DNA of 64,000 nt, taken from the NCBI GenBank assembly GCA_903813345.2, contig CAIIXF020000001.1, forward strand, positions 9,052,001 to 9,116,000, in the 5' to 3' direction. Origin of the DNA: Owenia fusiformis (taxonomy: Eukaryota). The notes beneath the pieces were generated by a model, which ran no database searches, was not told the origin of the DNA, and saw only the letters and a list, made by a program, of their open reading frames with translations. Position numbers and translations under genes: made by a program. Of the stretch, positions 1 through 64,000 are shown piece after piece. How positions within the stretch are numbered: the first letter of the stretch is position 1; every line of letters starts with the position of its first letter.

Positions 1-3000
1 AAAAGTACAAATAAAATTCCACCCACGACCAAGATGATGAAGGGGATATCCAGTTCCATCCACTGTAAACTCAGCAACTGTCTTGTGTCTTGCTTCCAAT
101 GAAAATACTGATTCTCTTCATGTTGTTGTAGTATCCTCCACTGTGTTGTAGTATAATTCAACTTTGATTATGCGAAATAATCTAAGTCAAACTATCGGCT
201 CTGTAAATGGCTATCTCCTGGATCCTCCTTAATGTGTTGTAGGATAATTCAACTTTAATTATATGAAATAATCAAAGTCAAACTATCGGCTCTGTAAATG
301 GCTATCTCTTGGATCCTCCTCACTGTGTTGTAGGATAATTCAACTTTAATTATATAAAATAATCAAAGTCAAACTATTGGCTCTGTAAATGGCTATCTCC
401 TGGATCCTCCTCAATGTGTTGTAGGATAATTCAACTTTAATTATATGAAATAATCAAAGTCCAACTATCAGCTCTGTAAATGGCTATCTCCTGGATCCTC
501 GTCACTGTGTTATAGGATAATTCAACTTTAATTATATGAAATAATCAAAGTCAAACTATCGGCTCTGTAAATGGCTATCTCCTGGATCCTCCTCACTGTG
601 TGGTAGGATAATTCAACTTTAATTATATAAAATAATCAAAGTCAAACTATTGGCTCTGTAAATGGCTATCTCCTGGATCCTCCTCAATGTGTTGTAGGAT
701 AATTCAACTTTAATTATATGAAATAATCAAAGTCAAACTATTGGCTCTGTAAATGGCTATCTCCTGGATCCTCCTCAATGTGTTGTAGGATAATTCAACT
801 TTAATTATATGAAATAATCAAAGTCAAACTATCGGCTCTGTAAATGGCTATCTCCTGGATCCTCCTCACTGTGTTGTAGGATAATTCAACTTTAATTATA
901 TGAAATAATCAAAGTCAAACTATCGGCTCTGTAAATGGCTATCTCCTGGATCCTCGTCAATGTGTTGTAGGATAATTCAACTTTAATTATATGAAATAAT
1001 CAAAGTCAAACTATTGGCTCTGTAAATGGCTATCTCCTGGATCCTCCTCACTGTGTTGTAGGATAATTCAACTTTAATTATATGAAATAATCAAAGTCAA
1101 ACTATCGGCTCTGTAAATGGCTATCTCCTGGATCCTCGTCAATGTGTTGTAGGATAATTCAACTTTAATTATATGAAATAATCAAAGTCAAACTATCGGC
1201 TCTGTAAATGGCTATCTCCTGGATCCTCCTCAATGTGTTGTAGTATAATTCAACTTTGATTATGCGAAATAATCTAAGTCAAACTATCGGCTCTGTAAAT
1301 GGCTATCTCCTGGATCCTCCTCACTGTGTTGTAGGATAATTCAACTTTAATTATATGAAATAATCAAAGTCAAACTATCGGCTCTGTAAATGGCTATCTC
1401 CTGGATCCTCGTCAATGTGTTGTAGGATAATTCAACTTTAATTATATGAAATAATCAAAGTCAAACTATCGGCTCTGTAAATGGCTATCTCCTGGATCCT
1501 CCTCAATGTGTTGTAGTATAATTCAACTTTAATTATATGAAATAATCAAAGTCAAACTATTGGCTCTGTAAATGGCTATCTCCTGGATCCTCCTCACTGT
1601 GTTGTAGGATAATTCAACTTTAATTATATGAAATAATCAAAGTCAAACTATCGGCTCTGTAAATGACTATCTCTTGGATCCTCCTCAATGTGTTGTAGTA
1701 TAATTCAACTTTAATTATATGAAATAATCAAAGTCAAACTATTGGCTCTGTAAATGGCTATCTCCTGGATCCTCCTCACTGTGTTGTAGGATAATTCAAC
1801 TTTAATTATATGAAATAATCAAAGTCAAACTATCGGCTCTGTAAATGGCTATCTCCTGGATCCTCCTCAATGTGTTGTAGGATAATTCAACTTTAATTAT
1901 ATGAAATAATCAAAGTCAAACTATCGGCTCTGTAAATGGCTATCTCTTGGATCCTCCTCACTGTGTTGTAGGATAATTCAACTTTAATTATATGAAATAA
2001 TCAAAGTCAAACTATCGGCTCTGTAAATGGCTATCTCCTGGATCCTCCTCACTGTGTTGTAGGATAATTCAACTTTAATTATATGAAATAATCAAAATCA
2101 AACTATCGGCTCTGTAAATGACTATCTCTTGGATCCTCCTCACTGTGTTGTAGGATAATTCAACTTTAATTATATGAAATAATCAAAGTCAAACTATCGG
2201 CTCTGTAAATGGCTATCTCCTGGATCCTCCTCAATGTGTTGTAGGATAATTCAACTTTAATTATATGAAATAATCAAAGTCAACTATCGGCTCTGTAAAT
2301 GGCTATCTCCTGGATCCTCCTCACTGTGTTGTAGGATAATTCAACTTTAATTATATGAAATAATCAAAGTCAAACTATCGGAATTGACAAAGTTTACGAA
2401 CGTCTTATATGGCATCAACTGCTAAGTACACAAACTTCCTTCACAATTAAGTAATCAGCCTACCTAAAAATATAGCATGCGCACAACAGCATAGGCAAAA
2501 ATATTACAAGTCAAAATATGTGCCCTTGAAAATAACTAAGTTCAGTTAATGTTGAGTTATACTGATATTGAAATATCCTAAGTTCAATATTTATTCTCCA
2601 AAAAACAACAAAGTCCAAAATAATGTTTCTCCAAATATTGACTAAGTTCAATAATTTCTATCTCAAAAATAATCAAAGTCCAATTTCATGTGTTCATGAA
2701 ATTGAACTGACAGAGCTCAGAAATCTAGTATAGGCTTGATGCTGCCTCCAAACACGGTACTGAATATTCCCTCTTGAGGTATCCTCTACACAAATACACG
2801 GGTAGATGGCCAAGTTATCATCTACAGAATCACGGTGTAGCAGTCTTCCCTCTCAGGTATCCTTCATCACAAGTAGATGTCCAAGTTATCATCCACTGAA
2901 CTAAGTGCAGCTATGTATCTCCTATCTGCCTCGGGAAATATTCAAAGTCCCAACAACTTTCTACTGAAAATTGTCAAAGTCCAAAAATATTTCCTTGAAA

Positions 3001-3785
3001 AATGACTAAGTCCAACTTCACATAAAAATATGAAATTGAAACGGAGCTCTGTCCCGAACGAAAGCTAGCTGTAATCTGCTGAGCGCTCTCAGCTTGCTGC
3101 TTATATACCCAGCAGCGGTGCGGCGATGACGTCATCCACTTGTTTACATCAAATTCCAACTTCATATGATTGCAAGCTAAATAACGCCAAAATTACTCCC
3201 AAACATGAAATATAAATGAATTTAAATTACAGAGACATGAAATATAACAACAATTATGCACAGAATGACATAATAAAGAAGCTTTAATGAGTTAAAGTTA
3301 TCCTCATGAATTTAATTCCAAAATGGCCTAGCGCCGCAATTCTCAACTTGATCTCTATATATCTCGAAAAGTATACGCTAATTCTATTCCAAAGTTACTC
3401 AATCAAAACTTGAGATCGTTAGTTATACTAATCTATCAAAACTATATAGAAATAAAGGCAAACTAACCTGTATTGGAACGATATGAGGGGACGATTCAAA
3501 ATGCCGCACTAAAAACGTTGGTGGTGGTTACTGGATGTCAACTACCCAAACGTGAAACGAAAACACTAATTATATTGAAAATATACGAAATGACCGGAAG
3601 TAGCCAGTTAAACATGATAAACAATTCACATACACAATTGTTAGACCAAGTAGGAATAAAAATAATTGCCCAAATATGTGTATAACTAGCAAGCTCAACT
3701 ATAACCGGGGAGATTGCTGATGAAGTGCTGAAAACCTCCAAATACTAAGACCATAAAATTTTTAAAAAAAAAATAATTTGTTACA
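1..3785 (-). repeat. 3' LTR (truncated by the window edge)
   Basis: Identical by eye to 13254..17038; directly preceded on the minus strand by the PPT. Confidence 0.95.
133..2381 (-). repeat. Tandem array of 25 x 91-bp hairpin units in the 3' LTR
   Basis: GGATCC recurs at 220, 311, 402...; hairpin starts run from 152 to 2335 = 24 x 91 minus one 1-bp deletion near 2281. Confidence 0.97.
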
Positions 3786-3797
3786 CTCCTCCCATCC
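3786..3797 (-). other. Polypurine tract (PPT)
   Basis: Minus-strand GGATGGGAGGAG abuts the TGTAAC start of the 3' LTR. Confidence 0.9.
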
Positions 3798-4173
3798 AAT
3801 GATTTTGGTGTTAACAACACCAAGTCCAAAGCACACAAAAAAATAACAAATTATTTTAAGAAAATATACTATATTATGACTGGTGAGGTAGTTTCACAGG
3901 CTAAATCATTATGAAAAATAAAAAAACTTCTCTTAAATTACTGTTCATAGAAAATATAAGTATATATATATATATCATCTTTATAAAGTCTCTGGAATAA
4001 GTTCAGTAACTTGTGATACTCTCATGGTAAACTGTCTCTTAACTATGTCTCTAACACTGCTGACACAGCAACTACTTATCTACATAATATACTTCTAAGA
4101 AACGTACTATATTCCATGAAAATCACTTAGTCTATCATAAAATTACACATCACATGTCTTCATGTTGATCAAG

Positions 4174-4490
4174 AATGTCTCTTTCGAAGTTATTCACTTT
4201 GTCTTTCACATATCACCTATCCTGGATCGTAGGTTTTATCGTAAATGTCTTTCCATGTTAATCACAGTCTCTCACGTATCACATACTCCATATAATCTGT
4301 ATGTTACTCATTAATGTCTTTCAGTGTTTATCACAGTCAATCACATATCATATACTATCTTTAATCCGTGTGTTGTTTATTAATATATATCCATGTTAAT
4401 TATGCAGTCTTTCATATAACACATACTCTTTAATCCACATGTTTTTCATAAATATCTTCCCATGTTAATTACACAGTCTTTCGCATATCT
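4174..4490. repeat. Degenerate ~68-70 bp tandem repeat (about 5 units) between the pol stop and the PPT
   Basis: Recurrent AATGTCTTTCCATGTTAATCACAGTCT..CACATATCACATACT near 4174, 4244, 4313, 4382 and 4451. Confidence 0.7.
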
Positions 4491-4765
4491 TTATAAAAAC
4501 TAAGACAGTCTTGTGTTCTACATTAATCACTGCTATCCTTATCAAATCACACTGCTACGTTCCAGATAATTTCTTAACATCTTTATGTCTTTATATCCTT
4601 AATAATCCATAAACTAAACTCCGATATAACAAAAGTAATCAGTCATACTTTAATGTCCTTTCCATCATATTTCTAGGTTTTTCAATCAATTGGTAACGTC
4701 CTTATCTATATTTCCAACAAAACGAACCCAACTCCTGTAACAACTAATACTGTAAAGGTTAACAC

Positions 4766-7700
4766 TTAAATTTTCAGACTGGCATACCTAGTGACCAGAG
4801 TTTCATCCTCGAGGACGCTTCCATCTCTGGCGTAGTAACGGAATCTTATCTCCATCTTGATAGGGTTGTTTACTGTGCCCTTCTTATAAGGCTCATACTC
4901 CTCTGTTTCGACGTCCTCCTCCTCTAACCTTTCTAATACTACTTTGGCTGTTTTGGTTATTTTCTTACTCTCATCCTCATCTGAACTGGTCTCAATAATG
5001 GCAACACTTTTTGGCTCTTTCTTTGACTTTTTTCTCGGGGCACTCTTTGGCTTGGGTTTCGGGGATTTTCCCTTATCTTTATTCAGAACATACTCCTTCC
5101 CTTCCCCAATTGGTATAACAATTCTACTGTCCCCCTGACTATCGACCTTCTTGGTCCCAGTATGTTTTCCCTCTTTCTCTTTAGGTTCTACCCTCTTCCC
5201 CCATACTATGGGTGACTTACTGGCCGCCGTTGTCACAGTGTTTGAAGCCATGGTGGTAGTCGTAGAGGGTAATGCAAGGGGATCCTTAGTAACACTCTGG
5301 GAACTCACAGAACTTGTTTTGGAGGTAACTACTGAAGTCTTGGGTACAGTGGTGCAAGGAACACTCGTGGGAGTAGGGCGTGTCCCAAGGGAAGTTACAG
5401 GGGCCTTAGAAGTGACAGGGGTTACTTCAGGTGACGTTGCATGATTCTTAGAGACAATAGGGGCTGGGGCAACTACCTCAGGGGCGCTCATTAGAGATGT
5501 AGGTGGGGCCCCTAGACTAGCAGAGGGTGGAGGGAATTGAGGTCTCTTGACATCAGAAGCGGATTGCCATGTTTGTAACAACCCACTAAGTTGCTCCATG
5601 AGATTAAATCCTGTGGGTTCCTGGACTGTCGCTATGCGTTCAACTGGGAGGGAGTCTTTACTAGAGGACCTCGAAGGCCTATCCCATCGGGCGAACTTAT
5701 CCACCTTACCACTATCACTACTATTCACTCTACGCTCCTTACTGTCTCTATCTTTACGATCATTGCTTCTGTCTCTATGGTAATCCCTACTATCTCTATC
5801 TTCTCTACTGTCTCTATCTCTACTACGGCCCCTACGATCATTGTATCCATACCGGAACCTATCACCACGGTCACCGAATCTTGGTCTTGGCCAATGGGAC
5901 ATCTTGTCTTCGACCCTGGAAGCACATAAAACAGTATTTAACTCATAATCACACAAGCGTTTTGGGGGTTTCCGGACCCTCCTTCCCCACCCTTTTGATT
6001 GGCCCATAGAATCTGTACCACCCTGTTCACCCTCAATCACTCTCTTATTTTTAGACTTACTACACCCTTTTTCCTGTGTTTCACTATCTGCATCAAGTAT
6101 CACTCCTTTTTCCCTCATTTGGACTTCTCCTCGGTCGCTAGGCTCACATTTTTCATCTCTCGGCTCAGTTTCATATAACTCCACATCCATCGGGTCTGTT
6201 TTCACCTCTTTATTCATTTTGGTCTCGGGTGGGGTCGGATCATCATCATGGAGTATTTTGTCCTCAGTTTCATCACTGTCCACTCTCATCTTTTCTCTCT
6301 GTTTCATCTCGGACGAATCCAAAGTCATTGGGTCGGATGGAATCTCCTCCAACTTCAGTTTGGTCTCATCCGAAGGTATTTTCCAGTCTTCTGGAAGTTG
6401 GCTCTCGTATGGTTTGAGTTGATCAAAATGGACCACTTTGGGTGTCCGCTTTCCCCACTCACAGATGCGATAGGTGACATCAGACATCTTCTGCAAAACC
6501 TGAAATGGACCTAACCAACGACATTGCAATTTAGGAGAAATACCTCTTTTCTTGTTATTGTTTAAGTACCATACTGCATCACCAGGATTATATCCTTTAC
6601 CAACCACACGTCGATCATAAACATCTCGTTGACGGATTGCTGACTTTTTTAACACCCTGCTTGCCCTTTCATGAGCATCTTTCAGGCCTTGTCGAAGTTC
6701 AATCACATAGTCTGTCTTCATTTCTTCACATTGTGGATCCTCTATCATCCAAGATACTGGAACAGATAATTCCCGCCCAAACATCATCATAGCTGGCGTT
6801 TCCCCGGTAGCATCATGTGTAGATGTGCGATACGCCATGAGAGCAAATGGAATCTGTACATCCCAGTCAGACTGATGGACCTCGGGTTGCAACAACTTAG
6901 CAATAGTGTCAAGTAAGGTCCTGTTATATCTTTCGACCATCCCGTCACTCTGTGGGTGGAAAGGGGTGGTTCGGGTCTTGTGTATCCCCATCAACTTGCA
7001 GACTTCTTGAAAAACATGAGATTCGAAGTTCCGACCCTGGTCGGAGTGCAAGTCTGCGGGAACTCCGAATCTACACACAACTTCTGTAACCAGCTTGTCT
7101 GCCACTGTAATGGCTTCTTGGTTAGGAAGGGCAAAGGCTTCTACCCACTTGGAAAAATAGTCAGCACACACCATGATCACCTTGTTCCCTCTAGACGTCT
7201 CGGGAAATGGTCCTAATATGTCCACTGCATACCTCTCCATGGGACTACTTACCCCTTGTATCTGCAATGGAGCTCTTCTGGCTCGCAGAGGTTTTCTTCT
7301 CTTTCCACACGTGTGACAGGTTCGCACGACCCCTCTGACATCAACCCTCTGTTCGAACCAATAAAATCTCTGCCTACTTTTCAAAAAGGTCCTACGGATT
7401 CCAAAATGCCCCGCTACCTTGTTAGTATGACACATTTCTAGAACAACCAGCTTCATCGGGGATGGTACAACAATTTGCAAATGACCATGCTCTCCACTTG
7501 CATCCTCCCATCTTTTACAAAGTACATCCTTGTGAATTTCTAGCTGGTTCCAAAGGTGCCAATAATGTTTGGTTGCTGGTGAGTTAAAACTGATTTTATC
7601 CCAAATAGGCCTAGTGTTAGAGGAACGCAACGCCTCTAATATGGGCTGTATCTCAGGGTCCTGTTCCTGTGCCTCTGCAATCTTTTCCAACGTCCAAGTT

Positions 7701-10700
7701 GGTTCAATAGCAACCATAGCAACTTGTAATTGAGACACATCTTCTTGTTGAGCTACCTCATCACAGTGAGAACACTGTGTACAGGGTCTCCGAGACATAA
7801 CATCGGCGTTGGCATGTCGTGGTCCAGGTCTGTACTCCAATTGAAAGTTGTATTCTTGAAGCACCTCTAACCATCGAGCCAATTGTCCCTCTGGGTTCTT
7901 AAAATTCGTCAACCATCTCAAGGATCCATGGTCTGAGCGAATGGTGAATCGTACACCATATAGATATTGACGAAAATACTTCGCGAAGTGCACCACAGCC
8001 AGGAGTTCCTTCCTGGTTACACAGTAGTTTAACTCTGGTCCATTTAGTCGGTGACTGGCATAATATATAACTCTTTCTTCGTTGTCTTGTATCTGGGATA
8101 AAACAGCGCCAACAGCTTCATGACTGGCATCTGTGTCCAATATGTAGGGACAATCATCCCTTGGAAAAGCCAAAATCGGTGCTGTAGTTAACCTTTCCTT
8201 TAAAGTAATGAAGGCTTCTTCAGCTTCAGAGTTCCACATAAACCTCTGGTTCTTCCGTGTTAACTTGTGCAAAGGTCCTGCTATTTCAGCAAAGTTTTTA
8301 ATGTGTCTCCTGTAATATGATGCTCCTCCCACAAACTGCCGGACCTGCTTGACAGTCTTTGGAGTGGGATATTGTAGCATAGCTTCCACTTTCTTGGGAT
8401 CGGGTGCAATGCCCTCCCCTGAAACTACATGCCCTAAGTAGTTTACCTGTGTCTGAAGTAGAGTACACTTCTTTGGTTTCAACTTCAATCCAGCTCTACG
8501 TAATCGCCCAAATACCCCTTCTAAACGTTTTAGAGCTTGTTCAAATGTAGGGGAGAAAGAAATGACGTCATCCAAGTAAACTAAGGACCCTTCCTTGTTC
8601 AATCCGCTAAGGACTTCTTCCATCAGTCTACAAAAAGTAGAGGGTGCGTTTGCCAAGCCAAATGGCATTACAGCCCATTGGAACAGTCCCCCTCTCACAG
8701 TAAATGCAGATTTTTCCTGTGCTTCTTTGTCAAGTAATATTTGCCAGTAACCACTGGCTAAATCCAGGGTGCTGAAATACTTTGATCCATTCATCATGTC
8801 TAACGTTTCGTCAATCCGGGGGATAGGAAAAGCATCTTTCTTGGTAACGCTATTGAGCTTCCTATAATCCACACAGAATCTCCAAGACCCGTCCTTTTTC
8901 TTTACTAATACAATGGGCGATGCCCATGGACTCTGTGATGGCTTAATTATACCTCGTCGCAACATGTCTTCAATGAGCTCATTCACTTCATCTTGTCGAC
9001 TTCTGGGCAACATTCGGTATCTTTGTCGAATAGGAGTAGTATCCCCTGTATCAATGTTGTGTTCTACTAATGTAGTCCTCCCCAAATCATCATCACTTTG
9101 GGCAAAGATATCCTTATTTCCTCTTAGTAGCTTCTGTAATTGATCTCTCTGGGTCTGATTAAGTCCACAAGAACTCCGTTCAAACAAGTCCTGCATAAAC
9201 TCTGGTAATGGCAAAAGTGAATCCTCAGTCCCTTCTGAACCTGTAAGCGGGCAAATTATTTCTTCAGTGACTTTATCGAGATCTACTTGATAGGTGTCCT
9301 CATCTACAGAGGTAATGACTCCTAATACAGCCCCTTCGGGAATGGATATTTCAAAGTCATTGTGATTCCTTACTTCCATATAACTACTTTGACTTGTATC
9401 AGCTAAGGTTGTCACAATTTCGAGTTCTTCTAAATCTTCGGCATCTAAATAAGGTTCAATAATACCCATCCCAGTGAGTGGCTCCTTCCATTGAACTTCA
9501 ATAAATTGACCAGAAAAGGCAGGTAAGATCACTTCATGGGCAGCATTATAACATAACGAAGATTGTCGTGGATCAAACATTTGCCTTAAATCTGATAATA
9601 TATCGTCCTCCAACTCTAAACTTTCTGGTGTATTAGGAGGCGTTTCTGGAATGATGATTGGAGTAGCTGGAGGGCTATCAGGAAATCGCATTCCTTGTTC
9701 AGGTGATGGAGTTTCAGGTACAAGTATATATTCCAACTGTTCCCTGGCATCTTCAAAATCCTGAGAATCCTCAGAGTCCTCCATACTCTCCTCAGGAATA
9801 GATGAAGGGCTATCGGGGAACTGGATCCTGGCTACAGGTGGGGTTTGTGTGGTACCTTTAAATTTTGCTCTCTCTTTACAACTGGATCCACTATCAACTG
9901 ATTCCACTTGTTTTCCACAAGCCTCAGAGATAAAATCATCTGCTTTTAGATCAGAACTGTAACTCTTATCCAATTTGGCCATTGACCCCACACTGCAACT
10001 TCGAGAATTGTCTGTTTCCCTCGAATTCAACTTCATTTCAGCATCCTCATAACTGTCTGTTGAAATATTGGGTTTGTCCTTGGTCCCAAAGCTAACTGTG
10101 CATCGGTGGTAGTCCACTATCGCGCCTGATGCAGAAAGATAGTCACTTCCCAAAATTCCTTCGAAGTCAATTGGGGCTACTACAATCTCCAACTCCTCTT
10201 CATGTCCATCGATACTCACCTTACCGAATATGGCTCCTAAAGTGGCCAATGGTTCCCCATCAGCCTGCAGCATAATATGAGTAGCTGGTATAAGTTTAGG
10301 ACGATAGCGAGGGTTCATCCTTCTGTAAACTTCACTGTTTACAATGGTGCGTGCAGCACCAGAGTCCAACAAAAAGGCTACCTCTGCACCACAAACATCA
10401 CCATGAGCGATAACTTTACGGACATCTTTTGGGGACTCATTCTTTGAAACATCTCTCCCAAAATGAGAGAGGAATTTAACTGGAGCGGCTTGGCGTGACT
10501 CAGCTTGTGCTTCTTTAGCTCGCTCCTCCATTCGCTTCCTGCTATAACACTCTGCAATAACATGACCTGGTTTATGGCAGAAAAAGCACTCCAATTTTCT
10601 GTATCGACTTCCCTTTATTTCGCAATTGGTCTTCGGATTATCACCATCAGACTGGATTTTCGTCTCCATCAGCTGAATCCTCTTCTCCAGATTTTTGCGG

Positions 10701-12559
10701 TCTTGTTCAGCATTTTTACGATCTTTTTCCAGGTTTTTTCGATCTTCCTCTTGCTTGTTGCCTAATTCCTCTAACAGCCTAGTGAGTTTCTTCAAATCAT
10801 CATCCTTGTCTTCTAAAGCATTAACACGGCTATATCTGGACTTTTGTCCTTTCCTCATTCTTTCCGATTCCACATAAGATTCTTCTCTCAGGGCAATTTC
10901 AATTGCCTTGTCTAACGTTGTGCATTCTTTATTATGTATTGCTCGGCGTATATCATCCTCCGCTATCGCCTGCTCAAAACTACGCCTTGCTAATCTATCC
11001 TGGGCTGACCTACTCATCTCAGGATATGCCAATGCTGTAAGTCGCCTGATATCCTGTCCTAAAGTCTGTAAAGATTCTTTTGGCTTCCTCATTCGCCCAA
11101 TTAGTTCGGCCTCATATACCTCTGCTTTTCCTCCAGGCCCATATCTTTTCTCCAAGGCTAAAACCAATTGATCATACGTATACCCAGCTTCCATTTCCAA
11201 CACGATTTGTTGGGCAGTCCCCCGCAGACTGGTAGCTAAGTACTCATTTTTCTCTTCTGTGGTCCAACTGTTGGCCTTAGCACATATTTCAAAATGGGCT
11301 CGATACTCCTGCCAAGGAGTAGTGCCATTATATGTCTCCGGCTTGATCCTATTCTTGGAATTGGACATCTGGTTAAACAATTTCATAAGGTCCATGGAAT
11401 CACCAGGTATATTATTATCAACCTCTCTTTTCCTCTCACTAGTAGAATCATCTCTTGAAGAACGCGTTTCAAATCTACCTTCAACTTGACGTATCCCGTT
11501 ATCACTCCCATATTCATGCTCCATCCGTTGACCTCCCATCCTGTGCATAGACTGGCCTCCTGAAGCACAAACGTCCTCTTGCTTACAGGCAGGATCTCGC
11601 TGGTCTCTACCAGTTGATTTCTGTGTAGGAGTGACATGAATTCTGTCTTGTCTTTCCAGTTTCCATGGTTTCATTCTTGATGGAGTAGGAGGTTCAGGTG
11701 TAAAACAATCTGTGTTCTGCGGACAGTGCCTCATGGGCAAAGGAGGTGACCGTTGTGCTCCCCTTCGAGCTCCACTTGGAGTTGCATACAAATCATTACC
11801 AATAGCATTCCCTGTATACAAAACACCATTGGACTTGGTCTCTGTACTAACTGCTACTGTAGTACTCTGTATATGCTGCAGGATCGCCTGCAACTGATGA
11901 TCTTGTTTCTCCTGTCTTTCCTGTTGTCTTTCTTCGCTTATTTGTCGTTTTTCTTCTCTTATTTGTTGTTGCTCTTCTCTAATTTGTTGCATATGTCTGT
12001 TCTCTTCCATTTGCTTTGCTATTAGAGTCATACTATGAGTCTGTATTTGTTGGGTCTCTTTAATATCATCCAACTGTTTCTGTTGCGCCTCTGTAACATT
12101 CCCAAAAACAGACATCTGATCTCGCAACTGACCTTCCACCATAGTTAACTCTTGTTTCACTATATCCTCTGTCTGGCTCTTTTTCAAAGGCCGATTCATA
12201 ACAGTAGAGGTTATTGGAAAATGTCTGGCAGTATTCCTTTTATCCAATCCCAGGGGATTTGCTGGAGTCTCTAGATTAGTCAATCCTCCTCCAGACCAAT
12301 ACCCTGTAGTTACATTGCTGGGTAAAACTCTTTTCTCAGTATCCACCTTTGGATCCTTTGATCTAGCGCCTGCACCAAGAGGGGCCTCCTTTGATGCATC
12401 AGAAAATGTGGCGCCATCTTTGTCCAATGGCTGAGTTGTATCATTAGCTCCCGGATTATTTATTTCCATTGGATTTGTCTTCATGAATACAGTAGTCTCC
12501 CCTTCAATCTCTATATCCTCATCATCCATTGGATAGGGAAGATTGGACTCTGGATCCAT
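4766..12559 (-). CDS. Gag-Pol polyprotein, 2597 aa: capsid, CCHC knuckle, aspartic protease, RT, RNase H, integrase with GPY/F motif, plus a long C-terminal extension
   Basis: PETYNGTTPWQEY..HFE capsid; CFFCHKPGHVIAEC; LLDSGA; YLDD; LDTDAS; H..H..CHTC; AVDILGP / SDQGRNF / GMVERYNR; WLGPFQV...VHFDQLKPY. Confidence 0.97.
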   Translation of the reverse strand: MDPESNLPYPMDDEDIEIEGETTVFMKTNPMEINNPGANDTTQPLDKDGATFSDASKEAPLGAGARSKDPKVDTEKRVLPSNVTTGYWSGGGLTNLETPANPLGLDKRNTARHFPITSTVMNRPLKKSQTEDIVKQELTMVEGQLRDQMSVFGNVTEAQQKQLDDIKETQQIQTHSMTLIAKQMEENRHMQQIREEQQQIREEKRQISEERQQERQEKQDHQLQAILQHIQSTTVAVSTETKSNGVLYTGNAIGNDLYATPSGARRGAQRSPPLPMRHCPQNTDCFTPEPPTPSRMKPWKLERQDRIHVTPTQKSTGRDQRDPACKQEDVCASGGQSMHRMGGQRMEHEYGSDNGIRQVEGRFETRSSRDDSTSERKREVDNNIPGDSMDLMKLFNQMSNSKNRIKPETYNGTTPWQEYRAHFEICAKANSWTTEEKNEYLATSLRGTAQQIVLEMEAGYTYDQLVLALEKRYGPGGKAEVYEAELIGRMRKPKESLQTLGQDIRRLTALAYPEMSRSAQDRLARRSFEQAIAEDDIRRAIHNKECTTLDKAIEIALREESYVESERMRKGQKSRYSRVNALEDKDDDLKKLTRLLEELGNKQEEDRKNLEKDRKNAEQDRKNLEKRIQLMETKIQSDGDNPKTNCEIKGSRYRKLECFFCHKPGHVIAECYSRKRMEERAKEAQAESRQAAPVKFLSHFGRDVSKNESPKDVRKVIAHGDVCGAEVAFLLDSGAARTIVNSEVYRRMNPRYRPKLIPATHIMLQADGEPLATLGAIFGKVSIDGHEEELEIVVAPIDFEGILGSDYLSASGAIVDYHRCTVSFGTKDKPNISTDSYEDAEMKLNSRETDNSRSCSVGSMAKLDKSYSSDLKADDFISEACGKQVESVDSGSSCKERAKFKGTTQTPPVARIQFPDSPSSIPEESMEDSEDSQDFEDAREQLEYILVPETPSPEQGMRFPDSPPATPIIIPETPPNTPESLELEDDILSDLRQMFDPRQSSLCYNAAHEVILPAFSGQFIEVQWKEPLTGMGIIEPYLDAEDLEELEIVTTLADTSQSSYMEVRNHNDFEISIPEGAVLGVITSVDEDTYQVDLDKVTEEIICPLTGSEGTEDSLLPLPEFMQDLFERSSCGLNQTQRDQLQKLLRGNKDIFAQSDDDLGRTTLVEHNIDTGDTTPIRQRYRMLPRSRQDEVNELIEDMLRRGIIKPSQSPWASPIVLVKKKDGSWRFCVDYRKLNSVTKKDAFPIPRIDETLDMMNGSKYFSTLDLASGYWQILLDKEAQEKSAFTVRGGLFQWAVMPFGLANAPSTFCRLMEEVLSGLNKEGSLVYLDDVISFSPTFEQALKRLEGVFGRLRRAGLKLKPKKCTLLQTQVNYLGHVVSGEGIAPDPKKVEAMLQYPTPKTVKQVRQFVGGASYYRRHIKNFAEIAGPLHKLTRKNQRFMWNSEAEEAFITLKERLTTAPILAFPRDDCPYILDTDASHEAVGAVLSQIQDNEERVIYYASHRLNGPELNYCVTRKELLAVVHFAKYFRQYLYGVRFTIRSDHGSLRWLTNFKNPEGQLARWLEVLQEYNFQLEYRPGPRHANADVMSRRPCTQCSHCDEVAQQEDVSQLQVAMVAIEPTWTLEKIAEAQEQDPEIQPILEALRSSNTRPIWDKISFNSPATKHYWHLWNQLEIHKDVLCKRWEDASGEHGHLQIVVPSPMKLVVLEMCHTNKVAGHFGIRRTFLKSRQRFYWFEQRVDVRGVVRTCHTCGKRRKPLRARRAPLQIQGVSSPMERYAVDILGPFPETSRGNKVIMVCADYFSKWVEAFALPNQEAITVADKLVTEVVCRFGVPADLHSDQGRNFESHVFQEVCKLMGIHKTRTTPFHPQSDGMVERYNRTLLDTIAKLLQPEVHQSDWDVQIPFALMAYRTSTHDATGETPAMMMFGRELSVPVSWMIEDPQCEEMKTDYVIELRQGLKDAHERASRVLKKSAIRQRDVYDRRVVGKGYNPGDAVWYLNNNKKRGISPKLQCRWLGPFQVLQKMSDVTYRICEWGKRTPKVVHFDQLKPYESQLPEDWKIPSDETKLKLEEIPSDPMTLDSSEMKQREKMRVDSDETEDKILHDDDPTPPETKMNKEVKTDPMDVELYETEPRDEKCEPSDRGEVQMREKGVILDADSETQEKGCSKSKNKRVIEGEQGGTDSMGQSKGWGRRVRKPPKRLCDYELNTVLCASRVEDKMSHWPRPRFGDRGDRFRYGYNDRRGRSRDRDSREDRDSRDYHRDRSNDRKDRDSKERRVNSSDSGKVDKFARWDRPSRSSSKDSLPVERIATVQEPTGFNLMEQLSGLLQTWQSASDVKRPQFPPPSASLGAPPTSLMSAPEVVAPAPIVSKNHATSPEVTPVTSKAPVTSLGTRPTPTSVPCTTVPKTSVVTSKTSSVSSQSVTKDPLALPSTTTTMASNTVTTAASKSPIVWGKRVEPKEKEGKHTGTKKVDSQGDSRIVIPIGEGKEYVLNKDKGKSPKPKPKSAPRKKSKKEPKSVAIIETSSDEDESKKITKTAKVVLERLEEEDVETEEYEPYKKGTVNNPIKMEIRFRYYARDGSVLEDETLVTRYASLKI

Positions 12560-12604
12560 CCTAAATCAGTATAATGCACCTCGGGCTTATATCTTCAGAC
12601 AATT

Positions 12605-12623
12605 AATCCCACCACTGCCACCA
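12605..12623 (-). other. Primer-binding site complementary to the tRNA-Leu 3' end
   Basis: Minus-strand TGGTGGCAGTGGTGGGATT is the complement of ...AATCCCACCACTGCCA-CCA, the metazoan tRNA-Leu(TAG/AAG)-type 3' end. Confidence 0.9.
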
Positions 12624-13105
12624 GTGTAACAGTTTGGCCTTTTTTGTGGATATGTGGTAGTGTGGCTAATAAAAAGACCACTGTTTAGTAAACGGTGTTT
12701 ACTTGTGGATTGCACGGCACACGTTAAATGTGCTTTGTCCCTAAAGAAATAAACAGAATATATAATTTTATATATATATAATACAAAACAATATATTGTG
12801 GCGTTTATAAGCCCAAATAAGATGTACATGCAATTTCAAATGTAATGTAAGAATATTACGGTGTTATTATTTCTCTTAAAACTCACAACTCAAAAGTCCA
12901 TATGAGCTAATAATAATTATCACTGATAAAATAATATCCAGAGTCCATATAAACTGATGATCACTATATAACACTGTTGTATTCCGAATATGCAAAGTTC
13001 ATGTAAATTGTACCACTTGTACGTCTTGTATTGTTATTGTATCTTGAACCTGGAATAGTAAGCTGAGCGTAACAAAGTCTTGTCTCCTAATTTTGGGAAG
13101 CAACT

Positions 13106-13312
13106 TTACACAAAATTCATAGTACTCATGCTGAAGCTTGGTGTGGATTTTAAAGCAGGGGTTGGCGTAGGGGGTATTGGAACTGCTGGAACAGGCGCTT
13201 CTTCGTTTTGAATCTTAATACACACCTGGGAGCATATGACTGACATCAGACATAAAAGTACAAATAAAATTCCACCCACGACCAAGATGATGAAGGGGAT
13301 ATCCAGTTCCAT
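13106..13312 (-). CDS. Putative 68-aa single-pass membrane protein encoded inside the LTR (the second copy starts at 59 and runs off the window)
   Basis: MELDIPFIILVVGGILFVLLCLMSVICSQVCIK...PVPAVPIPPTPTP: ~22-aa hydrophobic segment, three juxtamembrane Cys and a Pro-rich tail; more GC-rich than the surrounding LTR. Confidence 0.55.
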   Translation of the reverse strand: MELDIPFIILVVGGILFVLLCLMSVICSQVCIKIQNEEAPVPAVPIPPTPTPALKSTPSFSMSTMNFV

Positions 13313-13385
13313 CCACTGTAAACTCAGCAACTGTCTTGTGTCTTGCTTCCAATGAAAATACTGATTCTCTTCATGTTGTTGTAGT

Positions 13386-15634
13386 ATCCTCCACTGTGTT
13401 GTAGTATAATTCAACTTTGATTATGCGAAATAATCTAAGTCAAACTATCGGCTCTGTAAATGGCTATCTCCTGGATCCTCCTTAATGTGTTGTAGGATAA
13501 TTCAACTTTAATTATATGAAATAATCAAAGTCAAACTATCGGCTCTGTAAATGGCTATCTCTTGGATCCTCCTCACTGTGTTGTAGGATAATTCAACTTT
13601 AATTATATAAAATAATCAAAGTCAAACTATTGGCTCTGTAAATGGCTATCTCCTGGATCCTCCTCAATGTGTTGTAGGATAATTCAACTTTAATTATATG
13701 AAATAATCAAAGTCCAACTATCAGCTCTGTAAATGGCTATCTCCTGGATCCTCGTCACTGTGTTATAGGATAATTCAACTTTAATTATATGAAATAATCA
13801 AAGTCAAACTATCGGCTCTGTAAATGGCTATCTCCTGGATCCTCCTCACTGTGTGGTAGGATAATTCAACTTTAATTATATAAAATAATCAAAGTCAAAC
13901 TATTGGCTCTGTAAATGGCTATCTCCTGGATCCTCCTCAATGTGTTGTAGGATAATTCAACTTTAATTATATGAAATAATCAAAGTCAAACTATTGGCTC
14001 TGTAAATGGCTATCTCCTGGATCCTCCTCAATGTGTTGTAGGATAATTCAACTTTAATTATATGAAATAATCAAAGTCAAACTATCGGCTCTGTAAATGG
14101 CTATCTCCTGGATCCTCCTCACTGTGTTGTAGGATAATTCAACTTTAATTATATGAAATAATCAAAGTCAAACTATCGGCTCTGTAAATGGCTATCTCCT
14201 GGATCCTCGTCAATGTGTTGTAGGATAATTCAACTTTAATTATATGAAATAATCAAAGTCAAACTATTGGCTCTGTAAATGGCTATCTCCTGGATCCTCC
14301 TCACTGTGTTGTAGGATAATTCAACTTTAATTATATGAAATAATCAAAGTCAAACTATCGGCTCTGTAAATGGCTATCTCCTGGATCCTCGTCAATGTGT
14401 TGTAGGATAATTCAACTTTAATTATATGAAATAATCAAAGTCAAACTATCGGCTCTGTAAATGGCTATCTCCTGGATCCTCCTCAATGTGTTGTAGTATA
14501 ATTCAACTTTGATTATGCGAAATAATCTAAGTCAAACTATCGGCTCTGTAAATGGCTATCTCCTGGATCCTCCTCACTGTGTTGTAGGATAATTCAACTT
14601 TAATTATATGAAATAATCAAAGTCAAACTATCGGCTCTGTAAATGGCTATCTCCTGGATCCTCGTCAATGTGTTGTAGGATAATTCAACTTTAATTATAT
14701 GAAATAATCAAAGTCAAACTATCGGCTCTGTAAATGGCTATCTCCTGGATCCTCCTCAATGTGTTGTAGTATAATTCAACTTTAATTATATGAAATAATC
14801 AAAGTCAAACTATTGGCTCTGTAAATGGCTATCTCCTGGATCCTCCTCACTGTGTTGTAGGATAATTCAACTTTAATTATATGAAATAATCAAAGTCAAA
14901 CTATCGGCTCTGTAAATGACTATCTCTTGGATCCTCCTCAATGTGTTGTAGTATAATTCAACTTTAATTATATGAAATAATCAAAGTCAAACTATTGGCT
15001 CTGTAAATGGCTATCTCCTGGATCCTCCTCACTGTGTTGTAGGATAATTCAACTTTAATTATATGAAATAATCAAAGTCAAACTATCGGCTCTGTAAATG
15101 GCTATCTCCTGGATCCTCCTCAATGTGTTGTAGGATAATTCAACTTTAATTATATGAAATAATCAAAGTCAAACTATCGGCTCTGTAAATGGCTATCTCT
15201 TGGATCCTCCTCACTGTGTTGTAGGATAATTCAACTTTAATTATATGAAATAATCAAAGTCAAACTATCGGCTCTGTAAATGGCTATCTCCTGGATCCTC
15301 CTCACTGTGTTGTAGGATAATTCAACTTTAATTATATGAAATAATCAAAATCAAACTATCGGCTCTGTAAATGACTATCTCTTGGATCCTCCTCACTGTG
15401 TTGTAGGATAATTCAACTTTAATTATATGAAATAATCAAAGTCAAACTATCGGCTCTGTAAATGGCTATCTCCTGGATCCTCCTCAATGTGTTGTAGGAT
15501 AATTCAACTTTAATTATATGAAATAATCAAAGTCAACTATCGGCTCTGTAAATGGCTATCTCCTGGATCCTCCTCACTGTGTTGTAGGATAATTCAACTT
15601 TAATTATATGAAATAATCAAAGTCAAACTATCGG
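13386..15634 (-). repeat. Tandem array of 25 x 91-bp hairpin units in the 5' LTR
   Basis: Same units, same variant order and same 1-bp deletion as the left array. Confidence 0.97.
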
Positions 15635-16324
15635 AATTGACAAAGTTTACGAACGTCTTATATGGCATCAACTGCTAAGTACACAAACTTCCTTCACAAT
15701 TAAGTAATCAGCCTACCTAAAAATATAGCATGCGCACAACAGCATAGGCAAAAATATTACAAGTCAAAATATGTGCCCTTGAAAATAACTAAGTTCAGTT
15801 AATGTTGAGTTATACTGATATTGAAATATCCTAAGTTCAATATTTATTCTCCAAAAAACAACAAAGTCCAAAATAATGTTTCTCCAAATATTGACTAAGT
15901 TCAATAATTTCTATCTCAAAAATAATCAAAGTCCAATTTCATGTGTTCATGAAATTGAACTGACAGAGCTCAGAAATCTAGTATAGGCTTGATGCTGCCT
16001 CCAAACACGGTACTGAATATTCCCTCTTGAGGTATCCTCTACACAAATACACGGGTAGATGGCCAAGTTATCATCTACAGAATCACGGTGTAGCAGTCTT
16101 CCCTCTCAGGTATCCTTCATCACAAGTAGATGTCCAAGTTATCATCCACTGAACTAAGTGCAGCTATGTATCTCCTATCTGCCTCGGGAAATATTCAAAG
16201 TCCCAACAACTTTCTACTGAAAATTGTCAAAGTCCAAAAATATTTCCTTGAAAAATGACTAAGTCCAACTTCACATAAAAATATGAAATTGAAACGGAGC
16301 TCTGTCCCGAACGAAAGCTAGCTG

Positions 16325-16400
16325 TAATCTGCTGAGCGCTCTCAGCTTGCTGCTTATATACCCAGCAGCGGTGCGGCGATGACGTCATCCACTTGTTTAC
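16325..16400 (-). promoter_or_regulatory. Probable LTR core promoter (copy at 3072..3147)
   Basis: Minus-strand TATATAA at 16360..16354; perfect CRE palindrome GATGACGTCATC at 16378..16389; forkhead site TGTTTAC at 16394..16400. Confidence 0.65.
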
Positions 16401-18070
16401 ATCAAATTCCAACTTCATATGATTGCAAGCTAAATAACGCCAAAATTACTCCCAAACATGAAATATAAATGAATTTAAATTACAGAGACATGAAATATAA
16501 CAACAATTATGCACAGAATGACATAATAAAGAAGCTTTAATGAGTTAAAGTTATCCTCATGAATTTAATTCCAAAATGGCCTAGCGCCGCAATTCTCAAC
16601 TTGATCTCTATATATCTCGAAAAGTATACGCTAATTCTATTCCAAAGTTACTCAATCAAAACTTGAGATCGTTAGTTATACTAATCTATCAAAACTATAT
16701 AGAAATAAAGGCAAACTAACCTGTATTGGAACGATATGAGGGGACGATTCAAAATGCCGCACTAAAAACGTTGGTGGTGGTTACTGGATGTCAACTACCC
16801 AAACGTGAAACGAAAACACTAATTATATTGAAAATATACGAAATGACCGGAAGTAGCCAGTTAAACATGATAAACAATTCACATACACAATTGTTAGACC
16901 AAGTAGGAATAAAAATAATTGCCCAAATATGTGTATAACTAGCAAGCTCAACTATAACCGGGGAGATTGCTGATGAAGTGCTGAAAACCTCCAAATACTA
17001 AGACCATAAAATTTTTAAAAAAAAAATAATTTGTTACAGTCAGGAGTAGATAACTGGGCCAGACGGGTTTGGTTAGATTACAGCCTGTATGAAACTGAGT
17101 ATGCTGTTTGATTTGGTTTGCCAAATTGCCTGTATTTCATTAAATGATAACTGACTTACCGGATGCAAATACTCCGAGTGTCAAATATAACACACATGAG
17201 ACCACAAACACCCCTAGCACAGCTTTGAACCGAGACATCTCTGGTGTATTCTTTAGGTTTGTCGCAAACTGCTGAAAAAATTCTTGTTTATTTTTTCGAA
17301 ATTCATAAATTTAATGTTTTTCAATGCTTCCGTTCGGTCTATGACGTTTTACCTTCTAATGCACATTCACTGGCACCTCTTCTACATTTAACTCGTTTGG
17401 AATGTGATGATATGTGTTCTAAAGGCCTGTTTTATCATAAAATATGATGAAAATTTGATGAATCAGAAAATGACGAGGAACTCACCAAAATAATAACCTT
17501 ACAACGGGTGTTACTAAATACCACCTAGGTGTCCCCTTGGGCACCTGGATTTATAATTCCATTTTAAACCACGTACATATTTTATATATAGTATTTCCTT
17601 TGTCACATATTAACTTGACATATAATAGACTTGAAAAAATAATTTGTAGTCGAGAATATTGCAAAGAAGATTCGAAAATAAAATGTCAAAAGTTTTATTA
17701 TTAGAAAAATGGGCACCTGGAATTTTGTTCATATGTATGGTCACTTATTTATAGTAATAAAACACCATTTATGCTCAAGTGTGCATTTATATTTGAAATA
17801 TATATATTATTCTTACTTTAGTTGCCAAAATAGTGAATTTGTAGCATTTTAAAGTGAGCAAATAATGAAATAGATTTCTATTATCCTAACAAATGACTTT
17901 TTCGATAGGCCGCGCCTGGAGAGCCTTAAAATTTAAGGCTCTCTAGCCAAATGGGTTACCAAAATGCTAAAGAGCCTTAAATTTTAAGGTTCTTTAGCAT
18001 TTTGGCTAAAGAGCCTTAAATTTTAAGGCTCTTAAGGATTTTGATAGCCAATTCTGCTAGAGAGCCTTAA

Positions 18071-18473
18071 GGTACAGCTGGAAAGTAACATTTTGGTAAA
18101 AAATTGCTATACCTGCACATGTTATTTTCTGGTACAAAATAAAGTATGAAGGCATGTATCAATTTCCTTGCTTTTTTCAGGAAAGTATCATTACATTGTC
18201 TTCTTTTAGAATATCTGGTAGACGTTCAAAGGGAACTCCAGGGAATTCTGATATTTCACACTTCCTGTTTTTCCAAATTTTCTTTCAAAGTTTCCAGACA
18301 ACACAGGAGCTACCATTAAACTGTTTCCAGGTTTACTAAAAGTAGACAGTGTAATGATACTTTCCTGAAAAAAGCAAGGAAATACAAACTGCCTTCATAC
18401 TTAATTATGTACCAGAAAATAACATGTGCAGGTATAGCAATTTTTTACCAAAATGTTACTTTCCAGCTGAACC
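18071..18473. mobile_element. Foldback MITE with TTAA target site (Kolobok/piggyBac-type)
   Basis: Inverted arms longer than 100 bp, GGTACAGCTGGAAAGTAAC... / ...GTTACTTTCCAGCTGAACC, flanked by TTAA on both sides. Confidence 0.8.
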
Positions 18474-19630
18474 TTAAAGGAATTCCAGGCGACAGAAATG
18501 ACGAAATATTGCTTCTGGGACAAGATCAAACGACTTTGACATATTCTATACCCAACCTATTTTGTAATTTAACAATCAGCACAAATATACATACCATATT
18601 AGCACATATCGGACAAATTCAAAAAGAAAATTTTTTTGATCGATAAAATCACTGATTATTAAACCGGAAGTGTCTTCTCTGAGGTCCGCGAAGATGAAGA
18701 AGATAACATATAAAGATTTCAGTCATTTCAACTAACTTTGCTGTCGATTTGATTTACATGGTTTTAAATGATCTTCTAATGCTTACTATGACTTCTATTA
18801 GTACTGTTTTGACTTCCCCACTTCATAAAAACATTATCACTTTTTGCTCGACTCATAAATTTACTTCCGGTCTACCGAGAGAAATAATGTTTTCAATCCT
18901 CAGTCTAAATTTGGCTTTTTAAAGGTTCAAACATCGATTTTGAAAAGTAAATGTTTGTTTGTTTGATGTTCATGCATATATCGAAAATATATGTCTCTGG
19001 TTCACCAGAGAACGTGTAAGACCAGGCAATCACGTATAGCCAGAAAATGTTATTTTTTCCATTTTATCCACTATAAATCGCAACGTCCGTTTAGTAAAGA
19101 TTTTGATGTACAGTATAGACATTTATTGATGGATTGGAGGCTAGGATGAAAATGTTGTTGTGTAAGCCGCTGTTTCCTCGATCGGCAGTTTACCTCTTGT
19201 ACTGTAAATTTTCTTTGTGCTCATGTGCTTTTAAAAATTCTCACTTGTGAGGAAAATATTATGCAAAAATATCTCGTTACGTGAAAAATTCTAAAATCAG
19301 CATTGAAATCTAATGGGCAATAGATTTGGAAGTGTATTCTGTGATGTCCCTGGGCTGATGTCCCTGCATTCACGATAAACTTCGTCAAGATGTGCTGATC
19401 TAGAAGAAACAAGATCCTTTTTCATCCCCAGGTCTTCATCATACTTTTTGCCATCTTAAAATGGGATTCCCTGTATTCTCGTGACTATAGCAAAGGCAAT
19501 ACAAGTGATTAATTTCATTAAACATTGATGATTGAGCGATAGAGCAAGCCCAAGACTTCTAGAAAAAATTGTGTACATAATTTCCGGACCTCAGAGAACA
19601 AACTTCCGGCTTGTTTTTCAAAATAAAAAG

Positions 19631-19700
19631 TGCTCCGTCGGGGAATCGGACCCACGCCGCAGGAGTGGAAAGCGAGCACCCTAACCACTATACCAGAGTG
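19631..19700 (-). pseudogene. tRNA-derived remnant (Glu/Asp/Gly-like; SINE head or pseudo-tRNA)
   Basis: A-box TGGTATAGTGG, B-box-like GGTCCGATTCC and a T-run downstream; acceptor and anticodon stems are broken. Confidence 0.55.
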
Positions 19701-20436
19701 TTTTACCATGATAGGATTAATTCTTTTGCAACCCTATAGTAATATACATGTGTGAAGTTTTTAAGTGGCATTCTGGGTTGAAAAACTTTCGAGAGTGTTG
19801 TTTTATTGTTTAGATGACGAAAACTTCAATAAAAAACAATATAAACACGGATTATAAACACAAAGGCTCTCTAGCCAAAACACTATGTTCACAGCTAAAT
19901 AGCCTTAAATTTTAAGGCTCTTTAGCATTTTAGCTAAAGAGCCTTAAATTTTAAGGTACTCCAGACACTTCGTTTTCGATATCGATCAAAATTTTCAAGA
20001 CAATTAAAAATATCATAAACAAACAGAAATATTTACACAAGTTCCAAGAAAATACTTTATTATGTAATACATCAACACTTGGAAAAATGTTAGCTTGAAA
20101 TAAAGTAGTAAAATATGCCGGTAAGGCATTTCAATGGGGACACCTAGGTGTGGGGCACCTAGGTGGTATTTAGTACAACCCCTTACAACTTCCGTTGTGA
20201 CAGAATCTAGTTCGAATTAAGGTAGTAACTATACAGATAAGTTATCTACAATGTACATATAAACATATGGGAAATTAATTTTCAAATGATGTTCAATTAA
20301 CAGATTTTATAATTAATACCTTAAATGACGTTTAAAGTAGCGGAATCTATGAGCGGAGTGATACAAATTTAAGTGCAATTCATCAAAAAGTGCATGCTGG
20401 GATACCTTTCATTGGCAAGGTCACTGATTTTTCGAA

Positions 20437-23400
20437 ATGCCAGATGAAGTGAGGAAGATTTACGGTAACGAGCTGTACCGAGAGTATCCCTCGTACACCG
20501 GAATCACCGGTAGATCCCATGATGCACGCAAATTCCAGAGAGTGCACTCTCCATTTTGGGATACCAAAGATGGCACTGATATGGCATATAAAGTGAAGGC
20601 CTCCACTTTCAGATTAGGCGGTCTGGGTAAGGACTACTATTTTTTTCATGGCCTGAGTTCGTCGCTAACATGCTAAATATAAGAGTTAGCTGACGTTTGA
20701 GAGTCTGACTTACATTCTAAAGGTTAGAACCCGAATGTTAATGAAACCATATCACCTTTGTTCCGTCAACCATGGAGCATTTGCCACAACATCCAACAGG
20801 TAAATCATGGACCGTGAAAATGAATGATTTCCTTGTAAGTTCCGGAAGTTTCAATACGAAAAATTACCGAACATATGTGAAAACCGAATATTTGTTCGTT
20901 GTTTTCACGATTTACAGGTTCGTTTGTTCTCCAATGTTTTGGTCTAAATTATAAAGCATCACCAACAGGTCTTACTCTATTAATCGACTAATACAGCAGA
21001 CGGCTCATATTTTTACGTAGCATTTCGTTCAGACCAATAGTGGGAGTGCAGATCATGCAGTTTCGTTCGTTGCATACTTCACTTGAAATTGGTAATTTTA
21101 AATATTGGCTACTTCACTTAGCTTGGCGGATGTATAACATTGCTTAATATTCTTTTAATTTTCACACCACTGTGCTTGGTTGACACGTCAACAAAGTAAA
21201 GTTCAAGGGTCAATGCGTTATTTCGTGATAACTACAACGCCTTCCCGGAAGTCAACATTAATGAAAAATGAAAAAGTCGGAAAAGCATTTACACTTACTC
21301 ACTTCGAGAGCCATGTTAGATTTTGAAACTTATGGCTCTCAAACGGAGAAGTGAACAGCTGATCAATAGTGACCTTTGAAACTGAATTAAGTCGATCCGC
21401 GGCTTACTTTTGGTCTCTAACTGTGTCTTACATCAGTATCATCAATCCGTGTAAGTATGGAGCGCTGGAGTACTTCTTTTTCGATCAAGACTTGTAAATT
21501 GTTCATCGAGTTAAAGTTTTACAGACCTATTTCCAATATGGCGGTTTGCTAGGTGCGAGATACGCAACGAACGAAATGAATTTTGAGAATTAGTTAGGTT
21601 CGGACAACCTCCGGAGATTTACGAAAATGTCCGAGCAGAAACCGCCATATTGGAATTTGGCAGTAAAACGATTTCCTCGACTAACAATTACAAGTCTTGA
21701 TCGAAAAAGAAGTACTCCAGCGCTCCAATACTTACACGGATTGATGATACTGATGTAAGACACAGTTAGAGACCAAAAGTAAGCCGCGGATCGACTTAAT
21801 TCGATTTCAAAGGTCACGATCATTGAGCTGTCCAAATGCTCCGTGGGAAAGCTATTATATCAAAATCCAAATAGCTTTCGCAGGAAGTAAATTTACACTA
21901 ATTTCTATCAAATGCTGTGTTTATGCATCATCAATGACTCAACAAAGGTGATATGGTTTCATTAAGATTCGGGTTCTAACCTTTAGAAGGTAAGTCAGAC
22001 TCCCAAACGTCAGCTAACTCTTATATTTAGCATGTTAGCGACGAAATCAGGCCATGAAAAAAATAGTAAGGCTTTCCTGCACAGGCAATGGAACATAGAA
22101 ATACCCCCCCCCCACTCTCTGTACATAAGTAAATAATAATAATTATTTACTTATGTACAGAGAGCGGGGGGGGGGGATTATTTCTATGTTCCATTGCCTG
22201 TGCTTTCCTGTATTTCTTCATCCTACAATATAGGCTAGTTCAAATCAATCAATAGTAGCCTACAACTTGTTGTAGATACCACTCTTCCACAATGTCATCT
22301 CATGGCAATTTTAAGATGTCATGTAGGCTAGAGACACTTTTGGCTTATCCGGTTTCATGACTCGGCCATGAAATACGATACTACAATATCGTAAATCTAC
22401 TGTATAATCTAAATAATGACCCAGTAAATAGTCATAGAGTCGCCTTATTGATGTTTTGGTGACTCTGTAAGACTGAAGTGTCCTTAGTAGAGTCCATTTC
22501 ACTGCTTCATTGCGTCAGTAGAACGGCAAAAATAAGAAATTGGGAGACCATTGTGCAATAATATATGGAAACGTATATTCATAATGTACATGAATGACAG
22601 ATTTTTTAGTTTTTTGTGCAATAAGCCTGTGCCGTCTTGTAATTTGAAGAATTTCAGCTATGTTATTCTTATTGAAAATAACATGGCAGAGAAGCATCCA
22701 AATATAAGAGGCCACACACTTTATAAGCCAAACTAGAAGCAATCCAAGATATACAAATGTCATTCATGTACAATAGGAATATATTTTTCCATATATTATT
22801 GCAAAAGGATATTTTGATTTCTTATTTTTTAACTTTTACTGACGCAGTTAAACAATGAAATGGACTCTAATTGAGTTAAAAAAATGACATTTACAAAAAC
22901 ATGGCAGCCATTTTTCATGGAGAGGCCAGATCAAAAATCCCCTTTCAAGCAGAGGTCCTACAACCACAAAATGAAAACCTTTAAAATTTGATTCGTCAAG
23001 GCGTCAACCGATAACCAGTATTAGAGATATCACCCAAACACACAGACAAACAATCAAATGAATGGTCAGAGATAACAATTTTTCTTCTTTATCCGATATT
23101 GTGATTGTGTACGTAACTTGACACTTTAATGCTGCCTTTTGTCACTTGGTACAGTATTTTCACTTTGTAGGAATAATCACTTGATACTTGTCACTTATAC
23201 TTGTTTATACATTCATTGAGAGAGCGCATTGATTGATAAGACTATTTTGGTAAAGAGTCACTGTCTCTATTGTGATGGTCGTTCATTGGTATAAAAGGAG
23301 ATAGCCTTATCCAGTAATTATAAGGGAATTGTTCATCAAAATCTAGCTATCCATATCAAAATGCAATTCACTGAATGCTTTCAAGTGGCATTCATTTCTT

Positions 23401-26400
23401 TTATTTATTATAGAGGTCATGGCAGCTACTCTTGCATGGTTTGTCTCTCAGTATTTCTATGCAAAAAGGGCAATGAGAATTCAGTATGCATACTTTTTGA
23501 CACTTTGGCTTAATGCCAACATAATACATTTTTCCTCTGTCAATATCTGATTATATTGTAATTTTTGATATATATATTGCAATATTATACATAGTTTGGG
23601 TAATTTTCTTAATGTACTGTACTGTATCAATTCTTTTTCTGTTAGCGATTGCCTGGTTCATCAAGCTACTCTTGGTATTGCTATTTTAGATTTGTTTTTT
23701 TTATGTTACAGGGGCTGTTATTGGCACATGTGACTGCCTCTTATATTCCCATCCTACTACATCCCTGGATGGAGCATTGAGAGTTGGAAAGTGGACAGGA
23801 TACATGGGTAAGTAGTGTCAGCATGCAACTTAAAATCAAAAATATGCATAATAAGATACTTCATGAACTGAATTATTATGCCACCACCAAACGTGGTGAC
23901 ATATTGTTATCCTCTCTGTTCTTTTTGGCTCACACAGTGAGCCTATGGGATCGACCAGGAGTCCGTCCGTTTGTCCATCCATCTGTCCGTCCGTCCATCC
24001 GTCCGTCAACATTGGCCTCACAAATTAAAACTGCTATTCGGATTGAGTCATTTCCACATTCATTTTATGCATATCCATAATGCTTATTTGACCTGTCATC
24101 ACCATTTCCCAAGTTCGCCCGTTTACCGAGAAATTGCTGATTTTGACTTCAAAAAGTCAAATTGTCTGTAAATACTAGACACTTTGTTGAAGTAGAACTT
24201 TCAAATAACTTGTAGTAGTTGCTGTTTATGCAACTTATGTCCTCTGAAGATTTCAAAGCTCTTTGAATTACAGTTTTTGGTGTTTACTCTATAAAATTTG
24301 ACAAAAAGTACGACTCATTTTCGGGAAACTTTCTCATGTATAAAGTCAATGGCAGGTTTTGTGATTGACAAGTTTCTCAAAGTTTGCCTTATACTCGATT
24401 ATTTCTTGCAATGAATTACATCATTACTAGATTTAAGCATTCCTTACATATTGCTCAATATATGTCAGCATCAAATTTTTACCGTTTTTGAGATATTTGA
24501 CGTCAAAAACCTGTAAAAATAAGTTATTTTTCAACTTGCTTCAGTTTGACCAAATTTTTTTTTTGAAAATCATCTACAAGTTGCCAGGAGTTCAAATCTG
24601 ACATTAGATTTAGGATTTGACCTTTACTTGACCTTCAGTGACCTTCAAAAGGTCAAAAAAGTTGATTTTTCAAATTGATTTTTGGATGTAAATTTTGGTC
24701 AGCTTAATCACAAAAGACCTTACTGAGCTCTGAACAAGTAAAATTTTCAAGGTCAAAGGTGATCAAACTAGGTCACACAACTGTGCTATCTAAGTTTCTC
24801 GAATACAGTTCTAAGTTCGAAAATACAAATCCAAATCAATATTTTTGTTTGAAAGTCAGGATATACATTCCTCTGAAGGTTCCAAACTGTGTGAGCATAG
24901 GACCGTGGGTCCTTCATTTATGGCGCTTGGCGTCTGTAGCAAATTCTTACAACTTCCAATAACTTAACAAATACTGTTTAGACTGACTTAAATTTTTTCA
25001 AAATCATCTACAAGTTTTCAGAAGTTCAAATCTGACTTTATATTTAAAATTTGACTTTCAATGACCTTCTCAAGGTCAAAAAAGGTCAAAACGTTTTTTT
25101 TCAACTTGACCAAATCTTTTTTCAAAATCATCTACTAGTTCTCAAAAGTAATTAGATGGTGACATTTTGTCATGTTAATGCCTTGTTTTAAGTATTTAAT
25201 ATACTAGGCATATATAACAAATAAAAATGAAAAGACTAGATCTTAGTGAATAATGCAACTTACCAATATCCTTGTGAGAAAATAACTATAGAACCTGTGT
25301 TTCAACTTCTGAATCTTCTGATACAAGTCACGTCACAAAGACTGAGATTCAATTCAGATATGGATACATTTTGAGTGTTTGATTGTCTTGGATTTTTTGT
25401 AAACATTGCTTTTTGCCTAACACAATTTTTTTTTAATTTGAAATGAATGATAAGATTTCTTATTTGAGATGACACATACATGTTTATGTTCCAGCTTTGG
25501 CAGGGGGCATGTACTCTTCTGCAGTTGGGCTTTTAGCAAATCTGAGGAATGAGGATGGACCAGTCAATCACATGCTTGGAGGAGCAATGATGGGATCAGT
25601 TGCTGGAATGGCTGGTAAGTATTCATTTGTGAATTTTATGGCAGTGTTCGCATTGACGCCGTTTTTTCTCATTTTTACGGAAATTTCAAGAGGTCGGACG
25701 GGAAAATCAGAAATAACTTACGTCCCTGGGACGCAAAGATTCTACACCACCATCAGGTAACTTTTACTGCAGCGTAGAAGTGATAAAACATGATTTTCTG
25801 AAGAATTTTCAAATCGTCTACTTCCTTGATCTCAATAATGTTTATGTCGGCAAATCTGATTGGCTACCGGAGTGTCACAGTATATTCGCGGGGTTTCTAG
25901 TCTGAAACACAGCATTTGATTGGCTATGGTGCCCTCCGAGTCATTCCGGAGTATACCGAAGCTGGATTATCTGTTGTACGCAAACATTAGTTTCAAAATT
26001 GAGAATTGAGACTTGTTTTTCACGATAATCTTAGTTAAAGTGTCTTTCTATGACTTAGAAGGAGAAATATGAGATTTCGAGCCATATATCTCAAGAAAAT
26101 GCTCTTACCTTTCTAGTAGGATGAGTTCAGGTGCCAAAAACAGCTGATCAAAGGATATATATCATTTTCTAATTGAAAATTTTTGTTGAGCCCTGCATTT
26201 TTAACACTGTTTTGACAGGAAGTCATACCCAAAATGAAAACTGAATAAAACAACACTTATCCTAAATGTAGATCAAAATACTTACTCAGATATGCAAAAT
26301 GTTATTATAAGTAGTAATGCTGATCATTTCTAAGAAATTTAAGCATATAAATAAGACTTTTTCAATCCTTGATTATATAGATAAAGAATTTCTTCATTTT

Positions 26401-29400
26401 GCAAGCTTTGTCTATTTGGTGTAGTGGTTAGAGCCTTGGACCTTTATTCCAAAAGATCTGGGTTCAAATCCCACGGGCGGAATATATTTTTATTCTTTAT
26501 TTTATTTATTTTTTATTTTGATCCACAATATTTCTAAAACAAATTTTATATATGGCACTCAAACCATATTTAGTATTTCCAAGGGTTTTAATTTTTAGAT
26601 GAAATCATGGAAAGTTACTTTAATTTCACTAGGAACCGTTAGATACCGATCTTATGTTATGTATCAATATAATTATTTAATGATAGATCAACGTTTTTCA
26701 TCCAAAAGTCGTCAGAGTAAGGAGAAATGTTATAAAAAGAAACAAAAAGTTCACGACCTTGAAGATCGGTGGCTGGTAAAATGTGAAAACAACTTTTAAT
26801 TTGAGTATTTCTTTCATTCATTTCGGAGAATTTTGGTATAACATTAGTAAATAATTGTGTGAAAAGGACCAAATGATAGATATTTATCGGGTAAATGCAT
26901 AGAATTACAATATATGTCACTTTATCCCGTTTTAGCGTAAGCACTCTATTATCGCCCACTTCACTTTCACTGTAATAACAAAATATGAGGGACGCAAAAA
27001 AAATTAGACGGGACTCACATTTTTCAAATGTGTTGCGTCCCTGGGACTCAGAAATTTAAATGGCTAGCGCGAACACTGTTATGGTAATTATCCCAACAAA
27101 CAAAGTTTGATATGGTTATAGTGAAGCCCTCCGTCCGTCAGTCAGTCAGTCCGTGGATGCATTTTCTTCATATTTGGTGGAAAGATGTATATTGGCAATT
27201 GGTGAATAGTTGTACGCAATAAAAAATTCTAAGATGGCCGCCAAAGTTTTTCATTTTAAACCAAAGCAATAAATATTATTGTTTGAAATTGAGGTAGTAT
27301 ATTCACAACATCTATCTATTTCATATATATTCCGAGTTTTTCATCATGACTCCCAGGTCCATGTAGGGGGGGTCGGGAAAATGGCAATTTGCATTAATTT
27401 TAATCTGATGGATTGGCGGATTCAGAAAATCCGCCAAATTAAAAATCTGTCAAATTTCAGTTTTGAATTTTTGTCTAATCACCCTATGCAGACAGAGCCT
27501 GTCGGAAATGTTCTTCAGATATGAGCCCCCTCTAAATATTGGGTGCGGAGCTACGTTTATGGAGCTGCTCCGCACCCAATATTTAGAGGGGGCTCATATC
27601 TGAAAAAATTTCCGAAATTTTTATAAAATCACACAGATACTGCCTGGCTTCCAAGATGCAAAAATAATTTGTATAGATAGTGCACCTTGAACACCATTTT
27701 TTATGAATGCTGGGGACTCAGTATTAAAAGGATAATTTCAAAATATATAGGTCTGGGAAAGGTTTAAGGCACACTGCGTCGCTACAGAATGAATTGCGCT
27801 ACTATTCTCACAATTGTATTGATATTTGGTGTCAAATACACATATCTTGGTATATTTGAAGTCCCAAAACGGCTTAGTTTCAGAAATATCCCAAATTTAA
27901 ATTCAAAAATAACCGTTAGCTTCGCACCCTCCGCTCATTTGCTCCGCACCCAATATTTCCCACAGGCTCTGTCTGCATAGGGTGCTAATGCACTTCAGAA
28001 ATAAACTCCGGGGGCCCCTTTTCCTGTTCCAAAAGAAATAATTGTTATATACAATAGAAATACAGAAAATATATTAGTAAACACCTGTCCTAATGACATA
28101 AACATCTACAAAAATTAAACTTCAGTCCTGAATCCACTAAATTAAATAGCTGGGCCAATATTTGAAATTGAGCAAATCCTTCAAATTAAGTAGCGTCAAA
28201 ATAAGTGTATCTACAGTACTCAAATGAAAAGCAATTTAGAGTGGATTGCAAATATTGCATCGGTTTTGTAATTTGGGTCTCGAAAAATTCAAAATTGCCG
28301 CCCTATGTGAGATTTTGCAATAATTTTCTGATCCCTTTAAAGTATGGCTATATTATACTCAAATTGAAGGAAGTTTAGGGTAGGTCATTATTACTATGGT
28401 ATTGTCTTTCTGATTTTTGCCTCAGAAAATTCCAAGTGGCTGCCAACAGGAATTTGCGTTAATTTTGAGATCTTTCAGAAGTATAGCTTTATTATACTCA
28501 AATGAAAGGCAATTTAGAGTAGATTGCAAATATTGTTTCGGTTTTGTAATTTGGGCCTTGTAAAATTCAAAATGGCCACCACCTTATGTGGAATTTTGCA
28601 ATAATTTTCTGATCTCTTCAAGGTATGGCTATATTATTCTCAAATTGAAGGAAATTTAGGGCCGGCAGTTCACTATTTTGGTATTGTTTTCCTGATTTGT
28701 GCCTCAGAAAATTCAAATTGTCTATATTATTTGTGCCTTTAAATGGTCACCCAAATGCTTTTAAAATTGGTAGAAACTCTGATATATCTCTAATGTTTCC
28801 AATGTTTATATTTTTTGTGAGAAATACAGATGTTATAGTGTTCATTGGGATTGGCTACTCCGTGGAGTTGCCGTTTTCAGTTGAAGAATAGTTCAAATTG
28901 AGTGCTCATTCTGCTCAAACCTTTAGTAATGTCAGAAAATAAGGCTGACATAAAAATGATGCAAGCTTAACATTTTTTCATTAGCAATGATTTCAATTAT
29001 ATACAAAGACTCCTTATATGTTTCTGTAACAAATGGCAGGTGACATTATGCATCTTAATGCCTTGTTGATTTTAAGGGATGCTATTGCAAACCCAATGCC
29101 CTTGTTGTTGTTGAAACAGTTGAACCCATTATAAATATTTATTTTTTTGTATTGATACCCAGCCGCCTTATTTGCATAGTTGGACGGTGCAATTATGTCA
29201 TTGTATAGCAATTGTATTTTATGTAATGTATGGTGATTGTATTTTAATATTTGTTCCATGAATTCACAAATCATATAGAACTTGCCTAATACTATGCAAT
29301 GTTATTTGTTTCAGCTAAGAGTACCAAGGTTGGCAGTGGAATGGCAGTTTTCCTCGCTTTGTCTTGTGGACTTTTGAAACAATTCGTCAATGAGGGTGTT

Positions 29401-29529
29401 ATATTTATGCCCATCAACAAGAATTCAAGATTCACGTATAAAGAGATGGGATTTCTTAACCATGAAAACAGAACATTTGATACATTCAGGAAGGAATATC
29501 CTTCACTAAGGGATGAAGTGAAAGGATAA
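20437..29529 (+). CDS. NDUFA11: NADH:ubiquinone oxidoreductase subunit A11 (TIM17/22/23 family), 4 exons, 206 aa
   Basis: Exons 20437-20626, 23712-23807, 25495-25614 and 29315-29529, all GT-AG and in frame (621 nt); motifs FWDTKDGTD, SHP..LDGALRVG, ANLRNEDGPVNHMLGG. Confidence 0.88.
20637..22066. mobile_element. Non-autonomous DNA element with ~125-bp TIRs and a second internal ~180-bp inverted repeat
   Basis: CTATTTTTTTCATGGCCTGA...CACCTTTGTT is mirrored at 21941..22066; TA flanks; internal arms ~21370-21550 and ~21637-21817. Confidence 0.8.
22080..22202. mobile_element. 123-bp foldback MITE
   Basis: Near-perfect palindrome CACAGGCAATGGAACATAGAAATA...TATTTCTATGTTCCATTGCCTGTG with 8-bp TSD CTTTCCTG. 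Confidence 0.85.
22488..22869. mobile_element. MITE-like element
   Basis: TIRs TAGAGTCCATTTCA..TGCGTCAGTA / TACTGACGCA..TGAAATGGACTCTA. Confidence 0.6.
23875..25190 (+). repeat. Interspersed repeat with (GTCC)n microsatellite and TGACC motifs (HINE/Helentron-associated-like)
   Basis: GTCCGTCCGT tract at 23960-24007, internal sub-repeats and a 3' ...GCCTTGTT end; a similar layout occurs at ~27090-29070 and ~51760-52220. Confidence 0.45.
25642..27078. mobile_element. hAT-like non-autonomous element containing a tRNA-like segment (~26417-26480)
   Basis: TIR CAGTGTTCGC / GCGAACACTG; TTATGG duplicated at the flanks; subterminal CGTCCCTGGGAC on both sides. Confidence 0.65.
27480..27984. mobile_element. 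Transib-like MITE
   Basis: 24-bp perfect TIR CACCCTATGCAGACAGAGCCTGT; 5-bp TSD CTAAT; CAC...GTG ends. Confidence 0.8.
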
Positions 29530-32289
29530 AGTATGCAAATAAACTAGGAAATTATAATAGGATACATTGTAGAAATTAATATTTGTCCTTTTATCGCTGC
29601 TGCATATGACTTATTACCATACTGTGTGATCTTAGTCATAGTTTTTTGGACAACCATATTTTCAACAATAGTTTCGAAAAGAGTAAAATGCATGTGAACT
29701 GTGACAAACTGAGAATTCATTTCACAGCATTTCTTTTACCCTGATTTCAAGGAATTAGAGGTAATCTAGGAATTTACACTTTGTCAATTTGATGATTTGT
29801 ATCACTTGCACTTCAAATAACTGCCAAATTAATGCTGTATGAAATGTCCTGCTTGTGACTTGTAAATAAAGCACATAGAGTTTTTCTGGGAAAACTTGGT
29901 TTTAACTTGTGCTAATTTAGTCAATAAAATTGTTGAAAAATCAAATTATGAATTTTGTACATGTAATTGGTATACACAGTTTGTGTTGATACCCACTGGA
30001 CTCCACTGGTTTGATACTTTTGTCCTCATTTATTTGTCTCTAAATCAATCAATGAAACGATGGTTCAGGATTTTCAGAACATACAATATTGTTTTTATTC
30101 TGTAATACACAGAGGGTATAGCCATGATCTGAAAATAGATGAGACAAAACTAGTTCAAAATATAAGAATCACCCCTTGAAATACCATTAGACTTCATTTT
30201 CACCCATTTTAGTAAAGAAAGGTCAGACTTAATAATTTCATGCCTTATGATAATGACATTATGACCTGATCCAAAAGGTAACATGACTACAATTAGAATG
30301 ATATCCAAATGTATTTCAATCATTATCCCAACCATGGGCTTTCAATTAGATCTAGTTGAAAGCCCATGTCCCAACAAAGGAAGCTTGATAGGGACATAGT
30401 GAAGCCATCCAAAATTGATCTGATGTTTCATTTTCAACCAAACCAATGGGTACTAGCCCATTGTTCCAAATTTTGAGTAGGTCAAGTGTTCAATTTATGA
30501 AATATAGTGTAATTAAATATCATCAATGACTTACAGTTTTATAGATATCATATTTTTCTGTGGAGGCATGCCAGACCACTCAAAAACATGACCAGAAATA
30601 AATCAGGACTAGGAGGCCGTTTCTCGAAAGTTTGTTATGAACAATTCATTAATTCAATAGTTAATGACGATTTTTCTGTTTCTCGAAAGTTAACCATTCG
30701 CAATGACATTATGATTTTTAACGATTTATCCGTTATCCATGATTGATTTTACGAGTACGAATGGGGGTCTCGTTATTCCATTATCGATGCGGTGTCCATA
30801 GAAACGAATCCATGATTCTTTAATAACGATAAGTTTCGATAAACTGCCTCCAGACTATGGCTAAGGAAACCCAATTACAGAAAATTGCATATTTATTTGT
30901 TATGGTCTTCAACTTTTTGTGGCACTGTTTGGTTTTCTGCAGTTGGTGTTTGCATGGGCTTTTTGAAATAAAAGGAGTATTCTCTCGTTGAAATATGAAA
31001 CATTTTGACCAACACCTACAACACAATCCACATCTTCTCCAAAACCATAGAACGGTGTAAAAAGCTGCATTTGTTTATCACTTGATATAGTGACTCATGG
31101 ATAACGGTTTTTGGTCTGCAAATGAAGATGGTCGATGGATTCCTGTGTAAAATTATAAGTACACACTACCCTACCTCGATCGCGCATGTGCGAATCTTTT
31201 GGCTTTCAACCAGGTCGCTTTTGAGTATATCGACTGCTTAGTCAAAAGGTTAATACGTTTGGTGCTCAGTGTGAGTCAATATTGCTATTCGCTACACTTC
31301 AGTGGTGCAATAGTGAAGTCCATGTTCCAAGTTATATGATAGTTGAAGAAAGAATGTAAATAATATCGTTTTAGATTTTAAAATATTTGATATGTCATAG
31401 TACATGGAACACAGTTGCAAAAGTTGATCAATACAGGGTACAAGGAATGTAAATTGTTCAATAGTACAGGGAGCGAGAAAGTAAGCTGATTATACCGACC
31501 TCATGTACATTTACGTTGCAAACAGTGAAAGTAATGCTAAAAAGGCCGCCTGTTGATGCTTTGAGGTGTCATCAATTGTTATTTAATCCAAATAAAGTAA
31601 ACATTATTTTGTAGATTTAGACACGGGCTTTCGGGTCGTATGCATTTTAGTCATTAATTAACAAGAACGCTAGATTATACGTGTTACTAAGGTATCAAAT
31701 TGAAATAAAATAACGAAATTAAATATTAACACGTTAATGATAAATGACTATCGGCTCTCAGTATTAATGACTATCTGCTACTCAGAATAATTAAAATTGC
31801 CTGAACTACATGTGAAGAATCTTTCTATAGAACCCCTTGAATGGTCTAATTCACTACCGTCCTCAAAAACCGATCATTCAAAATGTTTTATTCAAATTCG
31901 AAAAAATACAGTTGACTAACATACTAGAAAACGTATCCACCTATAACACGATGACACGCAGTTTAAATAACAGTTAACTGTTTTTTTTGTTACATATCAA
32001 TGTAACATTTTCGAAGGGAAACTTACATGCTCCCTGTACGTTGATAGATTTACTGAAATGTATCGTGTATTGCATTCGTGTTTTGCTTCACTGCGCCCAC
32101 TATTATCTATCTACCTATAGACTAGTGGTTTTTTGCCAACAATATTCTACACACTGCTTGATGAATCAATTCTATGTCTGGTAGAACACTAGAAATAAAT
32201 GTAAAATGTATTTTACGTTCAGAAATATGGAATTAAACCCACGTCCTCCATTTGCAACTAAGCCGTACCCTGTTTCCCTTTTAAACGTG

Positions 32290-32299
32290 GTCACGTGGT
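32290..32299 (+). promoter_or_regulatory. CLEAR-like E-box upstream of the MFSD8-like gene
   Basis: GTCACGTGGT about 180 bp before the ATG; ETS-type ACCGGAAGT at ~32377. Confidence 0.4.
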
Positions 32300-32475
32300 A
32301 GGGTAGTGTGAAGTAAGAAATATCCGAACAGCAATAGTGAACTTTTTGTACGTTCGCCAAAATGATGCAACATACCACCGGAAGTAAAACTTTTCAAGTC
32401 GAACATTTTCGAGTGACACTTTGAAGGCGATTTCTGGGTGATTTATGCCATAACATTCAAAATCTAGGTAGTACA

Positions 32476-35400
32476 ATGACTCCCAAGCGTAAGAAGCAGT
32501 GTACTTACTTCACAATTGGAATATTCTTTCTACTAGGAGGGATAGAATATGGTAATTCATTTGGTCTTTTCCTGAATTTTTTTTCCCCCAGTCTCAAGTC
32601 TTGATCACACTCACAGATCGTGATTCATGGCATAGGTCGGCGGTATGTCACAGTCACAGGAGCATAAGCCCAAAAATACATATAATGAATGTAAAATTGA
32701 TGTCTGTCCAATTGAAGCCTACCATCCCAAATACCCATGAGTCCATACTCCATAGCCTCGGAAATATGCAGGCTCTCAAACTGTCCCGCAATTTGCGTAT
32801 TTGTCACACATTCGCCCGGCGCATTTGCTGGAAAATTTGAAGTCACACCAGTTTTTTTTGTGTGACAGAATATGTTTACGCATTTTACCTGATTATTGTC
32901 CAGCAAAAATATTCCTGTAGAAAAACTTCTAAAAAACGATCGCCGATACAGCACAAAACTGAATGCTGAAAAAAACGAACGTATTTCGTTTGGACTTTTC
33001 ATGCGGATACTGTGTATGTCTATGTCATGCATTTTCCTTGAAATATTTCATCCCCCAATCCCGTTGACTGCGAGCTCGAAAATATTGGGGTGTCCAAAGT
33101 TTGGTTATATGCAATAAAATTTGAACCAAAGTGCTCGAAATGTGGCCAATGTGTTCAGATTTGGACAAAGGTGTCCAAAATTTGAACAAAGGTGTTCAAC
33201 ATTTAAAAGTCACTCATGTTAGGTGTTCCCAAGTTGACAGGCCTGAATATGTAAGAAAAAGATTGATTCGAATACAGAGATCTCTTTACTTGGTGTGTTC
33301 GACTCGATCTTTTTTAGACATGTTCCTGGGCCGGGCCTATGCATGTGTCCTTGATCATGCATAATAACGCAGATGCGAGTAGGTAGTTACCAGTTTCACC
33401 ACCAGGTGGCTCGTTCGGGTCAGATAGCATGGCGGGTATAGTAGAAAGTTCCCTTTAACTTAAATTACATATGTTTTAGTAGTTCTATTTTCATATAACC
33501 CTTATGTATCTAATAGTTAAGCAAATCAGAATACGTCCAGTAAATGAAAATGTTATCTGACCAATACAAGAAAAGATATTTCACTTTTTGTGATTTTGTA
33601 ACATGGGCTATATGGAGAATCAACCCGAACTAGAAGTCACACTTTAAAAATTATTAAATTTTCAAACTTGATAAACAATTTTCGAAACCATATTTCTAGA
33701 TGTACTTTTACATGTAGATTTCAAATATAACATCGCTTTGACTGAATTTTGAATATTTAATGGCGTAATTTTTCCTACTCGCATCTAGTCTATTAAATTT
33801 GAATGTTTTTGAGACAGCTTTGAAAGAATTTGGTTGAATTGCCTGAGCAGGAGGGTTTGTAAGAGATAATCTTTTGATTGGCTGTTGCAGTGATTTGACT
33901 GCAAATCAGATTGTGAGTTCTTAAACGTTGAAATCCTAACTGCTTATTGCAGAGGGAAAGACTCAAGAGAAAGAAGATATTCTGGTATCGAAAGATGCTA
34001 CCATCAGACGTTTCCACATAACATTTTGTGTTGAATGTTCATTTACTTGTCAACAGCATTTCGTTCAGTGTTGTCAATGGCAGTTTGTTTACTGACACGA
34101 TTTGCCATTTCCATCTGATCAGATCACCAAAAAAATGTATCATTGGATGTTGTTTGAAATTCACAACTTCACAATTCACAATTCACAATTCACAATTCAC
34201 AATTCAGATAACTTTGCCTACTGTCATGTTTCAGCGGTGATTTTACCTACAATATGGCTGTACTTACACAACCAGTTTCATGCAGAACAATATTTCCTTG
34301 GAATTGTACTCTCAGCATTCAGCTTCTCTGGTCTCTTTGCTGGGCCTATCATGGGCAGGTATGTCTTAAGAATAACTTTTTAACCTTGATGTGTGTATTG
34401 AAATGCATTGAACTTCAATAAATATTCTACCTTGATGTGTCTTGAACTTGAATAAATATTCAACCTTGATGTGTATTGAACTTGAATAAATATTCAACCT
34501 TGATGTGTATTGAACTTGAATAAATATTCAACCTTGATGTGTATGATGTGGTTGCTTACATATACACAGTAGACAATTTTTTGAGAGAAATGGGAACATA
34601 TTATATAATTCAACCACAGTTGAGGAACAATTCTATTCCAAGTTACAGTGTTTGAAATAACGCAGATGCGAGTAAGTAGTTACCAGTTTCGCCACCAGGT
34701 GGCTCGTTCGGGTCAGATAACATGGCGGGTATAGTAGAAAGTTCCCTTTAACTTAAATTACATCTGTTTTAGTGGTTCAATTTTTATATAACCCTTATGT
34801 ATCTAATTGTTATGCAAATTAAAATATGTCCAGTAAAAGAAAATGTTATCTGTCCAATACAAGAAAAGATATTTCACTTTTTGTGATTTTATAACATGGG
34901 GTCTATGAGGAATCAACCCGAGCTAGAAGTCACATTTTCAAAAAAAATTAAATTTTCAAAGTTGATAAACAATTTTCGAAACCATTTTACTAGATGTACT
35001 TTTACATGTAGATTTCAAATATGACATCACTTTGACTGAATTTTCAATATTTAATGACGTAAATCGAGATTATTTCTATTCGCATCTAGTCTATTGGTCT
35101 ATAATTTTAACTTTATTTTTTAATTTTCTGTACCATTATATAAATTCTATTGAAAGCCCATGTTGTCAAGAATACGAACATCACTTATTATTTGCATGTT
35201 TATATTTCAGATGGTCTGATGTTGCCAAAAATACAAAATGGATCCTTATATTTGCAAACATGTTTGAAATCGGGGGAAACATCATGTATTTCATGGGATA
35301 TTCCATGTGGTTCATCCTAGCAGCAAGGCTTATTGCAGGTATGTTGTAGTGTATGCTCATATACAATCATTCCCTGTCTTGTTTTCCCAGAACATTTAAA

Positions 35401-38400
35401 AGTTTCAAAGGTACCAAAATGGCATGTCTGAATTCATGTATATATATTTGTCTTTAAGTTCGATGATAAGGTTGAATTGTATGAGATATATGAATATTAT
35501 AAATGTTGAATTGTTATTATATTGCTCAATGTGTTCGTTGATTTATCTTGTATTAAATTGTAACATAATTGTACCTGCATGAGTTACACTGTAATAACTT
35601 CCCATTTCTGCTTTATGAGACTTGTTAGCATATCTGTATCCTTATTGCTTACTCATATATAGACAATCTATATAAACAGCATGCGTCCATAAACACTTAA
35701 CTTGCCTTTCATAAAACTTTGAAGTTGAGGTTTTAAATTTTCTTGCACATATTCTGTCAGAGTCCCATCTTAATCTGCCCATCCATAGTGTAATTTTCCC
35801 ATCTTTCTTCATGAAATATGCTTGAACATAGGAAAAACACAATATGGAACTTAAAACTGAAGAAAGTAGAACAGAAGACTGTTAGATGTAAGAAATTTTT
35901 CAAAGAAATTGACAGAGTTTATCTGAAATGAAATATATTGTTTTTAGGACAAAAACAGCCAGATATTGCCATGGTCCCTTAGACTTAAGAATCTATCAAA
36001 ACGGAGACTTCATAAACTTTGATATCCAATTGTCCTTTCCCACTCTATTTATGCTTTTTTAATGTTAGGTATAGGAACAGGTGTAGGAGCTGCTATATTA
36101 GCTGATATAGCCAGAGTTACTACCCCAGATGAGAGGACTGGGGTGCTATCTATGTTCATGGGTATCAGGCAAATTGCTTTACTCTTTGGTAAGGCTTCAG
36201 AGTATGGTGTTTCATGAATGTAGTCAATGTACACTCATCAACAAGTTTGGAAACAAGAATTTAACATAAAGTCATACAGGCACATATTTTAGAAAGTTTC
36301 CAAACTTAGGAGAGGGGGAGTGTCTAAAGTGTGTTATACATGCTGTTTATTCTTGCTTCATAGTTGTACTGCTGATGCATCGTGATAATATGATTATGTG
36401 TAATTATGTTTACTTGCTATATAACTATCAGCTTGCCTTGTTGTTGTAGTCATTCATTCTATGCTAGTACTATACTAGTTCCTGGTGCATGTTTTACTAG
36501 TTAATGAACCCCGACCTTTGAAATTTTGGTTTGCTTCTTTTCATCATTTTCATAATACATGTAGTTATTATCTTTACCACCAGGAGGTGGTGATGTACAT
36601 ACATGTATGTAGCCACCTTTTCAGACCCAGACCAGTGTCAGTAAAGGTATTTTTTTTTAGTAAAGGTATTTGGTAATAGACGTTTCCGATAAATCATGCC
36701 ATCTTTTGATCCATCAGAGAAACCACAATATATTTGCTAGATTGATGATGTCATAGGTTGTACTTTTATAAAATTAGCAAAAAGTTAATACCATTTTTGA
36801 ATGGGCAGTTTGCTACCTACAACCAATGACATCATCAATCTAGCCAATAAGTTATAGTTTCCCTGATGGATCAAAAGATGGCACAATTTAAAGATGAAGA
36901 TGAAGAACATTTCATATTAAAATGTGCAAAATTTAATCATGAAAGACAAACACTTTTTGATAAGATATCTAATAATATTCCTAACTTTAAACAAATGACT
37001 GATGAAAGTAAATTTTTACACATAATGAACTACAAATCTAACCTCAGCGACATCTCACACTTCATAACTGTATGCCTCAGAAAAAGATCTATGTAACCAG
37101 TATTATAGATAATAGATGATAGATAGTTATATATATATATTTTTACATTATATAAACTGTACATTCATTTTCTTTTCATAGCATGACGATACCATGTATG
37201 TATTTAATGTAATATGTTACTAGGTTGTGTCAATAAATAAATAAATAAATTTATCGGAAACGTCTATTGCAACAAATTCCAAATTGTTATACAGTAGAAC
37301 CATTAGGATCAGCTAAAAGTGTTCTGATTAGGAGTTGTTCACATTTCCAGGGTTTTTCATGCACATGATTTGGGATTTTGAAAAAATGTGAACACATTCT
37401 CAATAAATATTTGTATTCATTGACCACATAACTTTATGGCATTCTAAACATTTGAAAATCTAATTCAGATGAATTTATTAGTCAGTATTATGATCGAGAT
37501 CATTCAATGCCTTTTCCAAAAGTTTCATTATCATAATAAAACAGTGATTAATAGGACAATGACAAGTTTAAGCATTTTTGTATTAAACACTTATATTTTA
37601 TGAAAAGTGTTCACATCAGAGAGTTAATTTTTCAAATATTGCTGTTCACTGTTCAAATTGAGAGATGTTCACATTTCAAGGTTTCCGTTCAACATAGAAG
37701 TCAATGGGGAAAAAAAACAGGACTGAAAAAGTGTTAAGATAGGAAGGTGTTTCGATTAGCTAGGTTTAAGGTTAAACAGCTTTTACTGTACTTGTCTTTT
37801 CTCTGTTTGCTCTCACCATCTGTAAAATAAAGGATATAGTGCTACATCAACCCTTCTTTAATTTCTGCCCTTATCTTTATCTAATGCCCAACACCAGAGC
37901 TATAACCCACTTGCTTAGACATAATATTTTAAGTACTTTCCTGCAATTATTTAAGATTTTCGTTTTCATTTGTTTGGACTCGATTTTGTATTACTTGCTA
38001 TAGGGATTGGCAGTGGGGCAGGAAGTGTTGTAATAGCATCAATAGCACGAGATACAATGGATACTGAACGCACTGGTATCATAGCTCTGGTGTCTGCTTC
38101 TGGTGAACTTGGCCTTTTGATTGGTGTGTATTCCTTCATCCTATAGTCAGAATATCAGGCATATATACTGTAAAACACATTGAATTCACGAGAGCAATTT
38201 TTATGGATTTGTACATTTGTTTCCTTTCGCATAATGATGATTTTGCGATTTATAACATAATAACAGAGTACTACTAATACTACTCTTTAAAAAGAAATAA
38301 AGGTTTGTTTGTGAAGGAAAAGGTTGAAAAATATTTCTGGATTGGAAACTCATGCACTGCGAGTGTCTAATGGCAATCGAGATCGCTTTTCATTTTAGCA

Positions 38401-41400
38401 TTGAACTAATCATTTTAAGGCTATCATGAATGTACTTATAGTTTTAAGCTGCTGGAGACACGTCTGTGTAACAGCATTATGTACAAAATGACTCCATTGA
38501 TGTCAGTAAGTGATTGAAACCTATTATTACAGAATACACACATGCAAATGTATACAAATTTAATGTGTTTAACAGTAGCTAGAACACTCGCTTCATAGAC
38601 ACATAGCTCTAAACATCTGCTGAATTTGGATGTAATATAAGTTGCAATTCTATGTAAAATTCACATCAATGATTTTCTTGTTAAAGGTAACACGGTCCAT
38701 AATGTCCCGCATGTGCATGAATGATAAATAGTGATATATGTTTTATATAGATATAAATACATGCACATTCAAATCCTGCAACATTTGAAGTTAATATATT
38801 TCTGGACCACATGCCTTGTTTGAACCTTGTCTTAATCAGCAAAAACTGCATATAATTTATATGGTTGTTTGTTACATACATTGTGCATGCTGATAATTAA
38901 TCTCAAGTAGTATTTGAATTTTTTTATATGAAGAATTCTTAAATAATGTGAATCATATAAAGCTATTTTTACTGCAAAGGTTATGGAACAAAGTAGAGGG
39001 TCACTAAATCTTGCTAAAATTAAATGTATTCTTTTTTCTTTATATGGAACTATATATCAGATAGTTGATAATAGAATGTATTTTTTACTATAAATATTTT
39101 AGCACTATGTATGGTACATGTTTTTGATAATATACATATATTGTTTGTTCACTGTTTAATTAATGTTTATTTTAGGCCCAGGGTTTAACTTATTTCTGAG
39201 AGAGTTTGATTTCAAGATTGGTCCATTTGAGATTAACAAGTACACATCACCAGGTGTAAGTTTTTATTTTTTAATAAGTTTTTTATTTATTGAATACAAC
39301 ATGTAGAAAATCTGAAATTTAATATACAATGACTATTCTTAGTTTTTCATTTCATATGAAGTAAAGAAATACCAAATAGGTGTACATTATGATGCATTTT
39401 TACCTTTACAATTTCAATTTTGAGATTAAGCACTGGATTTATTATGTGTTGCTCTTATATGTACCCCAAAATGAGAGAACTAGCCACTTTGAAGACTAGC
39501 ATACAAGACACAAGTAGATTTATTGAGTCTTGTGCCCAAAACATTTACACACTAGTCAAAACAATTATATAAATAAATTATTTTATTTTATTGTACATAG
39601 TGAAAATCACCTTTGGCATTAACTGGGTCACAATTAAGCTGTTGTACATTATACGTATATAGTGTCCGAAGAAGTTGTCAACATTATTGATAGGATGTCA
39701 ACCCTGTAGCGACTGGGGGTTCGAGGGGTTCATGCGCACAATTTCCCTAAGAGTCATTTCAGAAGTGTACCAAGATTTTCAGATCGCTAAACAAAATAAA
39801 CAATATTGTAAAATCTTAATTTTAAACTTGAACATTTCCTTCATTCATTATTGACTATTTTGAGATAATATTAGTTTAGTAAGGTGTGGAAATATCATGC
39901 TCGGATATGCTTAAATTGCACGGCGCTAGCTGTGATGCTCGTATACAATAGGTTACTGATGTTGAATAATTGTGAAACTGAAATACCCAGCAGGGACATA
40001 TTCCCTTAGCATGGAAAAGTAAAAAGTGTGAAACACCCATATCCTATGGTGTACGAGCTTCAATTTAACCGCTAATGCGGAAATAATATTCCTAACTTTA
40101 ACTTATAACAATTTAAATGAGGAAAACTTGTGAATCATTTCTGTAAAAAATGAATAGGTGTGAACACCTTGATGTTTGCTTACGTACTCATATCAAACAA
40201 TATCCTTCTTATACATAAATTGACATTCCGAAATAATGAAAATTCGTTTTTGAAGAAAATTCAATAAGTTTTACATCCATGTCTGAAGTAAAAATATATA
40301 TTTGTACATTTTTAAATTACGTTAGTATTTGATAAAAGGAGTAGTTGACAATTCAAATTCACTCTATTTGGTTACAAAAGAAAGATACAAAATTTCAAAT
40401 TACTTTACCTGTAAAAAATGAATAGGTGTGAACGCCTTGATGTTTGCTTACGTACTGACGATAAAAGAAAACCCGCCAAAGGAAGAAAATTTTGGCGGGA
40501 ATGGATTTGATTGGTTGTTATAGAATTAAGCCATTTTAACCTTGGGTAAAAATAGCCACCTTTAGTATGTCTACAAACAGTTTGTATATAAAATTAAGTA
40601 TAAGGTGGAATAAAATTTAAAATAAACTAGAGTTTAAGCTATTTATGTAACTTCATACATTTTTAGAGCCAAAATCAAAACATGGTATATTTGAAGTGAA
40701 AAGGGGAGTGGGCATCGAGCGCACCACATTTTTAAAAAGTCGAACCCCACTTGAAAAATCCTGGCTACAAGCCTGTATCGAGTGTACTTTTGTGTATATG
40801 ATCAATGCCTTTGCCTTCCAGTTGTTCATGGCAGGTCTATGGACTATACTCAACATCTTGATACTTTTCTTGTATCATGAACTGCCTCCCTTGAAAGATG
40901 CCCTTACCAAGACAGAGCACACAGAGGACACAACCACTAACACTGCTCACACAGACACAGTTGGTAGTACTATACCTCGTGAAATTTCTATGCAAACTAA
41001 TGATCTCAATGATACAGTGACAAACCATGTTGGATTCTCACCCTCTGACGTCATGATTGAATCTGCAGAGAATTTAATGAACAAAACAAAAAGTACACAT
41101 GATGGAAATGATAAAAATCCAAACTCTAATCCAAATGAAAGAATTGCAAATGGGATAATGTCACATACTACAGATGGTGCAACAGATATATCAATCAATG
41201 CAGCAAATAACTCAAACAATGCAGAAAGTGTCTCAAATAATATAGCAGCTGACTCAAATAATGTAAACTTGAGGACTAACTCAGGGAACTATGGGAGTAT
41301 AGACAATTGTGATAGCTTAGACAATAGTAGCCAATATCACCAACAGAGGGAATCTGGGCCTAATGAAGAGATGACTAAGTCAAGCAGTTTACCATGGAGA

Positions 41401-44400
41401 TTTTACTATGATGGTATGTATTTGGTACAATTAAGAGTTTTCGAAAAGTGAATACCAATAAAATAGATGGATTCAACTGTGTTACACCAATCAGATTACA
41501 AATATTTATATACATGATCTTTTGTTGAATTGCATTGATGCTGTGTAAAGATACACATGTAATGCATATAAATTGGTATACATAAGTCTTCTTGTTATAG
41601 TATACCTACACTTTATTTTTTTACAATGTATGCTTGTATTTTCCAGAGTTTATACGAGAGGAGATTGTAGTTGTTCTTGCTATTGTGTTTGTTGGCTTCT
41701 TCAACCAGGTGGCAATGGAGGTAATATTATTCTTGCATGTCCATAAACATTAAACTGTCAATATGTCAGCACAAGTACCAAAAAGAGAAAGAGTATTACA
41801 AAACACAGCAATAAATGAGAACATTGCTTTATGAGAAAAGCATAACCCCATTATCCCACTTTATGATCTAACACACAAAGTATCAGTGATTAGTACCCAT
41901 CTCCACTACATTATAGACACTTGTACCATGTTCTCACTAACTCCTTATTATTATCCCACTGAACAAAGTTCATAGGGATATAGAGAAGCCATCTATCTGT
42001 TCATCAGTCTGTCCATTTTTGTGACTGGGCGATAGGTCGAATACCGGTTGACAGATATGGTTCAAATTTAATAGACGTATGCCTTATGCGTTGTAGGACC
42101 TCTGTTGGGAGAAGGAATTTTCAAAATGGCCACTCGATTCAAAATTGCCACCATTTTTTGTAAGAAATGTAATCTATGATAAATCAAATAGAAGAAATTT
42201 TCAAGATGGCCTCTAAATTCAAAATGGCCACCATTTTTTCATTAAAAATGTAATCTTTGATAACTGAAATACCAATCAATAGCACTCATGAAGATATTTT
42301 CAAAATCAAAATGGCCACTGAATTCAAAATGACCACCATTTTTCTGAAAAATGTTGGAATCATGATTAATCATTGTTATCATGCTACTCAAGTTTTTGCA
42401 AAATACAAATTCCTATGTTGCTTAGAAATATATACATTTTTTACACTGAATTTACAATATAAACATATATAACAAATATTCTAAAATTGAGACACTCGGC
42501 CCCCTCTTTAGGGCCGGTCCAAAATTCAAACATATAACAAACTCCAGGGAGCTTTATCTGGGAAGTGTGTCCTAATACAAGCATATTTACCTTGTTACTG
42601 ATAATATATCAGACCATGTCAGATTTGTAACACGATGTGTTATTTCTTGTCTAATGTATCATAAGACATTCATATTTCATGTTCTCTGTATCATACAGGA
42701 TTTACAATGATTTCACACTTATAAGAGCATTTTTATCAGAACTTCTGAATTGGCTCTTGTATAATACTAATTTTTTATTTATTTATAACCTCGGGGCCTG
42801 GATTTTGGATTTATGAAATGGAGAGTTTTTTTTAAAATTAGCATTTAGCATTCTTTGTATTAACATACAATTTTGAATACCGGTATATGCATCCTCCTAA
42901 GCAGGTGTCCAGAATCTGTAACTCTTTCTTCCCCCTGCTATAACCAATTTGGAAGCGCCCGATTTAACTGAATCACATGATCTAATTACGTGCAATGACT
43001 TATACATGATTTTGTCGCAGTGTTGCGACAGCCAATCATATTGCGAGTTCTTAATCGGGGGAAATGCTAACTGCTTATCGCAGGGGGTAAAAAGGAAGAA
43101 TATATTCTGGATTTTGAAGCCCTGTGATTGGAGGATGCGGTATATGCTTTGTCTTAAATTGGCCAATACATGTAGTTCTAAACAGTTGATGTATTAGTAT
43201 TGTTACTTCCTGAGATGCCAACACTATTGTCTTTTCTACACAAGTACTTAGCTAAATGTCTGCCACATGATGTTTCAGATATCATAGACAAGATTTCCTT
43301 TCTAAAACTGGGTCCACCTATGCAATACAATAGAAAGTTGATGCCATGATTAGTATGGTAAAACATGTTACATATGGCCCAATGTGTGTTGTACGTTTTA
43401 TAGTCCGGGTTGAGATTATTGTTACGATTGGGGTACCATTGTTCCTTAAAGGACATTAGCAACACAATTGGTAGTGTACACCCAATGAACATAAAGTTAC
43501 AAAGTAACAATGTCAAAGTCAGAGATGTAAGCTTCTTTTTTGTACCTATCCCCATTTTGTTTCGCAGTATAAGTTTTCCAATAATGGCGAAGTTTGAAAT
43601 AATCATGATGGTGAAAGGTAGATATGTTGCTATGGTACCATCAACCCAGACCCACTGAGATCTCCAGAAATGTTGATATTGTCCAGTAAAACTGCATTCC
43701 ACATCATCAATGTCATGTATCCAGAGTATGCTCAAGTTCAGGCATATAATACCAGGTATCAGTACAAGCAATGAAATGAATGATACTTTTATTCCACATA
43801 ATGATTTTGCCTTAAGTGGGACAAACACTGCTATGATCCGTTCAAATGTTACCAAAACAAGAATCCAAGCTGACTTAAATGTACACAGACATACAAAAGA
43901 AATGTTAGAATTTTGCACCCAGATGATGTACTATAAGGCTGAATATCAGTGTTTATATAACGCAGCCAGTTTGGAACAAGGCCCATCCATAAAGCCCCCA
44001 TATCAACGCATGCTAAGGCTATGAGGTACACAGATGTTGTCCTAGATCTCATCTTCCTTCTGCAAAGAACACAAAGGCTTAAAGCATTTCCAAATGTACC
44101 AAATACAATGATCAATGGTGACCAATAGTTCCAGATTTTATTTGAAGTTTCAGTTGCTTCAATTGTTTTATATCTGGGTATATTTGTCTCTGGTCTTTGC
44201 CTCGTAACATTAGTTGTTGAATTGTCATTTGATTCAGGATTCAAAATAAATTTTGGTGGTTCTTCTATCCTTAAAACTCGTGGCTGTTTTACTCTTGAAA
44301 CACGATCAGATCCTATTGGCCTATTAATCTCTAAACTTATATTTATTGGTGTGTCTGTCACACGTAAAGTCACATTGCCATTTTCATTCCAGGTTGTAAC

Positions 44401-47400
44401 ATTTGTTATGAATATAGAAAGCATCATCATTGTAGTGTTTTGCGTTGCCATATTTTGAGTTACATTCTCCATCTTCAGTAGTTCTGCTTCCACCGAATGG
44501 TTTACTTCTAATTGATAGACCGCGTACAGGGTGGTGCGAAAAAATCGGACACTCGTATTTCAAAAATAGATATTGATTTTCTTGAGGAAAACATGTCATA
44601 TTATATACCAGTAGTACTTATCTTTAATTTGGTATATCATGAGTTCAAAATTATAATGTCTGTCAACCAGAGTCCATAATATGAATTTCATCATTTTCGT
44701 TTCAAAACAGGTTTTCCGAAACTTGCAAAAACCAACTTGTCAACTTGATTTACATAAACAGACGCTAATATGTCCACCATTTTAATCAATTATAGCCCTC
44801 AATTTTGGCCTAAACTGGTCAAATGCATCATTGACATGCTGTTGAGACAGTGAATTCGACTTCTCAATAATTCTGTCCTAAAGGGACTGCCTCGCCCAGA
44901 TCACCCGATTACCCAATGTCTGCGACTACCACATAATGGGAGGACTGGCAAAATTGGTATACCATAAATCCTTAAGATCTATTTAGTCCCTTAAGGACAG
45001 AATTATTGAGAAGTGAAATTCATTTTCTCAACTGCATGCATATCAATGATGCTATTGACTGATTAAGGCCAAAATTGAGGGCTACAATTAATCAAAATGG
45101 TGGACATATTGAACATCTGTTTATGTAAATAAAGTTGACAATAAAACTTGGTTTTTGCTAGTTTTGGAATTCCCGTTTTGAAACAAAAATTACGTCATTT
45201 ATATTATGGACGCTGGTTGACAGACATTATAATAAATTTGAACTTATGATATACCAAATTAATGATGGTTAAATTCCCTATCCACTGGTATATAATATGA
45301 CATGTTTTCATCAAGAATATCAATATATATTTTCGAAATACGAGTGTCCCATTTTTTGGACCACCCTGTACATACTGCCACGGTACAGTTGCTGTAAAGG
45401 AAATGTGACTGAGGCTTTTACATACTGGTATCTATAGCACTAATGCTGATTAAATTACTGCTTGCAACATGCTACAGTAATTAATGTCATACCCTTGTAT
45501 ATCTGTGGATGACAGTGATAATCTCCTCCAAATCAAATGATCCATTCTAAAATAAACTATAAAATGTTCACCATTTGCCTATACAGCCCATGTCCTCCAT
45601 TATAATGGCAACAATAAAGCAAACAAGTGTTAAATGTCCAATATATACAAATATATACATTTCACTTCAAGTCAGTTTGTGCCAGGGAATTGCATTATAC
45701 AGTTTTATATATTACTCTATGTAATGAGATTGGACATGAAATCAATATCACATCAAATTAGGGACGCCCTGAAAAAAAACAAAGCGCCAGAAGGATGCAT
45801 CTAAAAACTTCTGAAATGGCCACCAGAAAGCAAGGTTGCATCAGGTTGCCATTGAAAAGTTAATCAGCTCTACAAAGGATAGGTATCGATATGGTGAAAT
45901 GAATTCAACAATGTTTTTCTCTTAAACCAATTATTGAAAACATTCTGTAAGAAACATGATCCTTTATGCAATGTTGACTGTATGATAACAATTTATTTCG
46001 AAAATTATTAATATATACAGTAAAAGGTGTTCACATTTCAAGGTTTTTGCATTCACGAGATTCCGGATTCTGAAGAAATGTAGCCTTTCCCAATGGCCAT
46101 GATATCATGGCCATTACGCATACCTATTAGGGGTACTGCGAGCGCTCGAGCAATTCACCTTCGATACGAGCTGTATCGATACATAAAATGAATATCGGTC
46201 GTATTGTTTTTTGACCGGAAGTCCCTTCTTATTTACCCAAAGGGAGGGAAAAACTCAGAGCTTAAAGATGACAGACAGTCATAGTTACGTATCTTGCTTG
46301 CCGCCTTCGTTTGCCCCGATAGTTCCCGAATACCACACGTCGTTAAGATATTTTAATCGATGTTAGCATATTTCACACCTTTCTATGTCGGGATGTGAAA
46401 TAAACGTAATCTGGCTGAAGTACTTCTGGCTTTACAAGTTTGAAAAATTTGAATAAAGTTCAGTTTTACTTCAATTTACGCTATCATTGTATCGTATCGT
46501 TCGTATCGTATCGCGAGGTCAGTATCGTAGATACGTATCGATATTAAATTTATCGTATCGTGGTACCCCTAATTAGTATGACACCTTTCGGGGCCTCTGT
46601 AATCTTGATTTCTAGTTAGTATTGCTACCATCTGAAATTCCAACACTGTTGTCTTTTCTACACAAGCACTTAGCTAAATGTCTGCCACATGATGTTTCAG
46701 ACATCATAGACAAGATTTCCTTTCTAAAACTTGGTCCACCTATACAATACAATAGAAAGTTAATGCCATGATTAGTGTAGTAAAACATATTACATAAAGC
46801 CCAATGGTTGCCATATGTTTCATAGTCTGGGTGGTGATAATCGTTACTATTGGGGTACCATTTTTTGCTAAAGGACATTAGCAACACAATTGGTAGTGTA
46901 CACCCAATGAAAGAAAAGTTACAAAGTAACAATGTCAATGTCATAGATGTAAGCTTCTTTTTCTTTGTATGTATCCCCATTTTGTTTCGCAATGTAAGTT
47001 TTCCAATAATGGCGAAGTTTGAAATAATCATGATGGTGAATGGTAGATATGTTGCTATGATACCATCCACCCATAACCATTGTTCGATCCAAAAATGTTT
47101 GTATTCTCCAGTAAAACTGCATATCTCATCATCAATGTCAAATATCCAGAGTATGTTCAAGTTCAGGCATATAATACCAGGTATCAGTACAAGCAATGAA
47201 ATGAATGATACTTTTATTCCACATAACGATTTTGCCTTAAGTGGGACAAACACTGCTATGATTCGTTCAATTGTTACCAAAACAAGAATCCAAGCTGACA
47301 AATGTACACAGACATAGAGGAGAAATGTTAGAATTTTGCATGCAGTTGATGTACCAAAGGGTTGAATGTCAGTGTTTATATAACTCAGCCAGTATGGAAC

Positions 47401-50400
47401 AAGGCTCATCCATAAAGCCCCAATATCAACGCATGCTAAGACTATGAGGTACACAGATGTTGTCCTAGATCTCATCTTCCTTCTGCAAAGAACACAAAGG
47501 CTTAAAGCATTTCCAAATGTACCAAATACAATGATCAATGGTGACCAATACTTCCAGATTTTATTTGAAGTTTCAGTTGCTTCAGTTGTTTTATATCTGG
47601 GTGTATTTGTCTCTGGTCTTTGCCTCGTAACATTAGTTGTTGAATTGTCATCTGATTCAGGATTCAAAATAAATTTTGCTGGTTCTACCCTTGAAGCGAG
47701 AGGTTCTTTTACTCTTGATACATGATCAAGTCCTGTTGTCTTATTCATCTCTAAACTTTTATTTATTGGTGTGTTTGTCAAACCTAAAGTCACATTGCCA
47801 TTTACATTCCAGGTTGTAACATTTGTTATGAATACAGAAAGTATCATCATTGTAGGGTTTTGCGTTACCATATTTTGAGTTACATTCTCCATCTTCAGTA
47901 GTTCGCTTGCCAACAAATGCTTCACTTCTAATTGCCTAATGTATTTACATTACATTTTGTATGATTTATTTCATCATGATTAGATGGCAAGATTATATGA
48001 CATTGCATGATTCACAAGACACCTATGGGATGTTCTCGGTGGGGTCATCAGATTCTGCCTTTGATTGAAAGTACATGATGTGTCATGGCATTTTACTAAT
48101 AATTAATTGAATTTTCAAGTTTCTAAAAACAGTTTTCAAAATATATTGATAAGCAATATGATGTCGATTTTTTATATCAATTTTGCGAAAGTACTGCTGC
48201 TGTACAGTTGCTGTAGAGTAAATGTGACTGAGACTTTCCCACCCTGGTATCTGTAGCACTTTCCCAGCCTAACCATTTACAATGTACAGTGACAAAATAT
48301 ACGGGTGTACACTTTTGATGTACATTGTCATATTTTGTTTTCCTTTTGACTAAATATATAAGTATGAAATATCCTTATAGTGATAATGCAAACCGCCTTT
48401 TATTTTGAACTAGCGATCTATCATGGGTCACCAAGGGTCACAGCAGCCCCCATATGGCAGCAGCCCCATAAAATGCTAAATACCTGTATATTGATTGTTT
48501 GACTTTGAATTGAGGTGAACTTGTCCAAAGGCCTTGAAATGTCATATATATTTACCTTGACCCTGAGATGACATTGGCCCATAAACATTGACTTTGACCT
48601 CAGGTCACCTAATCATGGGTCGCGAAGGGTCACAGCACCACCAAGGTCCTTAACACACTAAATATCTAGATATTGACCCTTGACCTTGAGATGACCTTGA
48701 CCCATAAACATCGGCCTTGACCTCGGGTCACCTTATCATGGGTCGCCAAGAATCACAGCAGCACCCAGGGTCTTAAATTGCCAAATACCTAGATATTGAC
48801 CTTTGATCTTAGAATGACCTTGACCTCAGGTCACCTACTCATAGGTCACCAAGGGTCACAACAGCCCTCAAGGTCTTTGAAACACCAAATACTTAGATAC
48901 TGACCTTTGACCTTGATGTGACCTTGACCCCACAAACATTGACCTTGACCTCAGGTCACCTAATCATGGGTTGCCAAGAATCACAGCAGCAACCAGGTTC
49001 TTAAAATGCCAAATACTTAGATATTGACCTTTGACCTTGGTATGACCTTGACCTCTGACATTCATAGAATGTCCAACGACCCACTTGGTGTGTTGACCAA
49101 GTATGAGAACCCAAGGTCAAATGGTCTAAGAGATGTATCAAATAGATATATCAAATATCTAGATAATTTGAAGTCACTCCAGTTTTTTATGCAATTTACC
49201 TGCTTATTTCCAAGCAAAAATATTTTTGTAAAAAACAAACACTGAAAAAACGAACAGAATTTGTTTGGACTCTTCACGGCGGATAACCTATACGTCACAC
49301 ATTTTCCTCGAAATATTTCGTACCTAGATTTTCGTAGCAAAGATTTCACTATATTGCTCTCTGAAATGAGGTTCTTATTGGTATTCTTTCCAACTTTACA
49401 GTCAAATTAACAATGTACAGTTGAGTTGACAACAAGCACTTCTGATTTCTAAATTGTAAATAGTTATTTAACCAACCTAAAATTATGTAGTTTAGAGAAA
49501 CATATTCTTAAAAAAATAATCAATGCTCTCAGATGGCAGGAGTAAAAACTCGAGCACTGATCAAGAATATGTAAACATAACTAGAAGGTTAAACATCTTC
49601 CCAAGAGCATGCACATTACATGAAATTAAACACAAAATACTATGTATTTCCCAGATAAATTTTTAAACCTATATGATAGTTTTTGCTTCAAATCATTGAG
49701 TTTACCATAATATTTGACAACGTACACCTACAGTGTACACACGTATATTTTGTCACCATTTGTTGTTGATGGTTAGGCTTGACTTATGCTGATTAAATTG
49801 TTATTTGCAACATGCTCAATTATCACTGTTGTCAAAGTAATTAATAATTAATTTGTAATAAGTAGTTAGGTAATCATACTGTTGTATATCTGTGTATGAC
49901 AATGATAATCTCCTCCAAATCATATGATCCATTTAATCCCAAAATAAACTATAAAAATGCTCATGAATTCACCATTAGCATGGGGGGGAAAGTCTAACCG
50001 CGTATATACAACCTACCACCGAGTAAGACACGCATATATCGCCAATCCAATGTTGGGTAAGGTACATCTCATAGGAAAAAGGAGAATAAAGGTAATATAA
50101 TGTCACTATCAATTTCCTTGGATGGTTAGAATTCTTACTAAGATGTTCTAGCAGGGGGAATTGGGCTAGAATTATTATTGAAATATATTTTTATGTCCAA
50201 ATTAAGAGATAAGTTAAATGTATAATGGTTTTCGATTTGTTTTTCTCATTCATACTCGCTTTAATTGATAATGAGCCATACATAAGACATACTTGGGTCG
50301 GTAAATGTATGTGAATATGCATAATATATTAAGTGTCAAAATTGTAGGTCAAATAGCACTTTTGAACAGCAAAATCTTCACTTAAACTTTGTCCTAAAAG

Positions 50401-53400
50401 ATTTGTCCTGTTCAGAACAGAGTGACTGCGTGTATAAGATTAAAATAAGTTGATCATCTAGGTCTATTTGGTACCGAAAAGCTCTTCAAAACTCTTCAAT
50501 GAGAAGGAGTGAAAAGAATGAACCTCTTTTGGTGCAAAATATTGAAAGAAAAATCCTGTTTTGTGGCGATTCAAGGGCCAAAAGTTGTGAAAGGGTAAAA
50601 TGTTCCGGAACCGAACCGAAATTCTCAATTTGTGTCCCGTGTTCCGTTCCGAGGGCATAATTCCGCGGATTGGGTATCCGTGACACCTCTACTTATTATG
50701 TCTGCAAACGTGAGTGCATGGAACAACAACTATAATATCGGTTACAAACAATTCTGTGTTTTATCTATTTCTCATATTGAGAAAATTCTATATATAAACA
50801 GGAGTTTATTAACTCATCCCCTACATTTCAGACATCTTAGGGTCTTTGCTCGGCAGTAGTTGATCAGTATGGAAGAGCATGGGTGGCTATTCATTCTGAA
50901 TGTGATTTTCTCGACACCCAAGTATAACATGGATAATGGGGTTTCCTCTCTTTCTTAGAACTTAATTGAGATTTTTGTTCACTTATTAAACTATAATACA
51001 CTATTACTGTACATGCTTTGGAAACATTTCAGATTATTTTAAAAGAACAATGTTTTAGCTGATGGCAGTAAATGTACCTTGTACCATGAATCCAAATATT
51101 TGGACATAAAATATGTATATGCTAACTGTTTATTGTTAATTGCAGACAATCCTAACACCTCTGACACAGTCTTTGTTGAACTGGGGAGAACTGGAGAACA
51201 GCTTGCTCTATTGCTGTGCAGGAGTTGAGGTAACATATCAGCTTTGTAGGTTTTCTCCTGATGGTTGTGTCATGTACTGAAATGTAAAAAACGATATGTT
51301 AAAAAGGAGCAAAGCATGTTGTCAATATACTGAATTATTCAAATTTAAACATGTCATATCCAAGAATATCTATCACTAAATGGATCTCTTTAAACTGGTT
51401 ATAAAATGAATTTGTTTCGATAACAAAATGTTGCAGCCTTGGAGGTAGAATTTTTCTTTTTCCATCATTTTATGAGATCTATTCATTTTTGGCACAGGTG
51501 TGTGTACAACTTTATACGTTTCAGAAAATGTGAAGGAATAGTTCACAAGATGCCAGATTCATTGATAAATAATTTCTCACTTTTGTGACATAAACAGAAT
51601 ATTTAAATATGTTTAACATCTGCACTTTAAAGCGTTACAATAGTGAGGAATTATTTTGATCATTCTGGCATCTCATGAACTAATACGTTCACAAATGCTT
51701 CTTGAAACATATGCTGACACAGATCTGTTTTTGTAATGATGTCTCCATAGTGATTTATTATTCCATCGAACGAAGTTGGGAGGGATATAGGGAACACCTC
51801 CGTCCGATATACCTACATGATGTAGATATCCAAATCTTTGTGGAAAGATTGTATGCTTCAGTCACTCTTTAACAAAACATGTGAGGCAGTGTATCTATAT
51901 ATTACAAGACGTCCGTCCATACATACATCCGTATGTCCAGGCGAGAACTCAAATACCATTGGCCCGATTCTGTTCATTTTTTGTACACCCTATGGGGGTG
52001 GAAGTTCTGCTTGAAAGTCGATTTTCAAAATTGTTGTTCGTTTCAAAATGGCAGGCATTTTAGTGCCGATTTTACAGTAATTTAGGTACAATATGTAAAA
52101 CTGTAATAGCTAAAAAAATTATATAGGACATTAATAAAGTTAGAAATGCAGATATTGAAGAAGCACCCTCAGGGGTCATACATTTTCTGACAGAAGGCTA
52201 CATGCAGGTTGCGCTGAGGGGAAATATTTAAAGCCTGATTTAAAGTAATATAAATTGTGAAACATATCGTACATGATTATTCAGTAAGTACAAGTATACT
52301 GTTTGTGTTTCAGATTCTATTTACATTCCTTCTGGTTAGGTTTATGAGTAAACGTCTATCTGACAGGACCATGCTCATCTTTGGCTTTGCTCTACAGATG
52401 GGGGCTGTTATATTCCTCTTGTACTTCCTCCCTACAGCAGAACCAGGTAAATCTCGTCTATTCTGTCTGCTTACTCCCCAAGAAGGTATTGACACTAGAA
52501 ATATGAATCCCTTAATAACATATGCAAGTTAAATCATACAAAAAAGTATGAACAAAGGTATATCGCTGTCTTGTTCTGGCATTCACTTCGTAAATTCTAC
52601 ATACATGCTCATTTTATATTATGGTCAGATTTTGTTAAATTAAAGTTGAGAGAAGCTTTGTATAAAGTAAATTCTTGCTCAAGGTCCATAATAAAGATAT
52701 ACAAAATAAATAAAAATAAAAGCCACCAATATTAAAAATGATGGATCCAGAAAATTAAGTACTAACCATTACCAAAATAAGACAATTTAGAGAATCTCTA
52801 AAAATCCCATATACTTTCATGCCATGACATTATTCTCCACTGAATATTTTCACAACAAATTCTGGGCTATGTTTGCAGGGAACCTATCCAAGAATCTGCC
52901 TATAGTGCTAGTGGGCTTAGCTGCAGATGTCTTTGGACTGCCCTTCCTGATTGTGTGTAGTACTTCTCTCTATTCCAAGATCACACAAGCTGAAACACAG
53001 GGTAAGACTATTGCACACCCTCAGAAAATCCTACAACCTGTAGGAACCATTCCATATTATATGGGACTGCGTGCAAGATACTTGACTTTAATACTATTAC
53101 TGTTGACATTTTCAAAGCATTGAAGCAAATAAGCCCAAAGTTTTGAAACTGTTTGCATCATTTAGTTTGGAGATTACTGGGAATTTTTAATGGTTTGGAA
53201 AAAATAAGGAATACAAGATGTGGGCAGTACAGTTTGAAAAATCATTTCTGAGGTCAGAATTTTGCACTGAAATGGAAAAAAAACATAACTTGCACTAAAG
53301 ACTTTAGCGTGTACTTGTATGACTATGTATCAAAGAAAACTTGACTCTTTCAAGACGTTTTTCACTGCCTCTGTCCTTTTTGTGTAAAATTACAACTCTA

Positions 53401-54300
53401 CAGTAGAGAATATGTAAACCTTTCTTACCTCCATTAGTGGCATACAAAATACAATATACAGAATCAGTTCTAGTACAAAATGTAACTGTGTTCTTATGCA
53501 TATTGAATAGATTATTCAGTCCCACATCAAATATGCTATTGCTGAAGCTACAAAAATGCTTTTGTGTTGCAGGATTTAGCCAAGGTCTGAGGCGTAGTGT
53601 AGGGGGCATAGCTACCATCATGGGTCCACTATGGGCAGGGGCACTGTTAAAGCACCTCTACTTGATGTTTGGTGTGATGCTTGGGCTCATGGTTCTCATA
53701 CTGGTAAGCCACATTTAGATTGACTTAGTGCAATACATTTTTGTTCTGTTTGTACAGTGTACTTTGCATGCGAAGGATAGATTAATAAGCCATTTTAATT
53801 ATTTTACTTGGCCTACCTTTGAAAATTCAAATGTATTGTACATATATAGAGGTAAAGCTAAGAAATGTGAAACAAACATTTCTAAGCTTTTCCTGGTGAA
53901 TTTCAAAAAGTAGCCTTGTTTGATAGTTTAAAGATGAAACTGACTCTTTGACTGTTAATGGTATACATGTTTTTTAGTTAAGTCAGTTTATGATAGACAT
54001 TAGTAATTAAGTTCATACTAATATTAAACTTTTAGCATACTCTTATGGCAAATATTGTCTTCATTATTTGTCATGAATGAGTCAAAATGAAATCAGAACA
54101 TATTGAGTATGTGTGTATGTATGTTTATGGTGACTGTCAATATGTTTGGCTTGTAGGGTATGATGGTGTTATCTTACAAGACTCTGGATGAGAATAGGAA
54201 TTCAGACTCTAATAAACTGTCTATCAACTATGACAACAATTCCACTGAAGAACAAAAACCATTACTGAACAACGAAGATATCAGTGCAGTAAATGCTTAG
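32476..54300 (+). CDS. MFSD8/CLN7-like lysosomal MFS transporter, 12 exons, 602 aa
   Basis: Exons 32476-32551, 34235-34358, 35211-35338, 36069-36188 (or 38004-38123), 39176-39255, 40822-41413, 41647-41720, 51146-51229, 52314-52446, 52879-53001, 53573-53703 and 54157-54300; GT-AG, 1809 nt in frame; MFS motif GRWSD, ARLIAGIG, NKYTSPG, LYSKI...QG, GPLWAG; C-terminal EQKPLL dileucine signal. Confidence 0.88.
33362..33793. mobile_element. ~430-bp MITE-like repeat, copy 1 (copy 2 at ~34657..35095)
   Basis: Two highly similar direct copies flank exon 2; imperfect TIR AGATGCGAGTA / TACTCGCATCT. Confidence 0.75.
34382..34544. repeat. 34-bp minisatellite (about 4.5 units)
   Basis: ACCTTGATGTGTATTGAACTTGAATAAATATTCA repeated. 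Confidence 0.85.
34657..35095. mobile_element. ~430-bp MITE-like repeat, copy 2
   Basis: Aligns end to end with 33362..33793. Confidence 0.75.
36675..37268. mobile_element. Palindromic MITE whose right TIR is interrupted by a 5'-truncated LINE 3' end (~36891-37250)
   Basis: TIR AATAGACGTTTCCGATAAAT; the insert encodes EDEEHFILKC..F..ER (non-LTR ORF2 C-terminal motif), ends in (TAAA)n and has an AATTTA duplication. Confidence 0.7.
38004..38123 (+). CDS. Alternative exon 4b of the MFSD8-like gene (paralogue of 36069-36188)
   Basis: Same length (120 nt) and phases, AG/GT flanks, open frame GIGSGAGSVVIASIARDTMDTERTGIIALVSASGELGLLIG. Confidence 0.8.
43178..44472 (-). pseudogene. Frameshifted rhodopsin-like peptide GPCR paralogue nested in transporter intron 7
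   Basis: Two overlapping ORFs join into a full 7TM; there is a 2-nt insertion at ~43875-43876 in TM3 relative to the intact copy. Confidence 0.85.
44527..45368. mobile_element. Tc1/mariner-type foldback element
   Basis: TA flanks, CAGGGTGG...CCACCCTG ends, ~350-bp imperfect inverted arms. Confidence 0.85.
46128..46571. mobile_element. hAT-like MITE
   Basis: TAGGGGTAC / GTACCCCTA ends; subterminal CGATAC/GTATCG repeats. Confidence 0.6.
46612..47892 (-). CDS. Intronless class A GPCR (FMRFamide-receptor/GPR139-like group), 426 aa from the first ATG, nested antisense in transporter intron 7
   Basis: GNALS, LACVD, SAWILVLVTIERIIAV..PLK, PFTIMIISN, CTLP, NHGINFLLYC..G..FR; long N-terminus rich in N-x-S/T sites. 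Confidence 0.9.
   Translation of the reverse strand: MENVTQNMVTQNPTMMILSVFITNVTTWNVNGNVTLGLTNTPINKSLEMNKTTGLDHVSRVKEPLASRVEPAKFILNPESDDNSTTNVTRQRPETNTPRYKTTEATETSNKIWKYWSPLIIVFGTFGNALSLCVLCRRKMRSRTTSVYLIVLACVDIGALWMSLVPYWLSYINTDIQPFGTSTACKILTFLLYVCVHLSAWILVLVTIERIIAVFVPLKAKSLCGIKVSFISLLVLIPGIICLNLNILWIFDIDDEICSFTGEYKHFWIEQWLWVDGIIATYLPFTIMIISNFAIIGKLTLRNKMGIHTKKKKLTSMTLTLLLCNFSFIGCTLPIVLLMSFSKKWYPNSNDYHHPDYETYGNHWALCNMFYYTNHGINFLLYCIGGPSFRKEILSMMSETSCGRHLAKCLCRKDNSVGISDGSNTN
48262..49782. mobile_element. TIR element upstream of the intact GPCR, containing a ~120-140-bp TGACCTTGACC tandem repeat (~48415-49060)
   Basis: AGCCTAACCAT..TGACAAAATATACG.GTGTACACT is mirrored at ~49731-49779; the element interrupts homology with the upstream region of the paralogue. 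Confidence 0.65.
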
Positions 54301-54400
54301 ATACTTTTATCTAGTAACTAGTCAACATGAACGTGTCTGTGTTTTTAAAATTGTTGATCAAATATTGAATTTATTAAATGTTAAAGTATTATAATTATTA

Positions 54401-57400
54401 TATTATATTTCATTCATACAACATTTGCATTTACACTTTCAAATGTTGTTTTGTGATATGCAAAATGTAGGACTAAGCCTCGGACACTGGCTTAAATATG
54501 TAATATGATGTACATGAACAAAGATCTATGCAAGAATAATGCAAATGTTCAATCTAGATATGGTGAATGGTTACTATGTGGATATACAGGGTGGGACAAA
54601 ATTATCCATATTTTTACAAAATATTGTTAATTGGATACAGGATTCACTTCTGCAAATATTTCTAAAATGGTTTAAATAAATCTCTAGGGTTCCCTGGATA
54701 AGAAAGGTTACAGAAACTAGGGGTCTGAAAATGGATACACAGTTTTTAAGATAATGTTTTAAGTAGCTGTTCTATAACTAAAAAGTAATATCAAGATAAA
54801 ATATGGATTTTTTGGCCACCCTGTAGTAAAGTACACTGTGTTTAATTGGGATTTGCTGATCTTTGTCTTACCTCTCAATCAGTCCAAGCAATATGCAACA
54901 AACAACATGACATTAGCAATCACCGAATAAAACAGTCAGTGAGGTAATAATAACATTATAGAGTAATACAAGAAAATAGATACTGTAGTACTAATTAAGG
55001 AAATACATGTAACTGTATGTAAATCAAAGTTCTTCTCATCGAAGAAAAATTGTGCTCAAAATTCAAATATGTCATCAGATCAAAGAAAACTTAAATCCTT
55101 AATGATGAAATATGCAAATCTCTCAAAAGTCTTTTGCCTAGGCTTATGCCTCTGTAACACATTTCAAGTTAGACTTTTATTTTCATTGTTATTTATTTCT
55201 AAATACATGTGGATTTAATAGGTGTTATATTTAATCAAGTTTACAAATACATGTACATGTGCAATTGTGCATAATTATATCAATTGAAATCACTCTTTCC
55301 TTGTTTGCAGTTCTTAGTAATGTATTATTCATGGTTGTTTTGTTGTGATTAATTTTTTTCTATATTACCATCCACCAGTATGTTTCCTGTTCAATTTGTA
55401 GCAACGCATTGTTGATGTTTACTTGATAAAAATGATTCTGGGAATTCCGATAATTATCAGAAAGTAAACCTCAATGTTTTTGCAAAAAAAGAAATTTTCT
55501 AAAGATCACTTTTACCTAGATCATTTTCTTGGAAGTATCTTGTCTCTAATTTCCTCGTTTTTTCATGTGTTTTCACTTTAAAAGTGTTTAAGCAATACTT
55601 GTAGATATGGCATGTATGGCACAATCATTATATCTTCCTACATTTGTTATGTCACCACCAGAAGTGGTGATGTATTGTTATAGTTTAACAGTCAAAGAGT
55701 CAGTTTCATCTTTAAACTATCAAACAAGGCTACTTTTTGAAATTCACCAGGAAAAGCTTAGAAATGTTTGTTTCACATTTATTATATTTCATTCATACAA
55801 CATTTGCATTTACACTTTCAAATGTTGTTTTGTGATATGCAAAATGTAGGACTAAGCCTCGGACACTGGCTTAAATATGTAATATGATGTACATGAACAA
55901 AGATCTATGCAAGAATAATGCAAATGTTCAATCTAGATATGGTGAATGGTTACTATGTGGATATACAGGGTGGGACAAAATTATCCATATTTTTACAAAA
56001 TATTGTTAATTGGATACAGGATTCACTTCTGCAAATATTTCTAAAATGGTTTAAATAAATCTCTAGGGTTCCCTGGATAAGAAAGGTTACAGAAACTAGG
56101 GGTCTGAAAATGGATACACAGTTTTTAAGATAATGTTTTAAGTAGCTGTTCTATAACTAAAAAGTAATATCAAGATAAAATATGGATTTTTTGGCCACCC
56201 TGTAGTAAAGTACACTGTGTTTAATTGGGATTTGCTGATCTTTGTCTTACCTCTCAATCAGTCCAAGCAATATGCAACAAACAACATGACATTAGCAATC
56301 ACCGAATAAAACAGTCAGTGAGGTAATAATAACATTATAGAGTAATACAAGAAAATAGATACTGTAGTACTAATTAAGGAAATACATGTAACTGTATGTA
56401 AATCAAAGTTCTTCTCATCGAAGAAAAATTGTGCTCAAAATTCAAATATGTCATCAGATCAAAGAAAACTTAAATCCTTAATGATGAAATATGCAAATCT
56501 CTCAAAAGTCTTTTGCCTAGGCTTATGCCTCTGTAACACATTTCAAGTTAGACTTTTATTTTCATTGTTATTTATTTCTAAATACATGTGGATTTAATAG
56601 GTGTTATATTTAATCAAGTTTACAAATACATGTACATGTGCAATTGTGCATAATTATATCAATTGAAATCACTCTTTCCTTGTTTGCAGTTCTTAGTAAT
56701 GTATTATTCATGGTTGTTTTGTTGTGATTAATTTTTTTCTATATTACCATCCACCAGTATGTTTCCTGTTCAATTTGTAGCAACGCATTGTTGATGTTTA
56801 CTTGATAAAAATGATTCTGGGAATTCCGATAATTATCAGAAAGTAAACCTCAATGTTTTTGCAAAAAAAGAAATTTTCTAAAGATCACTTTTACCTAGAT
56901 CATTTTCTTGGAAGTATCTTGTCTCTAATTTCCTCGTTTTTTCATGTGTTTTCACTTTAAAAGTGTTTAAGCAATACTTGTAGATATGGCATGTATGGCA
57001 CAATCATTATATCTTCCTACATTTGTTATGTCACCACCAGAAGTGGTGATGTATTGTTATAGTTTAACAGTCAAAGAGTCAGTTTCATCTTTAAACTATC
57101 AAACAAGGCTACTTTTTGAAATTCACCAGGAAAAGCTTAGAAATGTTTGTTTCACATTTATTATATTTCATTCATACAACATTTGCATTTACACTTTCAA
57201 ATGTTGTTTTGTGATATGCAAAATGTAGGACTAAGCCTCGGACACTGGCTTAAATATGTAATATGATGTACATGAACAAAGATCTATGCAAGAATAATGC
57301 AAATGTTCAATCTAGATATGGTGAATGGTTACTATGTGGATATACAGGGTGGGACAAAATTATCCATATTTTTACAAAATATTGTTAATTGGATACAGGA

Positions 57401-58443
57401 TTCACTTCTGCAAATATTTCTAAAATGGTTTAAATAAATCTCTAGGGTTCCCTGGATAAGAAAGGTTACAGAAACTAGGGGTCTGAAAATGGATACACAG
57501 TTTTTAAGATAATGTTTTAAGTAGCTGTTCTATAACTAAAAAGTAATATCAAGATAAAATATGGATTTTTTGGCCACCCTGTAGTAAAGTACACTGTGTT
57601 TAATTGGGATTTGCTGATCTTTGTCTTACCTCTCAATCAGTCCAAGCAATATGCAACAAACAACATGACATTAGCAATCACCGAATAAAACAGTCAGTGA
57701 GGTAATAATAACATTATAGAGTAATACAAGAAAATAGATACTGTAGTACTAATTAAGGAAATACATGTAACTGTATGTAAATCAAAGTTCTTCTCATCGA
57801 AGAAAAATTGTGCTCAAAATTCAAATATGTCATCAGATCAAAGAAAACTTAAATCCTTAATGATGAAATATGCAAATCTCTCAAAAGTCTTTTGCCTAGG
57901 CTTATGCCTCTGTAACACATTTCAAGTTAGACTTTTATTTTCATTGTTATTTATTTCTAAATACATGTGGATTTAATAGGTGTTATATTTAATCAAGTTT
58001 ACAAATACATGTACATGTGCAATTGTGCATAATTATATCAATTGAAATCACTCTTTCCTTGTTTGCAGTTCTTAGTAATGTATTATTCATGGTTGTTTTG
58101 TTGTGATTAATTTTTTTCTATATTACCATCCACCAGTATGTTTCCTGTTCAATTTGTAGCAACGCATTGTTGATGTTTACTTGATAAAAATGATTCTGGG
58201 AATTCCGATAATTATCAGAAAGTAAACCTCAATGTTTTTGCAAAAAAAGAAATTTTCTAAAGATCACTTTTACCTAGATCATTTTCTTGGAAGTATCTTG
58301 TCTCTAATTTCCTCGTTTTTTCATGTGTTTTCACTTTAAAAGTGTTTAAGCAATACTTGTAGATATGGCATGTATGGCACAATCATTATATCTTCCTACA
58401 TTTGTTATGTCACCACCAGAAGTGGTGATGTATTGTGATAGTT
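54401..58443. repeat. Tandem triplication, period 1379 bp, just 3' of the transporter stop codon
   Basis: Copies start at 54401, 55780 and 57159 and look identical; each contains a TA-flanked CAGGGTG MITE (54587..54823 in copy 1). Confidence 0.95.
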
Positions 58444-61400
58444 CCAATTTTTTTGGGACAGTGTATGGCAGTCAGCGGTTGTCATCTGTAACAAATGGTA
58501 GGTGGTGAAATTTTGCATGTTTATTCCTTGTTTATATTGCCATTTACCAGAATCTGTCAATTACAATCATTTTCTGCAATTGGATTTTGGTTGTAAGTCT
58601 TAAAATGAATTTTCACAATGTGTATCAATGTTTACTCTTAAAAATTGTATCTTAATGCATTGATTTTCAATTATTGCGCAACACAACTCTATGAGGTAAA
58701 ATTATTACCACCTTTGCCGGGCCTGTTCTAGGGGTATTAGTGCAAGTTTAGAAGGCTTTTATTTTACTATATTGACCTGAGCAATATGTGACGTCATAGT
58801 GCCAGGTCAATAATGATATTATCAGCCCGGTAATGTTTTCCGGGAAATGAGATATCGTTCAATGCATATAATTTTTGTTCAGTGGCAGTCCATTCTTGCT
58901 ATTTTAGCCCTGGGCATAAATGGTGGTAATAATACTAGAAGACACTTGGTCCAATATTTCACTATACTAGTATTGCCCTTTAAAATGACGTTATTGTAAT
59001 ATTGTTATAAAGGTATTCTGATTGTGATATTTTATTCCAAACTTAACAGCATTTCAAAATAATATATACAAATATACAGAGCCATGTATCATGACAAGCT
59101 TTTCTTATGTTACATTCATTTGATTGAATTTGTTAAAACTTTGAAATGTAATTAGTATACAAATGGAAGCTGTAAGAAACACATACTAGTATTTTATTTA
59201 TTTAAACATGCACCTCATAAATACAGAAGTTCAAAAATCATTTAGTATTATCCACATTTATTAATATGAGAACTACTGACATAGCTGTAATATTGGTTTT
59301 TTAATGCATAATTTCAATTTTTTGCCGTTGTATTTTTGGGATCTGTGCTTAATACTAGAAAAATTAGTTAAGCCAATATAATTAGAACTGGTGAATTTTC
59401 AAGATTTGCCCCTAAACACTGTTCCTTGTTCCCAGTTGACAGGTGTTCCTTTCAGAGGGGAGGGTGTAGATCAATGGAAAAATATTTGGTTATTTTGAAA
59501 AGTGTTCATTGTTGACAGGCGTTCTTAGAAATGTGTTCCATCGGACAGGTTTTACTGTATATCCAAACACCTCTCTAAATCGAACACCTCTCAATGTGAA
59601 CACTTTTTCTCTATTAATTTTGTATCTCCTAACTTGAAATTTAGGTTTATCACAGTGTCATTTGGATTAGACAGGTTTTACTGTACATCCATTTCATGTA
59701 CGTTTACATATGAAGTAAATGTTTCTGCCTGTAGTTATGACTACTATGTTTCCAACACCTGTGCCTTATACCAGTGAAAGGGTCACAACACTGTTCTTTT
59801 TTGAGCTCAAAACTAATCATGCAGTGTATATCCAAATGAACTAAATGTCAATTTTGAGCAAGTGGGTTAGTAAAAGATGGCCCATTTTCAACCATAAAAT
59901 AATTTTATTATATATATATAGACTATATTAAATATGTGTAAAATAGTCAACAGTGTATGAGATGTGTGCTATGATACGAAGATATGAAATCCATCAATTC
60001 AATGAAAGGTGACCTGAGATGGTATTTGAAAAATGCCTTTGGGTTTGAACTTCCTTGCTTTAAAGGACATCATATAAACTACAGTTATAACTTAATTTAC
60101 ATGATAAAAATATAAAACCATCTATTCACATTAGATGATAAGAGATAGCTGACACATTTGGGCTAATTCCAAGATACAAAACATCCCCAGATGTAAATAG
60201 ATTTTATATAACAATACACATGGGGACAATACACAAAATGGCATGCACTGTATGGAGTATTAGAGATATATGGATATTACCAGTGTAGACCTTTAATCTC
60301 TGGTCTGTTATTTTTCAATGATGAAAGTTAAATTATACACGAGTGCAACTTCATTGATTTGTGTGTTAACAGTCCGAGCTAATCATTGAAATTGGAGGAC
60401 TTACCATATTTTACATCTGTATATTAATTAGTTAACATGAGGTATTGGATTGCAATTCTCTAAGTGCTTCCATGTTTATTTCCCTGTGAAGGTAATACAT
60501 CAATAAATGTCTATTAATTGGAAACTTGATATATAATATCGATACGCATTTCAATAATTGGATTTAATAATAAATAGATTAATAATTAATCCCTGGCTGA
60601 CTTATCTTATGAAGTACAGTATATATTTTACAACTGCCTCCTTATGGTGAAGTACTGATAACGTTTATGATTGCGATATTAGTGCAAAGACTCTCTGTTG
60701 TATTTAGGTATTTAGCTACCTCTACCTTATATGTTTATTTCAATTGTCCTTCTGTTTTATTTACTCAAATACCAACTTGTAAAAATATGTTAAAATATTG
60801 GTGAGATTGAATAAATTGTTAGTTCCATTATGTGTTAGACCATGGACTTGGTGAATCTGATAAAGTCCCTGATTATGTAAATTCCCTTTGTTTTTTCTTG
60901 CTAATGTACTTTAATTTTGCAACCATCGCAAACGATGATGGATGGTGTCGAAAAAAGATGGCAGCATTTCTTAATAATCAATTAAGTTCTAACAGAATGT
61001 TTATATGCACTTTAGCATATTCAGTGTTTTGGTTGCTGGCATCATTGACATCGACATTTGTATCATTTGATTTTGTGAAAACTAGGGCTTTGGCAGTTCA
61101 CCAAATTCTTGGTTGGTTTATTTTGTCTTCTTTTTCGATTCCAAGAAGTATTTTGAATAATAAACATTTTAGTTGATCTCAAATCATGTATATCATATTC
61201 AAGGTATAGGTCATGTATACCTGAAATGCAGCCAGAAGAACTGCAAAGATTTATTATTGGAGCCCGGGTAAAAGCAAACAAGACAGGGGTTCATTAGCAG
61301 CAGGCAACAGGCGATTTTCACCAGTTGTTTTCACAAAATTGCCAGTTTTCAACTTTTCTATGTTAAATTTATGATTTCCATTAATTTTGCCTGTTTTTTT

Positions 61401-62759
61401 AATTTATTTAGCCTTTTGTGAGAAATTCTAGTGAAACCCCTGCAAGGGGTGCCCGTATTAAAAGGAAATGTTTCAATCATGGAAACTAAATGAAACCTCT
61501 TAAGATCATATATATTAGCGTGCTGTGTTTAATACATATTGTGAATCAATAAAGTCAAATAATTGAATTATGGAAGCCCATCATTGGGATTAATTAATAT
61601 TAAGATTTTATTATCGATAAATCGCAATACATTTTATAAAACTAAAATATCTAAAGGCTTTTAATAATATATGATAGGGGTATGTTTGACTCTTTGATCA
61701 TATGCCCTGATGTGTTTGGGTATTAGGAATTGTATGGTTGCAAAGTGGTACTCCATAATCCATAGAGATAAAGGTAATCAGGCTATATAAGTCTCAGGTG
61801 GAATTTTTAGAACTACTGCACAAACTAGGCACCTTATCATGAGACAATGGACTTTTGACTCTAGATAAAACAAAGGAATCGTTTTTCATAATTTTATATA
61901 AATTCATTACAAAATTGCTAGGTTTTCAGATTCAATGAAATTTTAATTGGATTGAAATCAACATTAATTGTAGAATAAGAGAACAATGAAATAATATTGA
62001 AAATACAGATTATCTTATCAACTCCGATGATTAATGAGGGTGATGATTTAGGTATAATATGTTAAAGAGTCTACTTCTTGTCTTGAATAACACTCAATCA
62101 ATCTTGGTTTAACAAACTAAATTATGTATACGCAATGTGATGTGATTGGTGAATAAATACATATCTGAGACAATGGTGGTTTATTTACATTGTTGAAAGT
62201 CAACATTATGATAACGTCATGTTAAGTGTGTCAAGGTAGAGAAACAATGTAGAAAACAACCTGATTCGTCAACTTAGAGAAAATTCAAACAATATTAAGA
62301 CTTATCATCTTTCATATGTAGCACCAACAAATGGATTTACATCACAAGAGACTGAGCTAGAATGTATATTAAGGGATGAAGGTGTAAATATCGAGGGATA
62401 TAGAACACAATGCCAGTAGATTAAATGACATTTACACTGACAACAGGGACTTATATAATTCTTGGAGGTGTCAGGTTGCAATTTCCTGAAACTACGGGAT
62501 TGTCTGATAGGAGTGTCATGAGCCTTAATGTAAAATCAGAGATCATACTCCTATACTATGATAATGATCAACATATTGGATCAAAATACAACAATGAACT
62601 GTGAAAGAGAATAAAGCAGGCATTAGGCTAATTGATAATACATGCCCAAGAGGACATATTTACAAACAACAATAAGAAAAATACACATACGCAGTTTAAA
62701 ATTGTACGTAAACTAGATTTCAAAACTTAAGGTAGGTGTTCATCATATTCAGAACAATT

Positions 62760-63302
62760 ATGAAGAAGGGATTTTATGCCTTGATTGTACTGACCCTGCT
62801 AGTGGATCCTATATGTAGCATGGTGATGTTACCCGGTGGTTATGCCATGCCTAAGATATACACCTTTCAAGATGGGGACATACTACTCGGGGCACTCTTT
62901 CCAGTACATGCCTTTAATGAATCCTCCAACAGCCCTGGAAAATGTGGTGCCATCCAAGAACAAGATGGCATCCAAACTCTTGAGGCGATGTTGTTTGCGT
63001 TAGATGAGATCAACAATGACCCTGATTTCCTACCAGGTTTCACCCTGGGTGCAATAGCCTTGGATAGCTGCGACAATGAAATACACGCTGTAGATCAGGC
63101 AGTTGAGTTTGTGAAAGTCATGGTTTTTAAGTTATCTGAAACTGTGGATGAACTCCCCTTTGAATGCAGTGGAAATGACAGTGCGCCACATCTTAAACCT
63201 GAAGCAAAGACACTGGCAAAGATATCTGGGATCATTGGAGGCTCCTCCAGTGCTGTTTCCATACAGTTAGCGAGGCTCCTGAGGATCTTCAAAGTACCAC
63301 AG
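62760..63302 (+). CDS. First coding exon of a metabotropic glutamate receptor-like class C GPCR (signal peptide plus start of the Venus flytrap domain); the gene continues beyond the window
   Basis: GDILLGALFPVH, LEAMLFALDEINNDPDFLPGFTLG..LDSC, IIGGSSSAVSIQLARLLRIFKVPQ followed by CAG|GTGAGG. Confidence 0.9.
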
Positions 63303-63369
63303 GTGAGGCTTTTTCAATACTATATACAAACTGTACATGTTCTTATAATTCAAGATTCAAGTTATTATA

Positions 63370-63721
63370 CTGGGTGTCCCAAGAAATTGACCCCAAAGGA
63401 AACAGGAATAAATCCTTTTTTCTTCAACACAAAAAGTTTTCACATAATAAAGAGAATTTATTTTTCCAATAAACAGAGAGAAAATTTACAGAAATTTGTA
63501 GATTACTTAGTGAGAAATTTGACATTTTAGATGACATGCTCATGATTTGAAATTGAAAAAATGGGTGATGATTGATACTAAAAGAGTTACTAATACGGTT
63601 ACTTAAGTATAGGGTTACTTAATGAAACTTTTAAATGTTTATGATAATTAGATTGTCTGTCAGATGACCAAACTTCAAGAATATTCCATGTTTGTCGCGG
63701 CACAATCTTTTGGGTACCCTG
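63370..63721. mobile_element. Tc1/mariner-like MITE
   Basis: TA-flanked CTGGGTGTCCCAA ... TTGGGTACCCTG. Confidence 0.5.
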
Positions 63722-64000
63722 TATAAAATATGGAAATGTAAAGATTTAAAGTAAATCAGCATAATTATATGTAAGTTATTCTGATTCCATACATTCACTT
63801 CTATGAAGCTACTCACATTTTACATGCTATATTGATGTAGATGTAGATTAATGCTGAACATTTGCAGTAGTTAAACTAAAGAACCTATCATTTGGTTCAC
63901 TATTGTAAGAAATTACATATGGGATACAATGCATTACTGCCTTCTTAATTTTGTGAAAGAGGAATGGCTTCCTAGATGTGACATGAAACATATTTAACAT

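Follow-up and report, generated by a model that had tools for sequence, protein, structure and literature searches.

A probable third cistron, reached by a spliced RNA, at the env position of a Ty3/Gypsy retrotransposon of Owenia fusiformis

We analyzed a 64,000-nucleotide stretch of Owenia fusiformis DNA (the window; contig CAIIXF020000001.1, positions 9,052,001 to 9,116,000) and found that a Ty3/Gypsy element of ~17.7 kb on its minus strand carries an additional coding unit, ORF3 (4766..5902, minus strand; 378 aa plus stop codon), downstream of the integrase. ORF3 is probably a real third cistron at the env position of a young Ty3/Gypsy element, and its product would be a soluble protein that is disordered over most of its length. 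By a single splice, a sense RNA links a short 5' LTR exon to an acceptor immediately upstream of ORF3, and the RNA depth rises at this acceptor in all three RNA-seq runs. An earlier note on this DNA had pointed to the acceptor AG at 5917-5916, the in-frame ATG at 5902 and the 378 aa fused to integrase, and the sequence reads as it stated.

The host element carries a single gag-pol-ORF3 frame of 2597 aa (4766..12559, minus strand). Pfam matches on this ORF were Asp_protease_2 (residues 720-807), RVT_1 (1219-1378), RT_RNaseH (1471-1570), Integrase_H2C2 (1698-1756), rve (1772-1869) and Integrase_p58_C (2017-2050); on the minus strand of the window, the PR domain lies at 10133-10402, RT at 8426-8905, RNase H at 7850-8236 and IN at 6407-7468. 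The order PR-RT-RNase H-IN within one ORF is that of Ty3/Gypsy elements, and the element shows the further features of Metaviridae, namely direct LTRs, a primer-binding-site-like sequence after the 5' LTR and a polypurine tract before the 3' LTR. The 5' LTR (12625..17038, minus strand; 4414 bp) has the termini TGTAACA...TGTTACA, which form a terminal inverted repeat. The 3' LTR (1..3785, minus strand) is cut by the window start, its outer end lying ~628 bp outside, and is 100% identical to 13254-17038 over the 3785 comparable bases. The polypurine tract GGATGGGAGGAG (3786..3797, minus strand) is immediately 5' of the 3' LTR, and the primer-binding-site-like sequence TGGTGGCAGTGGTGGGATT (12605..12623, minus strand) is 2 nt past the end of the 5' LTR. 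The window contains no tRNA gene, and neither tblastn nor blastn detected a second copy of the element within it. With identical LTRs and an uninterrupted 2597-aa ORF, the element is apparently young, intact and active.

ORF3 starts with the ATG at 5902, runs through codons 5902..4769 and ends with a stop codon at 4768-4766, in the same frame as gag-pol, of which it forms the last 378 codons. This frame is continuous with integrase and contains no stop codon in between; each of the remaining five frames of 4766-5917 contains 8 to 51 stops. The integrase SH3-like C-terminal domain is separated from the ORF3 Met (residue 2220 of the 2597-aa ORF) by an acidic linker of 168 aa (5903..6406, minus strand), which contains GRRVRKPPKRLCDY (5945-5986), beginning at residue 2192; across the ORF3 Met the fused frame reads ...RVEDK-MSHW.... 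Upstream of the acceptor lies RRVRKPPKRLCDY, a putative integrase tail motif that the earlier note called usual for Gypsy elements. Around the acceptor and the start codon, the minus strand reads ...AATACTGTTTTATGTGCTTCCAG/GGTCGAAGACAAGATG, where the slash marks the boundary.

We examined stranded RNA-seq reads from three runs chosen by the same species label (X17, X18 and X19; ~6 to 12% of each run was read). Three reads of X18, with at least two start points, break at 5918, and their loose parts (median length 55 nt, agreement 1.0) include 30 bases identical to a piece of the 5' LTR that lies shortly before a splice donor. The 30-nt consensus of these loose ends, from which the junction of 16721 to 5915 was reconstructed, fits with 0 mismatches to 16724-16753 and its LTR twin 3471-3500 and nowhere else. 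The 5' splice site, CAG/GTTAGT, lies in the 5' LTR (16715..16723, minus strand), with exon 1 ending at 16721 (16721/16720); the 3' splice site (5916..5936, minus strand) comprises the pyrimidine-rich tract TACTGTTTTATGTGCTTCCAG and TTCCAG/G, with the exon starting at 5915 and a 3-nt CAG ambiguity relative to the read breaks at 5918. Both sites are canonical (GT at 16720-16719, AG at 5917-5916). The 10,805-nt intron (5916..16720, minus strand) spans most of the 5' LTR, the PBS, gag, PR, RT, RNase H, IN and the acidic linker, and the known 3' part of exon 1, given by the loose read parts, is 16721..16776 (minus strand). The coincidence of the read breaks with the acceptor shows that it is not simply a chance sequence pattern, and since the reads contain no further joints within the ORF3 exon region, the ORF3 exon itself is unspliced. 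The earlier note had proposed junction reads ending at 5915 as its test, and these three reads, from one of the three runs, agree with the prediction; loose ends were listed when shared by at least three reads, and among those listed X17 and X19 had none at 5918. Two other read breaks were considered as splice sites and dropped. A donor at 12625 coincides with the LTR end, where the loose read ends have heterogeneous flanks, and an acceptor at 13061 had a break that was not at an AG and a loose part made of the sequence of a 91-bp repeat; the break at 13061 more probably reflects a length variant of the LTR.

The depth of RNA reads was compared between 3750-5982 and 5983-12362, and the mean values were 3.14 versus 0.61 (X17), 2.47 versus 0.12 (X18) and 1.34 versus 0.09 (X19). 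In other words, although depths were low (0 to 6), sense depth past the acceptor exceeded that over gag-pol 5-fold, 20-fold and 14-fold, respectively, and in all three runs the step fell in the bin that contains the acceptor. The RNA is sense, as the first mate lies on the plus strand in nearly all pairs. Truncated copies of the element could contribute partly to this step. At a read threshold of 95%, the reads were 95-99% identical to the copy in the window, and their source is copies that differ from it by 1-5%. The transcribed variant runs on into the non-coding 3' region of the element, with differences at 4120, 4403, 4419 and 4497; a possible internal poly(A) site lies in this region, near the AATAAA at 4381. 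Within ORF3, most differences in the transcribed copies are synonymous: 7 of the 12 listed differences, compared with an expected fraction of 0.226 (P = 0.008, transition bias uncorrected), and all five listed in residues 268-375.

In the spliced RNA, the ATG at 5902 sits 13 nt past the junction, has an A at –3 and is preceded by an in-frame stop at a distance of 57 nt; no other ATG occurs between 16868 and this one, and the leader is clean. From this arrangement we infer that ribosomes start at this ATG and release a free protein with a computed mass of 42 kDa and a pI of 9.7. Its parts follow the order R/D/S-rich N-terminus, helix, P/T/S linker, Lys-rich run, acidic patch and amphipathic C-terminal β-hairpin. 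The tract RGRSRDRDSREDRDSRD, the helix sequence FNLMEQLSGLL and the Lys-rich run KPKPKSAPRKKSKK, which the earlier note had picked out, are all present in the translation. The N-terminal 90 aa (5633..5902, minus strand) contain 23 R, 16 D and 14 S and the motif KFARWD (5681-5698); a predicted helix at residues 101-117 (5552..5602, minus strand) includes the motif LMEQLS. At the C-terminus, residues 347-378 (PIKMEIRFRYYARDGSVLEDETLVTRYASLKI; 4769..4864, minus strand) form a predicted β-hairpin, which is mostly identical in all three sequences of the family described below. An AlphaFold2 model of the ORF3 protein was mostly disordered except for one helix and the two-stranded hairpin, where the mean pLDDT of 10-residue blocks was 91-93. 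The hairpin, the short β-like C-terminus to which the earlier note gave little weight, is both the best conserved and the best predicted part of the protein.

The protein does not resemble Env, as that note had argued: there is no hydrophobic segment in the whole tail (highest 19-residue Kyte-Doolittle mean, 0.85), and in place of a signal peptide and a transmembrane anchor the N-terminus is rich in R, D and S. Nor is it a chromodomain: Pfam searches of the polyprotein at E up to 0.01 and of the tail at E up to 10 returned no Chromo match. No Pfam match of any kind was found in residues 2052-2597 at E up to 10, and the ORF3 tail had no sequence match in the PDB at E up to 1. SR proteins combine an RRM with an RS tract; Pfam detected no RRM here, and the first 90 aa contain 7 RS or SR dipeptides versus 15 RD or DR, so that this region is RS-like by composition alone. 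A feature score of 0.78 to an SRRM2-like cluster of the ESM Atlas was at chance level. The same atlas contains the exact 378-aa sequence as its own record, and a collection of 15 billion sequences held no exact entry for either the 378-aa or the 2597-aa protein.

Sequence searches recovered only two relatives of ORF3, both unnamed proteins of Owenia fusiformis, with 36% and 47% identity over the matched stretches and 34-40% over the whole alignment. One of them, P0003, is a free-standing protein of 549 aa whose first Met is the equivalent of the ORF3 Met, which supports the view that ORF3 is a unit in its own right where env would lie. P0003 and ORF3 share K[FW]ARWD, LM[DE][EQ]LS, WGK and the hairpin in the same order, and the AlphaFold2 architectures of the two proteins are alike (hairpin block mean pLDDT in P0003, 82-83). 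ORF3 thus appears to belong to a small unnamed protein family, so far seen only in this annelid worm. Among proteins of 1428-4545 aa, a word-based search detected none that ends in a related tail; for those of 662-1428 aa, the coverage was a profile search with the 56 C-terminal residues (99-2000 aa) alone. By these sequence searches no relative was present in any other retroelement polyprotein, and of 149 pattern matches to related loci in metagenome contigs, 0 were confirmed. Our literature search found no paper on the ORF3 family or on an integrase-fused spliced ORF3, although an Owenia repeat annotation might name the element family.

Three other explanations were weighed. The tail might be only a long disordered extension of integrase, and the junction a rare cryptic splice without a protein of its own. 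The uninterrupted frame from IN into the tail fits this, as do the small number of junction reads and their confinement to X18, together with an X1 contig (5769-6585; 0 gaps, 1 substitution) that crosses the acceptor unspliced; moreover, the 14 codons from RLCDY to the ATG would be open by chance in ~1 in 6 cases, according to our estimate. Against it stand a 5- to 20-fold depth step in the acceptor bin of every run, canonical sites at both ends, an ATG directly behind the junction with a clean leader, a free-standing relative that begins at the equivalent Met and, in the word-based search, the lack of a related tail among the polyproteins of 1428-4545 aa. We regard a mere extension as improbable.

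The two further alternatives concern the source of the RNA. If the tail were a captured fragment of a host gene, with the Owenia proteins as host genes, a host paralogue could supply the extra depth; the sole relatives are indeed annotated as ordinary proteins in the genome annotation, other retroelement polyproteins contain none, and the reads are close to the window copy, not identical. Yet the transcribed variant extends into the non-coding 3' region and the junction reads hold LTR sequence, while the Owenia relatives, at 34-47% identity, are far below the 95% threshold for reads; a past capture would in any case be compatible with a present use as ORF3. This explanation is very unlikely. 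Alternatively, both the junction and the depth step could derive from DNA copies without the intron that are transcribed from their LTRs, being either elements with an internal deletion or spliced RNAs copied back into DNA. The differences of the reads from the window copy at several fixed places speak for this origin; against it, the X1 contigs show only the unspliced arrangement at 5769-6585, and the exact GT..AG boundaries imply that the junction arose, at whatever time, by splicing. We consider this origin very unlikely. A third cistron expressed by splicing is thus the reading that we prefer.

Extra ORFs are reportedly carried by plant Ty3/gypsy elements as well. In LTR retrotransposons, ORF3s are typically made from spliced messages (PMC5408684). 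On that general basis, ORF3 resembles the env of errantiviruses (Drosophila gypsy) in lying 3' of integrase in a Ty3/Gypsy element and in its expression from a singly spliced subgenomic RNA with a first exon at the 5' end, here seen as the junction of 16721 to 5915 together with the depth step. Unlike errantivirus env, ORF3 is mostly disordered, has no signal peptide, transmembrane anchor or Pfam match, and is in the pol frame without an intervening stop. The ORF3s of bdelloid rotifers are likewise lineage-restricted extra ORFs that lie 3' of pol and are separately transcribed, and they are reportedly captured ORFs common to diverse retroelement types (PMC5408684); in contrast, ORF3 here continues the pol frame as a fusion, and no domain could be detected in it.

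Another parallel is CERV, from the Cer1 element of Caenorhabditis elegans. CERV is a nuclear protein made from a spliced mRNA in a frame common with gag; it is required for export of the genomic RNA, its function depends on phosphorylation and, as with ORF3 so far, its relatives are confined to a narrow group of hosts (PMC10309623). Both are non-envelope accessory proteins encoded in the polyprotein frame of an element with a single gag-pol ORF and translated, in our case putatively, from a spliced mRNA (PMC10309623). However, CERV has a 5-exon mRNA, the gag frame and three folded domains (H, M and G) (PMC10309623), whereas ORF3 has one coding exon, forms an integrase tail and is almost wholly disordered; the two are likened by description, not by sequence. 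An export role is shown for CERV (PMC10309623) but is a guess for ORF3. The Rev, Rex and Rem proteins offer a further parallel, being small basic proteins that are translated from a spliced viral mRNA while the genomic RNA retains a long intron (the Rev mechanism as outlined in PMC10309623), an arrangement of RNAs found here; unlike theirs, the ORF3 mRNA is singly, not multiply, spliced, and there is no homology.

The predicted C-terminal hairpin may be comparable to the ET-binding tail of the MLV integrase, which also lies at the extreme C-terminus past an SH3-like domain and a disordered linker (bioRxiv 10.1101/2020.09.21.306696). In the MLV hairpin, a strand alternates hydrophobic and charged residues after a conserved Pro (LKIRL after Pro398; bioRxiv 10.1101/2020.09.21.306696), and the predicted ORF3 hairpin has a similar pattern (P-IKMEIRFR). 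The MLV tail of ~28 residues follows a linker of 10 residues, whereas the ORF3 hairpin is preceded by ~500 residues. P-IKMEIRFR is kept in all three sequences, one alternating position being Glu rather than basic, and there is no homology between the MLV tail and the ORF3 hairpin.

Because no stop separates integrase from ORF3, the 378 aa also form the end of Gag-Pol when the RNA is genomic and unspliced. ORF3 can thus exist in both fused and free forms: the unspliced RNA would yield Gag-Pol with ORF3 as an integrase tail, and the spliced LTR-to-ORF3 mRNA, translated from the ATG at 5902, would yield the free protein. We tentatively suggest, by analogy and at less than even odds, that ORF3 acts in the nucleus as a post-transcriptional regulator of the RNA of its own element, Rev- or CERV-like in kind. 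Its Arg-rich N-terminus would contact RNA or splicing and export factors, and a partner would be engaged through the β-hairpin. The nuclear location and RNA binding are suggested by composition; the KKSKK run, like the Arg-rich N-terminus, is a compositional hint only. A more speculative idea, which we consider rather unlikely, is that the hairpin lets the integrase tail dock on a host factor, as in MLV, and that the free form modulates this docking. Equally speculative is a dual use, in which ORF3 is an integrase tail and also an abundant free protein that acts either as a Rev/CERV-like nuclear switch or as a competitor of integrase. As a switch, free ORF3 would decide whether the RNA keeps its 10.8 kb intron and leaves the nucleus as genome; as a competitor, it would vie with integrase for the host factor bound by the shared hairpin.

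The extra genes of LTR retrotransposons reveal how such elements acquire virus-like regulation or infectivity. To our knowledge, very few non-envelope extra genes with expression evidence are known in animals, and CERV of Cer1 was the only functional example that our literature search returned. ORF3 adds a probable accessory protein without a known domain, which was predicted from sequence alone and then backed by junction reads. It also provides a caution for annotators, as retroelement ORF3s may account for some of the 'unnamed proteins' of annelid gene sets. In a spiralian animal, ORF3 opens the question of how the balance of spliced and genomic RNA is set across a 10.8 kb intron, and that of the docking partner of the conserved C-terminal hairpin on the integrase tail. 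If the dual use were true, ORF3 would constitute a self-regulating circuit with no described counterpart among Ty3/Gypsy elements other than those of nematodes.

On the minus strand of the window, a single ORF runs from 12559 to 4766 and encodes 2597 aa. Pfam matches along it comprise an aspartic protease (residues 720–809), a reverse transcriptase (1219–1378), an RNase H (1442–1570) and an integrase zinc-binding domain, catalytic core and SH3-like C-terminal domain (together 1698–2051), which is the Ty3/Gypsy order. The ORF belongs to an intact element of ~17.7 kb, whose LTR pair is 100% identical over the compared part (1–3785 versus 13254–17038); because the LTRs are identical, the element is very young. 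The LTR is 4414 bp long, from TGTAACA at 17038 to TGTTACA at 12625, and its 3΄ copy is cut off at the window start. A polypurine tract, GGATGGGAGGAG, adjoins the 3΄ LTR, and a primer-binding-like site initiated by TGG lies 2 nt after the 5΄ LTR. The inner LTR end was placed not by LTR–LTR comparison, but from the terminal inverted repeat, the primer-binding-like site and the divergence of records at 12625 into heterogeneous sequence (three reads of RNA-seq run X17, nine reads of run X19 and one contig of the set X1). We found no second copy within the 64-kb window. The long N-terminal part of the polyprotein (400 aa), ahead of the gag-like region, has no Pfam match and includes a Q/E/R-rich repetitive stretch, QQIREEQQQIREEKRQISEERQQERQEKQ (11900–12000, residues ~190–220). 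As for the host context (43178–47925 and 62736–63530), matches to rhodopsin-family 7TM receptors were obtained for three ORFs, of which 43178–43918 and 43849–44493 look like pieces of one gene; a fourth ORF matches an ANF_receptor ligand-binding region.

The earlier note had described the last 378 codons of this ORF as an env-position ORF3 with its own splice acceptor and start codon, and all of its sequence strings and coordinates proved correct, including the AG at 5917–5916 and the ATG at 5902. The 378-aa protein is in frame with the integrase with no stop between them, and the other five frames across the region contain 8 to 51 stops apiece. It is not Env-like, lacking a hydrophobic segment (hydropathy averaged over 19 residues peaks at 0.85), nor is the tail a chromodomain: no Pfam match was obtained for residues 2052–2597 even at E up to 10.

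We mapped raw reads of the stranded RNA-seq runs X17, X18 and X19, which carry the same species label (about 6–12% of each run), together with the X1 contigs, to positions 3750–13290. In usual stranded libraries, a first mate on the plus strand denotes RNA of the minus strand. Nearly all read pairs had the first mate on the plus strand, and the RNA is therefore that of the element's sense strand. The mean depths over 3750–5982 and 5983–12362 were 3.14 versus 0.61 in X17, 2.47 versus 0.12 in X18 and 1.34 versus 0.09 in X19 (ratios of 5, 20 and 14, respectively); these depths are low, and the reads come from copies differing from the window copy at several places. The step fell between the bins 5664–5982 and 5983–6301 in all three runs, with the higher depth downstream of the acceptor. 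Thus, RNA over the ORF3 exon exceeds gag-pol RNA.

Junction reads ending at 5915 had been predicted, and X18 bore this out with reads that stop at the acceptor, joined there to an upstream exon. Three reads from at least two start places fit the window to 5918 and then continue for a median of 55 further letters in perfect agreement. Since the donor lies outside the mapped stretch 3750–13290, the junction was put together from a 30-letter consensus, which occurs in the window only at 16724–16753 and in the LTR twin at 3471–3500, without mismatches. The donor in the LTR reads CGTTCCAATACAG followed by GTTAGT on the minus strand (GT at 16720–16719), and the acceptor reads GTGCTTCCAG followed by GGTCG. 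The reads break at 5918 instead of 5915 because CAG fits both sides of the junction. Accordingly, the junction joins 16721 to 5915 and removes an intron of 10,805 nt with canonical GT..AG ends. All three junction reads came from one of the three runs; X17 and X19 had none among the loose ends listed at a threshold of three reads. An X1 contig (5769–6585) runs across the acceptor unspliced and without gaps, and represents genomic DNA or else unspliced RNA. No joints were listed within 3750–13290, and so the ORF3 exon undergoes no further splicing. In the spliced RNA, the ATG at 5902 lies 13 nt past the junction with an A at –3, an in-frame TAG lies 57 nt upstream, and no other ATG precedes it back to 16868. 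The element thus makes a singly spliced sense RNA in which ORF3 is the first open reading frame.

In each LTR, a 91-bp unit is repeated in tandem 24.7 times, the copies being 96% alike (13387–15634, with a twin at ~134–2381). This array is downstream of the splice donor and hence intronic with respect to the ORF3 mRNA; it would also be part of the 5΄ leader of the genomic RNA if that RNA starts at the same promoter. At 13061, three to four reads in each of the three runs stop fitting and continue into 91-bp repeat sequence (1–3 mismatches to array units). This break is not at an AG; more probably than a splice, it reflects copies whose LTRs differ in length. RNA depth peaks at 13001–13290 (11, 6.5 and 14) and declines from there to the LTR end at 12625, a region with TATAAA at 12809 and 12772. 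The signal over 12625–13290 could reflect a second promoter or else the poly(A) region of the 3΄ LTR; with a sole promoter upstream of 16753, R plus U5 would reach the unusual length of ~4 kb. The minus strand has an AATAAA at 4381, and depth drops below ~4388 in X17 and X19, not in X18; some of the ORF3 transcripts may be polyadenylated within 4069–4400, ahead of the 3΄ LTR. Over 12363–13000 (LTR end and gag start), some pairs had a minus-strand first mate (depth 0.1–0.9), and some antisense RNA is therefore present there.

We compared the transcribed copies with the window copy, counting among the differences listed. In ORF3, 7 of 12 differences were synonymous, compared with an expected 22.6% of random single changes (P = 0.008), and in gag-pol 11 of 17 (P = 0.0001); sites within a copy are linked to each other, and the P values carry no correction for transition bias. 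All five ORF3 replacements listed fell within the P/T/S linker (residues 126–160), and all five differences listed in residues 268–375 were silent. Even so, the trend is clear: the frame is under constraint, most strongly toward its C-terminal end.

The free form of ORF3 would have a computed mass of 42 kDa and a pI of 9.7. Its residues 1–90 are R/D/S-rich (23 R, 16 D and 14 S; 15 RD/DR versus 7 RS/SR dipeptides), with KFARWD at 69. There follow a predicted helix (101–117, pLDDT ~66), a P/T/S-rich stretch (121–230), a Lys-rich stretch (231–300), an acidic stretch (301–345) and a predicted beta-hairpin (347–378; strands 348–357 and 363–373; block-mean pLDDT 91–93), which would be amphipathic because hydrophobic and charged residues alternate (IKMEIRFRY). 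The mean pLDDT is 47, and the protein outside the confident parts is predicted to be disordered.

When 1.84 billion representatives were scanned in full by HMMER with the 545-aa tail, two proteins were returned at E up to 0.001, both of them from the annelid Owenia fusiformis and unnamed. Searching by words with the 378 aa recovered one of these two, and a profile built on the last 56 aa, run against every protein of 99–2000 aa, recovered both and nothing more. One (P0002) is a 208-aa partial protein with the hairpin at its end. The other (P0003) is a complete, free-standing protein of 549 aa that begins with Met, is just as rich in R/S/D at its N-terminus and matches the unit bounded by the acceptor and ATG. 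Its motifs follow the same order, K[FW]ARWD (54), LM[DE][EQ]LS (220), WGK (276) and hairpin (518), and its AF2 model has the ORF3 architecture, with a helix over LMDELS and a hairpin block-mean pLDDT of 82–83. A word-based search among proteins of 1428–4545 aa turned up no long polyprotein whose tail is related, and no relation of ORF3 to any Pfam family (E up to 10) or PDB chain (sequence search, E up to 1) was detectable. The ESM Atlas holds a record with the exact 378-aa sequence, which may derive from the same genome.

Established retroelement biology suggests that the spliced RNA would be translated into free ORF3 protein, and that the unspliced RNA, having no stop before 4766, would yield the same sequence as a Gag-Pol tail. 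In general, env-position ORF3s come from a spliced subgenomic message (PMC5408684), and ORF3 here resembles them in this origin. However, unlike an envelope protein it has neither signal peptide nor TM segment, and unlike an SR protein it has no RRM. The closest functional precedent is Cer1 of C. elegans, a single-ORF Ty3/Gypsy element in which a spliced mRNA encodes nuclear CERV, which shares its frame with gag and is needed for export of unspliced RNA (PMC10309623); the likeness is one of description rather than of homology comparison, and the architecture differs. Drawing on this precedent, we tentatively suggest, as our leading reading, that ORF3 might act in the nucleus on RNA or on splicing/export factors, to which its Arg-rich, RS/RD-like N-terminus and Lys-rich run would point. 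An export-type factor would be useful here, as the genomic RNA must escape removal of the 10.8 kb intron. A rather improbable alternative, by analogy with the MLV integrase tail, starts from the hairpin as the sole part of ORF3 both well conserved and well predicted: the hairpin would dock the integrase tail on a host factor, and the free form could modulate this docking.

The observation in the earlier note is real. A literature search of main texts returned no description of the ORF3 family, nor of any ORF3 that is spliced separately while fused to integrase. Accessory ORF3s from spliced RNA were known; the ORF3 protein itself and its proposed dual fused/free arrangement were not, and what is unusual in ORF3 is that it is co-linear and in frame with the integrase. 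ORF3 is a third cistron of this young, annelid-type Gypsy element and represents a new family of narrow distribution.

What the first reader, a model, noticed from the sequence alone, without database searches (positions are those of the whole stretch)
13106..13320. Small transmembrane ORF encoded inside the LTR, directly after the hairpin array
Seen: 68 aa with a very short N-terminus, one TM helix, three membrane-proximal Cys and a polyproline tail; the ATG is 3 nt after a TTTACAG acceptor-like site. LTRs normally do not encode proteins, and this element has no env. Established: reovirus FAST fusogens and viroporins are small single-pass proteins, often acylated, and some have polyproline motifs. 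Inference: a candidate membrane or cell-to-cell transmission factor. It lacks the polybasic stretch typical of FAST proteins, which weakens the analogy.
Basis: partly seen in the sequence, partly recalled or inferred. Interest (0 to 1): 0.7.

Follow-up and report, generated by a model that had tools for sequence, protein, structure and literature searches.

The report
Selected membrane microprotein inside retrotransposon LTR
A young jumping gene in an animal genome carries, inside its long end-repeats, a real gene for a 68-residue membrane protein that is kept by selection in five sister lineages and has no known relatives; it may help the element travel between cells, but it lacks the hallmarks of the known small fusion proteins.

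Summary
The ORF is real (minus strand 13312-13106, 68 aa) and lies in both identical 4.4-kb LTRs of an intact, env-less Gypsy element. It is a gene under purifying selection. Five sister lineages in this genome (40-68% identity between lineages) keep its start and length. 51 of 56 copies read are intact, between-lineage dN/dS is 0.08-0.29, and four of the five lineages differ by no indel. RNA reads cover it on the inferred sense strand in three runs, with almost none over gag. It is an optional cassette: several intact relatives and a Pol-less offshoot lack it. The polyproline tail and the TTTACAG acceptor are not conserved. What is conserved is an acidic 6-residue N-terminus, one TM helix, Cys21/27/31 and a C-terminal motif. 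No homologue was found outside this genome. It fails the FAST/sORF2 tests (no myristoylation glycine, ectodomain about 6 aa, acidic rather than polybasic tail). Best reading: an acylated membrane adaptor doing an sORF2-like job in capsid transfer (0.4); a Vpu/E-like host modulator is close behind (0.3). Translation and function are untested. The scan's notes hold no earlier report of this ORF on other DNA.

The parts
13106..13312 (-). Small ORF, 68 aa, single-pass membrane protein (lineage A copy)
   Evidence: conserved and selected; RNA:
13295..13312 (-). Residues 1-6: short acidic N-terminus, most conserved part (0.87 mean pairwise identity among 5 lineages); no Gly2
13220..13294 (-). Residues 7-31: transmembrane helix with invariant F7, L10, F17, C21, C27, V30, C31 (candidate palmitoylation sites, inferred)
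13154..13210 (-). Residues 35-53: acidic patch and variable, Pro-containing linker (0.31 identity; Pro-rich mainly in lineage A)
13109..13153 (-). Residues 54-68: conserved C-terminal motif (0.62 identity; invariant L54, S56, N66, F67), ending at the stop in all five lineages
13316..13322 (-). TTTACAG heptamer: lineage A only; no sign of use as an acceptor
13062..13386 (-). About 325-nt presence/absence cassette holding the ORF; missing from otherwise homologous LTRs (A-prime elements, family L112/L113)
   Evidence: junction reads at 13061
13387..15634 (-). Array of 24.7 x 91-nt units upstream of the ORF; each ORF-bearing lineage has its own array (units 91, 99-100, 126, 43-44, 227-234 nt) ending 25-93 nt before the ATG
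16354..16387 (-). Candidate promoter: TGACGTCA box and TATA box, about 3 kb upstream of the ORF; shared with lineages B and D
   Evidence: sequence only; start site not mapped
12625..17038 (-). 5' LTR, 4,414 bp, TGTAACA...TGTTACA; 4,413 of 4,413 compared bases identical to the 3' LTR; 4-bp target duplication TGAC
12606..12623 (-). Primer binding site (tRNA-Leu type; label recalled, not tested)
4766..12559 (-). Single gag-pol ORF, 2597 aa (protease, RT, RNase H, integrase; no env)
1..3785 (-). 3' LTR (runs off the window); its identical ORF copy is at G000:C1:9051856-9052059

Best explanation
An accessory gene of one Gypsy sub-clade, carried in the transcribed 3' part of the LTR. SHOWN: protein-coding selection, a one-helix architecture, RNA over the ORF, and optional presence. 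INFERRED: (1) It is made largely from RNA that starts at the LTR promoter and ends inside the LTR after the ORF, so solo and 3' LTRs can express it apart from gag-pol. (2) It inserts without a signal peptide, acidic N-terminus out and tail in the cytosol, and is palmitoylated on the Cys at the inner end of the helix. (3) The conserved last 15 residues, held on a variable linker, bind a partner (Gag capsid or a host trafficking or cytoskeletal protein) and gather capsids at a membrane, helping them leave the cell or pass to a neighbour such as a germ cell. This is the job proposed for sORF2 of MDG1 elements, done by an unrelated protein that is an adaptor rather than a self-sufficient fusogen. 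Because it works in trans, ORF-less offshoots can free-ride.
For: Selection: dN/dS is 0.08-0.29 in the 29 of 32 between-lineage pairs where dS is defined (Fisher p at most 1e-4 in all 32; pairs are not independent). Mismatches by codon position are 123/80/198, and only frame +0 is open in all five lineages. Lineages A-D show no gaps in the ORF, against 6-16 gaps in 200-nt flanks. Between A and B, ORF dS (0.73-0.79) is close to RT dS (0.88), so the ORF travelled with pol. The ORF DNA tree sets E apart from A, B, C and D, as the Gag tree does for the three of these lineages it holds (A, D, E). RNA: depth is about 8-17 over most of the ORF in 3 of 3 raw runs, nearly all in one orientation, and about 0 over 12000-12560. 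Topology: two acidic and no basic residues in 1-6 in all five lineages; 1-3 basic residues just after the helix in four of five. Pol-less lineage E keeps Gag, protease and the ORF. Precedent: an env-less Gypsy group uses a roughly 70-aa single-pass ORF upstream of gag (PMC11952523).
Against: No test of translation, location, acylation, binding or transfer was possible. The sORF2/FAST hallmarks are absent. The ORF is missing from intact autonomous relatives (L105, L107, L108, L109-L113) and from 41 of 61 LTR-PBS junctions of the same pattern, one of which keeps a truncated remnant. By contrast sORF2 is described as stable, present in at least 80% of MDG1 consensus sequences (PMC13486581). A transfer factor should be co-expressed with Gag, but reads over the gag start were near zero, although 3' bias could cause that. 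Expression is low (35-60 reads laid per 11-13 million records). The leader is about 3 kb with 10 upstream ATGs, and no route to translation is shown. Lineage C has no basic residue after the helix.
Confidence: 0.4

Rival explanations
1. Vpu/coronavirus-E-like host modulator: a small acylated single-pass protein that acts in the cell where it is made, as a pore or by using its tail to re-route or degrade a host restriction or trafficking protein, with no role in cell-to-cell transfer.
For: The layout matches the description of coronavirus E (short hydrophilic, negatively charged N-terminus, one TM, Cys next to the TM, hydrophilic tail; PMC6537279 passages), and the size fits viroporins (50-120 aa; PMC12197650 passages). 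Atlas look-alikes are TMEM52, SMIM36 and stannin, with CoV E weaker at 0.83-0.87. Dispensability and expression apart from gag fit an accessory counter-defence gene. Fast protein evolution (dN/dS about 0.24 against 0.015 for RT, A vs B) fits a host-facing role.
Against: The helix has few polar residues for a pore. The one-face conservation pattern is not significant (p=0.11). No Pfam hit reaches a cut-off and no fold hit was found. The E hits score under 0.9 and are leads only.
Confidence: 0.3
2. A true FAST-like fusogen of a new sequence class that fuses membranes by itself.
For: Small, single-pass, with membrane-proximal Cys like the palmitoylated Cys of p10 FAST proteins (PMC12945298 passages). 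The authors of PMC11952523 say their search missed non-myristoylated variants. The element lacks env.
Against: The ectodomain is about 6 residues (about 30 in FAST/sORF2), there is no Gly2, the juxtamembrane region is acidic or balanced rather than polybasic, there is no Tyr after the helix, and the proline motif is not conserved.
Confidence: 0.1
3. A captured piece of a host type I membrane protein (helix plus short tail) that acts as a decoy, or benefits the host or excludes rival elements rather than helping particles move.
For: All weak Pfam matches cover only the helix and the stretch after it in host single-pass proteins (TMEM52 in 8 of 10 members, best E 0.00057, 20.3 bits against a 26.4 cut-off; cadherin tail, EphA2, TMEM132). 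The cassette has sharp presence/absence edges.
Against: No host source was found. The best non-element hits (L065, L104, L125) match only the hydrophobic stretch and lack the conserved ends. There were 0 hits among 1.84 billion representatives. The invariant N-terminus starting at Met suits a stand-alone gene.
Confidence: 0.14
4. Not a functional protein: a chance ORF, or a conserved RNA or DNA element that happens to stay open.
For: It lies behind a long leader with 10 upstream ATGs. There is no proteomic evidence. Several lineages do without it. Within-lineage dN/dS is uninformative (0.4-1.8 on few changes, p>0.1).
Against: Third-position excess, no indels, and a conserved start and stop across saturated synonymous distance. 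Under neutral substitution a frame keeps its ATG and stays open in 340 of 20000 runs at 0.7 changes per site and 55 of 20000 at 1.5.
Confidence: 0.06

Closest known systems
sORF2 of MDG1-group LTR retrotransposons (412, Mdg1, Stalker; PMC11952523, main text parts 1-4 of 9 read; PMC13486581, passages)
   Same: Env-less Gypsy-superfamily element; about 70-aa single-pass ORF, sense strand, upstream of gag; under purifying selection. MDG1 elements also make a short transcript that stops before gag (there it encodes sORF1).
   Different: No sequence or motif link. Here the ectodomain is about 6 aa, with no myristoylation Gly, no polybasic patch and no post-TM Tyr, but three invariant Cys and a conserved C-terminal motif. 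The ORF is inside the LTR and so duplicated and present in solo LTRs (that sORF2 lies outside the LTR is recalled). It is repeatedly absent in close relatives, and no sORF1 partner was seen.
Reovirus FAST proteins (p10, p14, p15; PMC12945298 passages, PMC11952523)
   Same: Small, single-pass; membrane-proximal Cys as in p10.
   Different: Shorter than their roughly 80-200 aa; no ectodomain fusion motif; no polybasic motif; proline motif not conserved; fusion untested.
Single-pass viral accessory proteins and viroporins (coronavirus E, HIV-1 Vpu, influenza M2; PMC6537279, PMC12197650 passages)
   Same: Size, short acidic N-terminus, one helix, Cys beside the helix, tail with a terminal motif, dispensable.
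   Different: No homology (no CoV_E Pfam hit; Atlas 0.83-0.87 only); few polar helix residues; oligomer and pore untested; encoded by a non-enveloped retroelement.
MMTV superantigen (LTR-encoded ORF; abstract starts only)
   Same: A membrane protein encoded within an LTR.
   Different: A type II glycoprotein of a retrovirus acting on T cells (its much larger size and U3 position are recalled); here a 68-aa protein in the transcribed 3' part of a Gypsy LTR.
Host small membrane proteins TMEM52, SMIM36, stannin, SPAR
   Same: Top language-model look-alikes (0.89-0.94) and weak Pfam matches over helix plus Cys.
   Different: All below Pfam cut-offs; matches stop before the conserved C-terminal motif; the Atlas's own consistency check says the family call is probably wrong.

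Membership tests
sORF2/FAST-like proteins | Short ORF with one predicted TM helix, sense strand, upstream of gag in an env-less Gypsy-type element | tested here: met
sORF2/FAST-like proteins | N-terminal myristoylation motif MGxxxS/T (4 of 6 D. melanogaster sORF2) | tested here: not met
   Residue 2 is invariant Glu
sORF2/FAST-like proteins | Ectodomain of about 30 residues with an amphipathic motif | tested here: not met
   About 6 residues precede the hydrophobic stretch in all five lineages
sORF2/FAST-like proteins | Juxtamembrane polybasic region | tested here: not met
   Residues 28-42 hold 0-3 basic and 2-4 acidic residues
sORF2/FAST-like proteins | Tyr directly after the TM domain | tested here: not met
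   No Tyr in that region in any of 10 aligned rows
sORF2/FAST-like proteins | Palmitoylated membrane-proximal Cys (p10 type) | tested here: inconclusive
   C21, C27, C31 are invariant; there is no adjacent di-cysteine; acylation is not testable
sORF2/FAST-like proteins | Plasma-membrane location, cell-cell fusion or capsid transfer | not testable with these tools
   Needs experiments
MDG1 clade of Metaviridae | RT groups with 412/Mdg1; sORF1 plus sORF2 | not tested
   No tree with MDG1 sequences was built; no second small conserved ORF was noticed; best named pol hits were unclassified Gypsy polyproteins at about 50-56% identity
Viroporins | 50-120 aa hydrophobic protein with a TM helix | tested here: met
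Viroporins | Amphipathic helix with a polar pore face | tested here: inconclusive
   Few polar residues; conservation moment p=0.11
Viroporins | Homo-oligomer that conducts ions | not testable with these tools
   Needs experiments
TMEM52 (PF14979) | Score above the Pfam gathering cut-off, 26.4 bits | tested here: not met
   Best 20.3 bits, helix region only; none for the window's copy
Ty3/Gypsy LTR retrotransposon (host element) | LTRs with TG...CA ends, target duplication, PBS, protease-RT-RNase H-integrase order | tested here: met

The most novel reading that the evidence does not exclude
A new, independently evolved class of env-free transmission factor: an acylated microprotein with almost no ectodomain, encoded in the repeated, transcribed part of a giant LTR. 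It would be expressed from LTR-only RNAs (including solo LTRs) and let capsids move between cells. It would be gained, lost and swapped as a cassette, so that ORF-bearing and ORF-less elements act as producers and free-riders in one genome.
Probability: 0.25. Interest if true: 0.85.

Novelty: new variant of a known kind. Interest (0 to 1): 0.66.

Why it matters
How env-less retroelements reach the germline or other cells is open. The one worked example (sORF2) was sought only among arthropod consensus sequences, with a myristoylation filter that would miss this protein. Here is a second, unrelated, demonstrably selected membrane microprotein, in an unusual place (inside the LTR). The genome also supplies natural controls: pairs of near-identical LTRs with and without the cassette (A against A-prime and L112; E against G), whose tissue of expression can be compared directly. 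It also shows that LTRs, usually treated as non-coding, can hide real genes that gene callers miss: the protein had no hit in collections of 1.84 and 5.8 billion sequences.

Tried and rejected
Splice acceptor TTTACAG: lineage A only; no joint or loose end there in 3 raw RNA runs, and reads continue towards the array. Splicing into array units further upstream was outside the stretch laid and is not excluded. Polyproline as a family motif: rejected. ATG-free arrays as an adaptation for translating the ORF: rejected; ORF-bearing E has 43 sense ATGs in its array, while ORF-less L109 and L110 have none. Homologues elsewhere: none in 256 word-index candidates (lengths 36-119 only), 1.84 billion representatives, metagenome or viral contigs (189 and 97 pattern matches, 0 confirmed), or BFVD folds (0 at E<=0.001 of 52); PDB sequences gave 1 hit at E 0.32. 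No Gag relative was found in metagenome contigs. These collections are poor in unannotated animal repeats, so absence is weak evidence. Host parent gene: L065, L104 and L125 match by hydrophobicity only. Four-copy complex prediction: no verdict (score 0.01, controls not folded), not used as evidence. One search listed no holder on record as RNA among indexed runs (no evidence either way); the contig run X1 may be DNA and was not used for expression. Feature scan for any hydrophobic small ORF: none in the last 1600 nt of 41 ORF-less junctions. In 20 RT-bearing relatives only L122 (lineage D) matched the profile; LTR ends could be mapped and scanned in 14 of the 20. Literature: searches found no description of such an LTR-encoded membrane ORF. 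Subscription journals and Repbase are not covered, and the supplements of PMC11952523 (lists of sORF2-like proteins) were not read.

Full report
The observation. On the minus strand an ATG at 13312 opens 68 codons to a stop ending at 13106. It lies in the 5' LTR (17038-12625, 4,414 bp) of a Gypsy element with one 2597-aa gag-pol frame and no env family match. The two LTRs are identical at 4,413 of 4,413 compared bases, with a 4-bp target duplication, so the insertion is very young. The ORF begins 74 nt after a 24.7 x 91-nt array and ends 481 nt before the LTR end. The protein has six N-terminal residues (two acidic), a hydrophobic stretch from residue 7 to about 26-31, Cys at 21, 27 and 31, an acidic patch, a Pro-rich linker and a hydrophobic end. 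AlphaFold2 on a 10-row alignment gives one helix (4-37) and a disordered tail (mean pLDDT 66.7). An ORF of 60 aa or more is common by chance in such DNA (53% of 2000 simulations), but one this hydrophobic is not (about 0.1%).

It is a gene. A search of the 500-Mb host genome gave 59 matches with no internal stop in the matched part. I read 56 of them in full: 19 in lineage A (the window's), 5 in B, 1 in C, 17 in D and 14 in E. Both LTRs of an element count separately. 51 of 56 keep start, length (67-68 aa) and stop. Five are altered: two lost the start codon, two have a one-base shift at the start, and one has a changed end. Of the 3 matches not read there, one is frameshifted (L066), one is a chance hydrophobic hit (L065) and one was not re-examined. 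Two more broken copies turned up later (L083, internal deletion; L103, stops). Identity between lineages is about 40-68%. For nine representatives, dN/dS is 0.08-0.29 in the 29 of 32 between-lineage pairs with defined dS; within lineages there are too few changes to judge. Mismatches fall 123/80/198 on codon positions 1/2/3, only this frame is open in all five lineages, and A-D differ by no gap while 200-nt flanks carry 6-16 gaps and are mostly near shuffled identity. Between A and B the ORF has dS 0.73-0.79 and dN 0.18-0.19, and RT has dS 0.88 and dN 0.013. So the ORF is inherited with pol, constrained, but fast-evolving.

What is and is not conserved. Invariant positions are M1, E2, L3, D4, F7, L10, F17, C21, C27, V30, C31, P52, L54, S56, N66 and F67. 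Mean identity is 0.87 for residues 1-6, 0.55-0.59 for helix and Cys region, 0.31 for the linker and 0.62 for the last 15 residues. TTTACAG precedes the ATG only in lineage A, and the same heptamer occurs in the array units. The architecture is shared: each lineage has its own tandem array ending 25-93 nt before the ATG (one B LTR, L024, showed none within 1.5 kb).

It is optional. Of 61 exact LTR-end plus primer-site junctions, 20 lie beside ORF matches. The other 41 were all fetched: none has an intact hydrophobic ORF in the last 1600 nt of the LTR. They comprise 7 A-prime elements, 13 of lineage F, 1 G, 1 D copy with a deletion, and 19 without a recognised related Gag start. A-prime LTRs are 90-97% like A's at the 3' end but join the array directly to that part, lacking about 325 nt. 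The same junction is in the autonomous family L112/L113. Among 20 RT-bearing relatives (64-88% RT identity) only the D element matched the profile. In the Gag tree, E groups with ORF-less F, G and H, apart from A and D (supports 95/89 and 94/92). The ORF DNA tree likewise puts E on its own branch. Presence in the ancestor of this sub-clade with several losses, or cassette exchange by recombination, both fit; neither was tested with a rooted analysis.

Expression. Three raw RNA runs (6-12% of each read) were laid on 12000-13385: 46, 35 and 60 reads. Depth over the ORF is about 8-17 in most bins (one run dips to 0.3 in the bin at its start), almost all with the first mate on +. That means sense RNA if the libraries are of the usual stranded kind (no control gene was laid). 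Depth falls between 12990 and 12800 and is about 0 over the gag start. This suggests RNAs that end inside the LTR, though a repeat filter cuts reads at 12755-12790, and 3' ends of full-length RNA or solo LTRs would look the same. There is no joint and no loose end at the heptamer, and reads run on towards the array. Most reads carry alleles of other A copies (at 13207: 9 of 12, 6 of 6, 12 of 15), so the family is expressed, not necessarily this insertion. Junction reads at 13061 (3, 4, 3) show that ORF-less LTRs are expressed too. The likely promoter (TGACGTCA plus TATA at 16387-16354) leaves a 3-kb leader with 10 upstream ATGs. How ribosomes reach the ORF is unexplained.

Relatives elsewhere. 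None were found. Pfam gives only sub-threshold matches to helix-plus-Cys stretches of host single-pass proteins. The Atlas lists TMEM52, SMIM36 and stannin first, and coronavirus E lower. No host parent was found. The host is an animal; I did not determine its phylum.

How it most likely works. Shown: coding constraint, one helix, RNA, optional presence. Inferred from charge and general knowledge of membrane proteins: signal-less insertion with the acidic N-terminus outside, palmitoylation of the Cys, and a tail motif on a flexible linker acting as a binding site. With almost no ectodomain it cannot easily touch another cell, so an adaptor that gathers capsids at a membrane and engages host machinery is more likely than a fusogen. 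I put this sORF2-like role at 0.4, a Vpu/E-like action on the host cell at 0.3, a captured decoy or host-serving role at 0.14, a true FAST-like fusogen at 0.1 and no protein function at 0.06. A trans-acting product explains ORF-less offshoots that are expressed in the same samples. The lack of gag reads and the healthy ORF-less families count against the transfer model.

Comparison. Works like (lead, untested): sORF2 of MDG1 elements, a roughly 70-aa single-pass protein upstream of gag that sits with capsids at protrusions into the oocyte. Its authors could not show fusion in culture or a genetic requirement (PMC11952523; parts 1-4 of 9 and passages read; supplements not read). Membership: not met on ectodomain length, myristoylation motif, polybasic region and post-helix Tyr. 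sORF2 is described as stable across MDG1 elements (PMC13486581 passages); this ORF is not. FAST features come from PMC12945298 (passages), and viroporin and E features from PMC6537279 and PMC12197650 (passages). An LTR-encoded membrane protein has a precedent in the MMTV superantigen (abstract starts). PMC13524379 and PMC8220671 (passages) showed nothing on such ORFs in the passages seen. Five searches found no description of this kind of gene. Earlier scan notes cover the array and Pol-less elements with giant LTRs in this genome but not this ORF.

Verdict. Observation confirmed; interpretation partly supported. This is a new variant of a known kind (small accessory membrane protein of an env-less LTR element), unrelated in sequence, unusual in sitting inside the LTR as a gain-and-loss cassette, and with natural controls in the same genome. 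Interest 0.66; the boldest reading (a new env-free transmission factor expressed from LTR-only RNA) has probability 0.25 and would merit 0.85.

Noticed in passing
window 12625-16330 (minus strand) and LTR 3' parts of L025, L045, L062, L105, L107, L108, L112, L122: The transcribed LTR parts of this sub-clade are biased to sense-strand DRACT/GGACT (e.g. GGACT 29:1 in L122, 26:1 in L025, 15:0 in L062; DRACT 56:1 in L105). U3, gag-pol and host flank are balanced, and the outgroups L109, L110 and L117-L120 show no sense bias. The motif is the m6A consensus (recalled). Arrays inflate the counts, but the units differ between lineages; the window's own array is balanced for DRACT (24:25).
   Followed up: partly
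L112, L113 against window LTR; L043 against L108: LTR modules are swapped between families: an autonomous family with RT only 75% identical has an LTR 77-85% like lineage A's but without the cassette, and Pol-less E shares a 97% identical LTR end with autonomous, ORF-less G.
   Followed up: partly
L043, L045-L048, L050, L052-L058: Pol-less elements of about 6-7 kb LTR-to-LTR spacing with a roughly 880-920-aa Gag-protease frame; E keeps the small ORF and A-prime lacks it. Both types have several copies.
   Followed up: partly
window 13372-13374: The window's allele has an upstream ATG 62 nt before the ORF, opening a 16-codon frame that stops just before it; only 3 of 19 lineage-A copies have it, and over half of the reads lack it.
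   Followed up: yes
window 4766-6400: The gag-pol frame runs about 540 aa past the last integrase-family match (Arg/Asp/Ser-rich, Thr/Ser-rich and Lys-rich low-complexity tail); no TM or env-like part was seen.
   Followed up: no
window 43178-44472 and 46612-47892 (minus); 62760-63530 (plus): Tandem single-exon rhodopsin-type GPCR genes, one split into two frames; and an exon of a class C GPCR ligand-binding domain.
   Followed up: no
L118:2508-3560 (oriented): An intact 350-aa seven-TM receptor-like ORF ends about 1.9 kb upstream of the LTR end of a related element; it may be flank rather than LTR.
   Followed up: no
G000:C12:6938105 and 6944712; C8:33504636-33518208; C245:7439-12285: Copies spaced 4.6-8.2 kb apart suggest tandem or nested elements sharing LTRs.
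   Followed up: no

Follow-up and report, generated by a model that had tools for sequence, protein, structure and literature searches.

A 91-bp tandem array inside the LTR of an intact, very recently inserted Ty3/Gypsy retrotransposon folds into 25 hairpins that are complete only as sense RNA, and RNA reads from the array fall strongly on one strand. Both the hairpin array and its strand asymmetry are real. When selection on the hairpin was weighed against copying from one chance seed, no dedicated function was indicated. The account we prefer, to which we give about an even chance of being right, is a retrotransposon-borne minisatellite, possibly a satellite seed, transcribed from the LTR.

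An intact Ty3/Gypsy element carries the array

The element is about 17.7 kb long and occupies the minus strand of the window, by which we mean the whole 64-kb stretch of DNA analyzed. It has the TG...CA LTR ends, the domain order protease-RT-RNase H-integrase, and the primer-binding site (PBS) and polypurine tract of a Ty3/Gypsy retrotransposon. Read on the minus strand, the 5' LTR (12625 to 17038) begins with TGTAACA at 17038 and closes with TGTTACA at 12625, and a PBS-like TGG run, TGGTGGCAGTGGTGGGATT (12605 to 12623, minus strand), follows 1 nt past its inner end; the LTR is thus 4,414 bp long. The 3' LTR (1 to 3785, minus strand) is cut by the start of the window, with about 628 bp missing, and is abutted by the polypurine tract GGATGGGAGGAG (3786 to 3797, minus strand). 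The LTR pair is 100% identical across all 3,785 shared bp (1 to 3785 versus 13254 to 17038).

Gag-pol is encoded in one open frame of 2,597 aa (4766 to 12559, minus strand) with a CCHC knuckle, protease, RT, RNase H, and integrase. Its Pfam matches fall in order: Asp_protease_2 (720-807), RVT_1 (1219-1378), RT_RNaseH (1471-1570), Integrase_H2C2 (1698-1756), and rve (1772-1869). An earlier note on this DNA had placed the array in the LTR of an intact Gypsy element, and the identical LTRs, open frame, and ordered domains agree with that. The nearest protein relatives in a large protein collection, mostly animal, are only 35-57% identical, so protein relatives yield no close family member; the host would thus be an animal whose own copies that collection lacks. 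We found no further copies of the element in the window (0 blastn matches of the element to 17039-64000). The 3' UTR of the same element holds a separate 69-bp repeat. In addition, a frame of 102 codons in the LTR tail (13106 to 13414, minus strand) runs out of the last unit of the array and includes a transmembrane-like stretch; it matched no Pfam family, and Atlas gave just generic transmembrane look-alikes with scores below 0.9.

The units fold as hairpins on the sense strand

Tandem Repeats Finder placed the array of the 5' LTR at 13387 to 15634 (minus strand; LTR positions 1405-3652), with a period of 91, 24.7 copies, 96% matches, and no indels. The array of the 3' LTR (134 to 2381, minus strand) is identical to it. 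The units stand head to tail, at a fixed place in the element and identically in both LTRs, as in a minisatellite.

On the minus strand, the unit has the sequence given in the earlier note and forms 20 contiguous pairs, 16 Watson-Crick and 4 G-U, exactly the stem composition that had been claimed for it; the G-U pairs are at 5-41, 8-38, 9-37, and 15-31. A consensus-type hairpin with the 20-bp stem and a 5-nt loop lies at 15043 to 15087 (minus strand). We folded both strands against shuffles, and the asymmetry was present at both lengths. A single 47-nt hairpin reached -18.8 kcal/mol on the minus strand (z -7.9, 0/200 shuffles as good) versus -5.3 kcal/mol on the plus strand (z -1.7, 13/200 shuffles as good), and three units (273 nt) gave z -6.3 on the minus versus z -0.5 on the plus. 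Every one of the 25 units gave the hairpin when its minus strand was folded (-13.4 to -18.8 kcal/mol), with little folding of the plus strand (0 to -6.8); this upholds the earlier description of 25 hairpins complete only as sense RNA. The variant described for units 1 and 13 from the left (starts at 13449 and 14541) also proved correct: a G-U pair becomes G-C with an adjoining A.A mismatch, and the minimum free energy is -13.4.

Rfam returned 0 matches at E values up to 1 on both strands of 12000-17500, so neither a hammerhead nor any other known motif is present in this region. The sense strand of the array contains no ATG, and the opposite strand contains two per unit.

A comparably one-sided hairpin is found outside the array

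Since the units are 96% alike and are copies of one seed, the 25 hairpins represent one event and not 25 independent ones. For background, we took the 57,874 positions that remained and folded a 47-nt window at each, on either strand. This gave 76 loci at -15 kcal/mol or better, 16 of them at -18.8 or better. The strands differed by at least 10 kcal/mol at 4 of the 76 stable-hairpin loci and by at least 13.4 kcal/mol at 2 (near 22078 and 22160), and the array unit differs by 13.5. A comparably one-sided hairpin occurs about twice per 58 kb without any array.

An analytic estimate agrees with this background. If 12/18 of the variable sites are transitions and either orientation is equally likely, the four mismatches have a chance of about 0.01 of all being G-U in sense. 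Across orientation chances of 0.5-0.65 per pair the value spans 0.01-0.04, the upper figure allowing for a sense strand rich in G and poor in C (GC skew of +0.10 to +0.35 across the element versus +0.015 in the rest of the window). Given that the feature was picked after the fact, the one-sided G-U pattern is suggestive and not decisive.

Transcription of the array is strongly strand-biased

A search of sequencing runs returned 24 runs from one organism and six studies. The stretch is contained in 20, and 12 of those have at least half its words; none of the indexed runs containing it is an RNA run. We mapped three raw stranded RNA-seq runs (X21, X22, and X23, chosen by species label) and a DNA run (X1) on 12000-13590.

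All three RNA-seq runs confirmed transcription of the array, with a strand bias of 14-28:1. Over 13404-13565, the depth of first mates on the plus versus the minus strand was 98-141 versus 6.6-9.3 in X21 (about 14:1), 91-139 versus 4.1-5.2 in X22 (about 26:1), and 77-107 versus 2.0-4.0 in X23 (about 28:1). Strand-biased reads span the unit junctions ("goes back" joints), placing tandem hairpins on one transcript. The first mate is opposite to the RNA in most stranded libraries, so the array RNA is probably minus, that is, sense. Sparse gag-proximal reads (12000-12161; X22 and X23) point the same way as the array reads, and the sense assignment fits with this shared direction. Some doubt about the RNA strand comes from a TA-rich tract, TATATATATAAAA (12764 to 12786), a potential TATA on either strand, which may be a plus-strand TATA about 30 nt before coverage begins. 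On balance, the array RNA is very probably in the sense orientation. RNA depth over the tract itself is about 0, but the tract is masked. We rejected a splice or transcript end as the reading of the coverage gap at 12756-12809, since the TA-rich tract was masked in mapping.

The LTR tail (12972-13349) is covered in the same direction as the array, at depths of about 11, 6, and 14 in X21, X22, and X23. The corresponding array-to-tail ratios, about 11, 21, and 7, fit LTR-type transcripts, for which a ratio of about 11 is expected if 25 units collapse on about 2 reference units. RNA depth declines from 12970 to 12810 and is low in both directions at 12594-12755, and the start of gag (12162-12539) has zero depth in all three RNA runs. 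Nine X23 reads continue past 12625, where the LTR ends, and their flanks vary. The LTR end is about 40 times deeper than gag in the DNA run, so the transcribed LTRs are probably mostly solo or from defective copies. For that reason, little can be concluded about this copy from the absence of reads reaching gag.

A promoter upstream of TATAAG is the better candidate

The earlier note had set the array downstream of a TATA box and predicted its transcription. TATAAG is present at 15657 to 15662 (minus strand), about 25-30 nt ahead of the first unit, and the array is transcribed below a plausible LTR promoter; this much of the claim stands. The part given to TATAAG does not, since RNA reads from the first unit extend upstream through it (4 reads in X21, with a median of 58 further letters, and 5 reads in X23). 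A DNA contig shows the same junction of first unit and TATAAG as the RNA reads. Because reads cross it, TATAAG is not the sole start, or is no start at all.

TATAAG is also not the best promoter candidate of the LTR. The stronger one combines a CRE-like motif, TGACGTCA (16380 to 16387, minus strand), the only one in the LTR, with TATATAAG (16353 to 16360, minus strand), which follows it by 20 nt and lies 700 nt upstream of the array. Outside the array, TATAWAW occurs only at TATATAAG and in the TA-rich tract at 12764-12786. From this candidate we infer a start near 16333. The predicted leader from there to the gag ATG would be 3,775 nt long with 19 upstream ATGs, 0 of them in the array. The mapped region (12000-13590) showed no read-start pile-ups. 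Most likely, then, the array lies in transcribed R or U5, read from a promoter other than TATAAG.

By DNA word depth, the unit far exceeds the element

In the DNA run, word depth, which is not a copy number, was 165,000-442,000 over the array, 968-2,983 over the LTR tail, and 227-830 over gag; by this measure the array stands at about 200 times the tail and 1,300 times gag. With a DNA ratio of about 200 between array and tail, against 7-21 from RNA and an expectation of about 11, units seem to be far more numerous than LTRs of this kind can account for. At place 13488, 13 reads in X21 and 9 in X22 show the unit transcribed in another upstream context, whose sequence is absent from the 64-kb window. 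Reads mapped on 12000-13590 showed no long array outside an LTR. Scans with unit patterns gave 0 matches in public metagenome contigs and 0 in viral contigs.

The main subtypes of the unit differ at positions 14, 24, 25, and 31, all in the hairpin apex and none in the linker. In the array of the window, 23 of the 25 units have the perfect stem (-18.8 kcal/mol) and 2 are of the A14 type (-13.4). Among RNA units, hand-summed on two reference units from first-mate-on-plus reads, the share with A14 (the A.A mismatch) was 48%, 59%, and 53% in X21, X22, and X23, and that with C31 (G-U to G-C) was 54%, 64%, and 53%. The A14 type makes up about 65% of the depth in DNA run X1. If the stem were conserved and the linker free to drift, the reverse of these apical differences would be expected.

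Loose ends at place 13443 (6 reads in X21, 3 in X22; hand-decoded) reveal a third unit type that has diverged further. It has two one-base deletions in the 5' arm and an A.C mismatch in the lower stem; its apical helix is preserved by a change on both sides of one pair (U18-A28 to G18.U28), which again can pair only as sense RNA. Read from these decoded sequences, the change is a hint of compensation, the single one seen.

Variation in the stem resembles unconstrained change

Within the array, variable sites number 4/38 in the stem, 3/5 in the loop, 2/2 in the terminal pair, and 9/46 in the linker. Stem and linker do not differ significantly (Fisher p=0.37), and the terminal pair of the stem shows no covariation among the array units. 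Stem variants are of five kinds. Pairing is lost in three (T lost at 8, T8 to G, and T14 to A) and preserved in two, both opposite a G (C11 to U and U31 to C). Such a pattern is expected of unconstrained change.

The claim that the array is a functional element rather than a neutral minisatellite is therefore not borne out: the stem is no less variable than the linker by this test, three of the five kinds of stem variants break pairing, 48-59% of pooled transcript units carry the A14 mismatch, and the subtype differences are all apical.

A proposed retrotransposon-borne minisatellite

In the account we prefer, one 91-bp seed with a chance 45-nt imperfect palindrome would have given rise to 25 copies within the transcribed portion (R or U5) of the 4.4-kb LTR of a young, intact Ty3/Gypsy element. 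The most likely route would be template switching or mis-registered strand transfer in reverse transcription, or unequal exchange. The LTR promoter, most likely the CRE-like motif with TATATAAG near 16360, would drive sense RNA through the array, and the hairpins would exist as RNA for that reason. They would ride as passengers, although they may pause reverse transcriptase and so feed change in copy number. Were the array in R, first-strand transfer in the wrong register among the 25 units could alone shift the copy number. The four sense G-U pairs would be due to chance, aided by the G-rich, C-poor sense strand, and the unit would have spread well beyond intact elements as a high-copy tandem repeat. 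Of this account, the anatomy, fold, strand asymmetry, transcription, abundance, and subtypes are observed, and the start site, the route of amplification, and neutrality are inferred.

Several findings count against a neutral reading. On the sense strand, every one of the four non-Watson-Crick pairs is a G-U (the chance of 0.01-0.04 given above), the third unit type has the two-sided change at 18-28, the young intact copy has 23/25 perfect stems versus a genome pool that is about half mismatched, and the sense strand of the array is free of the ATGs found twice per unit on the other strand. It might also be that surviving reverse transcription as a 2.2-kb direct-repeat array needs selection. 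An RNA-level role is a real possibility because of the one-sided G-U pattern, the two-sided change, and the richness in perfect stems of this active-looking copy; we consider RNA-level constraint on the hairpin somewhat less probable than its absence.

Alternative explanations

The array could be a selected sense-RNA device of an active retrotransposon, with 25 stems in a leader or R region of at least 3.5 kb that would either mask the poly(A) hexamer of each unit, and thereby let transcription pass through a giant LTR, or serve as a multivalent sponge or decoy for dsRNA-binding defence proteins, the perfect-stem subtype being kept in mobile copies. We regard this device as unlikely.

Somewhat less likely still is a cis-acting RNA element, with hairpins that would work in the long leader or R region of genomic RNA. 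The stems might hide 23 AUUAAA poly(A) signals so that the polymerase reads through, or the array might be a docking scaffold for export or packaging. Masking of the hexamer would be the most concrete version of an RNA-level role, by analogy with HIV-1, in whose R region a poly(A) hairpin masks the poly(A) signal. There too, a poly(A) hexamer sits inside a hairpin of the repeated or leader RNA of a retroelement; the HIV-1 case differs in being one hairpin with a function established by mutagenesis, whereas here 23 copies of a variant hexamer are seen in the sequence. ATTAAA lies at unit positions 29-34, within the 3' arm of the stem, in 23/25 units, and the subtype without it (T31 to C) also bears a stem mismatch. 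However, such a hexamer is expected by chance in an estimated 1 in 8 AT-rich units. The only AATAAA on the LTR sense strand outside the array, a motif match, is at 15843 to 15848 (minus strand). A cis-acting role would suit the sense-specific hairpin, the sense-biased transcription with reads running on through the units, the richness of a young active copy in perfect stems, and the one two-sided change at pair 18-28. It is opposed by the lack of significant stem conservation and by the predicted 3.8-kb leader with its 19 upstream ATGs, and since 0 reads went on into either the PBS or gag, no part in genomic RNA was observed.

The G-U pairs could instead be scars of strand-specific mutation on a once better palindrome, leaving a stem that is real as RNA and unselected. 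Candidate processes are A-to-I editing fixed by reverse transcription and a transcription-associated excess of A-to-G and C-to-T changes. All four wobbles can be written as sense A-to-G or C-to-T, and the sense strand is G-rich. In the RNA runs, this copy compared with others in the sense direction showed A>G at 10-11 and C>T at 10-11 places versus T>C at 3-4 and G>A at 5-6, and in DNA run X1 the counts were A>G 10 and C>T 4 versus T>C 1 and G>A 1; these differences are unpolarised. This copy is also the odd one out at several tail sites, and a 20-bp AU-rich stem is a marginal substrate for RNA editing. On balance, such scarring is improbable.

Two further proposals fare slightly worse. In the first, the array would be a source of small RNAs or a decoy for dsRNA-binding proteins, a transposon-borne counterpart of hp-CG4068, and the tandem hairpins on a single strand-biased transcript would suit it. 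Drosophila hp-CG4068 gives 20 tandem hairpins from one transcript and Dicer-2-dependent siRNAs (PMC10317233), a precedent that would make it the nearest working analogue for the small-RNA idea. The two share about 20 tandem hairpin units on a common transcript, and the copy number of hp-CG4068 shifts fast between species (PMC10317233). It differs as a locus of the host that serves gene silencing, has a known target, and yields siRNAs dependent on Dicer-2, whereas the array here has a 20-bp stem inside a retrotransposon LTR. Neither arm matches elsewhere in the 64-kb window at up to 3 mismatches, the element's own genes included, and the Rfam search over the region had 0 matches. Drosha and Dicer normally process stems longer than 20 bp. 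Because the stem is only 20 bp and no target was found in the window, we disfavour the small-RNA proposal and hold it to be quite improbable. Animal miRNA precursors have basal flanks and stems of at least about 30 bp; at 20 bp, the stem here speaks against one.

In the second, which we rate equally low, the array would act as DNA, a multimerised block of binding sites (enhancer or insulator) in the transcribed leader. The subtype differences (14, 24, 25, and 31) are apical and none is in the linker; at the apex, one subtype has TAATTA and the other TAATC, both candidate homeodomain-type cores. Read by eye, each unit also has a TATA-like TATAAT about 30 nt before CA(G/T)T. The units show no pile-up of read starts, and a DNA block gives no reason for 20-nt arms or for four G-T mismatches all on one strand. 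The 5' UTR of Drosophila gypsy carries a Su(Hw) array, 12 short sites for a zinc-finger protein. It resembles the present array in layout, as a repeated module in the transcribed leader of a Gypsy-type element, and differs in working as DNA and having no hairpin.

Relation to known repeats and significance

On present evidence, the array belongs to the known tandem repeats borne by transposable elements, with features that are unusual and testable. In Ty3/Gypsy Ogre elements, short internal tandem arrays expand into satellites, which is ascribed to abnormal strand transfers (PMC7004042), and minisatellites arising from LTRs have been described (PMC6947457). Like these Ogre/Tat 3' UTR arrays and LTR minisatellites, ours is a short head-to-tail array in a non-coding part of a Ty3/Gypsy element. 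As with Ogre/Tat, the unit appears far commoner in the genome than the element interior (here by word depth), with a likely origin in aberrant strand transfer. Unlike the Ogre/Tat arrays, it lies within the LTR itself, apparently downstream of the promoter and in an animal genome, its unit is a sense-RNA-specific hairpin, and the element adds the separate 69-bp repeat in its 3' UTR. In a record-level survey of the literature, no paper described hairpins arrayed within an LTR.

Tandem repeats within LTR retrotransposons are a known source of satellite DNA. Here, such an array is seen in an element that looks mobile today, with identical LTRs and an open frame, inside an exceptionally long LTR and covered by real transcripts. 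If the hairpin is selected, the array would be a rare multimerised structured RNA module in a retroelement leader and could help to explain how LTRs of great length deal with poly(A) signals inside them. Without selection, the array would be a clean example of a chance palindrome becoming a genome-wide repeat.

Sequence features of the LTR

The sense (minus) strand of the Ty3/Gypsy retrotransposon is G-rich and C-poor over the whole element (window 3786-17038), with a GC skew of +0.10 to +0.35 versus +0.015 in the remaining window. Both LTR copies also contain 2.0 tandem copies of a 65-bp unit (15831-15958 and 2578-2705), placed downstream of the predicted start site and upstream of the array of 91-bp hairpin units. 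The only AATAAA of the LTR outside the array falls within this repeat.

A minus-strand open frame of 102 codons (13106-13414) extends out of the last 91-bp unit; its predicted product has a stretch resembling a transmembrane segment and a tail rich in proline. We sought a family for this frame and found none. RNA reads over it are sense-biased, at a depth of about 10-15.

At the LTR end, approximately its last 300 nt (12594-12917), DNA word depth reaches 8,000-24,500, compared with 970-3,000 in the adjoining LTR tail; this measure is summed depth in one DNA run and not a copy number. RNA reads here run in both directions. The LTR end seems to be common to a more abundant repeat family or to many solo LTRs.

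Internal region of the element

Downstream of integrase, the polyprotein continues for about 540 residues rich in Ser, Thr, Lys, and Arg (residues about 2060-2597, window 4766-6380), in which no Pfam domain was found. A second tandem repeat of the element, a 69-bp unit in 4.2 copies with 70% matches (4201-4489), is located in the 3' UTR, after the pol stop codon and before the polypurine tract. Plant Ogre/Tat elements carry hypervariable repeats at this same position.

Features outside the element

In the region of about 22078-22210, a symmetric hairpin (22116, -27/-28) has a strongly strand-asymmetric hairpin on either side, and these two are opposite in polarity (22078, minus -18.5 versus plus -4.5; 22160, plus -17.4 versus minus -4.0). 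Farther along, a tandem repeat with 123/228-bp periods (48548-49055) is dense in TGACCT/AGGTCA motifs. Two intronless, paralogous GPCR-like frames lie in tandem on the minus strand (43178-44559 and 46612-47949). The right-hand one runs uninterrupted for 445 codons; the left-hand one, possibly a pseudogene, is split between two frames that overlap.
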